From positions 4,364-68,363 of the forward strand of contig DATAVO010000047.1 in assembly GCA_036267695.1 (NCBI GenBank): a DNA stretch of 64,000 nucleotides. Direction: 5' to 3'. The notes beneath the pieces were generated by a model. That model searched no databases, was not told where the DNA came from, and worked only from the letters and a program-made list of their open reading frames with translations. This document shows, one piece after another, positions 1 through 64,000 of the stretch (positions are counted from its first letter, which is position 1; the number at the start of each line of letters is the position of its first letter). The position numbers and the translations under genes are program-made. This DNA comes from Frankiaceae bacterium (GTDB taxonomy: Bacteria > Actinomycetota > Actinomycetes > Frankiales > Frankiaceae).

Positions 1-1083
1 GGCGACGACGAGGAAGTAGGCCGGGAAACCCATCTGGAGGATGACCCCGACCTCGTAATCCACCTGCGCCTGCTGGGCCTCCGTAGCGCCACGGGGATAG
101 CGCTGGGCGACCCCGCGCGCGACCTCCTTGCGAAACCAGCTCTCCTCGGATTCGCCTTCCGGGCAAGGGAATTGCGGCAAAAGCTGCTTGGGTGCGAACG
201 AGGGCGGCTGGATCCGCTCGGCGATCACAAGCGTGTTGTCGCAGGCCTCAGGGAGCTCGGCGAAGGTCGCGCGCATCTCGGCCGGGGACTTCAGGTAGAA
301 CTCGGTGGCTTCGAACTTGAAACGAGTTGGATCGGCGAGGGTCGCGCCCGTCTGCACGCACAGCAGCACCTCGTGGGCCGTGTGGTCGGCCTGCTGGGTG
401 TAGTGCAGATCGTTGGTGGCGACGAGCGGGAGATCGAGCTCCTTCGCGATCTGGACGAGCTGGGGGAAGGTGCGCCGCTCGATGTCGATGCCGTGCTGCA
501 TCAGCTCGACGTAGAAATTGCCGCGGCCGAAGATCTCCGCGTACTCCCCCGCCGTCGCCTTCGCGAGCGCGTAATCGCCGCGCTCCAGCGCCTGGCTCAC
601 CTCGCCGCCCGGGCAGCCGGTCGTGCCGATGATCCCGCCGGCATAGCGCGAGAGCAGCTCGCGGTCCATCCGGGGCTTGTAGTAGTAGCCCTCCAGGCTC
701 GCCAGGCTGGAGAGCTTGATCAAATTGGCGTAACCGTCGGGGTCGGCCGCCCACAGCGTCATGTGGCTGTACTTGTCGGTCTTGGCATTGCCGCCGTCGG
801 GCAGCCGCTTGTCGAAGCGGGACCCGGGGGCGATGTAGGCCTCGGTGCCGATGATCGGCTTGATGCCGGCCTTGGCTGCCTTACCGGCGAAATCGAACGC
901 GCCGTAGAGGTTGCCGTGATCGGTCATCGCCAGAGCCGGCATGCCGAGCCGCTCGCATCCTTCGAACAGGTCGGTCAGCCGCGCCGCACCGTCGAGCATC
1001 GAGTACTCGGTGTGCACGTGGAGGTGGACGAACGAATCGTCCCGCGACGCTGATCCCCCAGCCGCGGGCCCCTCGCTCGTCAT
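1..1083 (-). CDS. dnaE: DNA polymerase III alpha subunit (DnaE1), N-terminal part; the gene continues past the window start
   Basis: Absent from the ORF track because it has no stop in the window. My translation from the reverse-strand ATG at 1083..1081 gives MTSEGPAAGGSASRDDSFVHLHVHTEYSMLDGAARLTDLFEGCERLGMPALAMTDHGNLYGAFDF, the PHP-domain N-terminus of replicative Pol III alpha. The 172..1053 + ORF is antisense to it. Confidence 0.9.
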   Translation of the reverse strand, partial: MTSEGPAAGGSASRDDSFVHLHVHTEYSMLDGAARLTDLFEGCERLGMPALAMTDHGNLYGAFDFAGKAAKAGIKPIIGTEAYIAPGSRFDKRLPDGGNAKTDKYSHMTLWAADPDGYANLIKLSSLASLEGYYYKPRMDRELLSRYAGGIIGTTGCPGGEVSQALERGDYALAKATAGEYAEIFGRGNFYVELMQHGIDIERRTFPQLVQIAKELDLPLVATNDLHYTQQADHTAHEVLLCVQTGATLADPTRFKFEATEFYLKSPAEMRATFAELPEACDNTLVIAERIQPPSFAPKQLLPQFPCPEGESEESWFRKEVARGVAQRYPRGATEAQQAQVDYEVGVILQMGFPAYFLVVA

Positions 1084-1149
1084 ACCGCAGACCGCCTTTC
1101 CGTCCCCGCTAGCCCCCGCAAACCCCTTCGATGCAAGGTTCAGGTTTAG

Positions 1150-2700
<1,551 letters not shown>

Positions 2701-2707
2701 CCGTGGC

Positions 2708-3907
2708 TCACGTCGCGTCGTCGGCGCGCTCGACCCACGCGCTGAACACCGGCAGGCCGAACCACAGCGCCGGCTTCGCTGAGCGGGTAACTGCCACGAC
2801 GGCGTACGGACGGGTGAACCGCACCTCGAGGGCGCGGACCGTACCTGGCCTGCGCGCGGGAGCGCTCACCCGCCGATATCCGATGGCGGTGACGGCGGCC
2901 GCTTCGAAACCCTCCCGGGTATAGGACGCGACGGCGCTCTGGACGGCGTCCGCTTCGTATTCATCCGGGCGCAGCAGCAGATACAGGGCCTCGACGGCTG
3001 GGCCGAAGCCGAGCCCTGAAGCGTTGAGCAAGTCCAGTCGCGTCTCGGCGTGCCAGGCGGGGACTAGCGCGTAGCTGGTCTCCTCGCGACCGGAGAGGTC
3101 CTTCACCATCTCTTCGCGCTCGCTGAGCCGCCAGGCGTGCCCGTCCCCGAGTGGCAAAGCGTGCAGCGCTAGCGGACGCTCGTGCTGGGCGACCTCGTAG
3201 GCGGCTGCAAGAACCGATCCAGCCGGCACGCCTTCGCCGGCCACCACTGAGTAGACGTCGAGACCGTCCTCGCTGCCGGCCAGGTGAACGCCGACGCGCC
3301 CGGCCGCGGCAGTGTCGGCGACGAAGGCCCGATGCGTCGCCGCAGAACGCAGGACCTGGTGGACGCCCGGTCCCCACGCCGTTCCAAGATCAGCGGCGTT
3401 GGTCAGCGTGAACGGAACGCTCCAGCTGATGCGGGTCGCGAGCGCGTTGGCCAGGAGGAGCACGGTCTCGTCGGTGATCTCCACGGGAAACGAACGGATG
3501 AGTTCATGGGTCACGTGGGCAGCCCACGCATCGGCCTCAGCGTGGCTCGGGATGTCGCCGCGCTCGGTGGCGCCAGGCAATGAGCGCGTCCAGGCGTCGA
3601 GCGCGGGCGTCGCGACGGAGGGGCGCTGCCAGTACGCCGTCGCGGCGCTCACCGCGGGGTGCGGCTCCGCGAGGAGCGAGCGGGCGTGGCCAGCGGCGGT
3701 GTCGACGTCGGTGCCAAGCACCGTCTCGAGTTCCTCGCGTTGGCCGCCCTGCGCCGCCGGCCCGACCAGTGCCAGCAGCAGCCACGCCCCGAGCGGCGAC
3801 AGCACGTGATGGCCCGACGCCGCACGGTGTATCCGGGCGGCGTACGCGGCGATCAATCCAGGCAGCGGGTCAGGGGACACGCGTCCACTGTGCGCCCGGG
3901 CCGCCAC
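2708..3907 (-). CDS. serpin-family serine protease inhibitor
   Basis: 399 aa. Contains SPLGAWLLLALVGPAA and NALATRISWSVPF. The hinge/reactive-centre loop is REGFEAAAVTAIGYRRVSAPARRPG, followed by FTRPYAVVAV. Confidence 0.75.
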   Translation of the reverse strand: MAARAHSGRVSPDPLPGLIAAYAARIHRAASGHHVLSPLGAWLLLALVGPAAQGGQREELETVLGTDVDTAAGHARSLLAEPHPAVSAATAYWQRPSVATPALDAWTRSLPGATERGDIPSHAEADAWAAHVTHELIRSFPVEITDETVLLLANALATRISWSVPFTLTNAADLGTAWGPGVHQVLRSAATHRAFVADTAAAGRVGVHLAGSEDGLDVYSVVAGEGVPAGSVLAAAYEVAQHERPLALHALPLGDGHAWRLSEREEMVKDLSGREETSYALVPAWHAETRLDLLNASGLGFGPAVEALYLLLRPDEYEADAVQSAVASYTREGFEAAAVTAIGYRRVSAPARRPGTVRALEVRFTRPYAVVAVTRSAKPALWFGLPVFSAWVERADDAT

Positions 3908-3938
3908 AACCCACCCGCCGCACCTCCTTCTTCTGAGA

Positions 3939-3970
3939 ACGCGGGGTTATGAGGCGCGATAACCCCGCGT
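3939..3970 (-). terminator. hairpin with a 12-bp perfect stem downstream of the yccF-like gene
   Basis: acgcggggttat (3939..3950) and ataaccccgcgt (3959..3970) are exact reverse complements around an 8-nt loop. It lies 43 nt after the yccF-like stop. There is no clean U-tract, so an intrinsic-terminator role is tentative. Confidence 0.45.
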
Positions 3971-4012
3971 ACCCAGTTCGGCGGCGCGGTGGGGCGGGGC
4001 GGGAGGGGCGGG

Positions 4013-4420
4013 TCAGATGGTGGCGTAGCCCATGGCGCGCGGGTCGCTGGAGCGGACGATCTCCTTGCCCAGTGGGGCTACAGCGACAAAGGCGAGCTTG
4101 AAATTGGCGATCCCGAAAGGGATTCCGATGATCGTCAGGCAGAGCAGCAGGCCCGAGACGATGTGGCTGGCGGCCAGCCACAGGCCACCGAAGATGAACC
4201 AGATGACGTTGCCGACGAACGACGCGGCCCCCGCTCCCCGGCGCGGCACCACCGTGCGGCCGAAGGGCCAGAGCACGTACGCCGCCAGCCGGAATGACGC
4301 GATGCCGAACGGGATCGTGATGATCAGCAGGCACATCAGCAGGCCCACGAAAAAGTAGCCGATCGCCAGCCACAGGCCGGCAAGCACCAGCCAGAGGACG
4401 TTCAGGATGAGCCGGATCAT
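4013..4420 (-). CDS. YccF-domain inner membrane protein
   Basis: I use the internal ATG at 4420 ([22 protein letters not shown]...), which forms an ATGA overlap with the upstream gene's stop. Two repeated halves each carry a TIP/IGIPFGIA(S/N)F(R/K)LA motif typical of YccF. The upstream part of the 264-aa ORF is Arg-rich and overlaps the GNAT gene. Confidence 0.8.
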   Translation of the reverse strand: MIRLILNVLWLVLAGLWLAIGYFFVGLLMCLLIITIPFGIASFRLAAYVLWPFGRTVVPRRGAGAASFVGNVIWFIFGGLWLAASHIVSGLLLCLTIIGIPFGIANFKLAFVAVAPLGKEIVRSSDPRAMGYATI

Positions 4421-5352
4421 GAGGCGCCGCCCCCTTCGGGAGTCCCCACGAACTCGAGCTCGACGGTGGCGGACTTGTCGTGCAAGTCCCGCGTCGCACC
4501 CGTCCACCGGTAGCCCAGCCGCGCGTAGAGCTGGTGGGAGTCGGTGAAGCGGCTGTCGCTCCACGCCTTCACGCGCTCCCGGCTGAACTGACAGCCGGCC
4601 CGGCGCTCGACGAAGTGCACGAGCCGCGAGCCCCATCCCTGTCGGCGGGATTTCGCTGCCACGTAAAGGGATTTGAGCTCGACACCGCCGGCATGCGGCC
4701 GCCATCCGGCGCACGCCAGCAAGCCGTCTGCATCCGGGAGCGGGACCACCCAGAGCTCGCCGCGGCTCCCGTCCGAGGGGTAAGCCGCCGCTGGTGCGCG
4801 CAGCCACGGCTCCTCACCGTCGATGTCGAGAACGATCGACGGGTAGTCCGCCCACACTCCCCCGATGAGCTCGATCAGCCCGGCGCTGTCGGCATCGGTC
4901 ACCGGGCGCAGGCCCGGCAGCAGTTGCTTGCGCATCGTCTGGTGCGGGATACCGGCTTCCTCGTACGGCTCCCCGACACCCTTGTAGCCGAGTCGTTCAT
5001 AGAACCCGACGACGGCCTGCTGGGCGTGGAGTTCGACGGTGGGCAGCCCGGCATCCCCGGCCCAGCGTTCGGCGGCTGCCATCACGATCACGCCCAAGCC
5101 CTGACCCCGCCGGTCAGCCTCGACCGCGACCCGCCCGACGACGGCCTCGCTGCCCGTATCGAAGATCCGGGCGGTGCCGATGAGCGTGCCGGCATCCTCG
5201 AGCACGACGTGGGTCGCGTCGCCGTCGCGGCCATCGAACTCGAGCTCCGCGTCGACCCCTTGCTCCAGCACGAACACGCGATGCCGCAGCTTCGACGCCT
5301 CAGCGAGTACAGCGGGATCAGCGGTGATGCGGGCGCGCACCCCGTCGCTCAT
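4417..5352 (-). CDS. tandem GNAT-domain N-acetyltransferase
   Basis: 311 aa with two acetyl-CoA-binding-like segments ([11 protein letters not shown] and [11 protein letters not shown]). There are 4-nt overlaps with both neighbours. Confidence 0.7.
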
Positions 5353-6287
5353 GACTCGTCCTCCAGCACCTGCAACGCGTGTGCGAGGTCGGCCGGGTCA
5401 GGACTGCTGAAGTGCACCGGCCTGCCTTCGGTCGGATGCATGAACGACAGTTCGGCGGCGTGCAGCCATTGCCGGGTCAGCCCCAGCCGGGCGGCGAGCG
5501 TCGGATCGGCGCCGTACGTCAGGTCGCCGACACACGGGTGGCGGACCGCGGCCATGTGCACCCGGATCTGGTGGGTACGCCCGGTCTCCAGCCGGATTCC
5601 GAGCAGGCTCGCGGCCCGGAATGCCTCGATCGTCTCGTAGTGCGTGACGCTGTCGCGGCCACCGGCGACCACGGCGAACTTGTAGTCAGCTCCCGGATGG
5701 CGTCCGATGGGGGCGTCGATCGTGCCGCGCGACGGATCGGGATGGCCCTGCACCAGCGCCCGGTAACGCTTGTCGACCTCCCGATCGCGGAACGCCTCCT
5801 TCAGGCGGGAGTACGCGATCTCGCTCTTCGCGACGACCATCAACCCCGAGGTCCCGACGTCGAGGCGGTGCACGATGCCCTGACGCTCGGCGGCGCCGCT
5901 GGTCGCGACGCGATGGCCGGCCGCGGCGAGGCCCGCCGTCACCGTCGGGCCTTCCCATCCGGGGCTCGGATGTGCAGCGACTCCTACGGGCTTGTCGACC
6001 ACGATGATGTCGGCGTCCTCGAAGACGACGCGCAGGCCGGGCACACGCACCGGTGTCGTCTCGAATTCGCGCCGCGCCACCGGCGGATCAGGAAGCCGGA
6101 CGTCGAGCATCGCACCGGCACTCACCCGCGCCGACTTGCTCGCCGGCGATCCGTCGAGGCTCGCGTCACCGGCCTCGACCAGGCTTGCCGCGGCAGCCCG
6201 CGAAAGGCCGAAGATCCGGGCGACAACAGCGTCCAGCCGCATGCCGTCCAGGCCGTCGGGGACGGCCAGCGAACGCTCCGCAGCCAC
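5349..6287 (-). CDS. rluD: RluA/RluD-family 23S rRNA pseudouridine synthase with an N-terminal S4 domain
   Basis: 312 aa. Catalytic motif [15 protein letters not shown] is present, with HQIRVH near the C-terminus. Confidence 0.85.
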
Positions 6288-6321
6288 CTGACCAGCCTAC
6301 GGGCACGCACCGGACCCTCAA

Positions 6322-6392
6322 GATCAACGCTGCCATGATCTTGAAATGAGCCCGTTGATCATGCCTTAACCATGATCATGGCAGCGTTGATC
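6322..6392. repeat. 19-bp perfect inverted repeat with a 33-nt low-GC spacer
   Basis: gatcaacgctgccatgatc (6322..6340) and gatcatggcagcgttgatc (6374..6392) are exact reverse complements. The right arm overlaps the agmatinase stop codon. Several TGATCA/CATGATC sub-palindromes lie inside. Confidence 0.8.
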
Positions 6393-7311
6393 ATGGGAGG
6401 CGACCGTCGAGCAGTGGCTGGGCCGGATCCCACGGGGTGCCCCCGGCCGCGTCGCGCCGCTTGCGGGCCGTCGCCGAGAGCACCTCGAGCGCCACCCGGT
6501 TCGCCAGCGCAGCGGTGATGTCGGCCGTGTCGTAGGGCGGCGATACCTCCACGATGTCGACCCCCACCACCGGCAGTGAGTACGCGAGCCCGCGGACCGC
6601 GTCGAGCAGCTCGCGTGCGGTCAGGCCGCCGGGCTCCGGGGTGCCGGTCCCAGGCGCGTGGCCCGGGTCGCAGACGTCGATGTCGATCGACAGGAAAACG
6701 CCATCGCAGTCGTCGGTCGCGATGGCCGAGGCTTCGGCCAGGCACGCGTCGAGCCCCCGCACGCCGATCTCGGTCATCTCATACGAACGCATGCCCTGGC
6801 GGGCCATCCACTCCAGCGTCTCCGGGCCCGGCCAGTAGCCGCGAAGCCCCACCTGCAAGAACCGGTCGCCGCGCAGCGCACCCGACTCGATGAGCCGGCG
6901 CATCGGCTGGCCGTGACCCCAGAGCGAGCCGAATTCGATGTCACCGGTGTCGGCATGCGCGTCGAAGTGGATCATCGAGACCCGGCCGTGGCCGAGCACG
7001 TTGGCCACGCCGGTGGCGTCAGGCAGCGCAATCGAATGGTCGCCGCCCAGTACCAGCGGCATCGCTCCAGCAGCGGCCACCGCCTGGACAGCCGACTCCA
7101 GCGCGCCGAGCGCCCGTTCGATGTCGCCGGCGAACATCTCCACGTCGCCGGCATCGACCACCTTCAGGTCGCGTAACCCATCGGTGCGCAAAGCCAGTGA
7201 GGGCCGGGGCCCGTCGTGGGGAAGGTAGTCGGTCGTCCGGATCGCCATGGGTCCGAAGCGGGTGCCCGGACGGTGCGACGTGCCGCCGTCGAACGGCGCC
7301 CCGACGATCAC
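6391..7311 (-). CDS. speB: arginase-family ureohydrolase, probably agmatinase; the 5' end may be frameshifted
   Basis: Metal-binding motifs are present: LGGDHSIALP, HFDAHADTGD and SIDIDVCDPGHAPGTGTPEPGG. The longest ORF starts at a GTG directly at the VIVGAPFDGG motif, so it lacks the usual ~40-aa N-terminal segment (see finding). Confidence 0.8.
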   Translation of the reverse strand: MIVGAPFDGGTSHRPGTRFGPMAIRTTDYLPHDGPRPSLALRTDGLRDLKVVDAGDVEMFAGDIERALGALESAVQAVAAAGAMPLVLGGDHSIALPDATGVANVLGHGRVSMIHFDAHADTGDIEFGSLWGHGQPMRRLIESGALRGDRFLQVGLRGYWPGPETLEWMARQGMRSYEMTEIGVRGLDACLAEASAIATDDCDGVFLSIDIDVCDPGHAPGTGTPEPGGLTARELLDAVRGLAYSLPVVGVDIVEVSPPYDTADITAALANRVALEVLSATARKRRDAAGGTPWDPAQPLLDGRLP

Positions 7312-7418
7312 GACATCGGCGGCGGCGAGCGCCTCCGGATCGTCCAGGTCGACGCGATCGACGCCGAGAAACGTGACGTCGGGGCCGAAACTGCGGGCCG
7401 TAGCGCGTCACGGGCGGC

Positions 7419-8126
7419 TCACTTCTCGCTCGAGGACTCCGCGCGGGAGGATTGCACGTTGACGTGCTGGCCGTCGAGGCGGATCCCGCGCATCGAGAGC
7501 AGCACCGCGAGGATGCCGCCGATCACGATGGCGGAATCAGCGAGGTTGAAGACCGGCCAGTGGTGCAGGTGGATCCAGTCGACGACATGGCCGCGCAGCG
7601 GGCCGGGCGCGCGGAAGAGCCGGTCCCCGAGATTGCCGAGGGCGCCGCCGAGCAAGAGCCCGAGCGCCCAGGCCCATCCTGCTGACGCGAGGCGCCGCGA
7701 CGCCCGGGCGATGAAGATGACCACCGCGACTGCGACGACGGAGAAGATGACCGTCGCGCCGGCCGCGAAACCGAAAGCCGCCCCGGGGTTACGCGTGAGC
7801 TCCAGATCGAGCACCGACGGGATCACGTTGAGCGGCAGCCGGTTGCTCAGGTGAGCAACGACCAGCTGCTTGCTGACCACGTCAGCAATCAGCACCACCG
7901 CGGCGACGACCACCAGCAGCGGGAGGCGGCGGCGCGGCGCAGCCGCCGGTGTGGAGGCGGGCGTCGCGTCAGATTCGTCACCGGCAGGCTCGGACTTTGT
8001 CAGGACGGGGGGCACACCTGTCGAATCGGCATCCTGGGACCCCGACTGAGATTGCTGATCGGATTCGGAGGTGGGCGCAGCCGGATTGCCGGTGTCGAAC
8101 GCGCTGCGTTCTCTCGGCTCGGCCAC
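7419..8126 (-). CDS. lspA: lipoprotein signal peptidase II with a long acidic/Ser-rich N-terminal extension
   Basis: 235 aa. Contains the NPGAAFG and FNLADSAIVIG motifs and multiple TM segments. Confidence 0.85.
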   Translation of the reverse strand: MAEPRERSAFDTGNPAAPTSESDQQSQSGSQDADSTGVPPVLTKSEPAGDESDATPASTPAAAPRRRLPLLVVVAAVVLIADVVSKQLVVAHLSNRLPLNVIPSVLDLELTRNPGAAFGFAAGATVIFSVVAVAVVIFIARASRRLASAGWAWALGLLLGGALGNLGDRLFRAPGPLRGHVVDWIHLHHWPVFNLADSAIVIGGILAVLLSMRGIRLDGQHVNVQSSRAESSSEK

Positions 8127-8189
8127 GCCCGCAGTCTAGGTGCGCTTGTCGTGAGCGGGCGGGACTGGACAGCCCGCGTATTCTCACAG

Positions 8190-8460
8190 CCAGCGCGGAA
8201 AGCGGCCCTGACGGGGACGAGTAGCGCCGGAAGCAGCCACGAGCGATCCGGGGATGGTGTGAGCCCGGGGCCGGCCCGGCGTGAAGATCACCCCTGAGCT
8301 GCCGGAAGAGGCGGGGATCCTCCCGCGGTAGAACCGGCCCACGTGAGTCAGTGAGTGAGTGGGCGCGTGCCGGTCGCGGCGCGTCAAGAAGGGTGGTACC
8401 GCGGGGCCGGCAAGAAGCGGCCTCGTCCCTTCGCCGGGAGTACCGACGAAGGAGCACCAC
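8190..8460 (+). promoter_or_regulatory. T-box leader (Ile specifier) upstream of ileS, probably SD-sequestering
   Basis: aagaaGGGTGGTACCGCG at 8386..8403 matches the T-box consensus AAnnnGGGUGGUACCGCG. GAAG-AUC-A (AUC at 8287..8289) is a candidate Ile specifier. CCTTCG (8428..8433) can pair with CGAAGG (8447..8452), which overlaps the GAAGGAG Shine-Dalgarno 6 nt before the ATG at 8461. The 5' boundary is approximate. Confidence 0.75.
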
Positions 8461-11595
<3,135 letters not shown>

Positions 11596-11608
11596 CGCGC
11601 CGCGAACC

Positions 11609-12775
11609 TCAGGGCTTGCAGATCCCGCAGGCCAGGTAGCCCTGCCGGATGGCGGCCACCTTGGTGATCTCTTCGGCCTGGGCGCCGGTCAGCATCTCGC
11701 AATCGGGGCGGTGGTATTCCTTGGTCGACGCGAGCGCGAGCACGGTGCGCGCGGCCCGGCCGGCGCGTCCGGTCGCAGGCGGTTCGGCGGCTGGCGGCCC
11801 AGTAACAGGAGGTTCGGCAACAGGTGGTTCTGCAACGGGCGCCGCGACCTGCGGAGCGGTCGCACGCTCGGCCGCAGCGGGCGGGGGCGGCGCGACTGGA
11901 GGTGTGGTCGCCACAGGAGGGGCAGCGGTGATCGGCTCAGCGACGGGTTCGACAGCGGCGGGCGGCGGCGAGAACGCGACCGGTTCGCTGACCGGCGGCG
12001 GCGCGGATACCGGGGCGACCGGCGCCGCCTGCTGCGGGGCGGCAGCGGCGACGTGGTTCTGCTGAGCATCGGCGACGGGAGCGGCTGCCGCGACGGCAAC
12101 CGGCGCGGGCTCATAGCTTGCAGTGGCCGGTTGGCTGACACTCACCGGGCTCGGCTTCGGATGCGCGGCGTGCTCCTTGCCGGCGGCGCTGCGGGCGAGG
12201 GTCTCGTTGGGCCGGCAGGCCCCGCAGGGGGTGAACCCGAGCTCGCGAGCCTCGTTGATCTCCAGCGGCTCGGAGTCGTCATTGCCCTCGACGTACTCGC
12301 AGCCGCCGACGTGATACCGCGGGCGTCCCGAGATCACCAGCACGTCGGCTCCGGTCGCGCCGGACCGCGCTTCGAAGTCGGCGTTGGACTTCTCCAACGG
12401 GAAATCTGCCGAGATCTCGTCGGCGTCGACCAGGTCGATGTGATCGACGGGCTCGTGGGCCGGCTCGGCGGGCGGCTCGTCGTGCGTGGCCTCAGCAGGC
12501 TTGGAGACGCTGACTGACTTTCTGGTCAGCGGCGGCGAGTCAGCCTCGTCGCCCTCATCGGCGTCACGCTGTGAGGCCTGGCGACGCGTGCCTTCGCTCT
12601 CGGACTCGCGGGGCTCACTTGCCGGCGCCGGCCGCTGGAAGACGCCGACCAGCAGGAAGACCGCTGACACGATCGAAAGCCCGATGGCGGCGTAGACCAG
12701 CGTGATGCTGGAGATGATCCCCAGCACCAGCAGTACGGCGGCCACGAGGACGAGCGCCCCGCTGATGACGATCAA
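11609..12775 (-). CDS. membrane protein with two Cys-rich YH..C...C..C ribbon motifs and a Pro/Ala-rich linker
   Basis: 388 aa. N-terminal TM hairpin is MIVISGALVLVAAVLLVLGIISSITLVYAAIGLSIVSAVFLLVGVF. Ribbon motifs are RYHVGGCEYV...GFTPCGACRP and EYHRPDCEMLTG...GYLACGICKP. Third codon positions are GC-rich. Confidence 0.7.
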   Translation of the reverse strand: MIVISGALVLVAAVLLVLGIISSITLVYAAIGLSIVSAVFLLVGVFQRPAPASEPRESESEGTRRQASQRDADEGDEADSPPLTRKSVSVSKPAEATHDEPPAEPAHEPVDHIDLVDADEISADFPLEKSNADFEARSGATGADVLVISGRPRYHVGGCEYVEGNDDSEPLEINEARELGFTPCGACRPNETLARSAAGKEHAAHPKPSPVSVSQPATASYEPAPVAVAAAAPVADAQQNHVAAAAPQQAAPVAPVSAPPPVSEPVAFSPPPAAVEPVAEPITAAPPVATTPPVAPPPPAAAERATAPQVAAPVAEPPVAEPPVTGPPAAEPPATGRAGRAARTVLALASTKEYHRPDCEMLTGAQAEEITKVAAIRQGYLACGICKP

Positions 12776-12823
12776 GCCCGCACACCCTTGTCTCTGCGTC
12801 CCGACGACGACGGCGGGGCCACG

Positions 12824-12849
12824 CCTAATCAGATCGATCCGTGATTAGG
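12824..12849. repeat. 8-bp inverted repeat hairpin just downstream of divIVA
   Basis: cctaatca (12824..12831) and tgattagg (12842..12849) flank a 10-nt loop in a locally AT-rich patch. No U-tract is present, and its function is unknown. Confidence 0.4.
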
Positions 12850-12857
12850 GGCGCAGC

Positions 12858-13742
12858 TCAGCCCCCGTCATGGTGCCCCTCAGAGCCCGTGTCAAACGGC
12901 GAACCCCCACCGGGCGCCTCCTGATCGGCTGGAGCCGCGACGAGCGGGTCTCCCTCATGGCTTCCCGAGTTATCAGGAGACCAAACAGTGCCAAAGCCGG
13001 GCGGATCGGCCAATCCCGTGCCGGAAACGGCGCTCTCGCCGCCGTTCTGGCTGCCCTCGCCGGAGCTTGCTCCCCCCAGCTCGCCGGGATGCCGGCCCTC
13101 GACTGCCGGCGGACCGGACTTCCCGGTCTCCAAGTCGTGCAGCTGCATCTCGAGGTAGGCGCGCAGCCGCTGGCGGTACTCGCGCTCGAACGTCTCGAGC
13201 CCCTCGATTTCGGTCTCCAGACCGGCCTTGTTCCGCTCGAGCGAGCCGATCTCCTCGGCTGCCCGCGAGCGGGCCTCCGACAGCACCCGCTCGGCTTCAA
13301 CCCGGGCGGCGCCCCTGGTCCGGTCGGCGTCGGTCTGCGCTTCGAGGACGGCGGCATCGGCGGTCTGCTGCGCGAGCACCAGCATCCGGGTGACGCGCTG
13401 CTCCATGGCGGTGTCATCGGGCGGGGTCACCGCCGTCGCAGGCTCCACCGCCGCGGCCACCGTGGCCGGCTCCGGCTCGGCGACGGGAGCGGCGGGGGCC
13501 GCTTCCGGCACCTTGACGAGGTCGGGGGCCACGACCGGGGCTGCTTCAGCTGCCGGACTCGGGGCGATGCCCTTGCGTGCCTGCTCGAGCTCTTGACGGA
13601 GGCGTTCGTTGTCCGTAGTCAGCCTCGTGAGCTCCGCCTCCACCTGGTCCAGGAAAGCGTCGACCTCGTTCTCGTCGTACCCACGACGCATCCGGGTCGG
13701 ACCGAAAACTTTGCTGGCCACCTCTTGAGGTGTCAGCGGCAT
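12858..13742 (-). CDS. divIVA: DivIVA/Wag31 polar growth and division protein
   Basis: N-terminus MPLTPQEVASKVFGPTRMRRGYDENEVDAFLDQVEAEL is the conserved DivIVA lipid-binding domain. Coiled-coil-like segments follow. Confidence 0.92.
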   Translation of the reverse strand: MPLTPQEVASKVFGPTRMRRGYDENEVDAFLDQVEAELTRLTTDNERLRQELEQARKGIAPSPAAEAAPVVAPDLVKVPEAAPAAPVAEPEPATVAAAVEPATAVTPPDDTAMEQRVTRMLVLAQQTADAAVLEAQTDADRTRGAARVEAERVLSEARSRAAEEIGSLERNKAGLETEIEGLETFEREYRQRLRAYLEMQLHDLETGKSGPPAVEGRHPGELGGASSGEGSQNGGESAVSGTGLADPPGFGTVWSPDNSGSHEGDPLVAAPADQEAPGGGSPFDTGSEGHHDGG

Positions 13743-13817
13743 GGCAGCTCCCCCATCACACGCGTCACAAAGATGTCAAAAACTACCCCTGCCTTGGCGG
13801 GGCCACGAACGCAGGGG

Positions 13818-14051
13818 TTACAGCTGCCCTGCGTATTGAATCGCGACCTGGACGAGGATGAACAGCAGGATAAAGCCCAGGTCAAGTGCGAAGCCACCGA
13901 TTCGCAAAGGCGGGATGATCCGGCCGAGCAAACGCAGGGGCGGATCCGTGACGGTGTAGATGATTTCGAACAGGACGATCAGCGGACCGGTCGGCCGGAA
14001 ATTGCGGGCCAGCAACATGACCCAGCTGATGATGGCCCGGCCGATAAGCAT
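13818..14051 (-). CDS. yggT: YggT-family membrane protein (YlmG)
   Basis: 77 aa with two TM segments. It sits between sepF and divIVA as in other actinobacterial dcw clusters. The true start could lie upstream at a non-canonical codon; no in-frame ATG, GTG or TTG is visible in the ~70 nt I translated upstream. Confidence 0.7.
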   Translation of the reverse strand: MLIGRAIISWVMLLARNFRPTGPLIVLFEIIYTVTDPPLRLLGRIIPPLRIGGFALDLGFILLFILVQVAIQYAGQL

Positions 14052-14132
14052 GGCGGCAAAGATCCACAGCAGGGTGACGAGAACAACCCCAACCGCGTGA
14101 ATAACGCCTCCTGCAGCCTCGCTCCGAGACCG

Positions 14133-14723
14133 TCAGGACTGGTTGTAGAAACCGCCCGCAACGATCCGACGCTTGTCCTCCGCGCTCACCGCAACACTAC
14201 TTGGGGACAGCAGGAAGACCTTGTTCGTGACCTTTTCGATACTCCCGCGAAGACCGAAGATCAGGCCGGCCGCGAAATCGACGAGACGCTTGGCATCCTC
14301 GTCGGACATGTCGGTGAGATTCATGATCACCGGGATGTGCTCGCGGAACGCCTCGCCGATCTGGCGCGCTTCGTTGTAGCTACGCGGCTGCAGCGTGGTG
14401 ATCTGGTAGGAGGGAGTCGAGTCGGCCGACTCGTGCGCGACGGGTTCGGCGAGCCGCGGTGCGACGCTTCCCCGGATCGGCTCGACAGCCAGATCCCCGC
14501 GGGCCTCGTGCCGGGCCCGACGCCCGGTGCTCACCTCGGGAACGCGGACCTCGCGCTCACGGGTCTCGCGCACCTCACGAATCTCCCGCTGCTCTGCCCG
14601 GCGGGCCGGTCGCGCGGCCACCGGCTCGCGAACGGGCTCCTCGGCCTCGTACTCGTCGTCGACGTAGCCCTCGTCTTCCTCAGCAAGCCCGAGGTAGACC
14701 ATCGCCCTGCGGCCCATTCCCAT
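14133..14723 (-). CDS. sepF: cell division protein SepF
   Basis: N-terminal RRAMVYLGL membrane-targeting helix. The C-terminal domain reads ITTLQPRSYNEARQIGEAFREHIPVIMNLTDMSDEDAKRLVDFAAGL. Confidence 0.9.
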   Translation of the reverse strand: MGMGRRAMVYLGLAEEDEGYVDDEYEAEEPVREPVAARPARRAEQREIREVRETREREVRVPEVSTGRRARHEARGDLAVEPIRGSVAPRLAEPVAHESADSTPSYQITTLQPRSYNEARQIGEAFREHIPVIMNLTDMSDEDAKRLVDFAAGLIFGLRGSIEKVTNKVFLLSPSSVAVSAEDKRRIVAGGFYNQS

Positions 14724-14733
14724 GGGCAGAACT

Positions 14734-15429
14734 TTAAGCCCGGGACCCCATCAAATCGGTACCGACACGTAGGTGTGTCGCCCCTTCGATCACTGCAGCT
14801 TCAAGATCAGCCGACATCCCCGCCGACAACGCGGTCGCACCGGGATGGGTGATCCGCAAGCGCTCGCTGGCGGCGCGCACCCGCGCGAACGCCGGTCGAG
14901 GCTCGGCGCCGAGCGGCGGCACCGCCATCAACCCGGCCAGCCGCAGCCCGCCACACCCGGCGACGGCATCGGCAAGCGGGCCGATCTGCGCCTCGGCGAT
15001 GCCGCCGCGGTGAGGGTCGCCGTCGAGGCTGAGTTGCACGAAGACCTCTAGCCGGCGGCCGGCGCGAACGGCCGCGCGATCGAGCGGGGCCAAGAGCGCC
15101 TGTCGATCAAGCGTGTGCAGGGCGAAGCACTCCCGGCCGACCAGCGAGGCCTTATTGCCCTGCAACTGGCCGATGAAGTGCCAGCGAAGCGGCGGCTGGA
15201 TCCCTTGCAGCTGCGCGATTTTTGACGCGAGCTCCTGCGCCCGGTTCTCGCCGATGTCCAGCACCTGCATTTCTTGCAGGAGCGCGACGTCACTGGCGGG
15301 GAAGGACTTCGTGACGGTGATGACCGTCAGCTCCTCGGGCCGGCGGCCGGCAGCGGCTGCCGCATCAGCGACCCGTTGCAGAAGTGCGGTGCGCCGGCGG
15401 ATGAGCTCGCCGCGACGGGAATCGGACAA
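14734..15429 (-). CDS. yggS: YggS/YlmE-family pyridoxal-phosphate homeostasis protein
   Basis: 231 aa. Contains VTKSFP (PLP lysine context), HFIGQLQGNK and LSAGMSADLEAAV. Confidence 0.88.
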   Translation of the reverse strand: MSDSRRGELIRRRTALLQRVADAAAAAGRRPEELTVITVTKSFPASDVALLQEMQVLDIGENRAQELASKIAQLQGIQPPLRWHFIGQLQGNKASLVGRECFALHTLDRQALLAPLDRAAVRAGRRLEVFVQLSLDGDPHRGGIAEAQIGPLADAVAGCGGLRLAGLMAVPPLGAEPRPAFARVRAASERLRITHPGATALSAGMSADLEAAVIEGATHLRVGTDLMGSRA

Positions 15430-15445
15430 TATTTCAGCCGCCGGC

Positions 15446-16159
15446 TCAGCTGTCGATCACGATGAGGCCGGCGGTTCGCCCGGTGCGCTGATCTCGCCGG
15501 TGACTGAAATGCTGGGGCGATTCGAAGGTGCACGTCGAATCGACCGTCACCCTGCTGACCCCGAGGGCGTGCAACTGCTGGACGAGTCCGGCACGCAGAT
15601 CGAGGGCCGGCCGCCCGGAGCGCGCGGTCGTACGGGCGGCCGGGGCCACCGCCGCCACCTCGTCACGCATCGAAGCCGGGACCTCGTAGCACTTGCCGCA
15701 CACCGCGGGGCCGAGTTCGGCGACGATGGCCTTCGGCTGCACACCCATCGAACTCATCCGGCTCACCACTGCCTCGACTACACCGAGTTGCAGACCACGC
15801 CGTCCCGCGTGTGCGGCCGCCACGACAGTCGTGCCTGACGTGGGGCCTTCACTCACCGGGCCGCGCAGCATCACGGGAACGCAATCGGCGACGAGCACCG
15901 CCAGCACGAGATCCGGCCTGGCCGTGACGAGAGCGTCGGTTTCCGGCACGGCGCCGTCGTATGGACCGTCGACGACGGCGACCCGCCGGCCGTGCACCTG
16001 ATCCATCCAGACGACAGGACGCCCACCCGTCACCGCGTCGAGCCGGCGACGGTTCTCGGCCACTGCGTCGGGATCGTCGCCCACGTGCAGGCCGAGGTTC
16101 AGTTCGGCGTACGGCGGCTCGCTGACGCCGCCCCGGCGGTTGGTGAACCAGACCGCCAC
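15446..16159 (-). CDS. pgeF: YfiH/PgeF-family (laccase-domain) peptidoglycan editing factor
   Basis: 237 aa. Contains FTNRRGGVSEPPYAELNLGLHVGDD, MDQVHG, LVADCVPV and HAGRRG, and lies immediately downstream of ftsZ. Confidence 0.85.
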   Translation of the reverse strand: MAVWFTNRRGGVSEPPYAELNLGLHVGDDPDAVAENRRRLDAVTGGRPVVWMDQVHGRRVAVVDGPYDGAVPETDALVTARPDLVLAVLVADCVPVMLRGPVSEGPTSGTTVVAAAHAGRRGLQLGVVEAVVSRMSSMGVQPKAIVAELGPAVCGKCYEVPASMRDEVAAVAPAARTTARSGRPALDLRAGLVQQLHALGVSRVTVDSTCTFESPQHFSHRRDQRTGRTAGLIVIDS

Positions 16160-16172
16160 GAGTTCAGCCGGC

Positions 16173-17474
16173 CTACTTCAGGAAGTCGGGGACGTCGAGG
16201 TCGTCGAACACGACCGGACGCCGAGGCTCGGAGCGCGGCGACTCGGACGCCGGCCGGCTCGCCGGACGGGTCGAACCCGGCGGCGAGGTCGGCGCAGCAG
16301 TGGAGGGCGCGGGTGCGCCGCCCGAGCCAGTAGCGGCCGCCGCGGGACGAACCGGGGCCGGCTTGACGTTCGGACGCTCGGTCACCCGGGTCGCGGATTC
16401 CGCACCCGCCGGGGCCGCTACGCGCGCCGGCTCCTCGCGAAGGTCGACGATCCGCGGATCCGTCGGCGAGCCCGGCGCACCCGGAGCCCGGCGACCGACA
16501 TTGCCGTAGCCCTTCGTGCGGCGCTCTGCAGGAGCGTCGAAGCCGGCGGCGATGACGGTGACCCGGACCTCATCGCCCAGCGCGTCGTCGATGACGGCAC
16601 CGAAAATGATGTTGGCCTCGGGGTGGGCCGCCTCCGCGACGAGTTCGGCAGCCGCGTTGATCTCGAACAGGCCGAGGTCGGAACCACCCGAGATGTTCAG
16701 CAGCACGCCCTGCGCGCCGTCCATGCTCGCCTCGAGCAGCGGGCTCGAAATCGCCTGCTGCGCCGCTACTTCTGCCCGGTCTTCGCCGCGAGCGCGACCG
16801 ATACCCATGAGCGCGCTGCCCGCTTGGGTCATCACCGCTTTGACGTCAGCGAAGTCGAGGTTGATCAGACCCGGGGTGGTGATGAGATCGGTGATGCCCT
16901 GCACGCCCTGCAGCAGCACCTGGTCCGCGCTCTTGAAGGCGTCCATGACGCTGACGTGATGCTCGGCGGTCGAGAGCAGCCGGTCGTTCGGGATGACGAT
17001 CAGGGTGTCGACCTCGGCGCGCAGCGCGTCGATGCCGTCGTCGGATTGGTTGGCGCGGCGCCGTCCTTCGAAGGTGAACGGCCGGGTCACGACGCCGATG
17101 GTGAGCGCTCCGCCCGAGCGGGCGACATTGGCGACGACCGGCGCCCCGCCGGTGCCCGTGCCACCGCCTTCACCTGCGGTCACGAAGACCATGTCGGCGC
17201 CCTTCAGCACCTCTTCGATCTCCTCGCGGTGATCCTCGGCGGCCTGCCGGCCGACGTCGGGGTTCGCTCCGGCACCGAGGCCACGGGTCAGCTCGCGGCC
17301 GACGTCGAGCTTGACGTCGGCGTCGCTCATCAAAAGCGCCTGGGCGTCGGTATTGATGGCGATGAACTCGACGCCCTTGAGCCCCACGTCAATCATTCGA
17401 TTGACGGCATTGACCCCGCCCCCGCCGATACCGACGACCTTGATGACGGCGAGGTAGTTCTGAGGGGCAGGCAT
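16173..17474 (-). CDS. ftsZ: cell division GTPase FtsZ
   Basis: I set the start at ATG 17474 ([27 protein letters not shown]), preceded by GGAGGA 7 nt upstream. The tubulin signature [13 protein letters not shown] is present. The ORF-track start at 17543 adds 23 non-conserved residues. Confidence 0.93.
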
Positions 17475-17856
17475 ACGGCGGTCCTCCATGGCGGAAACGA
17501 GCGAGTGGGCCTCGAGCGGTCGACTTGAACCCTCAACCCTCACCGTTAAGTTGACGGTTACCAGGCGGTATGGCTTCGGTCTGGGCGCAGACTAGCCCAG
17601 CCATCGACTCTGTCCGCCAGTGTTACGGCGTGTCGCAACAGAACCTGCGTGGGGTCCGCGGTAGTGCCTCCTTTTGACGCCATGCGGCCCCCAAAAATCG
17701 CCCATCGTCAGAACAATTGCGACTGTCCGTCTTGACGCGGACCGCTCCCCACGGGACGAAAAAGAGGGAAGATCAGGTTGCGCGGCCGTCTCCATAGCTG
17801 TCACTGCACCGACCCTCGATGCGGAGTTCACCCTCGACGTCTCGGTCAGGCTTCAG

Positions 17857-19302
17857 TCAGGCTTCGGTGAGTTCGCGAAGGACCTCTGGTCCGAGCAGAG
17901 TGACGTCCCCGGCGCCCATTGTCAGCAAGAGATCGCCCGGCCGGGCGAGGGCCGCCAGCAATGCCGGAACGCGGGCCCAGGTGGGTTCGTAGACCACGCG
18001 GTCCACCGGCGGCGGCACCGCGTCGACGATGGTTTGCCCGCTGATCCCGGGGATCGGGTCCTCCCCCGCGGGATAGACGTCCATCACGACGATCACGTCC
18101 GCCAGGCCGAGTGCCTCGCCGAACTCCCTGCCGAAGGCGGCCGTGCGGCTGTAGCGATGCGGCTGGAAGGCAACGAGCAGCCGGCCCGTTCCCGCCACTG
18201 GCCGGGCCGCCGACAGCGTGGCAGCGACCTCCGTCGGATGGTGGCCGTAATCGTCGATCACAGTGACGCCTTGCGCCCGGCCCTTGAGCTCGAAACGCCG
18301 GCGCACGCCCGGGTAGCCGGCAAGCCCGTGCAACAGGTTCGGCGCCGGCACACCCAGTTGCAGGCCGGCAGCGAGTACTGCTGCCGAGTTCCGCGCGTTG
18401 TGGGCGCCTGGCACCTGCAGCGTCACCTCACCCAGCCGGCGCCCCCGCGAGACCGCCTGGTAGCTGACCCCGGCGCCGCCATCGCCGGTACGCAGCTTGT
18501 CGATCCTCACGTCGGCATCGGCGGCCGTGCCGTAGGAAACCGCTCGTACCCCACGGGATCTGGCGAGCGGAAGCAGCCGCGCGGCGCCCGGATCGTCCAG
18601 GCACGCGACCAGAAATCCCGCCGGATCGATGCGTTCGAGGAATCGATCGAAGGCTCGGTCGACAGCGGCCGCATCGGCGTAATGGTCGAGATGATCAGGC
18701 TCGACGTTCGTGACGATGGCGCCGTACGGCGCGAGCAGCAGGAAGGAGCCGTCGCTCTCGTCGGCCTCGGCCACGAAGATGTCTCCGCTGCCGGCGTGCG
18801 CGTTGCTGCCCGGCTCGGAAAGATCACCGCCGATGGCGAACGAGGGGTGCAACCCGGCGTCCTGCAGCGCCACCGTGAGCATCGAGGTGGTGGTCGTCTT
18901 GCCGTGCGTTCCGGCGATCGCGACGCCCTTGCGACCCTTCATCAGCGCGGCCAGAGCCGCCGCCCTGGGAAGCACGCTCAGGCCGAGACGGTGAGCCTCG
19001 ACGAGCTCGGGATTGGTGGCCCGGATAGCGGTCGAGGTGACGACGGTGGCCGGCTCCGGACCGCCGCCTACCGCCCCGAGATGGGCCGCGTCATGGCCGA
19101 CGAAGACGGTGGCCCCGACCTGACGAAGGGCCGCGAGCACGCGGCTGTCACGGGCGTCACTGCCGCTGACGATGCCGCCGCGGGCCAGCAGCAGGCGGGC
19201 GATGCCGCTCATGCCGGCGCCGCCCATGCCGATCAGGTGGACGCGAGCAAGCTCGGGGGGCAGATCGGCGGGCACCTGTCCCATTGTCCGCGCTCCGGTC
19301 AC
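17857..19302 (-). CDS. murC: UDP-N-acetylmuramate--L-alanine ligase
   Basis: 481 aa. Contains [17 protein letters not shown] and [13 protein letters not shown]. There is a 4-nt overlap with the murG stop. Confidence 0.9.
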
Positions 19303-20474
19303 GAGTCGGGACGCTCGCGGCCACCGGCTTTCCGATGAGCGGCCTCTCGATGTGCGTCAGCAACCATCGCGACCAGCGCGGCGCCGGCATCCCGGTGGCG
19401 CGAGGTCACCGCAGCGGCACTCATCCGCTCCAACCGGCCGGGCTCGGCGAAGAGCGCAGGAACGCGGGTCTGGACCCATGCCCCGGTGAGCTCATCGTCC
19501 GCGACCATCTCGGCCAGGCCGGCCAGCACCGCGTGCTCGGCGTTGATGCGCTGCTCGCCGTTGCCGATCGGCAGCGGCACGAATATCGCGGGCAGGCCGA
19601 CGGCACTGAGTTCGGCGCACGTCATCGCGCCCGAGCGGCAGAGTGCGACGTCGGCCGCCGAGTACGCCGCCGGCATGTCGTCGATGTAGGGCAGCACCAC
19701 ATACGGCGCCTCGAGTTCGCCGGGAAGGGCGGCCCGCACATCGGCCGCGCCGGCGGCACCGGCAGCGTGCAGCACCTGGATCCCGGCGTCGGTCAGGTGG
19801 CGAGCGGCGGCGACGGCGGCTGCATTGATGCGCCGGGCGCCCTGAGATCCCCCGAACACGAGCAGCGTTGGACGTCCGGGATCCAGCCCGAACGCTTCCC
19901 GAGCGGCGAGGCGACCGCCCGCACGATCGAGCGCCAGCAACGAGGTCCGGAGCGGGGTGCCGGTGAGCACCGCGTGGGGCAGGGAGGTGCCGGGAACGCT
20001 GATGGCGACGTGACGCGTCAGCCGCGCCCCTACCCGATTGGCGATCCCGGGCAGCGGGTTCGCCTCGTGAACGACGATGCCGCAGCGGCGCCAGCGCGCC
20101 GCGAGGTACGCGGGGAAGGCGACGTATCCCCCGACCCCCACGAGCACGTCGGCGTCCACCTCATCAAGCACCCGGCGCGCCGCGCGAACGGCACCGGCCG
20201 CCCGGAAAGGGACGGTCAGCAGTGAGGGCGTCAAACGCCTCGGAAGCGGAACGCGTGGGATCACCCGCAGCGGATAGCCGCGCGCGGGAACGAGGCGGGT
20301 CTCCAGGCCTTCCTCGGTGCCGAGCAGCGTGATCACCATCGCGGGCTTGGCCGCGCGAAGCGCGTCAGCAACGGCGAGCGCGGGCTCGACGTGCCCGGCC
20401 GAACCGCCGCCGGCGATCACGACGCTGCGCGGCAAATCGGCATCGGCTACCGGATCGCGGGCGCCACCGGTCAC
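19299..20474 (-). CDS. murG: undecaprenyldiphospho-muramoylpentapeptide beta-N-acetylglucosaminyltransferase
   Basis: I set the start at GTG 20474, one nt after the ftsW stop (TGAcGTG). [22 protein letters not shown] follows shortly after. The ORF-track 5' extension to 20837 overlaps the ftsW tail in another frame. Confidence 0.88.
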
Positions 20475-20475
20475 G

Positions 20476-22050
20476 TCAGCGGTTGGGTATCCGGCGACGC
20501 GAACGCGTGGATCCGGCGCCCCGCGGGAGGCCACCCAAGCGCGTGCCGCGAGTGCGGGCGGAGCGTGCTGCGCCGCCGCGGGCCTGCCGGACGGAGGCGC
20601 GACTGCTGCTCCCGCCGCTGCGAGCACCGGCGCCGGCGCGGGCCCTCGTCGTGCGGGTCGGCTTCGCCGCTGCGCCCCTCTGACCCTTGCTCTTGCGCGT
20701 GTTCGTGGTCTTTCGGCCGCGCCCTCGCCCGATGCTGAGGAAGGCGAAACGCGGTGTGCGTCCGACCGAGCGGAGCGCCGAGCGACTGGCCGCGCGGGCG
20801 GCGATGACCTGTGCCGCGGCCGGCTCGGTCTTGGCAAGGGCCAGCAAAATCCCGATGGCGAACATGGTCAGCAGCAGCGATGAGCCGCCGAACGAGATCA
20901 GCGGCAGCGGGATGCCGGTGATCGGCAGCAGACCGACCACCGCGCCCATGTTGATCAGCGCCTGACCGACGAGCCACGCGGTAATCGCTGCGGCGGCGAG
21001 GCGTCCGAACTGATCCGACGAACGCTGGGCGACCCGGATTCCTCCGTACGCCAGGACGCAGAAGAGCACGACGACGAGCAGGGTGCCGACGAGGCCGAGC
21101 TCCTCGCCGATGACCGCGAGGATGAAGTCGGTGTGGGCGTTGGGGAGGTAGGACCACTTCTCCCGGCTGGCGCCGAGGCCGACGCCCCACCACCCGCCGG
21201 AGGCCAGCGCGTACAAACCCTGCACGGCCTGCCATCCGGTGTCCTGGGAGTCCTTGAACGGGTCGGCGAACGACGCCAGCCGGGCCAGCCGGTAAGGCTC
21301 GGCCACCGCGAGATAGGTGACGAGCATGCCGATCACCGAGAGCAGGCCGGCGAACAGCCGTGCCGGGGAGCCGACCACCCACAGCAGGGTCATCAGGATC
21401 GTGACGATGACCAGGGTGGTGCCGAGGTCGGGCTCGAGCATGACGAGCATGGCGAGCAGGGTCGCGACCGGCAGCAGCGGGATGAGCAGGTGGCGCCACT
21501 CGCGTAGCCGCCGCTTCTTGCGCACCAGCAGATCCGCGCCCCACAGCGCGAGCCCCAGCTTGGCGAGCTCGCTCGGCTGCAGCGTGAACGAGCCCACACC
21601 GATCCAGCGGGTCGCCCCGTAAGCCGACACCCCGATGCCCGGCACCAGCACGAGAAACAACCCGCCGATGCCCGTGAGCAGAAGCGGATACGCGAGCATC
21701 CGCAGCACTCGGATCGACATCCGGTTGGCGAGCAGCAGCGCGGGGACTCCGATCGCCACCCACATCAGCTGCTTGATGAAGACCGAGAACGAGGAACCGG
21801 ACGTCGCGTATGAGGTGACGCTCGAGGCCGACAGCACCATGACCAGGCCGAGACCCAGCAGCAAGGCGCTCGCCGAAGCGATCAGGTAGTACGACGCCAT
21901 CGGCCGGGCCAGCAGCGGTACCCGCTGGCTGTCGGTGGAGGCCTGCGGCTCGGGCGCACTTCGGGCCGGCCGCTGGGGCCGCGCGCCTGGCGGCCGGGGC
22001 GTGCGGGTGCGCCGGACGCCAGGGGTCCCTGGAGTGTCCAGTGCCGCCAC
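20476..22050 (-). CDS. ftsW: SEDS-family peptidoglycan glycosyltransferase FtsW with an Arg-rich C-terminal tail
   Basis: 524 aa and polytopic. Contains LQPSELAKL and [26 protein letters not shown] lies 4 nt before the GTG start. Confidence 0.88.
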
Positions 22051-22183
22051 AAAGCCTCCCGTGCACGCTCAGGGCAGAACGGTGCGCCTGCCGCCCGGGC
22101 ATCGTCCCCGGTCAGAGCCCGTGAAGTGGGGATCTTTGCCGCGTGTCGGACAGCGTGTCCCGGATCTCGCCTCCCCCGTGGTC

Positions 22184-22239
22184 GGCGCCGATTAATCCCC
22201 TTCGCACGCCCCCACGTGCAGAGGGGATTAATCGGCGCC
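22184..22239. repeat. 18-bp perfect inverted repeat (plus an inner 5-bp stem) immediately after the mraY stop
   Basis: ggcgccgattaatcccct (22184..22201) and aggggattaatcggcgcc (22222..22239) are exact reverse complements. An inner gcacg/cgtgc stem lies at 22204..22208 and 22215..22219. Each arm contains the palindromes GGCGCC and GATTAATC. No U-tract is present. Confidence 0.8.
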
Positions 22240-22249
22240 AAACCCGGGG

Positions 22250-23320
22250 TCAGTGCAGCGAGCCGTGGGAGAGGAACTCGGCGTAGAACAACCCGAGGCC
22301 AAGGGCGACGGTCAGGCCGCCGATGATCCAGAACCTGATGATGACGGTCGTCTCCGGCCAGCCGGCGAGTTCGAAATGGTGATGGATCGGCGCCATGTTG
22401 AACACGCGTCTGCCGGTCAGCTTGAACGACGCGACCTGCAGGATGACCGAGACGGTCTCCAGTACGAACAGGCCGCCGAGGATGACCAGGAGCAGTTCGG
22501 TACGCGTCACGATGGCCATGGCGGCGAAGGCGCCGCCGAGCGCGAGCGACCCGGTGTCGCCCATGAAGATCCGGGCGGGGCTCGCGTTCCACCACAGGAA
22601 ACCGAAACAGGCGCCCATCGCCGCGGCGGCGACTATCGCCACGTCGAGCGGATCTCGGGCGACATAGCAGGATGCGGCGTTTCCGCCGTCACCGCACTCG
22701 TTGCCGAACTGCCAGAACGAGATGATGACGTACGCGCCGAAGACCATCGCGCTGGTGCCGGCGGCGAGCCCGTCGAGGCCGTCGGTCAGGTTCACCGCGT
22801 TGGACGTCGCGGAGATCATGAGCCAGGCCAGGATCGGGAAGCCGATCGTGCCCACCGAGAAGTCGATGTCGCGTACCCAAGAGAGCTCGGTAGAGCCGGG
22901 CAGGTAACCCTGAGGGTTGCGGAAACGCACGGCCAGGAGTCCGAACGCGAGCGCGACGGCGAGCTGTCCGATGAACTTGGTACGGGCCGAGAGCCCGAGG
23001 TTTCGCTGCCGCCGGATCTTGATGTAGTCATCGGCGAGACCGACGATTCCGAGGCCCGCCATGACCATCAGGATCAGCAGTCCGCTGGCGGTGAAGCCGC
23101 GCATGGTCGAGAGGTGGGCGACGCCGTACCCGGCCAGGGTGGCGATGATGATCACCGCCCCGCCCATGGTCGGCGTGCCGCGCTTGGTCAGGTGGCTCTG
23201 CGGTCCGTCCTCGCGGATCTCCTGGCCATAGCCCCGGCGGGTGAACAGCCGGATCGCCTGAGGGGTGCCGACCAGCGAGATGAAAAGGGCGACCGAGGCC
23301 GCGATGAGGACGCTCTTCAC
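22250..23320 (-). CDS. mraY: phospho-N-acetylmuramoyl-pentapeptide transferase
   Basis: I set the start at GTG 23320, which overlaps the murF stop (GTGA) and gives [18 protein letters not shown].... Contains KRGTPTMGG and [13 protein letters not shown]. The ORF-track extension to 23851 lies inside murF. Confidence 0.9.
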
Positions 23321-24738
23321 GCCGCGTGCTCCGGGGCCCCGGTCAGCAGGGCAGCGGCTACGCGTTCCAGGCCGGCCGCGCGGCTCGCCTTCACCAAGAC
23401 GACCGTGTTTGCCGCCTGATCCGGGCTGATCTCGTCGCGGAGCACCGCGAGCGCCGCTGTCACGTCGGCGGCGAGCACCGGCTCCTCGCGCGCGCCCTCG
23501 AGACGCGCGCCGGTGTGGATGGCCGCGGCGTCCGCACCGACCACCACGACCTTGTCGACGCCGAGACGCACCGCGAGGCGGCCGAGGGCGTCGTGCTCGT
23601 CGACGGTCGTCGGGCCCAGTTCGTACATCGGCCCGAGCACGGCAATGGTGCGCCGTGCGTCGCGCCCGGACGCCGGTTTCCCCATCAGGGCAAGGGATTT
23701 CAGAGCTGCGCGCATGGACTCGGGGTTGGCGTTGTAGGCGTCGTTGACCACCGTCAGGCCCGAGGATGTGGTCGCCACTTCCATCCGCCAGCGTGACCGC
23801 GGGCCGGCCGTCGCCAGGTCCTGCGCCACCTGCGATGGTGTCCGTCCGCATTCCACCGCGACCGCCGCCGCTGCCAGCGCATTGCTGACCTGATGGGCGC
23901 CGACGAGGGCCAGCCGGGTACGGGTACGGGCACGTCCCTGCGGGGTGACGAGCGTGAAGCCCGCCCGACCCTCGGGGTCGAGGTCGACGTCCTCCGCCCG
24001 GACCTGGGCGTCAGGGCTCTCGCCGAAGGTGACGACGCGGGCGCGAGTGCGCGAGGCCATCGCCAGCACCAGCGGGTCGTCGGCGTTCAGCACGGCGACA
24101 TCACCTGCGGCCTCGGCCAACTCGCCCTTGCTCTCCGCGATGGCCTGCCGGCTGCCGAACTCGCCGAGGTGCGCGCTGCCGACATTGAGCACCACGCCGA
24201 TCGACGGCGGCGCCATCGCGCACAACCGGGCGATGTGACCGCGTCCGCGCGCCCCCATCTCCAGTACCAGGAAGCGGGTCGACGCGTCAGCGCGGAGCGC
24301 CGTCAACGGAACTCCGAGATCGTTGTTGTAGGAGCCGGGGGGCGCGATCGTGGGGCCTGCGGGCTCCAGCAGCGCGGCGACGAGATCCTTGGTGCTCGTC
24401 TTGCCGGACGATCCGGTCAGCCCGATCACGCGCACCTGCGGGATCTGGCGCAGCGCATGCGCCGCGAGTGCACCCATGGCCGCGGCGACATCCGCCACCA
24501 CGATCGCGGGCTCGGACGCGGGACGGGTGCCCAGGATGGCGAGGGCACCGGCAGCAATCGCACCGGCCGCGTGATCGTGCCCGTCGGTGTGCTCTCCCGG
24601 CAGGGCAGCGAACAGGAGGCCGGGCTCGACCAGCCGCGAGTCGATCACCAGTCCGGTGGCGACCTTGTCGGCGGCTTCCGGCGGCACGACGGCCCCGTGC
24701 ACGGCATTCGCCACATCGCTCAAACGCAAGCCGATCAT
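23317..24738 (-). CDS. murF: UDP-N-acetylmuramoyl-tripeptide--D-alanyl-D-alanine ligase
   Basis: 473 aa. Contains [13 protein letters not shown]. There is a 4-nt overlap with the murE stop. Confidence 0.9.
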
Positions 24739-26321
24739 GCGCCGCTCACCGGATTCCCCAGCGTGGACCCGGCAGCGGACATGGCGGCGCGCAGCACCTC
24801 ACGATCATCAAACGGGTGAACGACGCCGGCGATGTCCTGACCGGTCTCGTGCCCCTTGCCGGCGATGACGACGGCGTCACCGGCCCGCGCGCGGTGGACC
24901 GCGAGTGCGATTGCCGCGGCCCGGTCGGGCTCGACCACGAAGTCCCCCGCGGAACTGATCCCCGCGGCGGCTTTGCGCGCCCCGTCGCTCATCTCGCCGA
25001 GGATCGCGAGCGGATCTTCCGACCGTGGATTGTCACTGGTCAGGATCGCCTCGTCGGCGCCGAGGACGGCGGCGGCTCCCATCAGCGGTCGCTTGCCCCG
25101 ATCGCGATCTCCCCCGCAGCCGAGTACGAGCAGCAGCCGGCCCGGTACCAGTTCGCGCACCGTCTGCAGCAGGCTTGCGACTGCTGCGGGGGTGTGCGCG
25201 TAGTCCACCAGAGCGAGGAACGGCTGGCCGGCGTCGATCCTTTCCATCCGGCCCGGGACGCCTGCCAGCCCGGCGACGCCCTCCAGCGCCGCCTCCAGCG
25301 GCGTGCCGGTCTGGGCCAGGAGCGCGATCGAGCACAGCGCGTTGCTCACGTTGAACGACCCGGGCATGGCGACGTGAGCCTTGACGGGGGCATCGGCGCC
25401 GGGCGCGAGCACCCCGAAGTCGGAGCCCGCCGGGCCGCACCGCACCTCGACGGCGCGCCAGCCGGCGTCCGCGGCGAAGCCGAACGTGACGGCATCCGGA
25501 TGGCGCAGGGCGAGCCGGCGGCCGTGCTCGTCGTCAGCGGAAACGACCGCTCCCGCGGCGGCCAGGAAACCCCGCCTGGGATCGAAGAGCGACGCCTTGG
25601 CCTCGAAGTAGTCCTCGAGATCGGTGTGGAAATCGAGATGGTCCTGGCTGAGGTTGGTGAAGGCCGCCCCGGCGAACCGGCAGCCATCGACCCGGTGCAA
25701 CGCCAGGGCATGGCTGGAGACCTCCATCGCGGCGGCGTCGACCCCCCGCTCGAGCATGGTCGCGAAGAGCGCCTGCAGCTCGGGGGCCTCAGGGGTCGTG
25801 CGCACACTCGGAACGACCACGTCGGCGATCCTGGTCGCCACCGTACCGATCAGTCCTGTGCGATGCCCCGCCGCGGCCAGGCCCGCCTCCAGCAGGTAGG
25901 CGACGGTCGTCTTGCCGTTGGTGCCGGTGACTCCCAACAGGGTCAGATGCCGGGTCGGGTCCCCGTAGATCGCCGCGGCGACGTCGCCGAGGACGGCCCT
26001 CGGTTCGGTGACCGTGAGGACTGCCACACCCGACGCGTCACCGATCAACACCGCGCCGGCCGGATCCGTGAGGATCGCCGCGGCCCCTGCCCCGACAGCC
26101 TGCTCCGCGAACTCCGCGCCATGCACGCGTGCACCGGGGAGAGCGGCATAGAGATCGCCGGGCTGGACCCGCCGTGAGTCCAGGGTGACACCCCGGATGA
26201 CGGCCGCCCGGTCGGCGGACCCGCTTTCGGCTGCCGCTCCCCCGCTGCGCGCCACCGCCTTCTGCACCCGTTCGAGCGAGACCTCGGGCGCCGTTGCCGG
26301 GCGAAGCGCCGTGGAACTCAC
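24735..26321 (-). CDS. murE: UDP-N-acetylmuramoyl-L-alanyl-D-glutamate--2,6-diaminopimelate ligase
   Basis: 528 aa. Contains GVTGTNGKTT and the DNPR motif (LTSDNPRSEDP), which indicates meso-DAP specificity. Confidence 0.9.
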   Translation of the reverse strand: MSSTALRPATAPEVSLERVQKAVARSGGAAAESGSADRAAVIRGVTLDSRRVQPGDLYAALPGARVHGAEFAEQAVGAGAAAILTDPAGAVLIGDASGVAVLTVTEPRAVLGDVAAAIYGDPTRHLTLLGVTGTNGKTTVAYLLEAGLAAAGHRTGLIGTVATRIADVVVPSVRTTPEAPELQALFATMLERGVDAAAMEVSSHALALHRVDGCRFAGAAFTNLSQDHLDFHTDLEDYFEAKASLFDPRRGFLAAAGAVVSADDEHGRRLALRHPDAVTFGFAADAGWRAVEVRCGPAGSDFGVLAPGADAPVKAHVAMPGSFNVSNALCSIALLAQTGTPLEAALEGVAGLAGVPGRMERIDAGQPFLALVDYAHTPAAVASLLQTVRELVPGRLLLVLGCGGDRDRGKRPLMGAAAVLGADEAILTSDNPRSEDPLAILGEMSDGARKAAAGISSAGDFVVEPDRAAAIALAVHRARAGDAVVIAGKGHETGQDIAGVVHPFDDREVLRAAMSAAGSTLGNPVSGA

Positions 26322-26370
26322 GGGCCCGAGGATAGGTGCCCGGCCGCCCCGGGCTGGACTCTCGTCCGGC

Positions 26371-28227
26371 TCATCCGGCCGTCTGGGGATAGATCACGGG
26401 CGTGGTCCCCGTCGGCGGCACCCGCAGGCTGGTCAGGCCAAACGCCATGATCTGGGAGAAGACGGGAGCCGCGACGTCGCCGCCGTAGATGCTCGTCTTC
26501 GGATCGTCGAGTGTGACGAGGACAACCAGCGAGGGATTGTCAGCCGGGGCGAAGCCGACGAACGAGGCGACGTAGCCCGAGTACTTGCCGGTGGTGGGGT
26601 CGACCCGGTTGGCCGTACCCGTCTTGCCGGCGACCCGATAGCCGGCCACCGAGGCCTTCTCACCGGTTCCGCTCGTCGACGTGGTCACCTGCTCGAGCAG
26701 CTGCGACATGGTCTTGGCCGTCTGGGCACTCACGACGCGGTGGGTGGCGCCCTTCGCGGCCGGCACGACATCACCTTTGCCGTTGATGGAGCCGCTGATG
26801 ACGCGCGGCGTGACGCGCACCCCGCCGTTGGCGATGGTCGCGTACGCATCGGCGACCTGGAGAGCGTTCACCGACATGCCCTGCCCGTACGGGATGGTCG
26901 CTGCGGTCGAGTCCGTCCAAGTGCTCGCCTTCCTGAGCAGGCCGGGCGACTCACCGGGGAGGTTGACTCCGGTCAGCGAACCGAGGCCGAACTTGCGCAG
27001 CTCGCTCTCGAGGGCCTCACGGGAGGGGAGCTTGCGGCTGATCAGCAGCGCACCTTCATTACTCGATTGGGCAATGACCCCCGCCACCGTGAGGGTTTCA
27101 TCGGGGTGGGTCTCGGCATCGTTGATGTGGAACGGCGGCACCGAGATGCCTGGAGGCGAGGCGGGGATGCCGATCGCGGTGGTCGGCGTGACGATGCCAC
27201 GGTCGACGGCGGCACTGACGGTGATGAGCTTGTTGACGCTGCCGGGCTCAAAAGTCCATTCCACATCAGGGTTGTGCAGGTCTGCGTCGGTGATCTTGCC
27301 CGGGTCGTTGGGGTTGAATCCAGGCGCGCTCGCCATCGCGTAGATGTCGCCGGTGTGCGGGTTCATCACGATGGCGACACCCTGGATCGCACCGGAGGCC
27401 TTCACCTCGGCGCCGAGCGCCTGCTCCGCCTTGTACTGGATGTCCCGGTCGAGCGTCAGTTGCAGCCCCTGCCCGGGAACCGGCGCCTTCTCGCGGTGCG
27501 TACCGGAAGGAATCACCCGCCCCTGCGGGTCTTCCTCGACGACGAGCGTGCCGTTCTTACCGGCCAGGCTCGTGTTGTACGCGAACTCCAAGCCGGCGGA
27601 ACCGTTGCCATCGCGTCCTACGATGCCCAGCACGTTAGCGGCCAGATTGCCTGCCGGATAAAGCCGTTTGCGCTGCGGAAGGGTGCCGATGCCGGGCAGC
27701 GCAAGCTTGGTGACCGCGTCTCCGACAGTGGTGTCGACGTCATAGGCGAGGTAGCGGAACGGGGTGTTGTTGAGCAGATCGGCGGTGAGGTCGGCAACGG
27801 ACATGTGCAGCACCGGGGCGAGCTTGTTGGCCTCGCCGACGACGTCGGTCACCTTCGGCGGCTGCACATACACGTCGTTCGCATCGACGTCGACGGCGAG
27901 CACGTTGCCGGAGCGGTCAGTGATCTCGCCGCGGGTCGCGGGCTGATCGACGGTGTGGGTGCGCTGCTGTTCGGCAAGCGCCGCGTACGTATGGGATTTG
28001 AAGCCCTGCAACTGCACGAGACGCCCGGCCAACAAAAGGAAGAGCGCCGCCATTGCAGCAGCCGCCATCCGCAGTCGGCGGCCGGACGAGCGCAGCCGGA
28101 ATCCGGGGTGCTTGCGCCGCCAGCGGCTCTTGGCCCGGGTGCTTGCCGGGCGCGCGGCGGGGCGGCGCGGCGGAGTCCGCGACGGGACCGGACGCTGGCG
28201 GACCGGCGGCGGCGCGGTCGGGCTCAT
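26371..28227 (-). CDS. ftsI: class B penicillin-binding protein (FtsI/PBP3-type transpeptidase)
   Basis: 618 aa with an N-terminal TM segment. Contains SxxK (GSVNK), SxN (QSSNEG) and KTGT (AGKTGTAN). There is a TGATG overlap with the ftsL-like stop. Confidence 0.9.
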   Translation of the reverse strand: MSPTAPPPVRQRPVPSRTPPRRPAARPASTRAKSRWRRKHPGFRLRSSGRRLRMAAAAMAALFLLLAGRLVQLQGFKSHTYAALAEQQRTHTVDQPATRGEITDRSGNVLAVDVDANDVYVQPPKVTDVVGEANKLAPVLHMSVADLTADLLNNTPFRYLAYDVDTTVGDAVTKLALPGIGTLPQRKRLYPAGNLAANVLGIVGRDGNGSAGLEFAYNTSLAGKNGTLVVEEDPQGRVIPSGTHREKAPVPGQGLQLTLDRDIQYKAEQALGAEVKASGAIQGVAIVMNPHTGDIYAMASAPGFNPNDPGKITDADLHNPDVEWTFEPGSVNKLITVSAAVDRGIVTPTTAIGIPASPPGISVPPFHINDAETHPDETLTVAGVIAQSSNEGALLISRKLPSREALESELRKFGLGSLTGVNLPGESPGLLRKASTWTDSTAATIPYGQGMSVNALQVADAYATIANGGVRVTPRVISGSINGKGDVVPAAKGATHRVVSAQTAKTMSQLLEQVTTSTSGTGEKASVAGYRVAGKTGTANRVDPTTGKYSGYVASFVGFAPADNPSLVVLVTLDDPKTSIYGGDVAAPVFSQIMAFGLTSLRVPPTGTTPVIYPQTAG

Positions 28228-28970
28228 CAGTGGCCTCCCGCAACCGGAGTGGTGACGGTTTTCCCAGCAGTCCCAGCAGTCCCGACCTTCGCCGGAGTGG
28301 TCGCCGTCATGTGCGGCGTCGTGGTGGTGGTCGTCCCGGCGACCGCTGCCGGCTTGGTCGCCGTCGCGACAGGAGCCTTCGGTACCACGGGCACGACCGG
28401 CTTCTTGACCACGGGCACCTTGGGAGCGACGACCGGCTTCTTGGCAACCGGCTTTTTCACCACGGGCTTCTTCACCGCCGGCTTGACGCTCGCCTTCGCT
28501 GCGGGGGTCGTCACCACCACCGGCGGCGGGGTCACCGGGATGATGCCCGGCGCGTAGATGAGGTTGCCGACCCGGATCGCGCCCTTGGGAATGGCCACTC
28601 CCCGGGGCAGGAAGCTGGGCGGGTCACCGGCGACGAGCCCGAGCTCCGCCGCCCGCTTTGCCAGTACCGAAGGGTCATCGAGACCGTCGGCGATGCTCGT
28701 CAACGCTTGCTGCTGCTGCTGAAGGGCGGCGTCCTCTGCCTGCAAGCTGTGCAGCCGGAACGAGTCCTGCGCCGACGCGGTGTTGAGCAGCAGCAGGCTG
28801 ACGAGCGCGCCGGCGAGCAGCACCAGCAGCAGGACGACGAACGGCGCGCGCCGCGCCCGCGCAGGAGTCGGGACGAGAGCGAGAAGTCCGCGGCTCGTGG
28901 GGCGAGCGGTGCGACCTGATGCGCGGCGGCGGGGTGCTTCCGGGGGTACGGGAAGCGGTTGGGCGCTCAC
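28227..28970 (-). CDS. ftsL: FtsL-like septum formation initiator with a Pro/Val/Lys-repeat C-terminal tail
   Basis: It lies between rsmH and ftsI. Single TM segment FVVLLLVLLAGALVSLLLL, then the coiled-coil-like LHSLQAEDAALQQQQQALTSI. The tail reads KPAVKKPVVKKPVAKKPVVAPKVPVVKKPVVPVVPKAP. Confidence 0.65.
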   Translation of the reverse strand: MSAQPLPVPPEAPRRRASGRTARPTSRGLLALVPTPARARRAPFVVLLLVLLAGALVSLLLLNTASAQDSFRLHSLQAEDAALQQQQQALTSIADGLDDPSVLAKRAAELGLVAGDPPSFLPRGVAIPKGAIRVGNLIYAPGIIPVTPPPVVVTTPAAKASVKPAVKKPVVKKPVAKKPVVAPKVPVVKKPVVPVVPKAPVATATKPAAVAGTTTTTTPHMTATTPAKVGTAGTAGKTVTTPVAGGH

Positions 28971-30016
28971 GAACGACCTCTTCTTCCTGTCTTGGAGGGG
29001 GTGGAGGTGGCGTTCACGGAGAAGGGCTTCTGCAGCGCGGACGGCAACTCCGCGTCGAGCCGTTCAGCCGCACGCAACCGGGCGGAGGCCGCCCGGGGGT
29101 TCGCCGCGATCTCGTCATCGGTCGGCCGCTCGGCGCCGCGGGTCAGCAGGCGCAGTGCAGGCGCGGGAGGCGGCACCGGGAAATCGGGCGGCAGGTCGCT
29201 GTCCCGCTCCGGGTGCGCCCCGGCCGTGAGGGCGCGCTTGACGATCCGGTCCTCGAGGCTTTGATACGCGAGTACCGCGATCCGTCCTCCGGGAGCAAGC
29301 GCGCCGATCGCTGCAGGGACGGCGGACTCGAGCGCACGCAACTCGTCGTTGACTTCGATTCGCAGCGCCTGGAACGTGCGCTTGGCCGGATGCCCACCCG
29401 TACGACGGGTGGCCGCGGGCACCGACTCACGGACGAGTTCGGCGAGCCGCGCGGTGTTCGTGAACGGCGCGACGGCTCGATCCCGGACGATCGATTCGGC
29501 AATACGCCGGGCGAAACGTTCCTCGCCGTACGTGCGTAGCACCCGCGCCAGCTCTCCTGTCTCATAACCATTCACGACGTCTGCGGCGGTGAGCCCACGC
29601 GACTGATCCATGCGCATGTCGAGAGGGGCGTCCCGGCTGTAGGAGAAGCCTCGCTTTCCATCGTCGAGCTGAAGCGACGACACGCCGAGGTCGAGCAGGA
29701 CTGCCGAAATGGGTCCGAGGCCGAAACCTTCGAGCACGCCGGGTATTTCGTCATAGACGGCATGGGCAAAGCGCACGCGCGATCCGTAGCCGGCGAGCCG
29801 TGCCCGGGCCCGTTCGATCGCCTCGGTGTCGCGGTCGATGCCCACCGCGAGAGCGTTGGGAGCCGCGTCCAGCAGAGCCTCGGTGTGACCACCGAGGCCG
29901 AGCGTCAGGTCGGCGAAAACACTTGCGGGCGCCTGCAAAGCGGGCGTGAGCAACTCGACGATGCGATCCGCGAGGACAGGCGCGTGAGCGAAGGCGGCGG
30001 GCTCGTTCGGATCCAT
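28967..30016 (-). CDS. rsmH: 16S rRNA (cytosine1402-N4)-methyltransferase
   Basis: I prefer the ATG at 30016 (MDPNEPAAFAHAPVLADRIVELL). Contains DLTLGLGGH and LLDLGVSSLQLD. The ORF-track start at 30091 adds 25 Arg-rich residues. Confidence 0.88.
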   Translation of the reverse strand: MDPNEPAAFAHAPVLADRIVELLTPALQAPASVFADLTLGLGGHTEALLDAAPNALAVGIDRDTEAIERARARLAGYGSRVRFAHAVYDEIPGVLEGFGLGPISAVLLDLGVSSLQLDDGKRGFSYSRDAPLDMRMDQSRGLTAADVVNGYETGELARVLRTYGEERFARRIAESIVRDRAVAPFTNTARLAELVRESVPAATRRTGGHPAKRTFQALRIEVNDELRALESAVPAAIGALAPGGRIAVLAYQSLEDRIVKRALTAGAHPERDSDLPPDFPVPPPAPALRLLTRGAERPTDDEIAANPRAASARLRAAERLDAELPSALQKPFSVNATSTPSKTGRRGRS

Positions 30017-30186
30017 GCGCACTCCCGCCCCTCTGCCTCCTGGCTTCGACAGTCGGACGGGCCTTCGGCCGGTGAGCCGATGTACGTGCATCCGGTCAGG
30101 TCCAGGTCCGCTCAGGCCTGGCGTCAGGGAAGGGACGCCAGGATGCGAGCGGGCCGGAACCTCGCCGTACGCGATTGCTGCTCTGC

Positions 30187-30618
30187 TCAGAGCACCCCCG
30201 GCAGCACCTCCTCCTGGAGCTCGGCGAAACGAACGTCGTTGCCCGCCTCCCAGTCATCGAAGGCAGCGGCATTCCAGACCTCGAAGCGCGCATTGGTGCC
30301 GACCACGACGCAATCGCGATCCAGGGCCGCGTAGTCGCGCAGCGAGGCGGGAACGGTGACCCGACCCTGCTTGTCAGGGACCTCGAGCGACGCCGAGCCG
30401 AAGAACGTGCGCTGGTAATTGCGCAGCGCCTGCGAGCCCACCGGGGCATCGCGCAGCGCGTCGCCAAGCCGGGTGAACGCGGCCGCCGTGTAGCCGTAGA
30501 GGCAGCGGTCCTGGCCTTTGGTCAGCACGACGCCCTCCGCCAGCTCGTCTCGGAATCGGGCGGGAAACGCCAGCCGCCCCTTCTCGTCGAGCCGCGGGCG
30601 GTGGGTGCCAAGAAACAC
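30187..30618 (-). CDS. mraZ: division/cell wall cluster transcriptional regulator MraZ
   Basis: The GTG at 30618 gives (M)FLGTHRPRLDEKGRLAFPARFRDEL and has GGAGG 6 nt upstream. A second SpoVT/AbrB-like repeat reads VPDKQGRVTVPASLRDYA. Confidence 0.9.
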   Translation of the reverse strand: MFLGTHRPRLDEKGRLAFPARFRDELAEGVVLTKGQDRCLYGYTAAAFTRLGDALRDAPVGSQALRNYQRTFFGSASLEVPDKQGRVTVPASLRDYAALDRDCVVVGTNARFEVWNAAAFDDWEAGNDVRFAELQEEVLPGVL

Positions 30619-30675
30619 GACACACCTCCACCAGGCGACAGCTCGAGCGAACGACACGTCGGTTCAGCCAATATT

Positions 30676-30701
30676 CCCCACGGCCACCCACTCTACCCCA
30701 C
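30676..30701 (-). promoter_or_regulatory. three 10-bp-spaced GTGGG(G/T) direct repeats (candidate MraZ operator / mra promoter)
   Basis: The minus strand reads GTGGGGtagaGTGGGTggccGTGGGG, with repeats starting every 10 bp (plus-strand ccccac/acccac/ccccac at 30676, 30686, 30696). A TAGAGT -10-like hexamer lies between repeats. The element is about 60-85 nt upstream of mraZ. Confidence 0.65.
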
Positions 30702-30773
30702 TGTCCCCCTAACAGCCATGGTTGAGGCCTCTGCGGGCGCACCGCCGGTCCTGAACCGGGTGAAGATGAACCA

Positions 30774-31292
30774 GTGACCGAAGTCCTGGGCAGCTCAGCC
30801 GGTGAAGCGCACGCCTCTGGCGCTGCGGAGCCGGGCCTGCAATGGCGCACCCCGGACCGGCGCCTGCTCGGCCTGCGCCGCTGGCAGGTCCGTGTCAGCG
30901 CCGCCCTTCTGCTCGCCGGATCAGGGATCAGCGCAGCGTTTTTCCCGGTCCCCGGGCTTATCGCGCTCGGGGCTGTCGTCGTGGCCTACGTGTGTGCTGA
31001 AGTGACCATCCTGCGGCGCTTCGGGGCCTGGGGATACGCCGAGCGGGCCGAAGACCTGCTGGTAAGACGCGGTGTGCTGGTGCGCCGGCTGTCCGTCGTT
31101 CCCTATGGCCGGATGCAGTTCGTCGATGTCGTTGCCGGGCCGCTGGAGCGGCGGTGGGGCCTGGCGACGGTGCGTTTGCACACGGCGGCCGCCGCGAGCG
31201 ACGCCCGGGTGCCCGGCCTGCCGACCGCCGAAGCCGAGCGCCTGCGTGACCGCCTCGCGATGCTCGGGGAATCGCGGGCCGCCGGGCTGTGA
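30774..31292 (+). CDS. bacterial PH-domain (bPH_2, YdbS-like) membrane protein
   Basis: 172 aa with two TM segments, followed by RRGVLVRRLSVVPYGRMQFVDVVAGPLERRWGLATVRLHTA. Confidence 0.7.
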   Translation: MTEVLGSSAGEAHASGAAEPGLQWRTPDRRLLGLRRWQVRVSAALLLAGSGISAAFFPVPGLIALGAVVVAYVCAEVTILRRFGAWGYAERAEDLLVRRGVLVRRLSVVPYGRMQFVDVVAGPLERRWGLATVRLHTAAAASDARVPGLPTAEAERLRDRLAMLGESRAAGL

Positions 31293-32710
31293 ACGACCGC
31301 CTCCCAGCGCACCCAGCCGCCCCGGCGGCCGCTCTTTCGACTCCCGAAATGGCAGCTGCTCCCGGGACGCAATGGGCGCGCCTGCATCCACTCACGCCGG
31401 TACTTCGTGGGTGGCGAGCGCTCGGGATCGTGGCGGCCATCGCTGCCCAGGACGGGCTGCGGCGAGGGGGTTTTTCGAGCACCCAGTTTCTGCTGATCGT
31501 GGTCATCGTGCTGCCGGTGTCAGCGCTCGCCGGATACCTGTCCTGGCTGCGCCGCCGGTGGCGGGTCGAGGGCGGTGACCTGCGACTGGAGTACGGCATC
31601 TTCACGCGCAAGAGCCGCCGCGTCCCGCTGGCCCGGCTGCAGGCGATCGATGTCGTACGCCCCCTGATCGCCCGCGCCCTCGGGCTCGCTGAGCTGCGTA
31701 TCGAGGTGGTCGGGCACAGCAGCGGCGAGGCCAACCTCGCCTACCTCACGGAGACGGAGGCGCTCACCGTCAGGGCGCACCTGCTCGACCTCGCGCACCG
31801 CCCGGCGGGCGCGCCCGCTCCCCCCGCTGGGGCGCCGGAGCCGGTTCCCACTTCGGCGCCATCGACCGCCCCACCGCCGTCGTGGGGCGCTGAGGACGAG
31901 GCCGTACTCGCGACGGTGCCGACGGGCCGCTTCGTCATCTCGTTGCTGACCTCTGCGACCGGCGGCTTCGCGATGCTCTTCTTGGCCGCGATCGCCGCCG
32001 CCACGCTCGTCACCCCGGCCGCGGCCGGCGCGATCGTCGCCGCAATGCTGCCCATCGGTGCCACCCTCTACTACAAGTTCACCGTCGAGTTCGGGTTTAC
32101 GGTTTCGCTCTCACCGCAAGGCGTCCGGCTCAAGCACGGCCTGCTCGACACCCGCCATCAGACCGTTCCGCGGGGGCGCGTCCAAGCCATCCGCATCGTC
32201 GAACCGCTCTTCTGGCGCCGGCTGGGGTGGATGCGCCTGGAGGTCGACGTCGCCGGCTACCGCAACAAGGGCGCCGGCGGAGCCGAGGATCGCGCCGCCA
32301 TAGGAGTGCTCATCCCGGTGGCGCCGCGCGCCGAGGCCGAGATGCTAATCGAGACCGTCCTGCCCGGGCTGCGGCTGGACTCGTTCCGGCTGACCAAGCC
32401 TCCGCCGCGGGCGCGTTGGCGGGCACCCCTCTCGTATCACTTCCTGGCCGGCGCCTTCGACCACGGCTGGTCGGTCACCTCCTACGGCCGTATCCGACGG
32501 GTCACCGATGTCGTCCCCCAGGACAAGTTGCAGAGCGTCCGCCTGGTCGCGGGGCCGGTGCAGCGCCGGCTCCGACTGGCGACCGTCCACCTGGACACCG
32601 CCGGTCGCAACGTGCACGCCGCCTTCCGGCACCGCGATCAGCAGGAGGCCGCCGAGCTCACCGACTCGCTGGCACAGGTGGCCAGGGCGGCACGGTCGTA
32701 CAACCGATAG
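31289..32710 (+). CDS. YdbT-like membrane protein with repeated bPH_2 domains
   Basis: 473 aa with a GTGA overlap with the upstream gene. Repeated modules read ...RVPLARLQAIDVVRPLIARALGLAELRIEV, ...TVPRGRVQAIRIVEPLFWRRLGWMRLEVDV and ...QDKLQSVRLVAGPVQRRLRLATVHLDTA. Confidence 0.7.
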   Translation: MNDRLPAHPAAPAAALSTPEMAAAPGTQWARLHPLTPVLRGWRALGIVAAIAAQDGLRRGGFSSTQFLLIVVIVLPVSALAGYLSWLRRRWRVEGGDLRLEYGIFTRKSRRVPLARLQAIDVVRPLIARALGLAELRIEVVGHSSGEANLAYLTETEALTVRAHLLDLAHRPAGAPAPPAGAPEPVPTSAPSTAPPPSWGAEDEAVLATVPTGRFVISLLTSATGGFAMLFLAAIAAATLVTPAAAGAIVAAMLPIGATLYYKFTVEFGFTVSLSPQGVRLKHGLLDTRHQTVPRGRVQAIRIVEPLFWRRLGWMRLEVDVAGYRNKGAGGAEDRAAIGVLIPVAPRAEAEMLIETVLPGLRLDSFRLTKPPPRARWRAPLSYHFLAGAFDHGWSVTSYGRIRRVTDVVPQDKLQSVRLVAGPVQRRLRLATVHLDTAGRNVHAAFRHRDQQEAAELTDSLAQVARAARSYNR

Positions 32711-32828
32711 CTAGGTGCGCACGTCCAGGCAGACGGCACACAATTGGTGGGTGTGGGCCGCATCTGTGCAGACCGCCGCGCGCGGGCGATCGGGGAAGGC
32801 ACACTGTTGAGACCGAACCTGGAGGTAC

Positions 32829-33857
32829 GTGGTGGTTGATCCGTTGCCCGTGGTGGGCCGGACCTGGCCCCGCGGCGCGCCCGAGTCGCACGCTGACGTG
32901 GAGACGGTCGGCGCGGTCGGTGAGCGGATGCTCGAGGCGATCGAAACGGTCATCGATGGCAAAGCCGCGGTCATCCGGACCGCCCTCGTCGTGCTCTTCG
33001 CGGAGGGTCATCTGCTGATCGAAGACGTCCCGGGTGTCGGGAAGACCATGCTGGCGAAGGCCCTGGCGGCCTCCATGTCGGGCACCGTCCGGCGCATCCA
33101 GTTCACACCCGACCTGCTGCCGAGCGATGTCACCGGCGTCAGCGTCTACGAGCCCGAGCGCCACGTCTTCGAATTCCGCCCCGGAGCGGTGTTCGCGAAT
33201 GTCGTGATCGGCGATGAGATCAACCGGGCGAGCCCGAAGACCCAGTCGGCGCTGCTGGAGTGCATGGAAGAGCGCCAGGTCACCGTCGACGGCGTGACGT
33301 ACTCGATGGAGCCGCCGTTCTTCGTCGTGGCCACGCAGAACCCGGTGGAGATGGAAGGCACCTACCCACTGCCGGAAGCCCAGCGCGACCGGTTCACCGC
33401 GCAGGTCGCGATGGGCTACCCGTCCGGCGACGCCGAGCTGGCGATGCTCAACAGCCACGCCGGCGGCGAACCGCTGGAAGACCTGGAGCCGGTGACGACG
33501 GCTGCCGAGGTGTCCGCGCTCTCGGCCGTCGTGCGGCAGGTGCACGTCGCCGACGACGTTCGCCGGTACGTCGTTGATCTGGTGACCGCTTCGCGGCGCC
33601 ATCCAGAACTACGCCTCGGCGCTTCCCCGCGCGCCGGTCTGCAACTTCTGCGCACTGCCCGCGCCGCCGCAGCACTCGAGGGACGCGCGTACGTGCTGCC
33701 CGATGACGTCCAGGCACTCGCAGGTGCCGTCCTTTCCCACCGGCTGCTGCTGAGCCCGGAGGCCGCGGCCAACCGGCGGCAGCCCTACGACATCGTCAAC
33801 GAGCTCGTGGCTCGCGTTCCGCTGCCGGGTCCCGGCGCGCTACGGCGGGGTCGCTGA
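32829..33857 (+). CDS. moxR: MoxR-family AAA+ ATPase
   Basis: Walker A is DVPGVGKT and Walker B is VVIGDEINRASPKTQSALLECMEERQVT. GGAGG lies 5 nt before the GTG start. Confidence 0.88.
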   Translation: MVVDPLPVVGRTWPRGAPESHADVETVGAVGERMLEAIETVIDGKAAVIRTALVVLFAEGHLLIEDVPGVGKTMLAKALAASMSGTVRRIQFTPDLLPSDVTGVSVYEPERHVFEFRPGAVFANVVIGDEINRASPKTQSALLECMEERQVTVDGVTYSMEPPFFVVATQNPVEMEGTYPLPEAQRDRFTAQVAMGYPSGDAELAMLNSHAGGEPLEDLEPVTTAAEVSALSAVVRQVHVADDVRRYVVDLVTASRRHPELRLGASPRAGLQLLRTARAAAALEGRAYVLPDDVQALAGAVLSHRLLLSPEAAANRRQPYDIVNELVARVPLPGPGALRRGR

Positions 33858-33859
33858 CC

Positions 33860-35254
33860 GTGGCGGGAGGGCCCGTCGGGGCACGGCCGCCGGCTTCGGC
33901 CCCGGCCGCTGACCAGGTGGCGGCCCACAACGCCCCCCACGGCAACGGCCCGCACCGTCGGCACGGCCATGTCCGGCTCGCCCTCGCCGGGCTCACCTCG
34001 CGAGGACGGACCTTCGTCGTGGCCGGAGTTGCCTGCCTGGCCGGCGGCGTGGTGCTCGATCAGCGAGACCTGGTACGCGTGGGAATCCTGGTGCTCGCGC
34101 TCCCGATCACTGCCGCCGTCTACCTCACCCGGGCGCGCTACCGGATCGCCGCACATCGCCATCTGGACCGCACCCGGACCCCGGTCGGCAGCGTGGTCCG
34201 GGTCGAGCTGGAGGTACGCAACGCGTCGCGAATGACGACCCCTCTCCTGCTGGCACAGGACGCGCTACCTCCCGAGCTCGGCGCCGCCGAGGGAGAGGGG
34301 GCGCGCTTCGTGCTGCCCCGCATTCCCGCGGCGGGTCACACCACCGTGAGCTACGGGGTCCGCCCCGTCCGCCGCGGCCGCTACACAATCGGCCCGCTGT
34401 CGGTGCGCCTGGCCGACCCGTTCGGCTTCTGCGAGATCCTGCGCACGTTCGCCGTCACAGCAAAGGTCAGCGTGTTGCCGGCCATCACGCCGCTGCGGAT
34501 CGGCCGGCTGGGTGGCCAATGGAGCCTCGGCGGCGAGAGCCGCCAGCGCGGCATCACCACGGGCGGCGAGCAGGACGTCACGACGCGTCCGTACCGACCC
34601 GGCGATGATCGTCGCCGCGTGCATTGGCGTACCACCGCTCGCACCGGCGAGTTGAGCGTGCGACGCGAAGAGCAGCCGTGGCAGAGCCGGGCCACGGTGC
34701 TGCTCGACACCCGCGTCGCCGCGCACAACCGGGGCAGCCGCTCGGAGTCGTTCGAGTTCGCGGTGTCAGCCGCCGCGTCCGTCGGCGCAGCGATGATCCG
34801 GGGCGGCTACGGGGTGCGCCTCGTCGACGATCTGGCCGGCGTCCTCGCCGAATCCCACAGCCAGGCCCTCGAAGCCGGGTTCGGGGTCATGGACGCTCTG
34901 GCCGACGTCGGACGCCGCGACAACGCGACCCTGCTGCCGCTGGCCACGCGACTCGGTGGTGACGCGGGCGACCCCGATTCGGTCATTGCCGTGCTGGGCG
35001 CGGTGAGCGCAGGCGACGTCGGGGCGCTGGTCCGCGCGGCGAGCCGGAGCTCGCGGTGCATGTGCTTGCTCGTCGATGCGCCCGCTTGGGAGCGCCGAGA
35101 GGCAACGCCGTCGCCCGTCGCGCTCGCGGCGCGAGATCTGCTGCATCGAGCAGGGTGGTCGGCGGTCATCGCGGGCCCGTCGAGCAACCTGGAGATGCTG
35201 TGGCAGGAGCTGCACAGCGTCGACCGGCTGCAATCACGGCGGTGGGTCGGATGA
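33860..35254 (+). CDS. DUF58-domain protein (MoxR partner)
   Basis: 464 aa. Contains RPYRPGDDRRRVHWRTTARTGELSVRREEQ, typical of DUF58. It starts 2 nt after the moxR stop. Confidence 0.8.
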   Translation: MAGGPVGARPPASAPAADQVAAHNAPHGNGPHRRHGHVRLALAGLTSRGRTFVVAGVACLAGGVVLDQRDLVRVGILVLALPITAAVYLTRARYRIAAHRHLDRTRTPVGSVVRVELEVRNASRMTTPLLLAQDALPPELGAAEGEGARFVLPRIPAAGHTTVSYGVRPVRRGRYTIGPLSVRLADPFGFCEILRTFAVTAKVSVLPAITPLRIGRLGGQWSLGGESRQRGITTGGEQDVTTRPYRPGDDRRRVHWRTTARTGELSVRREEQPWQSRATVLLDTRVAAHNRGSRSESFEFAVSAAASVGAAMIRGGYGVRLVDDLAGVLAESHSQALEAGFGVMDALADVGRRDNATLLPLATRLGGDAGDPDSVIAVLGAVSAGDVGALVRAASRSSRCMCLLVDAPAWERREATPSPVALAARDLLHRAGWSAVIAGPSSNLEMLWQELHSVDRLQSRRWVG

Positions 35255-37665
35255 GCGGCACCGGAATCGGGCTGCGCGAGCCACCGCGGCCGAGCCCGCG
35301 CGCGCCGGCAGCGCCGCGCTGGTCGCCGCCCCCCGCGCCGGCCCAACCCCGACCCGATCTGCAGATCCCGATCCCCGTCCTGGCCGGTCTCGCGACCTTC
35401 TGCACGGCGCTGTGCCTGGGCAACCTCTTCGACGGCCTGCGCTGGTGGCTGGCACCGGTCACGGGCGCCATCATCGTCGCCGGGCTGGCCGGAGAACTGA
35501 CCCGACGCGTCCGCGCCCTCGTGGTCGTCATGCCGCTCGTCTATCTCGTGGCGGGCTGGCTCTACGTCATCCCGGTGGCGACTCACGGTTCGCCGTTCAG
35601 CTCCAAGATCAGCCTGGCCCCATGGGGCGCCACGTGGAGCGCGCTGCATTCGCTCGCCAGTTCTGGTTCCATCGACATCCGGGCGCTGAGCGTTCCGGTC
35701 CCCCAGCGTCCGGGATTCCTCTTCCTCACCGTCGCCGGTGTCTACCTGATCGCCGCTCTGGTCGACGCGATCGCCGTGGCCCTGCAACGCCCGGCCGCCG
35801 CGGGCCTGCCGCTTCTCGCGTTGCTCGCCGTCCCGGCAGCGGTCGTCGACCGGGGCGTCGGACTGCTGGCTTTCCTTGCCGCCTGCGCCTCCTACATCGC
35901 GCTGCTGCTCGCGTCCGGCCGAAGAAGGCTGATGAGCTGGGCCAAGCTGCCACCTGGCTCAGCGGCGGGTATCCGTCGTGTGACGGGATCCAACGGGCGC
36001 CGCATCGGCGCGGTGGCGGTGGTGACCGCGCTGTTCGTGGCTCTGCTCATCCCGCGCTACGGCGGCATCGCCCGCCAGCACCGCGGCGGCGACGGCTCGG
36101 GTTCGGCGACCGTCATCGAACCGGTCGTCACGCTCCAGCAGCAGTTGCACAGCAACGTCAACCAACCGCTGCTCACGGTGCATACCGCGACGCCGGAGTA
36201 CCTGCGCCTGACGGCGCTGGAGCACTTCGACGGCGTGACGTTCAGCCTCGGTTCGTTGACCGCCGGCGCCAACGCCAAGGTGTCGCGTGGGCTGCCGGCC
36301 GTGGCGCCCGGGCCGACCCAGCGCATACAAGCGACCGTAAACGTGCAGCCGGCGCTGCACCAGCGCTACCTCCCGGTGCCCTACCAGCCGACCAAGGTCG
36401 ACGTCCGGGGCGACTGGCGGCTGGCCAGCCGCAACTTCACGATCTTCTCGGCGCAGACCGACACCTCGAGCAAGCAATACACGGTGACCTCCCAGGTGGC
36501 CGATCCGACCCCGGAGTCGTTGCGCGCGGAGTCGGCGGGCGGATCGGTGCCCTCCGATGTGGCCCCGAGCCAGGAACTGCCGGCGGATCTGCCGGTAAAG
36601 GTGAACCAGCTCGCCGACCACCTGACGTCGGGTCTGCTGACGGAGTACGACCGGGCCGCGGCGATTCAGGCGTACCTGCGCAGCCCGCCGTTCCACTACG
36701 ACCTGAACGGCGCGCCGACTGGCTCGGACGCGCTGTCAGAGTTCCTGTTCGACTCCCACCGTGGTTACTGCGAGCAGTTCGCCGGCGCCATGGTCGTGCT
36801 GGCCCGGATCGCGGGAATCCCGGCGCGGGTGGCCGTGGGCTTCACACCGGGCACGCAACAGGCTGACGGCAGCTGGGTGATCACCAACCATGACGCCCAC
36901 TCCTGGCCCGAGCTGTGGTTCCCGCAGGCGGGGTGGGTGCGATTCGAACCCACTCCTCGCGACGCGAGCACGAAGCCGCCGGGCTACACCGTGCCGCAGC
37001 CCGGCAGCGCGCCGACGGCGACCCCGACCCCGAGCACATCGGCGAGCCAGTCCGCCAGCCCGACCCCCGGCGTCCTGAACCCCGACCACGGCACGCAGAG
37101 CCTGGCCCCGGTGGCGGGTAGCAGTGGGAGCGGCAAGGGCGGGTCTGGCGTCGTCATCGATTGGCTCATCGGCATCGCCGCGGCGATGGTGCTGCTGCTG
37201 ACACCGGCCCTCCTCCGCCGGCAGCGGCGCCGGCGCCGCCTGCACGCCCCCACGAGCGGGCCCGCCGAGCTGTGGGCTGAGATCCTGGACACCGCAGTCG
37301 ATCTCGGACTGCCTGCCGCGCCAAACCTTTCGCCCCGCCGCCTGGTCCAGTTCTGGTCACGCCTGCCAACGGGTGAGCGCACCATGCCCGACATCAGCCG
37401 GGCCACGATCATGGACATCGCCTACGCCCAGGAGCTCGACCGCTACGCGGGCGGAGCAACACTGCGACGCGACGCGGCGGCGAACCTCGCCGAAGCCCTG
37501 CAGTCCTTGGAACGCTCGTGTCCCGCCCAGGCACGCTGGCGGGCCAAGCTCGCACCGCAGTCGGTGCTGGCGGGCATCGTCCGGTGGCGCAGCCGGCTCA
37601 CCAGGCCGACCTGGCTGCCGCGGATCCCGAAGATCCGCCGTACGGCAGGCAGCGAGCAGGTCTGA
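35251..37665 (+). CDS. transglutaminase-domain polytopic membrane protein (TgpA-like)
   Basis: The ATG at 35251 overlaps the DUF58 stop (ATGA). There are multiple N-terminal TM segments. The transglutaminase core reads GYCEQFAGAMVVLARIAGIPARV...HDAHSWPELWF...VRFEPTP. Confidence 0.85.
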   Translation: MSGTGIGLREPPRPSPRAPAAPRWSPPPAPAQPRPDLQIPIPVLAGLATFCTALCLGNLFDGLRWWLAPVTGAIIVAGLAGELTRRVRALVVVMPLVYLVAGWLYVIPVATHGSPFSSKISLAPWGATWSALHSLASSGSIDIRALSVPVPQRPGFLFLTVAGVYLIAALVDAIAVALQRPAAAGLPLLALLAVPAAVVDRGVGLLAFLAACASYIALLLASGRRRLMSWAKLPPGSAAGIRRVTGSNGRRIGAVAVVTALFVALLIPRYGGIARQHRGGDGSGSATVIEPVVTLQQQLHSNVNQPLLTVHTATPEYLRLTALEHFDGVTFSLGSLTAGANAKVSRGLPAVAPGPTQRIQATVNVQPALHQRYLPVPYQPTKVDVRGDWRLASRNFTIFSAQTDTSSKQYTVTSQVADPTPESLRAESAGGSVPSDVAPSQELPADLPVKVNQLADHLTSGLLTEYDRAAAIQAYLRSPPFHYDLNGAPTGSDALSEFLFDSHRGYCEQFAGAMVVLARIAGIPARVAVGFTPGTQQADGSWVITNHDAHSWPELWFPQAGWVRFEPTPRDASTKPPGYTVPQPGSAPTATPTPSTSASQSASPTPGVLNPDHGTQSLAPVAGSSGSGKGGSGVVIDWLIGIAAAMVLLLTPALLRRQRRRRRLHAPTSGPAELWAEILDTAVDLGLPAAPNLSPRRLVQFWSRLPTGERTMPDISRATIMDIAYAQELDRYAGGATLRRDAAANLAEALQSLERSCPAQARWRAKLAPQSVLAGIVRWRSRLTRPTWLPRIPKIRRTAGSEQV

Positions 37666-37768
37666 GGCCGGGCGGCCCTTGCAGCTGGGGCCGCCGCCCT
37701 GCTACGGGCACTCAGGGGACGCGCCCGCCTCATTCTGAACGCGATTGCTTACGCGCTGCCGACCCGCT

Positions 37769-37856
37769 CGCCGGTTCAGCAGTTCGCCGGTTCGGCACTT
37801 CGCCGGTTCAGCAGTTCAGCAGTTCGCCGGTTCAGCAGTTCGCCGGTTCAGCAGTG
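37769..37856. repeat. about 5.5 tandem copies of a 16-nt unit CGCCGGTTCAGCAGTT in a convergent intergenic spacer
   Basis: Copies lie at 37769, 37785 (2 mismatches), 37801 (plus an extra 8-nt half unit at 37817..37824), 37825 and 37841 (1 mismatch). The unit length is not a multiple of 3. Confidence 0.85.
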
Positions 37857-37863
37857 CAGCGAG

Positions 37864-38268
37864 TCAGCGGTCGCGGTCTTCCCAGCGACGCTGCCAACGC
37901 TCCTGCGCCCGCTCGGAGACCGACCGGCGCGACCGCGGGGACCGCGAACGGCCGGAGCGCGCGTCAGGATCCGGACGACCGCCCAGGCGGCGCAGATCTC
38001 CCGAGCCGCGTAGCGCGGCGAGAAGCATGACAATGAATCCGACGAGTCCCAGCACGATGCTGACGGCACCAGCGCTTGAACTGATCACCACTGCGGCAAC
38101 GAGCACACCAAGGCCGACGATGAACAAGGCGGCGGAGCGCCAGAGGCGCCGAAGAGCGTAGGTGCGCGGGTTTATCGAACGAACAGTGCTGACCAACTTG
38201 GGGTCATCGGCGTAGAGCTCGCGCTCGATCTGCTCGAGCAGACGCTGCTCATGCTCTGAGAGCGGCAT
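37864..38268 (-). CDS. DUF3040-family membrane protein
   Basis: The ATG at 38268 gives MPLSEHEQRLLEQIERELYADDPKL, and GGGAGGAG lies upstream. Two TM segments and a basic tail follow. Confidence 0.8.
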   Translation of the reverse strand: MPLSEHEQRLLEQIERELYADDPKLVSTVRSINPRTYALRRLWRSAALFIVGLGVLVAAVVISSSAGAVSIVLGLVGFIVMLLAALRGSGDLRRLGGRPDPDARSGRSRSPRSRRSVSERAQERWQRRWEDRDR

Positions 38269-38495
38269 CCGCGCTCCTCCCACACCAACGTTTTCAGACC
38301 CCGAGAGGGGGTCTTCTTAGAATAGAACTTCGGCAGCTCAGACGATAGTCGCAAGCTTTGGCACTGCACCAACTTTCAGCAACGTCGGCAACTGACCTTA
38401 CGCACCCCCGTCCTTCGACCATCGCCGCAGGTTGCTCACTATTGCTAGCGGTTTTCCGGCCATCCTGCAGGACGATGATGGCCGCCTCAGCTGAG

Positions 38496-39716
38496 CTATG
38501 GCGGAGAGCGTCCCGGAGGCTCGAGCAACGACGCCGGACGCACCGATCCTGACCCGAACCGCGCGGAGGCCTGATCGACCGCGCGATCAGCCTCTCGCCA
38601 TCCCAGCTCGCGCTCCCCCAGCATCTGCTGGCGAGTGACCTTTGCCGAGGTGATGAGGCTTTCGGCGCGGACACCGACCAGCCGCAGGCGGGCGCGCTGC
38701 AGGCCCAGCTTGAGGAACAGTTCGCGGGCAACCTCGTAGATCTCCCGACCGGTGTCGGTGGCCTGCGGGAGGGTGCGCGAGCGCGTGATGGTGGTGAAGT
38801 CGGCGAATCGGACCTTCAGCGTCAGGGTGCGGGCCGCGTACTCCTGCTCGCGCAACCGGGCCGCCGTGCGCTCGGCCAGCCTCAGCACCTCGCGTAGGAC
38901 AACCTCGGGATCATCGACGTCACGCGCAAAAGTCTCTTCAGAACCGACGCTTTTGTCCGGTTCGGTCGCAATGACCCGGCGCTCGTCACGTCCCCACGCG
39001 AGCGCGGCCAGATGGGTACCGGTACCCGTGCCGAGCGCCCGCTGGAGGGTCTCGACGGGTATCTGGGCGATGTCGCCGACCGTGCGCAGCCCGAGCTGAT
39101 GCAGCGCCTCCGCCGTACGCTCCCCCACTCCCCACAGCGCTTCGACGGGCAGCGGATGCAGGAACGCGACGACCCCGTCAGCCGGGACGATGAGCAAACC
39201 GTCAGGTTTCCCGCGCGCTGAGGCCAGCTTGGCCACGAACTTGCTGGGAGCGACGCCCACCGTGCAGGTGAGCTGCTGCTCGTCCCAGATCCGCGCGCGG
39301 ATCCACTCGGCGATCTGGGCGGGACGCCCGAGCCGGCGCAAGCAGCCGCGCACGTCGAGGAACGCCTCATCGAGCGAGAGCGGCTCCACGAGCGGGGTGA
39401 CCGAACGAAAGATCTCCATGATTCCGGCGGACGCTTCGCTGTAGCGGCCGAATTTTGGAGAAATGACCACCGCCTGCGGGCAGAGCCGACGGGCCCGCAT
39501 CATCGGCATGGCGCTGCGCACGCCGTACTCGCGCGCCTCATACGTCGCGGAGAGCACTACCCCGCGGCTGCCACCGCCGCCCACGATGACCGGTTGGCCG
39601 TGCAACTCTGGCCGCGATCGCAGCTCGACGGATGCATAGAACGCATCCATGTCGACGTGCAGGATCGGGCACTGCTCGTCGGCGGGGCGGACCGGCTCGT
39701 CAGAAAAGCGGCTCAC
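38496..39716 (-). CDS. dinB: DNA polymerase IV (Y-family, catalytic residues intact)
   Basis: 406 aa. Contains ILHVDMDAFYASVE and SATYEAREYGVRSAMP, plus little-finger region features. Confidence 0.9.
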   Translation of the reverse strand: MSRFSDEPVRPADEQCPILHVDMDAFYASVELRSRPELHGQPVIVGGGGSRGVVLSATYEAREYGVRSAMPMMRARRLCPQAVVISPKFGRYSEASAGIMEIFRSVTPLVEPLSLDEAFLDVRGCLRRLGRPAQIAEWIRARIWDEQQLTCTVGVAPSKFVAKLASARGKPDGLLIVPADGVVAFLHPLPVEALWGVGERTAEALHQLGLRTVGDIAQIPVETLQRALGTGTGTHLAALAWGRDERRVIATEPDKSVGSEETFARDVDDPEVVLREVLRLAERTAARLREQEYAARTLTLKVRFADFTTITRSRTLPQATDTGREIYEVARELFLKLGLQRARLRLVGVRAESLITSAKVTRQQMLGERELGWREADRAVDQASARFGSGSVRPASLLEPPGRSPP

Positions 39717-39728
39717 GGCGCCGGCCGA

Positions 39729-40517
39729 TCAGCGATCTGCCTCTGGCCCCTGACCGGCGCGTGCCAGCAAGTGAAGCCGGGTGGCCATCGCGTGGTAGGC
39801 CGGCAGCCGCGAGACTTTCTCTTCCAGCCGCGCCAGGACCTCGCGGCCATGAGGCTCGGTATCGAGGACGGCACCGGGCACCAGATCCGAGAACACCCGA
39901 TCGCCGTGGACTTCGAGCACCGACATGCCTGCCGCTTCGACGAACGCCACGAGCTCACCCAGATCGAAGCGCCGGATCGAGCGGTCGGTGGTGCCGGTCT
40001 TCCCGCCGTCAAGCACGACCTCAGCGGCGTCGAGGCGCCCGGCGAGGACTCGCCCCAGCACCGCTGCCGACCGATTGGCGGCCAGCAAGCTGAGCAGACC
40101 GCCCGGACGAAGCACCGCTGCCACTGCCGCCAGGCCGAGCCGGGGATCATCGGCGATCTCGAGAACGTCGTGGCACAGCAGGAGATCGGCCTGCTCCGCT
40201 CCAACGGCTTCGGCCAACGTGTCGAGATCGCCCTGACGCCCGCTGACCCGATCACCCACGCCGGCCTCGGTGGCCCGGCGCTCCAGCGACGCCAGCGAAT
40301 CAGGACTCGGGTCCACCACGATGACCCGATGACCCAGCTCGGCGAGCGGGACCGCAAAACCGCCGCTGCCGCCACCGGCATCGACGACCGCCAGCTCCCG
40401 GCCACGTCGCTCGGACAGCTCGGAGAGCGCCCGGCGCAGGTCTTCCCAGACGACGCTGCTGCGCGCCGCCGGCCAGGAGCCGGACTGGGTCGACTGGCTG
40501 AGAGGCACGAGGGGCAC
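39729..40517 (-). CDS. class I SAM-dependent methyltransferase
   Basis: The SAM motif is VVDAGGGSGGFAVPLAELGHRVIVVDPS. I chose the start at GTG 40517, with GGAAAGGA upstream. The ORF-track start at 40709 overlaps the dnaE2 3' end and encodes Arg/Ser-rich sequence. Confidence 0.7.
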   Translation of the reverse strand: MPLVPLSQSTQSGSWPAARSSVVWEDLRRALSELSERRGRELAVVDAGGGSGGFAVPLAELGHRVIVVDPSPDSLASLERRATEAGVGDRVSGRQGDLDTLAEAVGAEQADLLLCHDVLEIADDPRLGLAAVAAVLRPGGLLSLLAANRSAAVLGRVLAGRLDAAEVVLDGGKTGTTDRSIRRFDLGELVAFVEAAGMSVLEVHGDRVFSDLVPGAVLDTEPHGREVLARLEEKVSRLPAYHAMATRLHLLARAGQGPEADR

Positions 40518-40650
40518 GCGGTCCTTTCCGGATGCCGAAGGACGCTCCCGGCACCTGACCGGAAGGGTAATCGTCCCGCGGGCCGACGGCTGCAGGGATT
40601 TCCGGGACCTCCAGGACTGCCAGCACTCACCCGACTTCCAGGACTGCTGC

Positions 40651-43600
40651 TCATCCGCCGGAGCTCCCCGGGCTGGAGTGCCACAACCGGCGCGGGGCAC
40701 TGCGCGCATCTCCGCCGGAGGGCTTGATGTCGGCGTACGGCGAGAGCCGGAACCCGGTGGCGTACTGCTGCGCCCTGCCTCCCGTGAGCCCAGCGCCTCC
40801 GGTGGGCGGATTCACCATGACCGGCCGGCTCGAGCGGCTGGCGGCGGCGCCCTGCACCGCCAACTCGCTGACTCCCGCGGGAGCGGCCATCAGCTGCTCG
40901 ACCGCCGGAATTCCCCCCAGCTCCCACGCGTCTCGCATCGCGGGCAGCTCCCAGCACCCGGTGGCCCGCAGCGACACCCCGCGCGGGCCGGTGCGGCGTA
41001 CGAATCCGCGGATGACCAGCAACCACGAATGGAAGACGGTCGACGCGTAACCAGCCTGGGCATCTTCGAAAAACGTGGCATCGAGCGGCCCGGTCGCGTC
41101 ATCGAGGGTCACGAAGACGACTCGACGGCCGGATCGGACCGGCGGGGTCTGGGTGGCCACCTTCACCCCGGCGATGAGCACTTCCTGCTTGCTGCGACAA
41201 CCCATGAGGTCGCGAGACCGGGTGATGCCCATCGCCGCTATGAACGGCTCGTAGAAATCCACCACGTGACGGGTGACATCAAGGCCGAGCACCTCGAGCT
41301 CCGCCCGCAGCTGCTCCGCGCCGGTGAGCTCCGGGAGGCCGGAGGCGGTGATGGCCGAAGGGTCGTCACCGAGCGGAAGCGCGAGCTGAACCTGATCCGC
41401 CTCACTGCCCGGCCCGCGCGGGGCTTGCGACTGTCGCGCAGCCTGCTCCACCACGCCCCTACCTCCGACGCTCCCGACTCCCCCGACTCCCCCGACTCCC
41501 CCGGCGCTCCCGACTCCCCCGGCATCTGAGGTGAGGGGCTCGGCCCGGCGGGAGCGTCGCGCCTGCCGTCCGGAACTGCGTGCCACCGCCCGGCTCCACC
41601 GGTCGAGCTCGGTCACCTGCAAAAGCAGATCCCGGCGGGTGATCCGGCCGCGCCGGCGCACCGGCGCCGCCAGCCCGATGCCGTAAAGCGAATCGAATCC
41701 CCCTGCCAATACGAGCCTTTCGACGATCGGACGGGAGGCACGCGCCCGGTGCCAGAAGTCCGACAGAGACCCGTAGGGACGTCCGGCGACGATGCTCTCG
41801 ACCTCTGCCGAACTGATTCCCTTCACCTCCGCCAGCGCCATCCGGATCCCGTAACTGCGCGCATCGGGAAGCCGGGGATCCAGCGGCGGATAGCGGGACG
41901 GGGCATCGAGCACGGCAGGGGGCGGTTCGCTGAACATGCCGATGCGCTCCATGCGATAGACGCTGTCGGACTGGTTGACATCGAGACCGAGGATGGCGAT
42001 GCCGAACTGGCGGGCGTCATCGAGGATCAACCGCTTGGGATACATCCCGGGATCGTGGGTGAGCACGCCGGCCAGAAAGGCAGCGGTGTGATGGGCTTTC
42101 AGCCACGCCGACTGATACGTGGGTAACGCGAACGCCGCGGCATGGGCCTTGCAGAATCCGAAGGATCCGAAGGCTTTGAGCACTTCCCAGACCCGCTCGA
42201 CGGTCGCCAGGTCATAGCCGGCTCGCAGCGCCGCCGGTACGAACGCGGCCCGGACCTCCTGCTGAAGGTCGGGATCTCCCAGCGCGCGGCGGGCCTCGTC
42301 AGCCTCGGCCAGCGAGATCTTGGTCATCTGCGCCACGATTTGCAGCACCTGCTCGTGGAAGACGACAACCCCGCCGGTGTCAGCCAGATACGGCTCCAGA
42401 TCGGGATGCAGATAGCGCGCCTCGCTCCAACCCTGGCGGGCTTCCAGGAAGGGGGTCACCATGTCGCTCTTCACCGGGCCGGGGCGAAAAAGCGAGATGT
42501 CGATGATGACGTCCTCGAAGGTCTCCGGGGCGAATTTGCCCACCAGCTCACGCTGGCCCGGCGACTCGATCTGAAAACAGCCGAGGGTGCGGGTGGACTG
42601 CACGAGCGCGAAGGTCGCCGGATCGGCGCGGTCGATCTCGTCGATGTCGACCTCGGCCCCATCGACCCGCTGCACTTCCGCAAGGGCATGGGCGATGGCG
42701 GACTGCATGCGGATGCCCAGCAGATCGAGCTTGAGCAGACCCAGATCTTCGACGTCATCCTTGTCGAACTGGCTCATCGGGAAGCCCAGATAGCTCGCCT
42801 CGACGGGGGTGCGCTCCAGCAGGGTCGCATCCGATAGCAGCACCCCGCAGGGATGCAACGCGATGTGGCGCGGGAGCCCGTCGAGCCGCTCCACGAGGCG
42901 CAGCAGCAGATCCAGCCGCTCGGCGGACAACCCGCTGGAGCGCAACTCAGGAAGCTCGCGCATCGCGGCACGCACCTGGCTGGCGCGAATGTGCGGGAAT
43001 GCCTTGGCCACCGCATCGATCTCGCCGGGAGGCAACCCGAGCGCCCCGCCGACATCACGGATCGCATGGCGGGCCCGGTAGGTATCCATCATGGCGACGC
43101 AGGCACACCGCTCTCCGCCATAGCGGGCAAGAACTTTTTCGTAGACCTCGGTGCGCCGAGCGGACTCGACATCGATGTCCACATCGGGCAGCTGATGACG
43201 AAGCGGCGAAAGGAACCGCTCCATCAGAAGGCCGTACCGCAGCGGATCGACGTCGGAAACGCCCGTGAGATAGGTGACCAGGCTGCCGGCGCCCGACCCG
43301 CGAGCCGCGCAACGCACTCCCATTTCCCGGATCAGGTCGACCACATCGGCCACGGTGAGGAAGTAGCTCGGATACCCCAGCGACCGGATGATGTTCAACT
43401 CGGCATCGAGCCGCTCGCTGACTTCCCGTGATGCCGGCATGCCGCGGCGGACGAGCCCCGCCTCGCAACGGGCACGCAGTACGAGATCGGCATCAGCACC
43501 CGCAATGCCGCCGCCGGACACTTCCAGCTCCGGAAAGTGGATCTCACCGATTCCGAGATCGGCTTTGGGATCCAGCACACAACGTTCAGCGATCTGCCGG

Positions 43601-44508
43601 GATCGGATGAGCAGGCTCCTGCCACCGTCGGTGAAACCGGCGGCACGCGCGACTTCCTCGGCGATCCCGCCCATCTCCTTGCCGGACTTCAGATAGCCCT
43701 CGGCATTGACCCGGCCGACGTGGCGCGCATCGAGAGCGACCAGCAATCGCGACGCATCGAGAACATCAGCCACTGGAGCATCGCTGCGATCGGCATAACG
43801 CACCTCATTGGTGAGCACCACCGGTAGCCCGGATGCTGCACCGAACCCGGCCCACCTGCCCGCCCGCGCCAGCTCGCTCCGGCCACGGTGATGAACGACC
43901 TCGAGCTGCAACTCGCCCGGCTCTGGCAACGCCGCTCGCCAACGCGCGAGATGAGCGGCAGCGAGCTCCTCGCGGCGCAAGGCCAGCGCCTGGGCAGCCT
44001 CGGACTTCGGCCCCATCATTGCGATGAGCGCACCGCCCGCCGCACGAGCGGCCTCGGCATGCTCAGCGATCAGTTCAAGGGTGGTGATCGGGGTGCCGCG
44101 CTCCCCCGCCAGATGCGTCGCCGTCACCAGCCTGCACAGGGCTCCCCAGCCCGGCCGCCCGACAGCAAGCATGGTGACCCGCGGCAAACCCGGATCGATG
44201 AAGGTGCCGCCGCGGGCCGGCCCGGTGGAGGGCGGAGCAGATGACGGCCGACGGCCTTTCGGCGACGCGTGATCACCCGAAAGCGACACCGGAGCAACAG
44301 CGAGATCGGTACCGAGCACCGGCCGGATGCCCTCACGCTGGCAGGCCTTCGCGAAGCGAACAGCCCCATAGACCCCATCCCGATCGGTCAGCGCAAGAGC
44401 ATCCATCCCGTGCTCTGCAGCCCGGGCGGCAAGCAGATGAGGATGTGAGGCGCCGTGGCGCAGCGAATAACCGGACGCCACATGGAGATGTACGAAGTAC
44501 TCGGACAT
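40651..44508 (-). CDS. dnaE2: DnaE2-type (error-prone) DNA polymerase III alpha homologue, 1285 aa
   Basis: PHP motif is HLHVASGYSLRHGAS...ALALTDRDGVYGAVRFAKAC. Polymerase motifs are LPDVDIDVESARR, GCFQIESPGQRELVGK and FGFCKAHAAAFALPTYQSAWLK. It is a second alpha-subunit gene, distinct from the dnaE1 fragment at 1..1083. Confidence 0.85.
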   Translation of the reverse strand: MSEYFVHLHVASGYSLRHGASHPHLLAARAAEHGMDALALTDRDGVYGAVRFAKACQREGIRPVLGTDLAVAPVSLSGDHASPKGRRPSSAPPSTGPARGGTFIDPGLPRVTMLAVGRPGWGALCRLVTATHLAGERGTPITTLELIAEHAEAARAAGGALIAMMGPKSEAAQALALRREELAAAHLARWRAALPEPGELQLEVVHHRGRSELARAGRWAGFGAASGLPVVLTNEVRYADRSDAPVADVLDASRLLVALDARHVGRVNAEGYLKSGKEMGGIAEEVARAAGFTDGGRSLLIRSRQIAERCVLDPKADLGIGEIHFPELEVSGGGIAGADADLVLRARCEAGLVRRGMPASREVSERLDAELNIIRSLGYPSYFLTVADVVDLIREMGVRCAARGSGAGSLVTYLTGVSDVDPLRYGLLMERFLSPLRHQLPDVDIDVESARRTEVYEKVLARYGGERCACVAMMDTYRARHAIRDVGGALGLPPGEIDAVAKAFPHIRASQVRAAMRELPELRSSGLSAERLDLLLRLVERLDGLPRHIALHPCGVLLSDATLLERTPVEASYLGFPMSQFDKDDVEDLGLLKLDLLGIRMQSAIAHALAEVQRVDGAEVDIDEIDRADPATFALVQSTRTLGCFQIESPGQRELVGKFAPETFEDVIIDISLFRPGPVKSDMVTPFLEARQGWSEARYLHPDLEPYLADTGGVVVFHEQVLQIVAQMTKISLAEADEARRALGDPDLQQEVRAAFVPAALRAGYDLATVERVWEVLKAFGSFGFCKAHAAAFALPTYQSAWLKAHHTAAFLAGVLTHDPGMYPKRLILDDARQFGIAILGLDVNQSDSVYRMERIGMFSEPPPAVLDAPSRYPPLDPRLPDARSYGIRMALAEVKGISSAEVESIVAGRPYGSLSDFWHRARASRPIVERLVLAGGFDSLYGIGLAAPVRRRGRITRRDLLLQVTELDRWSRAVARSSGRQARRSRRAEPLTSDAGGVGSAGGVGGVGGVGSVGGRGVVEQAARQSQAPRGPGSEADQVQLALPLGDDPSAITASGLPELTGAEQLRAELEVLGLDVTRHVVDFYEPFIAAMGITRSRDLMGCRSKQEVLIAGVKVATQTPPVRSGRRVVFVTLDDATGPLDATFFEDAQAGYASTVFHSWLLVIRGFVRRTGPRGVSLRATGCWELPAMRDAWELGGIPAVEQLMAAPAGVSELAVQGAAASRSSRPVMVNPPTGGAGLTGGRAQQYATGFRLSPYADIKPSGGDARSAPRRLWHSSPGSSGG

Positions 44509-44534
44509 GCAACCCGCGCTTTCGAGCTCTAGTA

Positions 44535-45011
44535 CTAGGCGGACAGCGAAAGCGACGGCTGCTGCACCAGGCCCAGCAGAGCAAGCACCGCAAGCAGGAA
44601 GTGCTCGGCATCCCGGATCAGATCATCGGCTTCACGCTGGCTGACGACCGGGCGCCCGGCTTCGGCAGCGGCACGCTTTCCGGCTCCGGCCGCAAAGAAG
44701 GCAGCCCACTCACCGAGCTCGGGAGCGACATCCTGCAGCAGCCGCCAGGCACTGACCGGGCGGCCGCGCCGGCTCTGCGGACGGGTGCGGGCAGCCAGCA
44801 CTGCGGCTGCAGCACGCAACGCGGCCAGATGAGCGAGCGCGTAACGCTCCCCGCTGACGCGGGCTCCTTCCGCATCGGCCAGGCCCTGCCGGGACGCGGA
44901 GAGCAACCCGCCGACGGCGCGCGGCAATGCCTTGGCCCGGGCTTGAACCTGCGCACGGGCCATGCTTTTCGCGGGATGGCTCTTCGCGGGATGCGAATCA
45001 GAGACGGTCAT
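44535..45011 (-). CDS. small HEPN-like protein (resembles the SAV_6107 family)
   Basis: 158 aa. Contains ERYALAHLAALRAAAAVLAARTRP...SAWRLLQDVAPELGEWAAFFAAGAGKRAAAEAG...READDLIRDAEHFL. The family was recognised from memory, not searched. Confidence 0.6.
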   Translation of the reverse strand: MTVSDSHPAKSHPAKSMARAQVQARAKALPRAVGGLLSASRQGLADAEGARVSGERYALAHLAALRAAAAVLAARTRPQSRRGRPVSAWRLLQDVAPELGEWAAFFAAGAGKRAAAEAGRPVVSQREADDLIRDAEHFLLAVLALLGLVQQPSLSLSA

Positions 45012-45454
45012 CAGTCATGTACCTCCACCAGCTGCCAGCTACCGAGTGACCAGAGAAAACAAAGGTCATAGATCCCGGGGGACGCGGATCGGCCTGCTGC
45101 CGCTTCCACCCGCCAGAACTCCTGCTCGCCGTCATCGATGGAGGCCGGACCCATCGACGCGCCCACATCCGGCGCCGGCTCACCCCACGCCCGCTGAGCC
45201 CACTTGGGTGATGCCGGGATCGGCGCCAGCACCAGGTCGGAACCTGTGGACCTTGCGGATCTTGTGGATTTCGTGGGCTGGGCATCGCTGCCGGTGCCCA
45301 ACGCCATCGCCGAAACAGACGCCCACCACTGACCGGACTCGAACCAGTGCTCCAGCACGTCTTTGACGACGTAGAGGCGCGAGCGCCAGAGGAACTGTGC
45401 CGGCGCATCATCGCGCCGGCGCACATCGATCGGCTCGGCATGACGCCTACCCAT
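45011..45454 (-). CDS. small conserved protein (resembles DUF6504)
   Basis: 147 aa. Contains PAQFLWRSRLYVVKDVLEHWFESGQWW...EFWRVEAAAGR...GIYDLCFLWSLGSWQLVEV. GAGGGAGG lies 5 nt before the ATG. There is a TGATG overlap with the HEPN-like gene. The family assignment is from memory. Confidence 0.6.
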   Translation of the reverse strand: MGRRHAEPIDVRRRDDAPAQFLWRSRLYVVKDVLEHWFESGQWWASVSAMALGTGSDAQPTKSTRSARSTGSDLVLAPIPASPKWAQRAWGEPAPDVGASMGPASIDDGEQEFWRVEAAAGRSASPGIYDLCFLWSLGSWQLVEVHD

Positions 45455-45613
45455 GAACGCCTCCCTCCCCGAGACACCGGCTGGCGATTAACCCGCTGGG
45501 CTCGCCGGGGGAAGGCGACGATGCCGGCAGGCAACGCCGCTTCCCCACGACGCCGCCTGCCGACAGCTCCTGCTCGCCCGTACGCTGGATGGGAACGCTG
45601 CGAGCTGGTGTAC

Positions 45614-45627
45614 CGAACATACGTTCG
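45614..45627. promoter_or_regulatory. LexA (SOS/Cheo) box CGAACATACGTTCG
   Basis: This is a perfect GAAC-N4-GTTC palindrome (context cCGAACATACGTTCGa) about 160 nt upstream of the DUF6504-like start. On the coding (minus) strand the box contains TATGTT, a TAnnnT -10-like hexamer. Confidence 0.75.
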
Positions 45628-45938
45628 ATGACGCGGTGGGTCAAGCCTTTTACGGCCGGAACAGTCGATCAGCCGAACTCGCGGTTGCGCCACTGGCAGC
45701 GGCCGCCAGCAAATCCGGTCGCCCTGGCGACCGCTGCTGCCGGCAGTGGTCGCGTACGCGTGTGGGAGCGCTCGAGCGTGCCGTGACGCTTACGCGCCGC
45801 TCGGAGGCCCCTGCGTTTCGGCCGGCGCCACTAACTGGCGGCCATATATGACGGCGAACTGGTGGCGCCCCGCCCGCGTAGCCGCGGTCACCAGTCAGGT
45901 CAGCCGGCGCGGTCCGCCGGCGCGGTCCGCCGGGGCGG

Positions 45939-46265
45939 TCAGCCGGCGCGGTCCGCCGGCGCACCGCTCCCGTCGGATCGCAGCACGAAGCGCCGGTTGC
46001 AGGAGTGACACCACCAGCCGCCGCGCTCCCCTACGGGCTCGAGGTCTTCCTCGCCGCAGTAAGGGCAGTAGAACGGCACCGCGCGCTCGCCGCCGGGGCC
46101 GGCTGAGCCGCCGGGGCCGGCTGAGCCGCCGGGGCCGGCTGAGCCACCGGGACCGGCTGAGCCACCCGAGCCGGCTGAGCCACCCGAGCCGGCTGAGCCA
46201 CCCGAGCCGGCTGAGCCACCCGCACCACCCGCACCAACGGAACCCGGGTCAGCAGGCGTACTCAC
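45939..46265 (-). CDS. small zinc-ribbon protein with a Gly/Ser/Ala/Pro repeat N-terminus (possibly CysX-like)
   Basis: The GTG at 46265 lies 13 nt after the sirA stop. The C-terminus FYCPYCGEEDLEPVGERGGWWCHSCNRRF is a CxxC...CxxC ribbon. The ORF-track start at 46454 lies inside sirA. Confidence 0.65.
   Translation of the reverse strand: MSTPADPGSVGAGGAGGSAGSGGSAGSGGSAGSGGSAGPGGSAGPGGSAGPGGSAGPGGERAVPFYCPYCGEEDLEPVGERGGWWCHSCNRRFVLRSDGSGAPADRAG
46092..46217. repeat. 7 tandem copies of an 18-bp unit, in frame within the zinc-ribbon gene
   Basis: Three copies of gccggggccggctgagcc, then accgggaccggctgagcc, then three copies of acccgagccggctgagcc. On the minus strand these encode (GSAGPG/GSAGSG) repeats. 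Confidence 0.85.
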
Positions 46266-46278
46266 GGGCGACCCCGGC

Positions 46279-47916
46279 TCAGACCAGGACCGACTCGTCG
46301 GCCCGGCGCACCCACGACGCGAAGCTCTCGCCCTCGGTGCGATCGCCCTGGAAGGTGAGCAGGATTCGCTCGACGAAATCCGGTAGCTCGGCGGCCGTGA
46401 CCTTGAGCCCGCGCACCTTGCGACCGAGCGCCGCCTCGACCCCCAGCGATCCACCGAGATGGATCTGGAAGCCTTCCTCGCCGCCGATGAGCGAACCCTT
46501 CAACCCGATGTCGGCCACCTGGAAGCGGGCACACGCATTGGGGCAGCCATTGACATTGATCCCGATGGGCTCGTCGAACTCGGGCATGCGCCGCTCGAGC
46601 TCGTCGATGAGTTCGCTCGCGAGCGCCTTGGTCTCGACGATCGCCAGCTTGCAGAATTCCAGCCCGGTGCACGCCATCGTCGAGCGCCGGAAGGACGAGG
46701 GGAACACCTGGAGATCGAGCGCCGCCAGAGCAGCCACGAGCCCGTCGACGTCGGTGACGCCCAGGATGATCATCTTCTGCTCGGTCGTGGTGCGCACCTG
46801 ACCGGAGCCGAAAGTGTCGGACAGTTCGGCAATCTGGCGCAGCAGCGAACCGGACACCCGCCCGACCCGCGGGGCGAACCCGACCGCCGACGTGCCGTCG
46901 CGCAAGGCGGTCACACCGACGTGGTCACGACGCTTCGCACGCGGCGTTTCCGGAGCCGGGCCGTCAGGCAGCGGGTAGCCGAGGTACTCCTTCTCCAGCA
47001 CCTCCCGGAAACGCTCGGGACCCCAGTCGGCGACCAGGAACTTCAACCGCGCCCGGGTACGCGAGCGCCGGTAGCCGTAATCGCGGAAGATCGACGTGAC
47101 CCCGGCCCAGACGTCGGGCAGCTCCTCCTCGGTGACGAAAACCCCAAGCCGCACAGCGAGTTTCGGGTTGGTCGACAGCCCCCCGCCGACCCACAAGTCA
47201 TACCCGGCGGCGCCGTCAGGACCATTGACGCCGACGAACGAGATGTCGTTGATCTCGTGGATCGTGCAGTGATCGGGGCAGCCCGAGATCGCGGTCTTGA
47301 ACTTGCGCGGCAGGTTGGAGAACTCCGGCGACCCGATGTGGCGCCGGGACACCTCGGCGATGGCCGACGTGCCGTCGATGATCTCGTTTGCTTCGTCACC
47401 GGCGAGCGGGCAGCCCAGGATGACGCGCGGGGTGTCGCCGCAGGCCTCGGTGGTGGACAGCCCGGTCGCTTCCAGCCGCTGCCAGATCGCCGGCACGTCT
47501 TCGATGCGAATCCAGTGCAGCTGGATGTTCTGGCGATCCGTGACGTCTGCGGTATCTCGGCCGTACTCGGTGCTGACGTCAGCGATGGCCCGCAGCTGTT
47601 CAGCGGTCAGCCGGCCGCCGTCGATACGTACCCGGAGCATGAAGAACTTGTCGTCGAGCTCCTCCGGCTCCAGCGATCCGGTGAGGCCCCCGCCGATCCC
47701 CGGACGGCGCTGCGTGTAAAGCCCCCACCAACGCATCCGGCCGCGCAGATCGCTGGGGTCGATCGCATCGAATCCCCGATGGGCGTAGACGTTTTCGATG
47801 CGCTGACGGACGTTGAGTCCGTCGTCATCCTTCTTGAAACGCTCGTTGGCGTTAAGCGGCTCACGGTGACCCAGAGCCCACTGGCCCTGACCGGTGCTGC
47901 GCTGCGGCGCGGGCAT
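46279..47916 (-). CDS. sirA: ferredoxin-dependent sulfite reductase (NirA/SirA type)
   Basis: The ATG at 47916 (MPAPQRSTGQGQWALGHREPLNANERFKKDDDGL) has GGGAGGA 9 nt upstream. The siroheme/4Fe-4S motifs are CTGLEFCKLA and NVNGCPNACAR. The ORF-track start at 48264 adds an implausible leader. Confidence 0.88.
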   Translation of the reverse strand: MPAPQRSTGQGQWALGHREPLNANERFKKDDDGLNVRQRIENVYAHRGFDAIDPSDLRGRMRWWGLYTQRRPGIGGGLTGSLEPEELDDKFFMLRVRIDGGRLTAEQLRAIADVSTEYGRDTADVTDRQNIQLHWIRIEDVPAIWQRLEATGLSTTEACGDTPRVILGCPLAGDEANEIIDGTSAIAEVSRRHIGSPEFSNLPRKFKTAISGCPDHCTIHEINDISFVGVNGPDGAAGYDLWVGGGLSTNPKLAVRLGVFVTEEELPDVWAGVTSIFRDYGYRRSRTRARLKFLVADWGPERFREVLEKEYLGYPLPDGPAPETPRAKRRDHVGVTALRDGTSAVGFAPRVGRVSGSLLRQIAELSDTFGSGQVRTTTEQKMIILGVTDVDGLVAALAALDLQVFPSSFRRSTMACTGLEFCKLAIVETKALASELIDELERRMPEFDEPIGINVNGCPNACARFQVADIGLKGSLIGGEEGFQIHLGGSLGVEAALGRKVRGLKVTAAELPDFVERILLTFQGDRTEGESFASWVRRADESVLV

Positions 47917-48315
47917 GCGCGTGGATCCTCCCACTTGAAAATCTGGAGATCTGGCCGACGGGGTGATGTGCGCACAAGCGGTTTGCCTGCGCCGCGCGCT
48001 CGGGCACAGCGACGCGCGATCGCTTTTCCGCCGATGGTCACAAGTCTCGCACAAGTGGCTGCTCCGGCGAATGTGACTGCGCTCATGCACGATGACGAGG
48101 AGCCCGCGAACAGCGTCACGGAAAGCCCGCGACCCCCCTCGGGAATGGATCCGTGGCCCCGGTTGTACTGTTACAACGTGTCCTTGATGCTCGTAGCGCG
48201 GCTGCACGTCGATCTGCAGCGCGTCTCGAGCGCGGTCTGTCGGTAGCGGTAGCTGACGCGTCACCTATGACGCGTCCCTCCCGCCTCGCCCACCCAGACC
48301 TGCCTAAGGACCCCT

Positions 48316-49008
48316 GTGACCTGCCTCGATCTGACCACGATGTCTCCGCGCGATCTCGCCGAGCGGGCTGGTGACGAGCTCGAGGGCGCACCTCCGCTCG
48401 AGGTGATGCGCTGGGCGATCGACCGCTTCAGCCCGCGCTTCGCGATCACCGCGTCCATGCAGGACACCGTGATCCTGCATATGAGCTCGCGTATCGACCA
48501 TGACGTGCCCGTGGTCTTCCTCGACACCGGCTACCACTTCGCGGAGACGATCGGCACGGCCGACGCCGTCGAGTCGGTTTACGGTCTCAACCTTCTTCGC
48601 GTGCGCCCGCAGCTCACCGTGCAGGAGCAGGACGCGACCTACGGCAAGGATCTCTTCGCCCGCGACCCCGATGCTTGCTGCCGGATGCGCAAGGTCCGCC
48701 CGCTCGAGTCCGCGCTGCGCAGCTACGACGCATACGCCTCAGGGATCCGGCGCGACGAGAGCGATTCCCGCGCGACGGCCCGGGTCGTCGAGTGGGACGA
48801 AGCCCGCGGCAAGGTCAAGATCAACCCACTCGTCGCCTGGGGCCAGGCGGAGATCGACGAGTACATCGAGGCCAATGGCGTTCTGGTCAACCCGCTGCTG
48901 ACGGATGGCTACGGCAGCGTCGGCTGCGCCCCGTGCACCCGTCCCGGCATTGGCCGTGACGGTCGCTGGGCGGGCCAGAGCAAGGTCGAGTGCGGTCTGC
49001 ACGTCTGA
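48316..49008 (+). CDS. cysH: adenosine 5'-phosphosulfate / PAPS reductase (Fe-S type CysH)
   Basis: 230 aa. Contains FLDTGYHF, a CC pair (DPDACCRMRKV), GCAPCT and the C-terminal ECGLH. AAGGA lies 5 nt before the GTG start. Confidence 0.9.
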   Translation: MTCLDLTTMSPRDLAERAGDELEGAPPLEVMRWAIDRFSPRFAITASMQDTVILHMSSRIDHDVPVVFLDTGYHFAETIGTADAVESVYGLNLLRVRPQLTVQEQDATYGKDLFARDPDACCRMRKVRPLESALRSYDAYASGIRRDESDSRATARVVEWDEARGKVKINPLVAWGQAEIDEYIEANGVLVNPLLTDGYGSVGCAPCTRPGIGRDGRWAGQSKVECGLHV

Positions 49009-49750
49009 GCCGCTGACCCCGGGTCAACCGCGCCCGGCGGACCTCATCCCCGCGGACCTCGGCCCGGCGGATCTCATCCTCGTCGGCCACGGCAGCCGCG
49101 ATCCTGACGCCGGGGTAGTGCTGCGGCGCCTTCGTGATGCCGTCGCGGCGAGGCTGACGCGGGTACGCGTTGTGCTCGCCTGGATCGAGCTCGACACCCC
49201 GCTGCTTTCGGACGTGATCGGGCAGCCTTCCGAGCACCCGCCCGTGGTGATCCCGCTGCTGCTCGCCCGGGGAACCCATCTCGCTCGTGACCTGCCGGCG
49301 CACGCGACGTCGCCGCTCGGACCCGACCCGAAACTCACCGCCATGCTGCTCGATCGGCTGCGCGATGCAGGCATCGCGCGAGGCCGGCCACTGGTCCTCG
49401 CGGCCGCCGGATCGGCCGATCCGCTCGGGACCTTGGACGTATCGAGGCAGGCCCAAATGCTCGAGAACGCCTGGGGGGCGCCGGTACGGGCCGGGTTCGT
49501 GACCAGCGAACCCTCCCTGACAGCGGCTGCCCACGAGGCGGAGTCCGCAGCTGGTCTCACTCCAGGACAGGCCGGTTCACCTGCGCATTCGGCGGCAGCG
49601 ATCGCGAGTTACTTCCTGGCGCCGGGCAAGCTGCCTAGCACGGCTCGGCCGGATACCGAACATCTGGGGAGCCATCCGGAACTCGTCGAGTTGGTCCTTC
49701 TGCGCTATTGGGCGGCTGCTCCGGACGGAGTAACCCGGTTGGGCCTGTAG
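48956..49750 (+). CDS. cbiX: sirohydrochlorin chelatase (CbiX/SirB type); start uncertain
   Basis: Contains LILVGHGSRDP and a second half reading LVLAAAGSADP. There is no ATG, GTG or TTG in frame between the cysH stop and the conserved core, so the start must overlap cysH (candidates ATG 48905, TTG 48950, GTG 48956) or be non-canonical. Confidence 0.7.
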   Translation: MTVAGRARARSSAVCTSEPLTPGQPRPADLIPADLGPADLILVGHGSRDPDAGVVLRRLRDAVAARLTRVRVVLAWIELDTPLLSDVIGQPSEHPPVVIPLLLARGTHLARDLPAHATSPLGPDPKLTAMLLDRLRDAGIARGRPLVLAAAGSADPLGTLDVSRQAQMLENAWGAPVRAGFVTSEPSLTAAAHEAESAAGLTPGQAGSPAHSAAAIASYFLAPGKLPSTARPDTEHLGSHPELVELVLLRYWAAAPDGVTRLGL

Positions 49751-49780
49751 GCGGACTTACGGGCTGCCGAAATAGGTGGT

Positions 49781-50200
49781 GTGGCTGGTATGCAAACGGT
49801 GATCCGCCCGGCGGCTGTGCTGCCGGAACATGCTGTGCGCCTGATCCTGCCCGCCCTGGAACGACTGGACGTCTCGGCGGGCGGTGTGTGGCTGACAACC
49901 CCCACCCTGTGGCAGCGCTACAACCGTCCCTGGGACGGTCCGCTGGGCAGTCACGGGACGTCTGACCTCGTCGGGTCGATCGCGGTCGTCTACGGGACCC
50001 CGACACGTTCGAGCATCACGGTCTATCGGGCGGCCGTCACCGACATAGGCGTCGCCGCGGGTTGGACGACGGACAGCCTGTGCGACGAAGCGTTCAGTTA
50101 CGCCGGGCTGACGCTGGCCAACTGCCCGCGCGCCGCGCTCGCCACGCCCCCGGCCCGCGACCCCTTCAAGGACGCTTCGCTCACCCGCGTGCCTGAGTAA
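49781..50200 (+). CDS. hypothetical protein, 139 aa
   Basis: Third codon positions are strongly GC-biased and the amino-acid composition is ordinary (MAGMQTVIRPAAVLPEHAVRLILPALERL...). I recognise no family. Confidence 0.55.
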   Translation: MAGMQTVIRPAAVLPEHAVRLILPALERLDVSAGGVWLTTPTLWQRYNRPWDGPLGSHGTSDLVGSIAVVYGTPTRSSITVYRAAVTDIGVAAGWTTDSLCDEAFSYAGLTLANCPRAALATPPARDPFKDASLTRVPE

Positions 50201-50269
50201 TCGACCGCTGAGGCGGCCGGAGGCACCCTAGCTCGTACCGCCGCCAACTGCCTCGGGCAAGCTGGTCAG

Positions 50270-51028
50270 GTGCACGATGCGCCGGCCCTGGTCACCTTTC
50301 ACCTTTGGGGTGTCGCGCGTCGTCACGTTCCCTGGGCGCTGACCCGCATGGTCCGCCATCGGGCGCCGCTGCGCCGGGTACCGGGCCTTCGTTTCGCGCG
50401 CTTGCTCGGCACCGGTCACGGGCACTCCTTCACCCCCCGCGACGCTGACCCGCGCCACTGGGCCCTGCTCGCCGCTTGGGACACCGCGGAGCAGGCCGCG
50501 GCGTTCGAGCGCGACGGCGGCGATGAGATCGTGCGCCAGTGGGACGCACATGCCGATGAGCGGTGGCGGGTGAGCTTGCAGCCCGTCTCGTCGGTGGGCT
50601 TGTGGTCCGGGGCGGCGCCCTTCGGTCCGCGGGGCATCCGTGCGCCCCGGGAGAGCGCCGCGCCTTGTGCGGTGCTGACGCGCGCCCGGCTCTCCCCGCG
50701 CAAGGCGGCCGCGTTCTGGCGGGCGACCCCACCGGTCGCCGCCGCCGTCGCTGTCGCGCCCGGCTTGCGCTTCGCCCGCGGGATCGGTGAGGCGCCGGTG
50801 GGACTGCAAGCGACGTTCAGCGTCTGGGACGACCCGCGGTCCGCGTCGGCGTTCGCCTACGAAAACGCGGCGCATCGCGCGGTGGTCGACCGGACGGGCC
50901 CGGAGGGCTGGTACGCCGAGCAGCTGTTCGCCCGGTTCGCGGTGATCGACGCCAGTGGCGAGGTCGACGGACGGGATCCGATGGCGAGCAGCCGGGTAGG
51001 AAGCAGCAGGCGTGGACAGCTCGGCTGA
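50270..51028 (+). CDS. CrtA-like (spheroidene monooxygenase family) protein
   Basis: 252 aa. From memory, VTFHLWGV...VPWALTRM...PGLRFARLLGTGHGHSFTPRDADPRHWALLAAWDT resembles the Rhodobacter CrtA N-terminal pattern (SFFRF...GLRFFKLFGTGTGEGFTP...YAILAVW). Confidence 0.6.
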   Translation: MHDAPALVTFHLWGVARRHVPWALTRMVRHRAPLRRVPGLRFARLLGTGHGHSFTPRDADPRHWALLAAWDTAEQAAAFERDGGDEIVRQWDAHADERWRVSLQPVSSVGLWSGAAPFGPRGIRAPRESAAPCAVLTRARLSPRKAAAFWRATPPVAAAVAVAPGLRFARGIGEAPVGLQATFSVWDDPRSASAFAYENAAHRAVVDRTGPEGWYAEQLFARFAVIDASGEVDGRDPMASSRVGSSRRGQLG

Positions 51029-51596
51029 GGGGCAGCGGGAGGTGCAGCTCGAGCGCTGGGGTCCGGCGCAGATCAACGCCCGGATGACCGACGTCATGCG
51101 GGTCTACCGGCGCGCCTTCCTCGATGTCCACGAGGCCTTTCCGGCGCGGGCCGAGATCGAGCGCACCGCGCATGCGCGCAGCCATCTGCACCGACCGGGC
51201 CTGAGGGCGGTCGCGGCACTGGACGGCGATCGTCTGGTCGGGATCGGCTATGGCCAGCCCGGCGCCCCTGGGCAGTGGTGGCACGACGTCGTGACGACGG
51301 CCGTCGCCGAGATGGGCGGGTACGAGTTCGCCGAGGACTGGCTCGCCAGCTGCTTCGAGGTCGTCGAGCTGCACGTGCTGCCGACCCATCAAGGCGCCGG
51401 CATCGGGCGAGATGTGCTGCGCCTGCTGCTCGCTGATTGCGGCGAGCGCACCGCCGCGCTGTCGGCCCTGGAGCCGGACGGCAGCCGGGCTCGCCGGCTG
51501 TACACGGCCGAGGGTTTTCAGGCCCTGCTGTCGGACTTCCGTTTCCCCGGCGGGCCGACGCGCTACGCCGTACTCGCCAAACGCCTCCAGCAGTGA
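51012..51596 (+). CDS. GNAT-family N-acetyltransferase
   Basis: 194 aa. Contains LHVLPTHQGAGIGRDVLRLLL and RRLYTAEGF. It overlaps the CrtA-like gene by 17 nt. Confidence 0.7.
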   Translation: MDSSAEGQREVQLERWGPAQINARMTDVMRVYRRAFLDVHEAFPARAEIERTAHARSHLHRPGLRAVAALDGDRLVGIGYGQPGAPGQWWHDVVTTAVAEMGGYEFAEDWLASCFEVVELHVLPTHQGAGIGRDVLRLLLADCGERTAALSALEPDGSRARRLYTAEGFQALLSDFRFPGGPTRYAVLAKRLQQ

Positions 51597-53206
51597 CGGC
51601 CGCCAGGGCGGCGGCCCAGCGTGATGTCGTGGTCATCGGCGCCGGGCACAACGGTCTGGTGGCCGCCTGCTACCTCGCGCGGGCAGGGCTACGAGTGGAG
51701 GTCATCGAGCGCGACGACGTCATCGGCGGAGCGGTGTCCACCGTCGAACGCTTCCCTGGCTACCGCATCGACCGCGGCTCTAGCCTGCACGTGATGATCC
51801 GGTGGACCGCCATCACCGAAGAACTCGAACTCCACCGCCACGGGCTGCGCTATCTCGACTGTGACCCGTGGGGTTTCCTGCCGGTGGCCGGTGCACCCGG
51901 CGGGGGCATCACGTTCCGGGCCGATCTGGACCGCACCTGCGCGTCGATCGAGGCGGTGTGCGGGGCCCAAGAAGCCCAGACTTACCAGGCGTTCGTACGC
52001 GATTGGACCCGCCGCACCGAGCCGATGATCGAGGCCTTCAACGCTCCCCCGACACCGGGCCGGATCGGCCGCGCCGCCTGGCGCGCCGGAAAGCATCTGC
52101 CGGTGAGCGGCATGGAGATCAGCCGGCAATTCCTCTCCCCCGGTGACGCCGTGCTCGATGAGACGTTCCGGGACGAGCGGCTGAAGACTGCCCTCGCGTG
52201 GATGGGTTCGCAATCGGGACCGCCGATGTCGGAGCCGGGAACGGCGGGCCATCTCGGGTGGAGCGCGATGCTGCACACCCGGCCGCCGGCGCGACCGGTC
52301 GGCGGGTCCGGCGCACTCACGGCGGCACTCGCGAGCAGGCTGCGAGCTGACGGCGGGCTGGTACGGCTCGGCGATGCGGCCCGCTCCATCGAGGTCGAGC
52401 ACGGGAAGGTGAGCGCGGTCGTCGTGGCCAGCGGCGAGCGGTTGGCGACGAAGGCCGTCGTCTCTGCCTGCCACGTGCTGACGACGCTGGACCTTGCCCG
52501 CAAGGCGCTGCCGCCGGCGCTGACAAGGCGCGCAGAGCGGGCGGTACGCGTCGGCAACGGCATTGGGGTCGCGCTCCGGTTGGGCACGTCGGCCTTGCCC
52601 GCGTACCCGGACGCGCCCGGCGATGTGCACTCCGGCCTCGGGCTGCTCGCCGGCAGCCGGGGGATGCTCGCCGCCGCCTACGGCGACTACCTGGCCCGGC
52701 GGCCGCCGGCGACACCACCTGTCGTCGTCATGGGTTTCTCCGGCCTCGACCCGACGCTCGCCCCACCGGGCCGGCACACCGTCACGGTGTGGGGGCAGTG
52801 GTATCCGTTCGAGTTGGCCGGCACTTCGGACTGGGCTGCGCTGCGCGAGCAGACGACGGCCCGGCTGTTGGCCGCTGTCGACGCGGCGGCACCAGGCTTC
52901 TCCGGCACCGTCGAGCAGGCGCATCTGCAGACGCCGCAGGACCTGCAGGACGAGTTGGGTCTGCTGCACGGCAACGTCATGCACGTGGAGATGAGCCTTC
53001 CCTCGATGTTCGGCTGGCGGCCGCTGCCGGAGTTGGCCGGCTACCGCGCTCCGCTGCCTGGCCTGTATCTCGCCGGCGCCTCCACCCATCCCGGCGGGGG
53101 TGTCTCCGGCGCCAGCGGACGCAGTGCCGCGCGGGTGCTGCTGGCGGATCTGGAGAAGGCGGCGCGGCCGCGGCTCGCCGGTCGCCTGCGAAGGGGCCGG
53201 CCGTGA
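51593..53206 (+). CDS. phytoene desaturase-family FAD oxidoreductase (CrtI/CrtO-like)
   Basis: The GTG at 51593 overlaps the GNAT stop (GTGA). The dinucleotide-binding motif is VVVIGAGHNGLVAACYLARAGLRVEVIERDDVIGG. The C-terminus reads GLYLAGASTHPGGGVSG. Confidence 0.8.
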   Translation: MTAARAAAQRDVVVIGAGHNGLVAACYLARAGLRVEVIERDDVIGGAVSTVERFPGYRIDRGSSLHVMIRWTAITEELELHRHGLRYLDCDPWGFLPVAGAPGGGITFRADLDRTCASIEAVCGAQEAQTYQAFVRDWTRRTEPMIEAFNAPPTPGRIGRAAWRAGKHLPVSGMEISRQFLSPGDAVLDETFRDERLKTALAWMGSQSGPPMSEPGTAGHLGWSAMLHTRPPARPVGGSGALTAALASRLRADGGLVRLGDAARSIEVEHGKVSAVVVASGERLATKAVVSACHVLTTLDLARKALPPALTRRAERAVRVGNGIGVALRLGTSALPAYPDAPGDVHSGLGLLAGSRGMLAAAYGDYLARRPPATPPVVVMGFSGLDPTLAPPGRHTVTVWGQWYPFELAGTSDWAALREQTTARLLAAVDAAAPGFSGTVEQAHLQTPQDLQDELGLLHGNVMHVEMSLPSMFGWRPLPELAGYRAPLPGLYLAGASTHPGGGVSGASGRSAARVLLADLEKAARPRLAGRLRRGRP

Positions 53207-54045
53207 GCGCTCCCCCGTACGCTCCTGCTGTGGCAAGCTCCACCGGCACAGTGGCGACGGAAGGGCTGCCCGCCCGCCTCCCTCTTCGGCCCGCCGTGCG
53301 GGTCGTCCCCGCACTGATCACGGGGCTGGCGGCGCTCACTGTGCTCAGCCAGATCGCCTACCCACTGACGGCGGGCACCGTGCGCGACCGGCTGACGATC
53401 ACCACGGTCCTGCTCTGGTGCGCAGCCTCGCTGACGCACGCGGCAGTCTCACGGGGCCGCTGGTTTGCCCTCGGCGTGCTCGCGATCAGTGCCGGCGTCG
53501 GCTTCGGCTCAGAGGCACTCGGCGTCGCTACGGGCGTGCCGTTCGGCCACTACGGCTACGCGTCGACGCTGGGCCCACGGGTGCTCGGAGTGCCGGTGAT
53601 CGTCCCGCTGGCCTGGACGATGATGGCCTACCCGGCGCTGCTCGTCGGGCTGCGGATCGGCGCCCCGGTCTTCAGCGGCGCGCTGGCGCTCGCGAGCTGG
53701 GACCTGTTCCTCGATCCGCAGATGGTCGCGGCCGGCCATTGGCGGTTCGCCGGCGGCGGCCCGAGCATCAATGCGATCCCGTTGTCGAACACGCTCGGGT
53801 GGAGTCTCGTCGCTTTGGTGATCATGGCGGGTCTGCTTCGCCTGCCGCAGCGCGTGCAGCGGCCGGTCGACGACCGGGTGCCGATCGGGCTCTACCTCTG
53901 GACGTACGCCTCCTCCGTGCTGGCTGCAGCGGCCTTCTTCCACCAACCCGGGGCGGCGCTTGCCGGCGGCCTCGTGATGGGGATCCCGGTGGCGCTGCTC
54001 GTACGCTCGCGGGCCAGACGGGTCCAGCCCGGTCCGGTGGCGTGA
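53203..54045 (+). CDS. polytopic carotenoid-biosynthesis membrane protein (DUF422 / CruF-like hydratase family)
   Basis: The GTG at 53203 overlaps the upstream stop (GTGA). There are about 7 hydrophobic segments. Contains GVPFGHYGY and SWDLFLDPQMVAAGHWRF. The family was recognised from memory. Confidence 0.6.
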   Translation: MSAPPYAPAVASSTGTVATEGLPARLPLRPAVRVVPALITGLAALTVLSQIAYPLTAGTVRDRLTITTVLLWCAASLTHAAVSRGRWFALGVLAISAGVGFGSEALGVATGVPFGHYGYASTLGPRVLGVPVIVPLAWTMMAYPALLVGLRIGAPVFSGALALASWDLFLDPQMVAAGHWRFAGGGPSINAIPLSNTLGWSLVALVIMAGLLRLPQRVQRPVDDRVPIGLYLWTYASSVLAAAAFFHQPGAALAGGLVMGIPVALLVRSRARRVQPGPVA

Positions 54046-55145
54046 AGCCTTCGCGACGGGCAGCGCGCACTCTCGCCATCGCGCTGACGCTGCACAGCGC
54101 GATCAACGCCCGGCTGCTGCGCCGCCCACCCGCCGCGTCAGCCATCGCCGAGCGGGTCAGCGTCCTGTTGCCCCTGCGCGATGAGGCGCATCGGGTACGG
54201 CCGTGCCTCGAAGCGCTGGCGGCGCAGACCGGCGTGCACGAGCTGGAGTTCGTCGTGCTCGACGACGACTCCAGCGACGGCACGGCAGCGCTCGTTTCCT
54301 CAATGTTTGCAGGTGATTCGCGTCTGCGACTGATCCGTGGACACGGGGAAACGCCTACCGGATATCTCGGCAAGCCCTGGGCGTGCGCCCGGTTGGCCGC
54401 CGCTGCCGACCCACGCTCTGAAGTGCTGGTGTTCCTGGACGCCGACGTCGTGCTGACCCACGACGGGCTGGCTCGGACGGTCGCCCTGCTGCGCGCCGCC
54501 GGGCTGGACTTCGTGAGCCCGTATCCGCGCCAGGAGGCCGGATCCCTCACCGAACGTCTGATGCAGCCGCTCCTGACCTGGTCGTGGTTGACGCTCGTGC
54601 CGCTGCGGCTCGCGGAGTGTTCCCGGCGTCCATCACTGGCCATCGCCAACGGCCAGCTTCTTGCGGTCGACGCGGCGCGCTACCGGGCATCGGGTGGCCA
54701 TGGCGCCCCCGGTGTGCGGGCGAGCGTTCTGGAGGACATCGCGCTCGCCCGACTGCTGCGGGCGCATGGCAACAGCGGAAGTATGGCCGCCGGCAACGAG
54801 GTGGCGACCTGCCGGATGTATGAGGGTTGGCCCGCTCTACGCGACGGGTATGCCAAGTCGCTCTGGGCCGCGGCCGGCGGGCGCCCGGCAGGCAGCGCCG
54901 GGCAGTTCGCCTTGCTGGCGTGGCTGTATCTGCGCCCGGACTGGCTGTGTTACCTCTCGGGAGTCGCCTCACGGTTGATCGCCGCCCGCCGGGCCGCAAG
55001 CCGCGCCCTCCCTGATGCGCTGGCCCATCCGCTTTCCATCGCACTGCTCGGCGGGCTGACCGTGCGCTCTTGGCTGCTACGCGGCCGGGGCGAGCTGACC
55101 TGGAAGGGCCGCCCGGTCGTCGCCGGCGAGCTTTCCGCGGCGTAG
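54042..55145 (+). CDS. family 2 glycosyltransferase
   Basis: The GTG at 54042 overlaps the upstream stop (GTGA). Contains VSVLLPLRDEA, VVLDDDSSDGT and FLDADV (DxD). C-terminal TM segments are present. Confidence 0.8.
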   Translation: MKPSRRAARTLAIALTLHSAINARLLRRPPAASAIAERVSVLLPLRDEAHRVRPCLEALAAQTGVHELEFVVLDDDSSDGTAALVSSMFAGDSRLRLIRGHGETPTGYLGKPWACARLAAAADPRSEVLVFLDADVVLTHDGLARTVALLRAAGLDFVSPYPRQEAGSLTERLMQPLLTWSWLTLVPLRLAECSRRPSLAIANGQLLAVDAARYRASGGHGAPGVRASVLEDIALARLLRAHGNSGSMAAGNEVATCRMYEGWPALRDGYAKSLWAAAGGRPAGSAGQFALLAWLYLRPDWLCYLSGVASRLIAARRAASRALPDALAHPLSIALLGGLTVRSWLLRGRGELTWKGRPVVAGELSAA

Positions 55146-55158
55146 GAGGGCCGAACGA

Positions 55159-56601
55159 GTGGCACGCATCGTCGTCATCGGAGCCGGCCTCGGCGGGCTG
55201 GCCTCCGCCGCCCGGCTCCGGGCCGCCGGTCACGACGTCACCGTCTGCGAACGCGCGCCGTCGGTCGGGGGCAAGCTTGCCGCGTACGCGCGCGACGGCT
55301 TCCGCTTCGACACCGGACCGTCGCTGCTGACGATGCCCTTCGTCTTCGAGGACCTCTTCGCCGCAACGGGCGAGCGGCTGGGTGAGGTACTCGACCTGCA
55401 GCGGGTCGATCCGCATTGCCAGTACCGGTTCGATGACGGCGTCGTCCTCGAGGTGCCCGCGGCGCGCGTGGCCCTTGCCGAGGCGATCGGCAATGCCCTC
55501 GGCGGGCAGGCGGCGAAAGAATGGGGTGCCCTGCAGGAAAGGGCCGCGCGCATGTGGGCGGTCGCGCGCGGACCGTTCCTCGAGGCTGCCGGTCCCCCGC
55601 GGCTGCTCGAGCTCGCCGCGCGCCAGCCGGCACAGCTGCCGGTGATCGCGCCCGGGCGTTCGCTGCGGTGGCTCGCCCAACGGATGCTGACCGGCCCGCA
55701 TCTGCAGGCAATGCTCGAGCGGTACGCCACCTACGCCGGATCCGATCCGCGGCGAGCACCGGCCGCCCTTGCCGCGACGGCCTTCGCCGAGCAGGAGTAC
55801 GGCTGCTGGTATGTCGCGGGCGGGTTGCATCGGCTCGCGACAGCTCTCGCGGAGCGGATCGATCCCGTCCGTACATCTACCGCGGTGACCCGTATCGCTC
55901 TCGCCGCCGGACGCGTCAGCGGGGTGACCCTCGAGAACGGCGAGCACCTCGCGGCCGACGCGGTGGTTGCGGACGTCGATGCCGCCCATCTCTACGGCGA
56001 TCTGCTCCCGAAGCGACGGCTCCTGCCGGGCGGGACGCCCTCGTCAGCCGGATTCGTGATGCTGCTGGGCATCAGCGATCCGGCGCCCGAACTGGCGCAC
56101 CACACGGTGCTCTTCCCGCCGCTGGACGGCCCCGGCTATGCCGCCGAGTTCGACGCGGTGTTCACCGACTACATCAGCGCTGCGCCCACCATCTACGTCT
56201 CGGCGCCCCGCGACTCCGCGACGGCACCCGATGGCAAGCGGTCGGTCTTCGTCTTGGTCAACGCACCCCGGCAGGGGCGCTTCGATTGGGATGCACCGGA
56301 CGTGGGCGACATCTACGCCCGGCATCTGCTGGAGGTCATGGCACAGCGCGGTCTGGATCTGCGCGGGCGCGTGGCCTTCTGCGAGACGCGCTCCCCGGCA
56401 GATCTGGCCCGAGCCACCGGCGCTCCCGGCGGGGCGATCTATGGGACCGCGAGCCACGGCGCGGCCGCGTTCCGTCGCGCGGCGAACCGCTCGCCCGTTC
56501 CGGGACTGTTCCTCACCGGCGGGAGCGCCCACCCCGGCGGCGGCCTGCCCCTCGTCGCGCTCTCAGCGGCTGCCGTCACGCGGCTGATCGGACCTGCCTG
56601 A
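55159..56601 (+). CDS. phytoene desaturase-family protein (CrtD/CrtI-like)
   Basis: 480 aa. Contains IVVIGAGLGGLASAARLRAAGHDVTVCERAPSVGGK, FDTGPSLLTMP and GLFLTGGSAHPGGGLPL. Confidence 0.85.
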   Translation: MARIVVIGAGLGGLASAARLRAAGHDVTVCERAPSVGGKLAAYARDGFRFDTGPSLLTMPFVFEDLFAATGERLGEVLDLQRVDPHCQYRFDDGVVLEVPAARVALAEAIGNALGGQAAKEWGALQERAARMWAVARGPFLEAAGPPRLLELAARQPAQLPVIAPGRSLRWLAQRMLTGPHLQAMLERYATYAGSDPRRAPAALAATAFAEQEYGCWYVAGGLHRLATALAERIDPVRTSTAVTRIALAAGRVSGVTLENGEHLAADAVVADVDAAHLYGDLLPKRRLLPGGTPSSAGFVMLLGISDPAPELAHHTVLFPPLDGPGYAAEFDAVFTDYISAAPTIYVSAPRDSATAPDGKRSVFVLVNAPRQGRFDWDAPDVGDIYARHLLEVMAQRGLDLRGRVAFCETRSPADLARATGAPGGAIYGTASHGAAAFRRAANRSPVPGLFLTGGSAHPGGGLPLVALSAAAVTRLIGPA

Positions 56602-56635
56602 TCGCCGCTCCCTGATCTCTACTGCCTGACGGGCG

Positions 56636-57313
56636 CTAGGCCGGGCGCTGCTCATGGAGCCGCGGGCCCACCGCACGCAGGAATTGAGCGGCTCCGGCGA
56701 CGCTCAAAGCGCCGTTGGCCGCAGCCCCGGCAGTCGCGAAAACCCTTGCGCCCCAAGGGAAGAAGCCCGAAGTCACGAAGGCCGAAGCGGTCACTGCCAT
56801 CCTGACCGGTCGTTCCCCGACGGTGACGGTCCCGATCTCGCTGACGCCAGCGGCCGCTGCCCGGGCTCTCGCGTACTCCAGCAGCATGACGCCCGCACCC
56901 GCTGCCACCGTCAACCGCGGCGGCGCTCCAGCCGCCCGCAATCCCAGCAATTGCAAGGCATCACTGGCCCGATCGGCGAGTGAGTCCAGCACGAATCCCC
57001 AGCCGGTATCGGCGCCGGAGAGCACAGCGACCGATCCGTCGAGGCCGTCGGCGAAGCCAGAGGCGAGCACCGCCGCGCCGGCGACCAAAAATCCTTTGCC
57101 CCGGGCACGGGCGGCCAACGGTGCGGCAGCAGCCAGGCCGACCCCGATGGCGGTCAACACGTCGGGCGACACGTTGCGCTTGGCCAACGGCCGGGCAGCG
57201 CCTTCCACGAGGGTGAGCCACGCGGCGGTCGCCCGCGAAGGGGCGGCGGCGGCCCCGCCGTGCAGTTCGCTCCAGCGCGCGCGGTAGCCGGTGCGGTCAG
57301 GGAGCGCGCTCAC
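56636..57313 (-). CDS. CDP-alcohol phosphatidyltransferase-family membrane protein (variant motif)
   Basis: The GTG at 57313 overlaps the upstream stop (GTGA). ADGLDGSVAVLSGADTGWGFVLDSLADRASD resembles DGxxARx8Gx3Dx3D, but with AV in place of AR. Several TM segments are present. Confidence 0.65.
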   Translation of the reverse strand: MSALPDRTGYRARWSELHGGAAAAPSRATAAWLTLVEGAARPLAKRNVSPDVLTAIGVGLAAAAPLAARARGKGFLVAGAAVLASGFADGLDGSVAVLSGADTGWGFVLDSLADRASDALQLLGLRAAGAPPRLTVAAGAGVMLLEYARARAAAAGVSEIGTVTVGERPVRMAVTASAFVTSGFFPWGARVFATAGAAANGALSVAGAAQFLRAVGPRLHEQRPA

Positions 57314-57873
57314 GCGACGGAGGGGATCTCCGCCACCCGGCCGCGCAGCCCGCTCTCGGCGGTGCGCGCCAGCAACCGGACCGCGAGCGATCGGAAGATC
57401 CAGCGCGGCACGATCGCCGGCACGGCAAGCGGTCCGTGCAGCGTGATGCGCGCCGTGACGAGTGTGCCGCCCGACGCCTGCGGGATCAGCAAATGCTCGA
57501 CCTCCTCGTCCAACCCGTGGAAAAGATGGGCCGTGGTAGCCAGCGACGAACGGTCGACGACGTGCTCGATGTCGACCGGAATCTGCCATCCCCACAGGCG
57601 CATCTGGCCGAGCACCTGCTCGCCCGCCGCGACCTCCCAGGTATCGGGCTCATCACCGGCTTCGGCCGAACTGGGTTCGACCGACCGCAGGGAGGGATCG
57701 AACTCGACCCACCGCTGCGGGTGAGCGAGCACCGCCCACACCGCCGGCACCGGCGCCGCGCTGCTGGCACGAGCACCGGCCGAAGCGCGCAGGAGGACGC
57801 CGAGCGGACTGGCAGGCACTGACGCCAAAGCCTGCAAGGACGAAAGGAGGGGCACGGACGGCATGTAGCGCAT
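57310..57873 (-). CDS. hypothetical protein, possibly SRPBCC (START/cyclase-dehydrase-like) fold
   Basis: 187 aa and translationally coupled to the phosphatidyltransferase gene. The fold assignment rests only on overall pattern (AVWAVLAHPQRWVEFDP...), so it is weak. Confidence 0.4.
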   Translation of the reverse strand: MRYMPSVPLLSSLQALASVPASPLGVLLRASAGARASSAAPVPAVWAVLAHPQRWVEFDPSLRSVEPSSAEAGDEPDTWEVAAGEQVLGQMRLWGWQIPVDIEHVVDRSSLATTAHLFHGLDEEVEHLLIPQASGGTLVTARITLHGPLAVPAIVPRWIFRSLAVRLLARTAESGLRGRVAEIPSVA

Positions 57874-57894
57874 CCTCCCCCGTATGGTCGCCGG

Positions 57895-58140
57895 GTGAGC
57901 GAACCCGCGCCGTACGTTGTCGAGTCGGCGGAAGCTTTCGCTCCCGACGCCGTGTTCCTCGATGGTCGCGAGCAGGTGGTGCTGGCGGTCCGGATCACCC
58001 CTGTCTACGGGCAGATCGACCTCACCCTGCTGGCCCAGGTGGTCGACGCCGGCAACGAGCGCGGTTTCGCGCTCACCCGCGAGCAGCCGTTTCGCGATGA
58101 ATGGCTGATTTGCATCTTCGACACCTTCGACGAGGAGTAG
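57895..58140 (+). CDS. small acidic hypothetical protein, 81 aa
   Basis: Third codon positions are GC-rich and the composition is plausible (MSEPAPYVVESAEAFAPDAVFLDGREQVVLAVRITPVYGQIDL...). I recognise no family. Confidence 0.5.
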   Translation: MSEPAPYVVESAEAFAPDAVFLDGREQVVLAVRITPVYGQIDLTLLAQVVDAGNERGFALTREQPFRDEWLICIFDTFDEE

Positions 58141-58159
58141 CCCACCGCCGGCTGGCGCG

Positions 58160-59083
58160 TCAGTGCGCCCCGGGGCTCCGGCGCCCCAGCGAATCGAAGA
58201 TCTCCAGCGTCGCGGTCGAACGGTTCAGCGTGTAGAAGTGCAGGCCCGGCGCCCCGCCGGCGAGCAGTCGGGTGGCCAGGTCCGACGCCACCTCCACCCC
58301 GATCGCCCGCACGGCGGCGCCGTCGTCACCGGCCTCGGCCAGCCGGCTCGCGAGCTCCTCCGGGAAGATCGCACCCGACATCTCCGCCATTCGCCTGATC
58401 GACGACGTCTGGGTCACCGGCATGATCCCGGGCAGGATCGGGACGCTGCAGCCCAGCGCGGCTACGCGGTCACGCAGGCGGAAGTACGCGTCCGCCGAGA
58501 AGAAGAACTGGGTGATGGCGAAGTCAGCGCCGGCGTCGCACTTTTCGACCAGCCGCCGGGCATCAGCCTCCAGATCGCTGGCCCCCGGGTGCTTGTCCGG
58601 GAAGGCCGCGACGCCCACGCAGAAGTCGCCGAGGGAGCGCACCAGCCCGACCAATTCGTTCGCGTAGGTCAGCCCCTCCGGATGCGGCTCCCAGGGCGCT
58701 GACGGGCCACCGGGCGGATCCCCGCGAAGCGCCAAGACGTTGCGGATCCCGGCACCGGCGTAGTCACCGACCACCCGGCGAAGCTCGGAGATGCTGTGGC
58801 CCACCGCCGTCAGATGCGCGACGGGGGTGAGCGTGGTCTGCGTCGCGATGCGCTCGGTGACGCGAATCGTGCGGTCGCGGCTCGATCCTCCCGCCCCGTA
58901 GGTGACCGAGACGAACGTCGGTGCATACGGCTCGAGGTCGCGAATCGCCCGCCACAGCTGGACTTCGCCCTCATCGGTCTTGGGCGGGAAGAACTCGAAG
59001 GAGAAGGACGGCTCCCCGGTCGACAGCAGATCCCGGACCGTTTTGGTGCGAGGCGTGCGCACACCAGCCGTGCTCACCTGCAC
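58160..59083 (-). CDS. metF: methylenetetrahydrofolate reductase
   Basis: The conserved core begins at SFEFFPPKTDEGE, with SVTYGAGGS and FYTLN near the end. Start candidates are GTG 59083, 59077 and 59062. The ORF-track start at 59563 overlaps the upstream gene. Confidence 0.85.
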   Translation of the reverse strand: MQVSTAGVRTPRTKTVRDLLSTGEPSFSFEFFPPKTDEGEVQLWRAIRDLEPYAPTFVSVTYGAGGSSRDRTIRVTERIATQTTLTPVAHLTAVGHSISELRRVVGDYAGAGIRNVLALRGDPPGGPSAPWEPHPEGLTYANELVGLVRSLGDFCVGVAAFPDKHPGASDLEADARRLVEKCDAGADFAITQFFFSADAYFRLRDRVAALGCSVPILPGIMPVTQTSSIRRMAEMSGAIFPEELASRLAEAGDDGAAVRAIGVEVASDLATRLLAGGAPGLHFYTLNRSTATLEIFDSLGRRSPGAH

Positions 59084-59130
59084 CAACCCCGTCCCGGACG
59101 CTCGGCGGTCTTCCGCTCTGACTAGCGAGA

Positions 59131-59874
59131 TTAGCTGCCGGTGGCTGGCTCGGGTGGCCCATCGCCGCGCACGCTGAGCGGCGCCGTCGCGGCAAGGATG
59201 CGCGTATCGGCCGCGCTCACCCTGATGTGCCGTCCGGCCGATGCGTTTTGCTGCACCTCGATCTGCGCCCCCGGCGGCGCGGTGACGGCATAGGGACCGC
59301 CGGGAAGCGCGAGCACGCAGGCGGGTGCGCTGACCTCGACCCGCTCCGGCGGTGCGGCGAAATGCAGGTTCGCCTGGGCCGCCTGCACATCCAACGTCCG
59401 GCAGACGAGTTCGCGGCAGGAGACCCGTCCGTGCGGGCTGCGAAGCGTCAGCTCGCCGCCTGCGCCCCACGACGTGATCTCGCCGCGGCGGAGCAGAACG
59501 GTGACGTCCAGCCCGTCGGGAAGGTCGATCCGCAGCCGCGCGCGGCGCGCCCGAAGCTGGCATCCCGTGGCGTCAGAGCGGAGCCGAAACCCTTGTGGCC
59601 GCAGGGCATTTGGCCATCGAGCGGGAAGTCGCGCGGGCACCGTCCAGCGCACCCGCACCTGCTGGCCCGGCTTGTGCCCGAGCTCTACCCGGCCGTGCCC
59701 CACCGTGATCTGGATCCGTCCGCCCGCCACCGAGGCGCGGTCGATCCGCTCCACGCCATCGCGCCGCCCGCCGGCGAGGCTCACGTCGACTCTCCCATCC
59801 GCCCTGTCAATGGCCGTGTTCGTGGGCACGTCCACCGCGCTGTCCACGGCACCGGTATGCCTCCACACGTGCAT
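59131..59874 (-). CDS. hypothetical beta-strand-repeat protein (possibly DUF4097-like)
   Basis: Third codon positions are GC-rich. There are repeated D/G-x-V-x-V strand-like segments (GRVDVSLAGG, GRIQITVGHGRVEL, GLDVTVLLRRGEITSWG, GELTLRSPHGRVSC). The start could be ATG 59874 or 59979. Confidence 0.5.
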   Translation of the reverse strand: MHVWRHTGAVDSAVDVPTNTAIDRADGRVDVSLAGGRRDGVERIDRASVAGGRIQITVGHGRVELGHKPGQQVRVRWTVPARLPARWPNALRPQGFRLRSDATGCQLRARRARLRIDLPDGLDVTVLLRRGEITSWGAGGELTLRSPHGRVSCRELVCRTLDVQAAQANLHFAAPPERVEVSAPACVLALPGGPYAVTAPPGAQIEVQQNASAGRHIRVSAADTRILAATAPLSVRGDGPPEPATGS

Positions 59875-59892
59875 CTCGCTACCGTCCACATC

Positions 59893-61011
59893 ATGCCGAC
59901 CGGGATGCCTGCCGCTGACGCCGCAGCCAAGCCCCGTGACCCGGCGCGCCTGACTGAGCTGGGAGTGCGGGTGAATCACGCGCTCGAAAGCTTTCTCGAT
60001 CGCGCGGGGCCGGTAGTGACCCGGATCGGCCCCGAACTGGAGCCCGTCACCGCTGCCACCCGGGAGTTCGTACTCGCCGGCGGCAAGCGGCTGCGGCCGG
60101 CCTTCTGCTACTGGGGCTGGCGCGGCGCCGGCGCGGCAGACAGCGATGGCGTCCTGCAGGCGGCAGCGTCACTGGAATTGCTGCACGCCTGCGCGCTCAT
60201 CCACGACGACGTCATGGACGCCTCAGACACCCGCCGGGACCGGCCGTCCACCCACCGGCAGTTCGCCGACCTGCACCTCAAAGGCGGGTGGAGAGGCGAT
60301 CCAGAATCGTTCGGGGCGAGTGCCGCGATCCTGCTCGGCGACCTGTGCCTGGTCTGGGCGGACCAGATGTTCGGCGAGTGCGGCCTGGATCCAGCCGCCA
60401 TCGACCGGGCCCGCGGGATCTACGCGGAAATGCGTGTCGAGCTGATGGCCGGGCAATACCTCGACGTCCTGGCGTCAGTGTTACGCGAGCCCGATAGCGC
60501 AGCAGGTATCGAACGGGCCCTGCGCGTGGCCCGGTACAAGAGCGCCAAGTACACGATCGAACGCCCGCTCCAACTCGGCGGCGCGCTGGCCGGTGCACCC
60601 GCCGGACTGCTGACGGCCTACTCCGCCTATGGGCTTCCGCTGGGTGAGGCGTTTCAGTTGCGCGACGACATCCTCGGCGTCTTCGGCGATCCCGCCCTCA
60701 CCGGCAAGCCCGCCGGCGACGACCTGCGGGAGGGCAAGCGCACCGCCCTCGTGACGCTCGCCGAGCAGCGGGCCGAACCTGCTGCTGCGGCCCAGCTCAG
60801 CGCGCTTTTGGGCGATCCCGACCTCGACGCTGCCGGCGTCGCGACCTGCCGCCAGGTGATCAGCGAATGTGGCGCCCTTGCCGAAGTGGAGGAGTTAATC
60901 GTCCGCCGCGGGGCACAGGCACGTGAAGCGTTGGACGCACCCACCCTTGACCATGCGGCGCGTCGCTCCCTCGAAGCCCTGGCCGCAGCGGTCACCGACC
61001 GCATCGGGTGA
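59893..61011 (+). CDS. idsA: polyprenyl (geranylgeranyl) diphosphate synthase
   Basis: Contains GGKRLRPAFCYWGW, the first Asp-rich motif LIHDDVMDASDTRR and the second FQLRDDILG. The start is uncertain (ATG 59893, ATG 59905, or a GTG further downstream). The ORF-track start at 59227 is antisense to the neighbouring gene. Confidence 0.85.
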   Translation: MPTGMPAADAAAKPRDPARLTELGVRVNHALESFLDRAGPVVTRIGPELEPVTAATREFVLAGGKRLRPAFCYWGWRGAGAADSDGVLQAAASLELLHACALIHDDVMDASDTRRDRPSTHRQFADLHLKGGWRGDPESFGASAAILLGDLCLVWADQMFGECGLDPAAIDRARGIYAEMRVELMAGQYLDVLASVLREPDSAAGIERALRVARYKSAKYTIERPLQLGGALAGAPAGLLTAYSAYGLPLGEAFQLRDDILGVFGDPALTGKPAGDDLREGKRTALVTLAEQRAEPAAAAQLSALLGDPDLDAAGVATCRQVISECGALAEVEELIVRRGAQAREALDAPTLDHAARRSLEALAAAVTDRIG

Positions 61012-61068
61012 GCATTCCGTTCAGCACGCGGCGTTATAGCGGGTAACGGAGCGCGTCCGGCCATTAGT

Positions 61069-62430
61069 GTGACGGAGTCGGGGGTGAGCATGATCGGGTT
61101 GGAAACCCGCTTAGGGAGCGGGCGAAACGCTGGCACGGCACCCGACGCGCTCGCACCCCTACTGCTCGTCGAGGACGACGAAGGCGACGCGTTCCTCGTC
61201 ACGGAATTGCTGCTCGAAGCCGGTATCGACTGGCCGGTCGAGTGGGTGCGCAACCTGTCTGAAGCAGCTACGGCCCTCGCGTCGGGAGTGCGCTGCGTGC
61301 TACTCGATCTCGGCCTGCCCGATGCCGATGACCGGCCCGACGGCCTGGGCGCACTCCACGATCTGCTCGAAATCGCTCCCCTGACGCCGGTGCTGGTGCT
61401 CACCGGGCTCGACGACGAGGCCCGCGGTGCGGCCGCGGTTTTCGCCGGCGCGCAGGACTACCTGGTCAAGGGCCAGGTCGACGGCAATAGCCTGGCCCGC
61501 GCTGTGCTCTACGCCGTCGAGCGTCGCCGCGCCGAGGAGGCCAGCCGCCAGCTCATGGAAGCCCGGCTGCTGCAGGGCGAGAACGACCGGCTGACCCGCG
61601 GCCTGCTCCCCCAGCCCCAGCTGCGCTCCCCCGATCTCTTCGTGCATTCGCGGTACACACCGGGCGAACGGCGGCTGGTGCTCGGCGGTGACTTCTACGA
61701 CGTGGTCGAGGGCGCCGATGGCCGCCTGCACCTGCTCGTCGGCGACGTCAGCGGCCACGGTCCCGACGAAGCGGCACTCGGGGTCCACCTGCGGGTGGCC
61801 TGGCGCACTCTGGTGCTGGCCGAAGTGCCCTCTGCCGACGTGCTCCCGATCCTCGAGGACATCCTGGTCCGTGAGCGGCGCTCCGACGAGATCTTCGCGA
61901 CCGTGTGCCAGCTGGTGATCAGCGCCGATCGGGCCCGCGGGGCCCTCTGGCTCGCCGGCCATCCGGTGCCGATCCTGCTCGAGCCGCATTGCCGTCCGCT
62001 GGCCGATGAGGCCGATGGTGGGGGCACCGTCGAGATCGCAGGTCCGCCACTGGGCGCCGTCCCGGGACTGTCATGGGATCGCGTCGAGGTGGCCCTGCCG
62101 GTGCCCTGGGCGCTCGCGTTGCATTCGGACGGGCTGTTCGAGGGCTTCGCGGACGCGCAGCCCGCGCCTGACGCCGCCGATGCTGGTGCGCCAGTCGATG
62201 CCCCAATTGAGGCCCCCATTGATGACCCGGTCGGTGGCGCCGCCGAAGGGCGCCCGCGGTTGGGGCTTTCCGGACTGCTCGACATCCTGATCACGGCGCA
62301 GCAGCGCGATCTCGACGACAGCACACTGCTCGACACCGTCATCACTGAGGCCGAGCGCCGTAACGGCGGCCCCATGGCGGACGATCTGGCGCTGCTCATG
62401 GTTCGGCACGATCCCCGGTCAGGCGCGTGA
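61069..62430 (+). CDS. response-regulator receiver domain fused to a PP2C/SpoIIE-type phosphatase
   Basis: The REC domain reads LLLVEDDEGDAFLV...VLLDLGLPD...VLVLTG...YLVKG. The PP2C-like part reads LGGDFYDVVEG...LLVGDVSGHGPDEAALG...LHSDGL...DDLALLMV. Confidence 0.8.
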   Translation: MTESGVSMIGLETRLGSGRNAGTAPDALAPLLLVEDDEGDAFLVTELLLEAGIDWPVEWVRNLSEAATALASGVRCVLLDLGLPDADDRPDGLGALHDLLEIAPLTPVLVLTGLDDEARGAAAVFAGAQDYLVKGQVDGNSLARAVLYAVERRRAEEASRQLMEARLLQGENDRLTRGLLPQPQLRSPDLFVHSRYTPGERRLVLGGDFYDVVEGADGRLHLLVGDVSGHGPDEAALGVHLRVAWRTLVLAEVPSADVLPILEDILVRERRSDEIFATVCQLVISADRARGALWLAGHPVPILLEPHCRPLADEADGGGTVEIAGPPLGAVPGLSWDRVEVALPVPWALALHSDGLFEGFADAQPAPDAADAGAPVDAPIEAPIDDPVGGAAEGRPRLGLSGLLDILITAQQRDLDDSTLLDTVITEAERRNGGPMADDLALLMVRHDPRSGA

Positions 62431-64000
62431 GCAGGACGCAGACTCCGGGCGGCGGGCTGGCCTCCGGATGGAGCCTGCGGCGGCGCCTCTCGCTGACCTT
62501 CGTGGTGCTCGGCGTCCTCGTCGCCACGGGCACGCTCCTCGCTGCGCTCTCGCTGGCCCGGCTCAATTCGGCACAGCATCGCCAGGTCGATCGGCTGGAC
62601 CCGGCCAGCCAGGTCAACGACGACCTGTTCATCTCGCTGCTGAACCAGGAAACCGCCCTGCGCGGCTTCGCCCTGACACACCAGGAGGAGTTCCTGGCTC
62701 CGTACGAGGAGGGACGCGACAGGACCGATGTGGACCTGCGGCGCCTCCATACTTTGCTGGTCCGTGAGCCGGCCATCATGGCGCACCTGAATGCCCTTGA
62801 AGGCAAGGCGCGGGCGTGGCAGCAGGACTACACGGCGCCGGCACTCGCCGTGATCCGCTCGACCGCTCCCGGCGCGATCCCGCCGGTGCAGTTCAACCGC
62901 GGCAAGACGATGTTCGACGCGATCCGGGCCGAATACGACCGGCTGAACCTGACCATCGGCGACGCCCGCCGGCACGCCCGCGATCAGCTCCGCGACTCGA
63001 CCCAGCTGCTCGTCGGCCTGGTCATCGGCGCCGCCTTGCTGGCATTGCTGATCAGCCTGACGCTCTTCCGGTCGCTGCGCAGGTGGGTCACCACGCCGCT
63101 GTCGGCACTGCGTCGGGAGGTCCGCGCGGTCGCGGCCGGCGAGCTCGAGCACCCGGTCGTCGTCGGCGGGCCGCCGGACATCGTCGAGCTCGGCACAGAC
63201 GCCGAGCTCATGCGCCGGCGGATGCTCCAGGAGTACTTCTCGGCCGTCCAAGCCCGCGGCGAGGCGCAGGCCGCCGCCGACCAGGTCGCGTTCCAGGCTC
63301 AGGAGCTTCGGCGCTCCAACGCCGAGCTCGAGCAGTTCGCTTACATCGCCTCCCACGACCTGCAAGAGCCACTCCGCAAGGTGGCGAGCTTCTGCCAGAT
63401 GCTCGACCGCCGCTACTCCGGGCAGCTCGATGAGCGGGCCGACCAGTACATCGCGTTCGCCGTCGATGGCGCCAAGCGAATGCAGAACCTGATCAACGAT
63501 CTGCTGGCCTTCAGCCGGGTCGGACGCACGACGGCGGGATTTCGCCCGGTGGATCTGCAGGCCTGCGTCGAGATGGCCGAAGGCGACCTCGAAACGCTGC
63601 TCGCCGAGGCCGAAGCGGTCGTGGAGGCCGGTGAGCTGCCCGAGACCCCCGGTGACCTGAGCCTGCTACGGCAGCTGTTCATCAACCTGATCGGCAACGC
63701 TGTGAAGTTCCGGGGGGACGACCCTCCGCGGATCCGCATCACGGCCGAACGGGCTGACGAAGACTTCTGGGGCATCACTGTCGCCGACAACGGGATCGGC
63801 ATCGATCCCCGTTACAACGACAAGGTGTTCGCCATCTTCGCCCGGCTGCACCCCCGCGAGCAGTACGAGGGCACCGGGATCGGTCTCGCGCTCTGCCGCA
63901 AGATCGTCGAGTTCCACGGCGGGACGATCGGCGTTGTCACCGACCCGCTTGCGGGTACCTCTCTTGGTGGAGCCACGTTGCGCTTCACACTTCCCACTGG
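62427..64000 (+). CDS. CHASE3-HAMP sensor histidine kinase (C-terminus cut by the window end)
   Basis: Not in the ORF track because it has no stop in the window. The GTG at 62427 overlaps the upstream stop (GTGA). My translation gives a TM segment and a CHASE3-like region (LLNQETALRGFALTHQEEFLAPYEEGR). It also gives a second TM segment with HAMP, the H-box FAYIASHDLQEPLRK, the N-box LIGNAVKF, and DNGIGI and GTGIGLALC. Confidence 0.85.
   Translation, partial: MSRTQTPGGGLASGWSLRRRLSLTFVVLGVLVATGTLLAALSLARLNSAQHRQVDRLDPASQVNDDLFISLLNQETALRGFALTHQEEFLAPYEEGRDRTDVDLRRLHTLLVREPAIMAHLNALEGKARAWQQDYTAPALAVIRSTAPGAIPPVQFNRGKTMFDAIRAEYDRLNLTIGDARRHARDQLRDSTQLLVGLVIGAALLALLISLTLFRSLRRWVTTPLSALRREVRAVAAGELEHPVVVGGPPDIVELGTDAELMRRRMLQEYFSAVQARGEAQAAADQVAFQAQELRRSNAELEQFAYIASHDLQEPLRKVASFCQMLDRRYSGQLDERADQYIAFAVDGAKRMQNLINDLLAFSRVGRTTAGFRPVDLQACVEMAEGDLETLLAEAEAVVEAGELPETPGDLSLLRQLFINLIGNAVKFRGDDPPRIRITAERADEDFWGITVADNGIGIDPRYNDKVFAIFARLHPREQYEGTGIGLALCRKIVEFHGGTIGVVTDPLAGTSLGGATLRFTLPT

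What the first reader, a model, noticed from the sequence alone, without database searches (positions are those of the whole stretch)
22051..22249. murD missing between mraY and ftsW; its slot holds a spacer with an 18-bp perfect palindromic hairpin
Seen: mraY stops at 22250 and ftsW starts at 22050, leaving only 199 nt between them. Eleven nt after the mraY stop lies ggcgccgattaatcccct / aggggattaatcggcgcc (22184..22201 and 22222..22239), an exact inverted repeat. It has an inner 5-bp stem and no U-tract. Each arm is itself built from two palindromes, GGCGCC and GATTAATC. The flanking Mur ligase genes have normal lengths, so murD is not fused to a neighbour. Established: mraY-murD-ftsW is the conserved order, as in mycobacteria. 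Inference: together with the missing ftsQ, two separate genes have been removed from a tightly overlapped operon. The hairpin could be an excision scar, a processing or attenuation element that sets ftsW-murG-murC stoichiometry, or a protein-binding site.
Basis: partly seen in the sequence, partly recalled or inferred. Interest (0 to 1): 0.6.

Follow-up and report, generated by a model that had tools for sequence, protein, structure and literature searches.

The report
murD deletion scar plus palindromic repeat
In this uncultured Frankia-like soil bacterium the essential cell-wall gene murD was deleted from its usual operon slot, leaving a decayed stub that keeps the regulator-binding motif for the next gene, ftsW; the hairpin is a copy of a small scattered repeat, and where murD now lies could not be checked.

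Summary
mraY ends at 22250 and ftsW starts at 22050.

No murD lies anywhere in the 64 kb. The slot was not always empty:
- Bases 22171-22075 are a frameshifted remnant of murD codons ~383-417.
- The ftsW Shine-Dalgarno is the old murD 3' end.
- All eight examined close-clade loci (~75% DNA identity) keep murD in place.

murD has left this slot at least five separate times in Actinomycetota, including in cultured Pseudofrankia asymbiotica. Every spacer keeps the same 3' piece. That piece holds GACACGC, matching the published WhiA motif. In intact murD genes a rare Arg codon preserves it in 67 of 73 loci. In Streptomyces it lies about 269 nt before ftsW, where WhiA binds.

The hairpin is not an excision scar:
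- A related strain in the same soil run has the same deletion without the hairpin.
- Nine other contigs of that run carry diverged copies with different flanks.

It is most likely a low-copy dispersed palindromic repeat inserted between the mraY stop and the ftsW promoter.

The ftsQ slot is empty in every locus examined from the family-level clade.

The parts
22250..23320 (-). mraY (356 aa). GTG start at 23320 overlaps the murF stop; TGA stop at 22250-22252.
   Evidence: TIGR00445 at 330 bits. Start mapped. 89-91% identical to the MraY of L001 and L002.
22174..22249 (.). Extended inverted repeat: 35-nt arms, 86% complementary. It begins directly after the mraY stop.
   Evidence: Longest inverted repeat in the window. 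RNA fold of -64.1 kcal/mol on the sense strand and -60.4 on the antisense strand.
22184..22239 (.). Core 56-nt palindromic element. Perfect 18-bp arms (GGCGCC-GATTAATC-CCCT) at 22222-22239 and 22184-22201. Inner stems at 22214-22220 and 22203-22209. Loop GGGG at 22210-22213.
   Evidence: Nine contigs of run X1 match parts of 22182-22249 (most 22182-22242) with 5-8 mismatches and unrelated flanks. A sister-strain read lacks the element.
22075..22171 (-). Decayed murD remnant, corresponding to MurD codons ~383-417. It has a 1-nt frameshift and in-frame stops.
   Evidence: blastn gives 78% identity over 88 nt to the L082 murD (E=1e-11) and E=3e-7 to L001. MAFFT alignment; CCGACACGCGGCAAAGATCCCC is 22/22 identical to L082.
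22140..22147 (-). GACACGCG: orthologue of the conserved WhiA-type motif embedded in murD codons 393-395. It lies 97 nt upstream of the ftsW GTG.
   Evidence: The motif is GACACGC[G/C/A/T] in 67 of 73 loci. Published motifs are GACAC (PMC3781837) and GACACGCC (PMC13473873).
22152..22159 (-). Second GACACGCT motif, 109 nt upstream of the ftsW GTG. It is not present in intact relatives at this position.
22055..22060 (-). GGGAGG Shine-Dalgarno of ftsW. It is homologous to the last codons of murD (CGG AGG CTT, '..RRL') in relatives.
   Evidence: Alignment; coordinates.
20476..22050 (-). ftsW (524 aa). The GTG start at 22050 gives the N-terminus (M)AALDTPG, matching the relatives' MTALDTPG.
   Evidence: TIGR02614 at 395 bits. 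N-termini of L001 and L002.
   Evidence: The same short gap occurs in L001, L002, L007, L081, L082, L094 and L095. Outgroups L011 and L027 encode FtsQ there.

Best explanation
The 199-nt spacer has two layers.

(1) It is the scar of a deletion of about 1.1 kb. The deletion removed the mraY-murD intergenic bases and roughly the first 380 codons of murD, and a second deletion of about 105 nt followed nearer the 3' end. What survives is a non-coding stub. Selection keeps the stub because it carries the ftsW-specific regulatory region that normally lies inside the murD 3' end: a WhiA/WhiB-type activator site (GACACGC) and the ftsW ribosome-binding site. MurD itself is presumed to be encoded elsewhere in the genome.

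(2) The 56-nt perfect palindrome is a later arrival. It is one copy of a low-copy dispersed palindromic repeat that landed between the mraY stop codon and the ftsW promoter stub.

Its most likely effect, which is inferred and not shown, is on RNA. It forms a very stable stem-loop without a U-tract, starting 0-10 nt after the mraY stop. Such a structure should protect the upstream mraZ-mraY transcript from 3' exonucleases and reduce read-through or translational coupling. ftsW-murG-murC would then depend more on the WhiA-box promoter.

Shown:
- the deletion and its remnant;
- conservation of the motif;
- that the hairpin is polymorphic between strains;
- that hairpin look-alikes are dispersed in the metagenome.

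Inferred:
- that WhiA binds here;
- that the repeat copies lie in this same genome;
- any effect on RNA;
- that murD lies elsewhere.
For: Deletion and remnant:
- All eight examined close-clade loci (L001, L002, L081, L082, L094, L095, L096, L097) have mraY-murD-ftsW.
- Window 22169-22084 aligns to L082 murD nucleotides 1101-1187 at 78% identity. This is as high as the flanking coding DNA, which is 73-82% identical.
- Homology to the relatives ends no more than 7 nt after the mraY stop.

Recurrence:
- An MraY tree needs 5 independent changes to explain the murD-less state.
- In Pseudofrankia asymbiotica (L003) the change is a clean 1207-nt deletion relative to its sister locus L083.
- Five of the six murD-less spacers keep GACACGC at the homologous place; L019 has GCCACGCC there.

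Nucleotide-level constraint:
- MurD codon 393 is CGA in 65 of 72 intact genes; L048 uses AGA, which also preserves the motif.
- CGA plus AGA make up only 5.2% of 9890 Arg codons in the dcw genes of the same loci.

Match to published work:
- The WhiA motif is GACAC. WhiA footprints on the ftsW promoter region, and its ChIP peak lies 269 bp upstream of ftsW. The authors infer an ftsW-specific promoter inside the operon (PMC3781837).
- In five Streptomyces loci the motif lies 263-282 nt before the likely ftsW ATG.
- The M. tuberculosis WhiA/WhiB2 motif is GACACGCC, and WhiB2 binds upstream of ftsW and activates it (PMC13473873).

Hairpin as a dispersed repeat:
- Nine contigs of run X1, at depth 2.7-8.1, match parts of 22182-22249 (most 22182-22242) with 5-8 mismatches and then run into unrelated sequence. 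The window's organism is at depth 6-10 in that run.
- A 151-nt read from X1 joins the mraY end to the murD stub through 21 nt instead of 77 nt. The difference is 56 nt, the size of the element.
Against: - It is therefore shown neither that murD lies elsewhere nor that the repeat copies are in this genome.
- The sister-strain difference is 77 nt against 21 nt of unlike sequence. It is not a clean insertion with a target duplication.
- There is no other copy in the 64-kb window, none in 1.17 Mb of relatives' dcw loci, and none in JGI metagenome contigs.
- No TANNNT -10 hexamer is visible downstream of the GACAC motifs (my reading of the sequence), and the sigma-70 scan found nothing. The promoter itself is therefore not located.
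Identifying it with this motif rests on distance and conservation.
- No exact read contig covers the hairpin.
Confidence: 0.6

Rival explanations
1. The hairpin is a locally evolved factor-independent terminator or attenuator that now ends the mraZ-mraY transcription unit. ftsW-murG-murC-ftsZ would then be a separate operon.
For: The stem is very stable (-48 to -64 kcal/mol) and sits directly after a stop codon and just upstream of a putative promoter stub. L043, another murD-less locus, also has a GC hairpin right after mraY.
Against: There is no U-tract on either strand. From my own knowledge, not checked here: mycobacterial RNA polymerase has been reported to need a U-tract at intrinsic terminators. 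The whole 52-56 nt, loop included, recurs in other contexts in the same run, which is not what a terminator evolved in place would show. A sister strain does without it.
Confidence: 0.15
2. The palindrome is a protein-binding site. Two GATTAATC half-palindromes lie 36 bp apart and could serve as an operator or nucleoid-protein site controlling ftsW. The other copies would be further members of that regulon.
For: Each arm is built from two sub-palindromes. It forms an AT-rich patch in a 70% GC genome, 25-50 nt upstream of the GACAC motifs. From PMC10243135: an alpha-CTD binds DNA upstream of the WhiA site at the sepX promoter.
Against: The look-alike copies match through the loop as well as the arms (matches span 22182-22242). 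That points to common descent of a whole element rather than a shared operator. No relative has the motif in its dcw region. The sister strain lacks it.
Confidence: 0.08
3. The hairpin is the footprint of the event that removed murD, for example the remaining ends of a transposon or a hairpin-forming excision.
For: It sits exactly between the two deletion breakpoints.
Against: A related strain has the same breakpoints and the same stub without the hairpin. The clean 1207-nt deletion in L003 left only 5 nt at the junction. Copies of the hairpin exist elsewhere.
Confidence: 0.07
4. The junction is an assembly artefact: a collapse or false join through a repeat in a low-coverage metagenome-assembled genome.
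For: Coverage is about 6x. No exact contig spans 22153-22594 in run X1. A repeat sits at the junction.
Against: An independent read of a related strain joins the mraY end directly to the murD stub. The stub is frameshifted and shortened, as an old pseudogene would be. The other repeat copies differ at 5-8 positions. From my own knowledge, that is too many for a false join based on shared k-mers.
Confidence: 0.05

Closest known systems
Canonical actinobacterial dcw cluster (mraZ-rsmH-ftsL-ftsI-murE-murF-mraY-murD-ftsW-murG-murC-ftsQ-ftsZ, as in Mycobacterium and Streptomyces)
   Same: ftsI through ftsZ (identified by Pfam/NCBIfam) are present on one strand in the canonical order with overlapping stop and start codons; ORFs upstream fit mraZ, rsmH and ftsL but were not scanned.
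   Different: murD is reduced to a non-coding stub of about 100 nt. The ftsQ slot is empty, a state shared by every locus examined from the family-level clade. A 56-nt palindrome follows mraY.
WhiA/WhiB-dependent ftsW promoter of Streptomyces venezuelae (Bush et al. 2013, PMC3781837; Lilic et al. 2023, PMC10243135) and the WhiA/WhiB2 regulon of M. tuberculosis (PMC13473873)
   Same: A GACAC(GC) motif lies upstream of ftsW inside the dcw operon. It sits at the position orthologous to the motif conserved in 67 of 73 actinobacterial murD genes. In Streptomyces loci it is about 269 nt from the ftsW start, the same distance as the published ChIP peak.
   Different: Here the motif is no longer inside a coding gene. 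It lies only 97 nt from the ftsW start because of a second deletion, and it is duplicated (22152-22159). Binding has not been tested.
REP/BIME-type extragenic palindromes and small MITEs
   Same: It is a short, GC-rich, dispersed palindrome in intergenic DNA just after a stop codon, and it differs between related strains.
   Different: It has no GTAG-type 5' end and no visible target-site duplication. Copy number seems low (about ten look-alikes in the run, none elsewhere in 64 kb). No RAYT or transposase could be looked for. No Rfam family matches.
Other murD-less dcw clusters noted earlier in this scan (Trebonia relatives, e1-3964125; Bacteroidota with only the MurD C-domain, e1-4017825)
   Same: murD is lost from between mraY and ftsW while a 3' piece is kept. 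L041 and L061 in my set, a clade sister to Streptosporangiaceae MAGs in the MraY tree and possibly the lineage of e1-3964125, show it.
   Different: This is a separate event in a Frankiaceae-like lineage. The stub here is clearly non-coding, and a palindromic repeat has been added.

Membership tests
MurD (UDP-MurNAc-L-Ala:D-Glu ligase, TIGR01087) | An ORF in the window that reaches the equivalog cutoff of 212 bits | tested here: not met
   murE, murF and murC score 87, 81 and 80 bits. tblastn with the L002 MurD finds only these three, plus a 25-aa stub hit at 22074-22148.
MurD (UDP-MurNAc-L-Ala:D-Glu ligase, TIGR01087) | A copy elsewhere in the same genome | not testable with these tools
Relatives are only about 75% identical in DNA, below the 80% floor of read laying. 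The attempt was uninformative.
Canonical dcw cluster | Gene order mraY-murD-ftsW | tested here: not met
   The gap is 199 nt, with a murD remnant only.
Canonical dcw cluster | Gene order murC-ftsQ-ftsZ | tested here: not met
   The gap is 313 nt in the window. The slot is also empty in L001, L002, L007, L081, L082, L094 and L095. FtsQ is present there in L011 and L027.
WhiA-box promoter | GACAC (M. tuberculosis: GACACGCC) motif upstream of the target gene | tested here: met
   GACACGCG at 22140-22147 and GACACGCT at 22152-22159.
WhiA-box promoter | The motif is conserved beyond what the coding sequence requires, at the orthologous place | tested here: met
   CGA in 65 and AGA in at least one more of 72 genes at MurD codon 393, against a 5.2% background. 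The motif is kept in 5 of 6 murD-less spacers.
WhiA-box promoter | WhiA/WhiB binding and a transcription start downstream | not testable with these tools
   No RNA runs are available. No -10 element was recognised.
Intrinsic terminator | GC-rich stem-loop | tested here: met
   18 + 7 base pairs, -48 kcal/mol for the core.
Intrinsic terminator | U-tract directly after the stem | tested here: not met
   The stem is followed by GACCACGGGGG.
REP elements | Many extragenic copies per genome, a conserved GTAG-like head, and an associated RAYT gene | tested here: inconclusive
   The head is GGCGCC, not GTAG. There are about nine look-alikes in run X1 but none elsewhere in the window. RAYT could not be looked for.
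MITE | Terminal inverted repeats plus a target-site duplication | tested here: not met
   The 18-bp inverted repeats are present. The flanks TTT and GAC are not a direct repeat. At 56 nt it is shorter than the MITEs I know of (my knowledge, not checked here).
Rfam RNA families | A match at the gathering score | tested here: not met
   Only generic hairpin hits to miRNA models, at 22-27 bits against cutoffs of 63-72.

The most novel reading that the evidence does not exclude
This lineage has no orthologous MurD anywhere in its genome, and the same holds for the other actinobacterial lineages that independently deleted murD from the dcw cluster, including cultured Pseudofrankia asymbiotica. D-glutamate would then be added to UDP-MurNAc-L-Ala by a very divergent or non-homologous enzyme. 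Acquiring that enzyme would be what made the repeated deletions possible.

The evidence does not exclude this reading:
- Every one of the 11 MurD homologues whose context was checked (8 from the close clade, 3 from the Pseudofrankia group) sits in a canonical mraY-murD-ftsW context.
- No MurD named for P. asymbiotica appears among the 120 best homologues of a sister Pseudofrankia MurD.
- Two earlier notes on other lineages also report that MurD was not found.
Probability: 0.1. Interest if true: 0.85.

Novelty: new variant of a known kind. Interest (0 to 1): 0.5.

Why it matters
The dcw cluster is one of the most stable gene orders in bacteria, and murD is essential. Repeated, independent removal of murD from its slot is therefore unexpected.

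Each time, the same short 3' piece is retained. This shows that part of a coding gene can be preserved for the regulatory site buried inside it.

The rare CGA codon fixed across Actinomycetota gives a simple sequence signature of the WhiA-dependent ftsW promoter. It suggests that this developmental and cell-cycle control of ftsW is ancient and widespread.

Practical consequences:
- Annotation pipelines and completeness estimates should not expect murD next to mraY in these lineages.
- If murD turns out to be missing from the whole genome, an unknown route for adding D-glutamate would be implied, in a pathway that is a drug target.

The palindrome itself is of minor interest unless it proves to be a regulator.

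Tried and rejected
- Exact look-up of the window's MraY in public assemblies: not on record, with either V or M as the first residue.
- Laying run X1 on the L002 murD at 80% likeness: hundreds of short pieces from other organisms and nothing attributable. I later realised a vertically inherited murD would be only about 75% identical, below the tool's floor.
- Context of 11 MurD homologues: eight at 73-100% identity to the L002 MurD and three Pseudofrankia-type at 85-100% to P0050. All are canonical; no relocated copy was found.
- Search for a P. asymbiotica MurD by name among the best 120 homologues, and in the clusters of P0050 and P0053: none. No sequencing run of that isolate is indexed.
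- Metagenome scan for the two-arm pattern: eight hits, all unrelated sequences on contigs of 26-58% GC (window 70%); seven are tandem or palindromic repeats.
- Runs holding the exact hairpin words: none. RNA runs for the operon: none.
- Rfam: only sub-threshold miRNA-like hairpin hits.
- Sigma-70 promoter and terminator consensus scan: nothing.
- Microhomology at the deletion breakpoints in L083 and L082: none seen. Slippage between direct repeats is therefore not supported.
- The 237-aa ORF 21882-22595 that reads through the spacer: no Pfam hit. I treated it as a spurious high-GC ORF.
- Laboratory scar or adapter sequence: considered and dropped, because diverged natural copies exist in the metagenome.

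Full report
**What is there**

The window has 70% G+C. Its minus strand carries a dcw cluster that Pfam and NCBIfam identify without ambiguity:
- ftsI, 26371-28227
- murE, 24735-26321
- murF, 23317-24738
- mraY, 22250-23320, with a GTG start overlapping the murF stop
- ftsW, 20476-22050
- murG
- murC, 17857-19302
- ftsZ, 16173-17543

The mraY-ftsW gap is 199 nt. The arms 22184-22201 and 22222-22239 are exact reverse complements. The 18-mer and its GATTAATC core occur nowhere else in the window. With an inner stem and partly paired flanks, this is the longest inverted repeat in the 64 kb. The 76-nt RNA folds at -64 kcal/mol.

No U-tract follows the stem, no sigma-70-like promoter or terminator pattern was found, and no Rfam family matches.

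No murD is encoded anywhere in the window. The three Mur ligases fit their own NCBIfam models and fall far below the murD cutoff. A tblastn search with a relative's MurD finds only these paralogues.

**Who the organism is, and what its relatives have**

MraY finds its closest relatives (89-91% identity) in uncultured Frankiaceae-like genomes. A soil metagenome run, X1, holds 74% of the sampled words of 21000-23500 of the window, at a depth of about 6-10.

All eight examined loci of this clade have an intact or nearly intact murD between mraY and ftsW. These are L001, L002, L081, L082, L094, L095, L096 and L097, and all are about 75% identical to the window in DNA.

**The spacer is a deletion scar**

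- Homology to the relatives runs through mraY and stops no more than 7 nt after its stop codon.
- It resumes at window 22169, which aligns to nucleotides 1101-1187 of the L082 murD (78% over 88 nt, E=1e-11).
- A MAFFT alignment shows the stub 22171-22075 co-linear with MurD codons ~383-417. It has a one-base frameshift and in-frame stops. CCGACACGCGGCAAAGATCCCC is identical to L082 at 22 of 22 positions.
- A further ~105 nt of the murD 3' end is missing.
- The old last codons (CGG AGG CTT) survive as the GGGAGG Shine-Dalgarno, 4 nt before the ftsW GTG.

So murD was removed in this lineage; it was not absent ancestrally.

**The ftsQ slot is a different story**

The murC-ftsZ gap is short (about 250-540 nt) in the loci examined from this family-level clade where murC directly precedes ftsZ; in the Frankia and Pseudofrankia loci murC is inverted and no ftsQ lies in the slot either. 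Outgroups L011 and L027 encode a POTRA/FtsQ protein there. That loss is old and says nothing about this genome in particular.

**The deletion is recurrent and always keeps the same piece**

Among 83 related loci, five others lack murD between mraY and ftsW:
- L003, the cultured Pseudofrankia asymbiotica
- L019
- L043
- the sister pair L041 and L061

On an MraY tree the murD-less state needs five independent changes. In L003 the event is a clean 1207-nt deletion relative to its near-identical sister L083, with 5 nt at the junction and no microhomology.

In every case the spacer starts within a few bases of the mraY stop and retains the part of murD that encodes '..ARHAP..'.

I then looked at codon use in 72 intact actinobacterial murD genes:
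- Arg393 is the rare codon CGA in 65 of them; L048 uses AGA.
- CGA plus AGA make up only 5.2% of 9890 Arg codons in the dcw genes of the same loci.
- The result is an almost invariant GACACGC[G/C/A/T], present in 67 of 73 loci.
- It is the only four- or six-fold degenerate codon in the last 100 codons whose third position is nearly fixed.

This is constraint at the nucleotide level, not the protein level.

**What the conserved motif is likely to be**

- GACAC is the published binding motif of WhiA. In Streptomyces venezuelae, WhiA footprints on the ftsW promoter region and its ChIP-seq peak lies 269 bp upstream of the ftsW start. The authors conclude that an ftsW-specific promoter lies inside the dcw operon (PMC3781837).
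- In five Streptomyces loci of my set, the murD-embedded motif lies 263-282 nt before the likely ftsW ATG.
- In M. tuberculosis the WhiA/WhiB2 motif is the 8-mer GACACGCC, and WhiB2 binds upstream of ftsW and activates it (PMC13473873).
- WhiA sits upstream of the -35 element, bridged to sigma-A by WhiB, and the spacing is variable (PMC10243135).

The window keeps the orthologous GACACGCG at 22140-22147, 97 nt before the ftsW GTG. It has a second GACACGCT at 22152-22159.

My reading is that the stub is retained because it is the WhiA/WhiB-dependent ftsW promoter region. That would explain why all independent deletions stop short of it. This step is inferred. Binding was not tested, I could not recognise a -10 element, and the published footprint sequence itself was not available to me.

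**What the hairpin is**

In run X1, a 151-nt record from a related strain joins the end of mraY to the murD stub through 21 nt where the window has 77 nt (22170-22246). The difference is 56 nt, the size of the palindrome. The record shows 2-4 mismatches per 50 nt in the flanks. That strain therefore shares the deletion but lacks the hairpin, which rules out the hairpin as the scar of the excision.

Nine further X1 contigs, at depths 2.7-8.1, match parts of 22182-22249 (most 22182-22242), loop included, with 5-8 mismatches. They then continue into different, unrelated sequence on both sides. None was found in runs X2, X3 or X6.

The simplest reading is a low-copy dispersed palindromic repeat, one copy of which landed between the mraY stop and the ftsW promoter stub. 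It is not a canonical REP, a MITE or an intrinsic terminator:
- Its head is not GTAG, as a REP's would be.
- It has no target-site duplication, and at 56 nt it is shorter than the MITEs I know of.
- It has no U-tract, as an intrinsic terminator would.

Its likely effect is inferred by analogy with REP-type stem-loops, from my own knowledge. It should protect the 3' end of the upstream transcript and damp read-through and translational coupling into ftsW.

**Limits**

I could not look for murD, or for further copies of the palindrome, in the rest of the genome.
- Indirect routes failed.
- No exact public contig covers 22153-22594, so the precise hairpin sequence rests on the assembly.
- No RNA data exist for the locus.
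- All 11 MurD homologues whose context I checked were canonical. No P. asymbiotica MurD surfaced by name.
- Earlier notes of this scan on other lineages (e1-3964125, e1-4017825) also failed to find the displaced MurD. In a comparable case (e1-2278383) the 'missing' genes were later found elsewhere. I therefore put about 0.9 on murD being elsewhere in this genome and about 0.1 on a true replacement.

**Verdict**

The interpretation needs revision:
- The slot holds a murD pseudogene stub that doubles as the ftsW regulatory region.
- The hairpin is a secondary, strain-variable insertion of a dispersed palindrome.
- The ftsQ loss is unrelated.

The repeated, similarly bounded loss of murD, and the WhiA-type motif fixed by a rare codon across Actinomycetota, are the parts worth following up.

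Noticed in passing
MurD codon 393 in L001-L097 (e.g. L002 10244-10252; L056 10274-10282): A rare Arg codon (CGA, or AGA in L048) is nearly fixed in actinobacterial murD genes. It creates GACACGC, a WhiA-type motif about 190-220 nt before the murD stop. In Streptomyces loci the motif lies 263-282 nt before the ftsW ATG, which matches the published WhiA ChIP peak at 269 bp.
   Followed up: yes
window 17544-17856; L001, L002, L007, L081, L082, L094, L095: The ftsQ slot between murC and ftsZ is empty (250-540 nt) in every locus examined from the Frankiaceae-like clade, not only in this genome. Outgroups L011 and L027 have a POTRA/FtsQ gene there.
   Followed up: partly
L003 9047-9320 (Pseudofrankia asymbiotica NRRL B-16386) compared with L083 5891-7097: A cultured isolate has a clean 1207-nt deletion of murD relative to a sister Pseudofrankia. 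It keeps only the last ~104 codons, already with in-frame stops. No MurD named for this species was among the 120 best homologues.
   Followed up: partly
L003, L005, L083, L092, L093 (about 11-15 kb in each locus): In Frankia and Pseudofrankia the murC-like Mur ligase between murG and ftsZ lies on the opposite strand, so it is inverted relative to the rest of the cluster.
   Followed up: no
L001 9008-10469: The murD of the closest relative is split into two reading frames near 9727. This is either an indel error in the assembly or the start of decay in a second lineage.
   Followed up: no
window 6319-6395: The second-longest inverted repeat of the window: 25-nt arms, 92% complementary, 27 nt apart (CAAGATCAACGCTGCCATGATCTTG...). 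It lies at the junction of two minus-strand ORFs, its far arm reaching 5 nt into the start of the upstream one (6391-7311).
   Followed up: no
L043 1325-1400: Another murD-less locus (Jatrophihabitans) also has a compound GC-rich hairpin directly after the mraY stop and before its GACACGCG stub. Its sequence is unrelated to the hairpin in the window.
   Followed up: no
L056 10530-10546; L028, L059 likewise: Streptomyces loci carry a second GACAC inside GAGGGGACACC, immediately before the ftsW ATG and overlapping the ribosome-binding site.
   Followed up: no
window 21882-22595 (-): A 237-codon open frame runs through the mraY 3' end, the whole spacer and the ftsW 5' end. It has no Pfam match and is probably a spurious high-GC ORF. 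Part of it follows the old murD frame.
   Followed up: partly

Follow-up and report, generated by a model that had tools for sequence, protein, structure and literature searches.

The five-gene block on the minus strand of the window, the whole 64-kb stretch of one metagenome-assembled genome that was analysed, is quite probably a LexA-repressed operon encoding translesion/mutagenesis machinery with a split ImuB, of the DnaE2B-PolY-ImuBC-RecA type. Because the DUF6504 protein encoded by the first gene corresponds by profile to a standalone ImuB-C, we suggest that ImuB is split into ImuB-C and a catalytically active PolY that bears a RecA-NT motif, and, since PolY carries this motif, RecA is predicted to stand in for ImuA'. 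DnaE2B-PolY-ImuBC-RecA has been predicted by computation and modelled as a tetramer with AlphaFold 3, and its reported occurrence is confined to Actinobacteria, in genomes lacking imuA/imuB (NAR 2026, PMC12926913); the split ImuB-C type was also described by computation earlier (NAR 2019, PMC6511836). The initial annotation had proposed a variant SOS mutasome with small proteins as adaptors. A LexA-controlled system with a small-protein adaptor and lacking ImuA' and full-length ImuB agrees with our results, but the adaptor is the known ImuB-C, and the novelty of the architecture was overstated given that it had already been published as a prediction. The features are:

38496-45454, minus strand: five-gene block, in 5' to 3' order imuB-C, HEPN gene, dnaE2, methyltransferase gene, dinB
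38496-39716, minus strand: dinB, Y-family polymerase, 406 aa (NCBIfam Pol IV model NF003015)
39729-40508, minus strand: CmoM/SmtA-like class I SAM methyltransferase, 259 aa (Pfam methyltransferase domains; metagenome gene call)
40651-44508, minus strand: dnaE2, DnaE2B-type error-prone Pol III alpha, 1285 aa (domains, scores, identities)
44535-45011, minus strand: HEPN_SAV_6107 gene, 158 aa (PF18726)
45011-45454, minus strand: imuB-C (DUF6504; PF20114)
45460-45470, minus strand: extended Shine-Dalgarno sequence GGGGAGGGAGG of the first gene, complementary to the leader loop CCUUCCCC
45498-45580, minus strand: structured leader RNA (covariation, covariance model R1)
45613-45628, either strand: LexA-type (SOS) box CCGAACATACGTTCGA, minus-strand reading TCGAACGTATGTTCGG (consensus TCGAAC-N4-GTTCGA)
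45616-45644, minus strand: sigma-70-like promoter, -35 TTGACC (45644-45639), 17-nt spacer, -10 TATGTT (45621-45616)
1-1188, minus strand: second DnaE, N-terminal portion only, truncated by the window edge (tblastn, 28% identity to DnaE2B residues 5-387)

Much of this layout had been recognized in the initial annotation: five packed minus-strand ORFs at the same coordinates, namely a DUF6504-like ORF, a SAV_6107-type HEPN-like ORF coupled to it via TGATG, a 1285-aa DnaE2-type polymerase after a 26-nt gap, a class I SAM methyltransferase after a gap of about 130 nt (142 nt with the metagenome-called start at 40508) and, 12 nt past the methyltransferase gene, a DinB with intact DMDAFYASVE, together with a LexA box containing a TAnnnT hexamer ahead of the first ORF and the replicative dnaE1 at the opposite end of the window. 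All of these descriptions hold.

Profile searches of the two small ORFs, which had been recommended, gave PF20114 (DUF6504) for the first at 52.8 bits (cutoff 24.2). The family profile of this protein matches the published ImuB-C proteins VEP41449 (86.9 bits) and QFG68257 (77.1 bits), and PF20114 also matches Agrobacterium ImuB (503 aa) at residues 426-500 (E 1.3e-4). In the AlphaFold2 model the protein is a six-stranded beta structure, the barrel of which is broken by a disordered insert (residues 42-106); comparison of this model with the PDB returned no match. Judged by these profiles, the DUF6504 protein is a standalone C-terminal domain of ImuB, and the idea of an adaptor of unknown kind was rejected because the profile matches are to ImuB-C. 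Thus, the earlier statement that no ImuA'- or ImuB-like ORF is present applies to ImuA' and full-length ImuB, neither of which was found in the 64-kb window, but not to the DUF6504 protein itself.

The DnaE contains the PHP, DNA_pol3_alpha, finger, HHH_6 and OB domains and retains the polymerase aspartates. Its PHP motifs, previously described as intact, are degenerate: only the HxH pair is left of nine metal ligands, the other seven being substituted, while the second DnaE in the window keeps every one (HLHVHTEYSMLDG and MTDHG in the alignment) and is, given these intact ligands, presumably the replicative dnaE1. On the NCBIfam error-prone model NF004225 (cutoff 939) the window DnaE scores 646 bits, compared to 626 and 634 for DnaE2B of Streptomyces and Nonomuraea and to 1190 and 1470 for DnaE2A proteins. 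It is 51% identical to DnaE2B of Tessaracoccus lapidicaptus (first 400 residues), 47% to Streptomyces DnaE2B, about 30% to DnaE2A and 28% to its own DnaE1. These scores and identities assign it to the DnaE2B type, rather than to DnaE2A or DnaE1. Elsewhere in the window, the ORF at 8359-11595 was read by eye as a putative isoleucyl-tRNA synthetase.

DinB scores 413.6 on NF003015 (cutoff 367), carries DMDAFYASVE and SLDEAF and is predicted from these motifs to be catalytically competent. Two motifs, one clamp-binding-like (QQMLGE) and one RecA-NT-like (GWREADRAVDQASARFGSGSVRPASLL), lie in its C-terminal tail and are repeated in most related loci as QL.LGE and GWREAE.AVD.A..RFG.G.VRPA.L. By eye, the tail of T. 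lapidicaptus PolY (VEP41451) looks similar. The nearest solved structures to the methyltransferase are those of E. coli CmoM (8joz and 4htf; E 3e-26, almost full length).

The HEPN protein matches PF18726 at 120 bits, and the start of its gene overlaps the imuB-C stop by one base. Its AlphaFold2 model (pLDDT 83.8; top PDB matches the HEPN proteins 2hsb, 1wol and 4nqf) is a helical bundle followed by a disordered C-terminal tail with a conserved Q-x-x-L motif. The R-x4-6-H motif was sought in this protein and is absent; it is a non-catalytic HEPN bundle. The protein is a member of the HEPN-M (SAV_6107) family, described as actinobacteria-only and lacking R-x4-6-H in a 2013 survey (Anantharaman et al., PMC3710099), which gives no gene context; here, the family is found with LexA boxes and with DnaE2 cassettes of both types.

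The LexA-type box is the sole match in 64 kb at no more than one mismatch to TCGAAC-N4-GTTCGA, and the -10 hexamer TATGTT falls within it. TTGACC-17 nt-TATGTT is the sole promoter-like site in 37800-46300 (chance expectation 0.8). Of 82 loci, 80 have a LexA-type box 40-270 nt ahead of the DUF6504 gene; the background frequency is 0.0046 per 400 nt. The box agrees with the LexA motif of S. venezuelae (tCGAAC-N4-GNNCGa), derived from ChIP-seq and SPR in a study that found 30-fold and 14-fold mitomycin C induction of Streptomyces dnaE2-dinP (PMC9380542); UV induction of S. coelicolor dnaE2-dinB2 is about 6-fold (PMC3273824).

Between promoter and first gene lies the leader RNA, with a long hairpin of about 19 bp capped by an invariant apical loop (GUGGGGAAGC, 45548-45539) and a short hairpin with the invariant loop CCUUCCCC (CUUCCCC, 45514-45508). 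In an alignment of 71 leader sequences, 89.3% of cells are paired compared to 42-53% in slid control alignments, and 226 cells are changed on both sides compared to 21-55. The covariance model R1 matches the leader at 66.5 bits and nothing else within the window; an Rfam search of the leader matched no family. In the MFE fold, CCUUCCCC is paired with the Shine-Dalgarno sequence GGGGAGGGAGG, and the mean duplex energy of the anti-Shine-Dalgarno element is -18.5 kcal/mol with the first-gene initiation region versus -12.2 to -13.8 kcal/mol with those of dnaE, the methyltransferase gene and dinB in the same loci.

In a synteny survey of species-level loci, the gene order is common to 80 related actinobacterial species, with the HEPN gene behind DUF6504 in 71/71 loci, DnaE in 59/59, DinB in 47/47, DUF3040 in 47/47 and the methyltransferase in 44/47. 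The co-occurrence of the DUF6504-like, HEPN-like and dnaE2 genes, which had been singled out for a survey, is thus recurrent, and the block has a core-chromosome location with stable synteny.

The architecture is closest to DnaE2B-PolY-ImuBC-RecA of T. lapidicaptus (VEP41449-41451) and Nocardioides euryhalodurans, with which it has in common that ImuB-C is a separate protein, DnaE2B is about 1280 aa long, PolY is active and bears a RecA-NT tail, and ImuA is lacking (PMC12926913). It differs from it in the HEPN_SAV_6107 gene between imuB-C and dnaE2, the CmoM-like methyltransferase gene between dnaE2 and dinB, and the leader RNA, none of which is mentioned in that paper or its accessible supplements. 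Like mycobacterial ImuA'-ImuB-DnaE2 (Rv3395c, Rv3394c, Rv3370c), which is damage-inducible, the window system has a predicted LexA-type regulation, a DnaE2 without proofreading the PHP domain of which is predicted to be held by ImuB-C, and a Y-family partner with clamp and RecA-NT motifs. In contrast to it, the window has no ImuA', in place of one ImuB there are a separate ImuB-C and a catalytically active PolY, and the DnaE belongs to the B group (646 bits versus 1190-1470 for A-group proteins on NF004225). The Streptomyces dnaE2-dinB2 pair (DnaE2B-iPolY-RecA; SCO1739-SCO1738), for which induction by UV or mitomycin C has been shown experimentally, likewise has SOS boxes ahead of a DnaE2B gene and, after it, a Y-family gene; unlike in the window, its PolY is catalytically dead, an ATGA overlap joins the two genes, and ImuB-C, HEPN and methyltransferase genes are lacking. 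Geobacter sulfurreducens lexA-imuB-C-polY, a damage-inducible single transcription unit, likewise couples a standalone ImuB-C to an active PolY, but is proteobacterial, includes lexA and has no DnaE2 (PMC6511836).

Gene content, homologies, motif conservation, synteny and RNA covariation form the firm layer of evidence, and on top of it we infer LexA repression, co-transcription of all five genes as a single operon, complex formation and every functional role, those of the HEPN protein, the leader RNA and the methyltransferase included. In uninduced cells, LexA bound to TCGAACGTATGTTCGG would cover the -10 hexamer and block transcription. DNA damage would cause RecA-stimulated LexA cleavage and give rise to one transcript of imuB-C, the HEPN gene, dnaE2, the methyltransferase gene and dinB, although the 142-nt gap ahead of the methyltransferase gene could provide room for an internal promoter. 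We propose that the leader RNA, whose CCUUCCCC loop can pair with either the Shine-Dalgarno sequence or the GGGGAAG apical loop, acts as a translational gate for the first gene. In the assembled complex, (i) the ImuB-C beta-barrel would bind the degenerate DnaE2B PHP domain as in models of ImuA'-ImuB-DnaE2, (ii) the active DinB-type PolY would supply the beta-clamp motif (QL.LGE-like) and the RecA-NT motif, and (iii) cellular RecA would take the place of ImuA', as suggested by published models and known clamp and RecA N-terminal motifs. In this way, a proofreading-deficient DnaE2 and a Y-family polymerase would be loaded at stalled forks. What is known of such a complex comes from AlphaFold models of homologs alone.

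Alternatively, the HEPN and methyltransferase genes may be residents upstream of the dcw cluster among which the polymerase genes were inserted, perhaps co-transcribed with them and no part of a mutasome, a serious possibility to which we give somewhat less than an even chance. Frankia casuarinae has the order HEPN-MTase-DUF3040-...-mraZ without DnaE2 or DinB, and in Frankia sp. Cpl3 the HEPN gene adjoins an OB-fold remnant and DinB. In the Nonomuraea DUF6504-DnaE2B locus, the sole one examined from outside this clade, DnaE2B directly follows DUF6504 without a HEPN gene; ImuB-C, DnaE2B and PolY of T. lapidicaptus are apparently contiguous, judging by consecutive accession numbers only; Streptomyces plasmid DnaE2B-iPolY pairs lack HEPN and methyltransferase genes; and the methyltransferase resembles the tRNA methyltransferase CmoM. 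However, the HEPN gene is squeezed in between imuB-C and dnaE2 in 71/71 loci, it is also the first gene of a canonical imuA'-imuB-dnaE2 cassette, with a perfect LexA box immediately ahead of it, and a perfect LexA box at this gene is retained in Frankia genomes without the polymerases.

Three further readings are less compatible with the data. That the HEPN and DUF6504 genes form a toxin-antitoxin or defence module ahead of the polymerase genes is very improbable: RNase toxins accompanied by a small partner gene are common among HEPN proteins (PMC3710099), but the HEPN protein lacks the catalytic motif, PADLOC models matched neither protein, no plasmid carrying the HEPN gene was found, DUF6504 is ImuB-C and not a nucleotidyltransferase antitoxin, and the synteny is that of a stable core chromosome. 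A canonical imuA'-imuB pair located elsewhere could serve the window DnaE2 and render the two small ORFs dispensable; our view covers 64 kb of one genome, and Mycobacterium tuberculosis carries dnaE2 apart from imuA'-imuB. We consider this improbable, as DnaE2B-type enzymes, among which the window DnaE scores, are reported only from genomes lacking imuA/imuB (PMC12926913) and an ImuB-C gene lies immediately upstream. Finally, the DnaE might be a damage-induced, non-mutagenic backup or gap-filling polymerase, with lesion bypass left to DinB. Deletion of the related DnaE2B in S. coelicolor changed neither UV killing nor UV mutagenesis, and the dinB genes mattered (PMC3273824). Loss of the PHP proofreading ligands, the tight coupling of dnaE2 to ImuB-C, the DnaE2-binding module of ImuB, and the repeated joint occurrence of DnaE2 and ImuB-C in related loci make this reading unlikely. 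Given the Streptomyces deletion, "mutasome" may nevertheless be too strong a word for DnaE2B activity.

Compared to published descriptions of the DnaE2B-PolY-ImuBC-RecA type, the conserved HEPN protein, the covariation-supported leader RNA of the operon and the CmoM-like methyltransferase accompanying the block appear to be new. The linkage of the HEPN gene to DnaE2 cassettes is strong, and its association with ImuB-C, these cassettes and LexA boxes appears to be unreported. Because the LexA box is kept even where the polymerases were lost, the HEPN gene appears to qualify as a predicted SOS gene independently of them, and we propose that HEPN_SAV_6107 proteins are SOS-controlled accessory factors of DnaE2 cassettes, hypothetically as mutasome adaptors.

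The five minus-strand ORFs of the operon were confirmed at the positions given by the initial annotation, and their operon is a well-conserved example of a mutasome type predicted only recently.

Genes of the operon in the window, in order of transcription
45454-45011, minus strand: DUF6504 protein (PF20114, 52.8 bits)
45011-44535, minus strand: HEPN_SAV_6107 protein (PF18726, 120 bits); has one base in common with the preceding stop codon (TGATG)
44508-40651, minus strand: DNA polymerase III alpha subunit (dnaE2), 1285 aa; preceded by a 26-nt gap
40508-39729, minus strand: class I SAM methyltransferase; limits from a metagenome gene call
39716-38496, minus strand: DinB; preceded by a 12-nt gap; passes the NCBIfam Pol IV cutoff

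The window belongs to a metagenome-assembled genome of the Frankiaceae. An NCBI protein labelled "MAG TPA: Frankiaceae bacterium" matches the DUF6504 protein with 100% identity, and the contig carrying the window is also present in a JGI metagenome. Judged from sequence, the composition of the locus matches that of the "DnaE2B-PolY-ImuBC-RecA system" (PMC12926913), which is described from Actinobacteria only, in host genomes reported to be without imuA and imuB, and of which the Nocardioides euryhalodurans and Tessaracoccus lapidicaptus examples were modelled as a "good tetramer" (PMC12926913).

The identity of the first gene is central to this assignment. Its product had been taken for a protein of unknown function; published ImuB-C sequences, Pfam and the family profile identify it as the C-terminal domain of ImuB. 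[quoted passage not shown] A profile of the window's DUF6504 family scores 86.9 bits on VEP41449 and 77.1 bits on QFG68257, both ImuB-C sequences from the supplement of PMC12926913, and also matches two Chloroflexi ImuB-C proteins; the Pfam DUF6504 model gives VEP41449 a score of 51.6 bits, and on a 503-aa Agrobacterium ImuB PF20114 aligns to residues 426-500 with an E-value of 1.3e-4, just under the cutoff. AlphaFold2 models the protein as a beta structure of six strands without a relative in the PDB, and ImuB-C has been published as a new-fold beta-barrel (PMC12926913). Searched against PDB sequences, among which no mutasome structure is present, the DUF6504 profile gave chance-level matches only. 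Direct comparison of a shallow DUF6504 alignment (Neff 1.7) with two full-length ImuB proteins by hhalign gave a probability below 1% and is uninformative at this depth; the link to ImuB-C was made instead via the published sequences, Pfam and the deeper profile. The best 150 matches among 1.8 billion representatives are short standalone proteins, a set that neither shows nor excludes ImuB. The disordered insert of the barrel (residues 42-106, window 45137-45336) contains a nearly invariant stretch, SPKWAQRAWGEPAPDVGA, which has the appearance of a short linear interaction motif and is absent from the ImuB-C of T. lapidicaptus.

The polymerases agree with this picture. The initial annotation described the PHP domain of the 1285-aa DnaE as intact; alignment with the N-terminal DnaE1 fragment encoded at 1-1188 (minus strand) of the window, in which all nine PHP metal ligands are kept, reveals that only the HxH pair remains, with substitutions at the other seven. 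The polymerase aspartates are present (PDVDIDVE, KLDLLG). On the NCBIfam error-prone model NF004225 the protein scores 646 bits and misses the cutoff of 939, close to DnaE2B of Streptomyces (626) and Nonomuraea (634) and well below two DnaE2A proteins encoded behind ImuA'-ImuB (1190 and 1470). It is 51% identical to T. lapidicaptus DnaE2B over the first 400 residues and 47% identical to Streptomyces DnaE2B, whereas identity with DnaE2A is approximately 30% and with the DnaE1 of this window 28%. These scores and identities, rather than a tree, place it in the B group of DnaE2 and not in the A group.

The sole Y-family ORF of the window is the active-type DinB, with the catalytic motifs DMDAFYASVE and SLDEAF, and ImuB-C is a separate protein of 147 aa. 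The DinB tail GWREADRAVDQASARFGSGSVRPASLL recurs across related loci, in most of which QL.LGE followed by GWREAE.AVD.A..RFG.G.VRPA.L is conserved. The QL.LGE element resembles the clamp-binding motif of E. coli Pol IV, QLVLGL, and the remainder of the tail by eye appears similar to the N-terminus of RecA and to the tail of T. lapidicaptus PolY. tblastn detected no ImuA' in the window with two ImuA' queries (scoring 184 and 114 bits on NF058630) and no full-length ImuB in the 64 kb. The window does not contain recA. The locus thus differs from the canonical ImuA'-ImuB-DnaE2 mutasome, which has ImuA' and a catalytically dead ImuB with fused ImuB-C, neither of which is found in these 64 kb. The earlier proposal of a variant mutasome was therefore right in kind, but the variant is a split ImuB and this system type is already a published prediction (PMC12926913), so that its novelty was overstated; apart from this, the PHP domain and the supposedly unknown DUF6504 protein, the initial annotation was largely correct. 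As a caution, deletion of a related Streptomyces DnaE2B was reported to be without UV phenotype (PMC3273824).

The conservation of the arrangement was assessed by scanning the DUF6504 alignment against one genome per species, which returned at least 480 species with a relative. Gene order was counted in the 80 best loci, with the loci whose contig reaches far enough as denominators.

Genes following DUF6504 in the 80 best loci (loci with the gene / loci with room)
HEPN: 71/71
DnaE: 59/59
DinB: 47/47
DUF3040: 47/47
Methyltransferase: 44/47

The loci counted belong to Frankiales and Mycobacteriales MAGs, to Acidothermaceae B102 and to Nocardioides guangzhouensis, and the block adjoins DUF3040-TgpA-DUF58-MoxR, upstream of mraZ. 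For the methyltransferase, E. coli CmoM gives the nearest matches (8joz, 4htf; E 3e-26), and its gene may stand beside the mutasome genes without its product taking part. Third-position GC is 0.74-0.79 in the first four genes of the operon (39729-45454), 0.82 in DinB and 0.82-0.91 in neighbouring genes; horizontal transfer as the source of the lower values is unsupported, the chromosomal synteny being conserved.

A LexA-type box lies ahead of the operon. The box CCGAACATACGTTCGA (45613-45628) has one mismatch to the operator motif and is the sole site in 64 kb with at most one mismatch to TCGAAC-N4-GTTCGA. The only sigma-70-like promoter of the region (TTGACC, 17 nt, TATGTT) has its -10 hexamer inside the box, which thus lies in the promoter as a match to the operator tCGAAC-N4-GNNCGa determined by ChIP-seq and SPR in Streptomyces venezuelae (PMC9380542), an organism in which mitomycin C induces dnaE2 and dinP 30-fold and 14-fold, respectively (PMC9380542). 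Of 82 loci, 80 have a LexA-type box at 40-270 nt before the first gene, compared to a rate of 0.0046 per 400 nt elsewhere in the same loci. In most loci outside the window's clade, as well as at three individual loci (L059 at 8728, L082 at 329 and L096 at 7443), the LexA box is closely preceded by TGTCGG(TG)-N8-TAnnnT, similar in appearance to the RecA-independent (PafBC-type) promoter motif of mycobacteria; the window's clade has TTGACC-17-TATGTT in its place. Further upstream, a small minus-strand ORF at 45900-46200 encodes a zinc-ribbon-like CPYCG...CHSCNRRF motif and is flanked by head-to-tail GGCTCAGCCGG(C/T)CC(C/G)GG repeats before it and GGCGGACCGCGCCGGC repeats after it.

The HEPN_SAV_6107 protein is the first of two parts of the locus that are new and testable. 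Neither this protein nor the methyltransferase is mentioned in the two NAR papers (PMC6511836, PMC12926913) or in the supplements of PMC12926913 examined, and a full-text literature search found no paper naming both "HEPN" and "DnaE2". In the 2013 survey of HEPN proteins the SAV_6107 family appears as actinobacterial, lacking R-x4-6-H and with no gene context given (PMC3710099); consistently, a 30-sequence alignment has no conserved histidine after R126 or R133. The AlphaFold2 model is a confidently predicted HEPN helical bundle (pLDDT 83.8) with the HEPN proteins 2hsb (probability 1.00, TM 0.72), 1wol and 4nqf as top Foldseek matches in the PDB, at weak E-values of 0.02-0.5. The disordered C-terminal tail (44535-44576, QQPSLSLSA) contains a nearly invariant Q and a conserved Q-x-x-L; Q..[LMF] occurs within the last 30 residues in 177 of 193 homologs, many of which end in ...QLLLASG, and in sequence this tail resembles a beta-clamp-binding motif.

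Is the HEPN protein a component of the mutasome, or is it a resident SOS gene of this neighbourhood? Its position in cassettes of both types bears on the former. In a locus of the Frankia/Pseudofrankia group (L088, 7886-16597; GCA_000966285.1, KQ031391.1), which is without a DUF6504 gene, the HEPN gene comes first, 115 nt behind a perfect LexA box, and is followed by ImuA' (NF058630, 184 bits), an ImuB-like protein, DnaE2A (1470 bits), a methyltransferase and DinB. HEPN therefore stands behind a LexA box in both mutasome types, and the published component lists may be incomplete. Two other Frankia loci bear on the latter: in Frankia casuarinae CcI3 (L094, 7961-10347; CP000249.1) a perfect LexA box is followed by HEPN-methyltransferase-DUF3040, and in Frankia sp. 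Cpl3 (L090, 7925-10856) by HEPN, a 153-aa OB-fold remnant of the DnaE C-terminus and DinB, so that box and HEPN are kept where the polymerases are lost or DnaE is reduced to a remnant. Conversely, in Nonomuraea gerenzanensis (L083, 5735-9639; NZ_LT559118.1) DUF6504 is followed directly by DnaE2B behind a weaker LexA-like box, GAGAACATATGTTCGA, without HEPN, methyltransferase or DinB, and Streptomyces plasmid DnaE2B-iPolY pairs are likewise without an HEPN gene. A plasmid search gave no match for HEPN and for DUF6504 only the Nonomuraea chromosome, the 11.85-Mb record NZ_LT559118.1 being filed as a plasmid and evidently a chromosome. PADLOC gave no defence-system match for the DUF6504 or the HEPN protein. 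In total, HEPN_SAV_6107 is predicted to belong to the SOS genes, and its linkage to DnaE2 cassettes, seen with both types, is strong without being universal.

The second new part is a leader RNA. The approximately 155 nt between promoter and start codon are non-random: aligned from 19 loci, they contain two invariant motifs, GUGGGGAAGC and CCUUCCCC, with covarying flanks, and in an alignment of 71 sequences GUGGGGAAGC caps a long hairpin and CCUUCCCC forms the loop of a short one. In this larger alignment 89.3% of the cells are paired compared to 42-53% in slid controls, and 226 cells are changed on both sides compared to 21-55; 0 of 500 shuffles reached the observed values. The covariance model scores 66.5 bits at 45498-45580 (minus strand), its sole match in the window, and Rfam 15 gave no match to the leader at E-values up to 1 on either strand of 37500-46500. 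By the same model, the element is missing from Nocardioides-type loci, the ImuA'-ImuB-type locus and the Frankia loci.

An exact-pattern scan of metagenomes returned at least 120 stretches. Among the matches listed, DUF6504 lies downstream in 79 of the 111 with downstream room, at a median of 52 nt, and a LexA box lies upstream in 79 of the 108 with upstream room; most of the approximately 30 listed matches without DUF6504 downstream fail the covariance model and are probably due to chance. One locus (L203, 659-749) scores 64.7 bits on the leader model, yet has no detectable DUF6504 homolog in the 650 nt downstream. Elsewhere the motif occurs at other positions in the operon: one genome (L027) has a second full copy (10106-10191, 72.3 bits) between the HEPN gene and dnaE2, and in two metagenome contigs (L109, 4819-4913; L212, 2748-2842) it directly precedes HEPN, with DUF6504 about 1.1 kb further upstream.

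With respect to function, CCUUCCCC is base-paired to the extended Shine-Dalgarno sequence GGGGAGGGAGG in the minimum free energy fold. The anti-Shine-Dalgarno element pairs with the initiation region of the first gene at a mean of -18.5 kcal/mol (70 loci) and more weakly with those of dnaE, methyltransferase and dinB (-12.2 to -13.8 kcal/mol). GGGGAAG and CUUCCCC are mutually complementary, so that the two loops could contact each other or form a switch; since both hardly vary, this pairing lies beyond a covariation test. Two other explanations of the conserved leader were considered. An upstream peptide was rejected because the spacing of the invariant motifs differs by non-multiples of three (22 vs 32 nt) and the flanking stems covary, and the GGGGAAG/CTTCCCC pair is unlikely to act as a DNA operator, given a spacing of anywhere between 23 and 42 nt.

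Combining these data, we suggest that LexA would occlude the -10 hexamer and that DNA damage would release one transcript. In the proposed complex, ImuB-C would hold DnaE2B through the degenerate PHP domain, the active PolY would supply the clamp and RecA contacts, and RecA would act in place of ImuA'; the leader RNA would add a translational check on the first gene. We infer repression, co-transcription and complex formation from homologs and published models, the facts established here being those at the level of sequence. More tentatively, HEPN_SAV_6107 could be a LexA-controlled accessory subunit or regulator of both kinds of DnaE2 mutasome (ImuA'-ImuB-DnaE2A and ImuB-C-DnaE2B), perhaps docking by its Q-x-x-L tail, for instance on the beta clamp, while in the window's clade a new structured leader RNA would gate the operon post-transcriptionally, its CCUUCCCC loop toggling between the Shine-Dalgarno sequence and the GGGGAAG apical loop; we consider this combined proposal possible rather than probable.

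DnaE2 function without ImuA' and ImuB has been predicted only recently, and the locus described here shows what was predicted, a split-ImuB system, as a well-conserved chromosomal block. It offers the HEPN protein as a candidate additional mutasome component, and its covarying leader RNA points to a translational check, in addition to LexA, on the production of a mutagenic polymerase. Both leads are testable in culturable relatives such as Nocardioides and Acidothermaceae B102.

Follow-up and report, generated by a model that had tools for sequence, protein, structure and literature searches.

Several described systems tailor the acyclic psi end of a carotenoid with the same few enzyme families. 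Salinispora tropica is said to carry a sioxanthin subcluster with crtA, cruF, glycosyltransferase and crtD homologues, in an account ascribed to Richter, Hughes & Moore in 2015, and sioxanthin itself reportedly bears a 1'-glucosyloxy-2'-hydroxy-3',4'-didehydro psi end, as a plain glucoside. Clusters of the sioxanthin type are reported from nearly all Micromonospora genomes. The myxol route of Flavobacteriia (Nonlabens spongiae and Flavobacterium P99-3) runs from CruF to CrtD to CrtA-OH, as proven by heterologous expression, and its CrtA homologue has been shown to be a 2'-hydroxylase. In acI Actinobacteria, a contiguous acyltransferase-crtA-cruF-cruG-crtD set adjoins crtE-crtI-crtB on the upstream side, intergenic transcripts show that the genes form an operon, the CrtA homologue is predicted to act as a 2'-hydroxylase, and the predicted product is 'actinoxanthin' (bioRxiv 10.1101/367102).

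Here we analysed a locus in a 64,000-nucleotide stretch of DNA from a Frankiaceae bacterium, hereafter the window. The operon that it contains is not new but of a described actinobacterial kind that tailors carotenoid psi ends; an earlier note on this DNA had been unable to match it to a described pathway, and we find that it matches both the acI 'actinoxanthin' operon type and the experimentally shown myxol route, and it appears to correspond to the sioxanthin cluster of Salinispora as well. The locus is unusual only in a conserved neighbouring gene, whose uncharacterised product is related to phosphatidylinositol-phosphate synthase (PIPS). The features are as follows.

50270..51028, + strand: CrtA-family monooxygenase, probable carotenoid 2'-hydroxylase (CrtA-OH type); NF045923, 174.9 bits
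51012..51596, + strand: GNAT acyl/acetyl-transferase, optional member; PF00583, 29.7 bits
51593..53206, + strand: CrtO-type flavoprotein, putative carotenoid 4-ketolase, optional member; NF045689, 267.6 bits
53203..54045, + strand: CruF-type membrane protein, predicted carotenoid 1',2'-hydratase; PF04240, 115.9 bits; TIGR03460, 118 bits
54042..55145, + strand: GT2 glycosyltransferase of the CruG/CruC/HpnB kind; PF00535, 53.7 bits
55159..56601, + strand: CrtD-type protein, predicted 1-hydroxycarotenoid 3,4-desaturase; NF045637, 325 bits; crtI_fam, 279.6 bits
56636..57313, - strand: PIPS-like CDP-alcohol phosphotransferase without the motif arginine; PF01066, 32.8 bits
57310..57873, - strand: small SRPBCC (Bet v 1/START-like) protein, lineage-specific insert coupled to the transferase; PF10604, 25.3 bits
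58160..59098, - strand: MetF (methylenetetrahydrofolate reductase), head of the metF-SRPBCC-transferase unit, start codon not fixed; PF02219, 330.5 bits; TIGR00676, 329.1 bits
59899..61011, + strand: polyprenyl diphosphate synthase, the cluster's CrtE/IdsA, divergent from metF, start codon not fixed; PF00348, 167.6 bits
61069..62430, + strand: response-regulator/PP2C (SpoIIE) protein, lineage-specific insertion between crtE and crtI; PF07228, 97.4 bits; PF00072, 39 bits

Tailoring operon and its gene families

Six plus-strand genes lie at 50270-56601 in the order CrtA-like, GNAT, CrtO-like, CruF, GT2 and CrtD. The CrtA-like stop (51028) and the GTG start of the GNAT gene (51012) overlap by 17 nt; GTGA start/stop overlaps join GNAT to the CrtO-like gene (51593-51596), the CrtO-like gene to CruF (53203-53206) and CruF to GT2 (54042-54045); and between the GT2 stop (55145) and the CrtD start (55159) lie 13 nt that include a GGAGG box. 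Converging on the operon, the transferase stop (56636) lies 34 nt from the CrtD stop (56601), and a further GTGA overlap (57310-57313) couples the end of the SRPBCC gene to the beginning of the transferase gene. The six-gene operon, its coupled junctions and its convergence on a GTGA-coupled pair, all described in the earlier note, were reproduced in full. The lengths of the window genes match those of called orthologues elsewhere, and the genes are genuine, not chance ORFs.

The gene families proposed earlier were upheld by Pfam and NCBIfam profile scores, and the HMMs did not place the CrtA-like and DUF422-like proteins in unrelated families. The CrtA-like protein, which has more than 2391 homologues, gave zero matches in a Pfam search and aligned over its full length with the spheroidene monooxygenase model NF045923, at 174.9 bits and under the equivalog cut-off of 300; judged from this score it is a homologue, not an equivalog, of CrtA, which fits a CrtA-OH-like hydroxylase. 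For the first flavoprotein the best model was the CrtO beta-carotene ketolase NF045689, matched over its full length but short of the equivalog cut-off of 1000. CruF passed the gathering cut-off of 25 for PF04240 (Caroten_synth) at 115.9 bits and missed the haloarchaeal and cyanobacterial equivalog cut-offs, while GT2 scored 101.9 bits against the CruG model and 98.4 bits against HpnB, both under the cut-offs. The CrtD-like protein exceeded the crtI_fam (TIGR02734) cut-off of 238.1, and its top specific model, NF045637, was matched below the equivalog cut-off of 580. Because every specific NCBIfam equivalog cut-off was missed, the assignment of individual steps rests on family-level homology together with context.

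Membership was counted over 39 complete syntenic operons. The CrtA-like gene heads the operon in all 39, cruF is likewise present in 39/39, and the GT2 gene and crtD are each found in 38; GNAT (24/39) and the CrtO-like gene (17/39) are optional. All four members of the contiguous, co-directional set of crtA-family gene, cruF, GT2 and crtD are present in the window with overlapping or close junctions, and the same set recurs in 38-39 of the 39 loci.

Flanking block and conservation of gene order

The operon is one arm of an old conserved block, in which crtI ... crtE diverges from a metF-(insert)-PIPS-like transferase unit that in turn converges on crtD-GT2-cruF-(crtO)-(GNAT)-crtA. The window MetF scores above the TIGR00676 cut-off. 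In 62 of 72 loci metF precedes the transferase gene and runs in the same direction; fewer than 150 nt separate the two in 19 loci, and they overlap by 4 nt in L080, a Nanopelagicales locus. The pair that converges on the operon does not stand alone: it forms the end of a co-directional metF-(insert)-transferase unit. A polyprenyl synthase gene is found upstream in 55 of 62 loci, and a CrtI-like gene lies beyond it in 49/62. In the closest genome (L001, with a locus 78-94% identical), a CrtI gene scoring 538 bits against crtI_fam lies ~0.8-2.4 kb past the position that matches the window end. The lycopene genes beside the operon are crtE, in the window, and crtI, just beyond the window end in L001; crtB was not located. 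The scarcity of precursor genes remarked on earlier is a window-edge effect, the polyprenyl synthase being the cluster's own CrtE. Orthologues of the response-regulator/PP2C gene were found only in L001, L003, L004 and L067 among the syntenic loci compared, and in L001 the order is RR-PP2C, histidine kinase, response regulator and CrtI, with the kinase and the response regulator recognised by eye in the translations. A sensor kinase gene also follows the RR-PP2C gene in the window, where it runs off the end. The block is seated in conserved chromosomal backbone, beside the cell-division/cell-wall (dcw) gene cluster.

Of 62 informative species-level loci, 58 have the transferase gene beside the tailoring genes or crtD, with protein identity falling as low as 37%, and 4 have no tailoring gene within 10 kb. 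In the reverse test, on metagenome contigs selected by CrtD, the transferase was present in 39 of 53 informative contigs and absent from 14. These 14 contigs and the four transferase loci without tailoring genes show that a neighbouring transferase is not a strict requirement of the pigment pathway. Adjacency is kept in 11 freshwater contigs that have no metF (in the order crtD, transferase, crtE) and in Nitriliruptoria/Egibacteraceae, where both metF and crtE are gone from the neighbourhood; in L018 and L058 the operon lies on the other side, and a CrtI-like gene then follows the transferase co-directionally. Such persistence, after metF and crtE have been lost, is more than one would expect of a passive relic. 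The transferase was found in a carotenoid supercluster in Asanoa (Micromonosporaceae), acI/Nanopelagicales, which are abundant in freshwater, and Nitriliruptoria, and also in Frankia, where the block is to be confirmed. The physical link between the operon and a CDP-alcohol phosphotransferase to which the earlier note drew attention is real and evolutionarily conserved; the SRPBCC gene, by contrast, is a lineage-restricted insert found in 11 of 80 syntenic loci.

In other lineages the slot of the SRPBCC gene is occupied by a SIMPL/DUF541 gene. The window protein falls just under the PF10604 (Polyketide_cyc2) cut-off of 27.4 and has only 54 homologues, many of which carry PF10604; its AF2 model (pLDDT 85.8) has a predicted helix-grip fold, with Foldseek matches to Bet v 1/PYL proteins at E ~4e-8. 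The SRPBCC assignment, advanced earlier as a possibility and weak by Pfam alone, is confirmed by the PF10604-bearing homologues together with the predicted fold. The C-terminal S-V-A, encoded where the gene overlaps the start codon of the next one, is invariant or nearly so, and the protein may be a recent, lineage-specific small-ligand or lipid-binding addition.

The PIPS-like transferase and the probable product

The transferase passes the PF01066 gathering cut-off of 22, and its signature reads D89-G-L-D92-G93-S-V-A96-V97...G106...D110...D114, with R115 next, confirming residue by residue the AV in place of AR that had been read from the sequence. Seven of the eight positions of the signature D1xxD2G1xxAR...G2xxxD3xxxD4 are kept, and the arginine is V97; across 80 species this position is V in 63, I in 7, L in 6, A in 4 and R in none. 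The family extends over more than 547 species-level genomes, and in an alignment of 20 sequences reaching down to 32% identity 22 columns are invariant, among them the four aspartates, both glycines and the alanine. Among PDB entries it is closest to the mycobacterial PIP synthases (6h53 and 6wm5, E ~3e-18), which are also the top Foldseek matches of the AF2 model (pLDDT 93.3), a model with the six-helix membrane fold of CDP-alcohol phosphotransferases. Scores against the PIPS equivalog NF045883 (50.4 bits, cut-off 170) and the archaeal AIP synthase model (86.9 bits, cut-off 180) fell below the thresholds.

Compared with M. tuberculosis PgsA1, the nucleotide-cleft residues (P50-D-x-x-T54, G93, A96 and G106) and all four metal/catalytic aspartates are retained. 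Six of the eight residues of the inositol-phosphate pocket (R94, S132, Y133, K135, R137, R152, R155 and R195 in PgsA1) are conserved: R94/Y133/K135/R137/R152/R155 correspond to R115/Y147/R149/R151/R168/R171, each of them invariant, while S132 is replaced by a nearly invariant E146 and R195 is not conserved in register. Both sequence and predicted fold make the transferase look like a paralogue of PIPS. Its substrates may differ from CDP-diacylglycerol and inositol phosphate, given that the arginine is replaced family-wide, S132 has become E146 and R195 is out of register.

The tailoring genes suggest a pathway in which CruF would hydrate the 1',2' bond, CrtD would desaturate C-3',4', the CrtA-family enzyme would hydroxylate C-2' and GT2 would glycosylate a psi-end hydroxyl. 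In this lineage the opposite end probably receives a 4-keto group through the CrtO-type flavoprotein, and GNAT may modify the sugar, so that the predicted product is a keto-hydroxy carotenoid glycoside resembling salinixanthin or deinoxanthin. The earlier prediction of a hydroxylated, desaturated, glycosylated and possibly keto end group stands, except that CrtA had been assigned the addition of a C-2 keto group, as in purple bacteria, which would give a 2-keto and not a 2'-hydroxy end. We regard that role as doubtful here. The sole NCBIfam match of the protein is indeed to the Rhodobacter-type spheroidene monooxygenase model, and CrtA enzymes are capable of both hydroxylation and ketolation, but the score is well under the equivalog cut-off, and a CrtA homologue that accompanies CruF and CrtD is a 2'-hydroxylase in the myxol pathway, where this is shown, and in acI, where it is predicted. 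Because the operon follows the proven myxol steps CruF, CrtD and CrtA-OH, hydroxylation is by analogy the more likely activity.

For the transferase, the earlier note raised the possibility of a carotenoid- or polyprenol-linked lipid; we see no indication of one in an enzyme that looks like a PIPS paralogue. A place in the carotenoid pathway, in which the carotenoid glycoside would receive a phosphatidyl or other phospho-alcohol group from a CDP donor, or in which the donor would be an isoprenoid CDP compound, the result being a carotenoid-linked phospholipid, would accord with the convergent adjacency to crtD in most loci and CrtD-selected contigs, with the survival of that link after the loss of metF or of metF and crtE, and with the co-directional CrtI-like gene of L018 and L058. 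The family-wide loss of the arginine and the change of S132 to E146 likewise suggest altered substrates, and the literature searched assigns no function to the arginine-less PIPS-like gene. We nonetheless consider such a place unlikely: the PIP-synthase nucleotide cleft and basic acceptor pocket suit a small anionic polyol better than a bulky neutral glycolipid, the block has no kinase or cytidylyltransferase able to activate a carotenoid, about a quarter of the operons have no such gene nearby, and sioxanthin, the characterised product of the Salinispora cluster, is reportedly a plain glucoside. It is quite unlikely, in our estimate, that the arginine-less transferase is a dedicated operon partner across at least two actinobacterial classes, moving a phosphatidyl or phospho-polyol group onto a carotenoid glycoside or using an isoprenoid CDP donor, with the SRPBCC protein as a lipid or carotenoid carrier in the window lineage. 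A catalytically dead or structural relic, its DGxxAR arginine lost, seems very improbable. In PgsA1 this arginine touches the alpha-phosphate of CDP-diacylglycerol, and its replacement is cited as lowering activity in yeast Cpt1 and the archaeal IPCT-DIPPS enzyme; Candida Cho1 R133A, however, keeps wild-type activity, so loss of the arginine need not abolish function. The invariant columns, the number of genomes that hold the family, and a substitution that is always to a small or medium hydrophobic residue, which looks selected and not decayed, also argue against decay.

As an active PIPS paralogue, the transferase would most probably join a polar alcohol of the inositol-phosphate kind to a CDP-activated lipid, its output would be a membrane phospholipid head group with the carotenoid left as it is, and its place beside the carotenoid genes would reflect an ancient gene block, possibly co-regulated. 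For the reading as a whole, a psi-end tailoring operon of described type next to an active PIPS paralogue that makes a phospholipid head group and leaves the carotenoid alone, our confidence is moderate.

The operon extends a known family of carotenoid-glycoside clusters to a further Frankiaceae-like soil lineage, and its value is modest, resting mostly on the additional CrtO-type and GNAT genes. What is useful is the comparison across genomes: a distinct PIPS-like subfamily that never has the signature arginine forms part of the actinobacterial carotenoid supercluster in most of the lineages examined. Were the transferase to act on the pigment, the carotenoid-linked phospholipid would be a lipid class not yet described, and the predicted structure of acI 'actinoxanthin' would change; otherwise it would still be a phospholipid synthase that has yet to be characterised, and would show that the 'universal' motif of CDP-alcohol phosphotransferases has exceptions. 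Its role is open to a cheap and concrete genetic test in culturable relatives.

Comparison with described systems

Mycobacterial PgsA1 (Rv2612c; 6h53, 6h59, 6wm5) is the closest sequence and fold match to the window transferase, sharing with it the metal-binding aspartates, the nucleotide cleft and six acceptor-pocket residues. In the window family, by contrast, the motif arginine (R76) is replaced by V/I/L/A, S132 by E146, and R195 is unaligned; an RWSxLHGG motif at the N terminus is peculiar to the family, and the family is set among metF and carotenoid genes, not in the pimA operon as is PgsA1. The SRPBCC protein is like the Bet v 1, START and PYR-PYL proteins in its predicted helix-grip fold (TM-scores ~0.6-0.75), whereas sequence identity is only 11-17% and the window family is very narrow; its resemblance to abscisic-acid receptors is at the fold level only.

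Sioxanthin bears an aryl end and lacks a keto group; the window, by contrast, carries a CrtO-type gene but encodes no desaturase/methyltransferase that would form an aryl end. In another member of the Micromonosporaceae, Asanoa (L078), the block is identical to that of the window, transferase included. The same three enzyme families as in the window act on the psi end in the myxol pathway, but its cluster belongs to a different phylum, has no glycosyltransferase, and adjoins no transferase, metF or crtE. The acI 'actinoxanthin' system shares with the window the core genes, their order, the position by crtE and the predicted chemistry of hydration, desaturation, hydroxylation, glycosylation and possible acylation. 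It differs in that the window has an extra CrtO-type gene and a GNAT gene between crtA and cruF, and the acI product is itself only predicted. Two Nanopelagicales loci (L076 and L080) carry the same block as the window, again with the transferase, although L080 has a gene for a YbaK/tRNA_edit protein upstream of crtA and no GNAT gene there.

Gene content and chromosomal setting

The earlier note had named eight genes, a six-gene carotenoid tailoring operon and a pair converging on it, which lie with their neighbours as follows:

49781-50200 (+), 139-aa ORF between CbiX and the CrtA-like gene
50270-56601 (+), tailoring operon: CrtA-like, GNAT, CrtO-like, CruF, GT2, CrtD
56636-57313 (-), CDP-alcohol phosphotransferase resembling phosphatidylinositol-phosphate synthase (PIPS), hereafter the transferase
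57310-57873 (-), SRPBCC gene
58160-59098 (-), metF
59899-61011 (+), polyprenyl synthase
61069-62430 (+), response-regulator/PP2C gene

At a G+C content of ~70% chance long ORFs are common in the window, and a crude GC3-based gene caller, which missed many genes, served as a guide only. The eight genes are nonetheless real, each having family support and a length that agrees with called orthologues elsewhere, and the window sequence bears out their junctions exactly: a 17-nt overlap between the CrtA-like and GNAT genes, GTGA start/stop overlaps at GNAT/CrtO-like, CrtO-like/CruF and CruF/GT2, a 13-nt spacer bearing a GGAGG box before CrtD, convergent stops of CrtD and the transferase 34 nt apart, and a GTGA overlap joining the SRPBCC gene to the transferase. 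A scan of the whole window gave no Rfam match, scans for promoters and terminators over 49.6-61.2 kb returned nothing above shuffle expectation, and the terminator scan found none in the 34-nt convergent spacer.

Read by eye from translations, ~1-46 kb of the window is an actinobacterial cell-division/cell-wall (dcw) region (in 1-31000: dnaE, guaB-like, rluD, lspA, ileS, sepF, ftsZ, murC, ftsW, murF, murE, ftsI and mraZ), followed by sulfite-reduction genes and CbiX, so that the carotenoid block sits in conserved chromosomal backbone. On the other flank the order is metF, polyprenyl synthase and the response-regulator/PP2C gene. Among relatives, an uncultured Actinomycetota MAG (L001) is closest and a Frankiaceae MAG (L003) nearly so, and the proteins of these two loci are 73-96% identical to those of the window. 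The window's own transferase was retrieved on a contig of just 1.85 kb, so the stretch beyond the window end is taken from L001. Next in L001 come a histidine kinase and a response regulator, then a protein of 533 aa scoring 538 bits against crtI_fam, whose gene maps ~0.8-2.4 kb past that end. Because a crtI_fam gene follows so closely, the polyprenyl synthase is the cluster's CrtE. The lack of precursor genes described earlier is largely a window-edge effect; neither crtB nor a cyclase was located.

Neither Pfam nor NCBIfam has a match for the 139-aa ORF. Its identity in L001-L004 is 91-97%, against ~67-94% for their other proteins, which is unusually high conservation for a protein without known function, and just 7 of the 39 syntenic operon loci have it.

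Recurrence of the block and its metF-led unit

To place the pair in context we used 80 species-level genome loci (cited by L numbers), retrieved via transferase alignment. They contain a recurrent block of CrtI-like and IdsA/CrtE genes with, on the opposite strand, metF, an optional insert and the transferase, which converges on CrtD-GT2-CruF-(CrtO)-(GNAT)-CrtA. In 62 of 72 loci metF is co-directional with and upstream of the transferase, with a gap of <150 nt in 19 of these. At a Nanopelagicales locus (L080, 9048-10630) the last 4 nt of metF are also the first 4 nt of the transferase gene (9995-9998), which implies that metF and the PIPS-like gene are translationally coupled. From the metF synteny and this overlap, the SRPBCC/transferase pair is the tail of a metF-led unit; its convergence and GTGA coupling stand as originally read, while the picture of a free-standing convergent operon does not.

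The predicted structure of the SRPBCC protein (pLDDT 85.8) has a helix-grip fold, making it a genuine member of a superfamily to which it had been assigned as a possibility; it most closely matches PYR/PYL and Bet v 1 proteins, with which it shares 11-17% identity. We rejected it as a conserved partner of the transferase, since just 11 of the 80 loci have its gene and a SIMPL/DUF541 gene (PF04402, 150 bits) fills the slot between metF and the transferase elsewhere (L008, L012, L017, L027, L043, L047, L064 and L066). A search of 5.8-billion proteins returned only 54 members of the SRPBCC family, and the gene is a recent addition. The SIMPL/DUF541 protein also weakly matches an 'oxidative stress defense protein' model.

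The C-terminus of the SRPBCC protein, S-V-A (57310-57321 (-)), is invariant or nearly so among 21 homologues, down to ~50% identity; as the GTG start of the transferase falls within its codons, this constraint may stem from translational coupling rather than protein function. The plant PYR/PYL abscisic-acid receptors, its best structural matches, have an apocarotenoid as ligand and PP2C phosphatases as targets, and the response-regulator/PP2C gene lies 3 kb from the SRPBCC gene, both being lineage-specific inserts. Co-occurrence of the two genes is not strict, SRPBCC standing without PP2C in L002 and L005, and the parallel is probably a coincidence at the level of the fold.

On the transferase side, 62 loci had informative flank: tailoring genes lie downstream and convergent in 55 (gap <200 nt in 27), in 3 the operon is found beyond crtE, at up to 4 kb, and there are no tailoring genes within 10 kb of the transferase in 4. 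This adjacency holds down to 37% protein identity; synteny decays fast beyond CrtA (orf139, CbiX, SirA). Convergence of the transferase on crtD-GT2-cruF-crtO-crtA is retained in Egibacteraceae and Nitriliruptorales, where the neighbourhood has neither metF nor crtE.

For the operon side CrtD replaced the CrtA-like protein as probe. CrtA-like homologues were uninformative for sampling, two of three loci (Blastococcus and one ENA contig) being solitary in unrelated contexts, which indicates that the family has paralogues with other roles outside the operon; those standing alone, away from carotenoid genes, in L085 (Blastococcus) and L087 share 57-60% identity with the CrtA-like protein of the window. 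Among 80 metagenome contigs chosen via CrtD, the transferase is downstream in 39, of which 11 are freshwater contigs with the order crtD, transferase, crtE and no metF, and it is missing in 14 that offer 2.5 kb or more of flank, of which 7 keep metF, several with a Na+/H+ antiporter in between. These patterns indicate that metF and the transferase are each dispensable on their own at this position. The earlier note had proposed co-occurrence of the convergent pair with the operon as a check; for the transferase it amounts to 58 of 62 loci (55 convergent and 3 beyond crtE) and 39 of 53 CrtD-selected contigs. The more faithful neighbour of crtD is the transferase, not metF, and the operon clearly also exists without the transferase nearby. 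The arrangement is suggestive of functional or regulatory coupling to the carotenoid genes, among sampled lineages that are related.

The antiporter gene, of CPA1/NhaP type (Na+(K+)/H+, by eye from translations), recurs in the block: between the transferase and crtD in L048, L059 and L075, downstream of the transferase in L062, and between crtD and metF in five transferase-less metagenome contigs (L090, L092, L117, L118 and L157). At the three loci that have the operon beyond crtE, the gene after the transferase (L033, 10687-12312) or after the adjacent CrtI-like gene (L018, 10995-12728; L058, 13351-14895) encodes a large polytopic membrane protein. Its weak GT87 match (E 0.006, below cut-off) is suggestive of an MptA/MptB-like mannosyltransferase and could hint at PI-based lipoglycan chemistry; a link to such lipoglycans was not retained, as it comes down to that match in three related loci.

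Identity and probable role of the transferase

A profile search against solved structures, together with a predicted structure (pLDDT 93.3), gave mycobacterial PIPS as the nearest relatives of the transferase. Residues were mapped onto the mycobacterial enzyme PgsA1, following its structure paper. The signature is as first read, DGLDGSVAV...G...D...D, with valine at the family-motif arginine. The nucleotide-cleft residues (P-D-x-x-T, G, A, G) and all four aspartates are kept, as are six acceptor-pocket residues (PgsA1 R94/Y133/K135/R137/R152/R155 = R115/Y147/R149/R151/R168/R171). PgsA1 R76 touches the alpha-phosphate of CDP-diacylglycerol, and at its position the transferases of 80 species carry valine in 63, isoleucine in 7, leucine in 6, alanine in 4 and arginine in none. 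The family further has a nearly invariant glutamate at the position of PgsA1 S132, no conservation of R195 in register, and an N-terminal RWSxLHGG motif of its own.

The most economical reading is that the transferase would be an active CDP-alcohol phosphotransferase joining a CDP-lipid to an inositol-phosphate-like polar alcohol, with substrates that may be shifted relative to PgsA1. An inactive protein is the reading that the missing arginine might invite, and the equivalent change reduces activity in Cpt1 and IPCT-DIPPS; Candida Cho1 R133A has wild-type activity, so the loss need not mean inactivity, and we regard this reading as very improbable. That the transferase acts on the carotenoid or its glycoside would suit its place beside crtD; set next to the retained PIPS-like acceptor pocket and the operons that lack it, we consider this unlikely. 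We lean towards phospholipid head-group, not carotenoid, chemistry, whether the gene shares its regulation with the pigment genes or is simply caught next to them. The literature searched assigns no role to this gene. What merits experimental follow-up here is the conserved arginine-less PIPS-like subfamily alone.

The tailoring operon and its described counterparts

Family scores of the tailoring-operon proteins (protein; model; score; cut-off)
CruF; PF04240; 115.9 bits; 25
GT2; PF00535; 53.7 bits; 23.3
GT2; CruG and HpnB models; ~100 bits each; under their cut-offs
CrtD; CrtD model (top model); 325 bits; 580
CrtD; crtI_fam; 279.6 bits; 238
CrtO-like; CrtO ketolase model (best match, full length); 267.6 bits; 1000
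CrtA-like; spheroidene monooxygenase model (full length); 174.9 bits; 300

Two genes are optional among the 39 complete syntenic operons, the CrtO-type gene being present in 17 and GNAT in 24. Given the CrtO-type ketolase, we infer that the product likely resembles salinixanthin or deinoxanthin. At the psi end in Nonlabens it has been demonstrated that CruF hydrates, that CrtD desaturates 1'-hydroxy-gamma-carotene, and that C-2' hydroxylation by a CrtA homologue (CrtA-OH) follows, yielding deoxymyxol. Purple-bacterial CrtA is a ketolase, whereas the homologues accompanying CruF and CrtD are hydroxylases; by this analogy the CrtA-like protein of the window is more likely a 2'-hydroxylase than a ketolase, and the C-2 keto group first proposed for it becomes the less likely outcome.

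The gene set has a described counterpart in an operon of acI Actinobacteria. There, acyltransferase, crtA, cruF, cruG and crtD form a contiguous operon upstream of crtE-crtI-crtB, kept across acI clades and supported by intergenic transcripts, with a predicted hydroxylated, desaturated, glycosylated and acylated product, 'actinoxanthin', and a gene numbering that leaves two unnamed genes between crtD and crtE (bioRxiv 10.1101/367102). Shared with the window are crtA, cruF, a GT2 gene (cruG in acI) and crtD. The 'Lipocone/Wok' family, also linked to carotenoid genes in actinobacteria, was rejected as a member of the locus: it is DUF2238 and matches no gene here. The sioxanthin cluster of Salinispora, compared here by way of the Asanoa locus, is presumably of the same type as the window operon; the type is reported for nearly all Micromonospora genomes, and Asanoa (Micromonosporaceae, L078) has the same block as the window. 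The operon is a further member of this already-known type.
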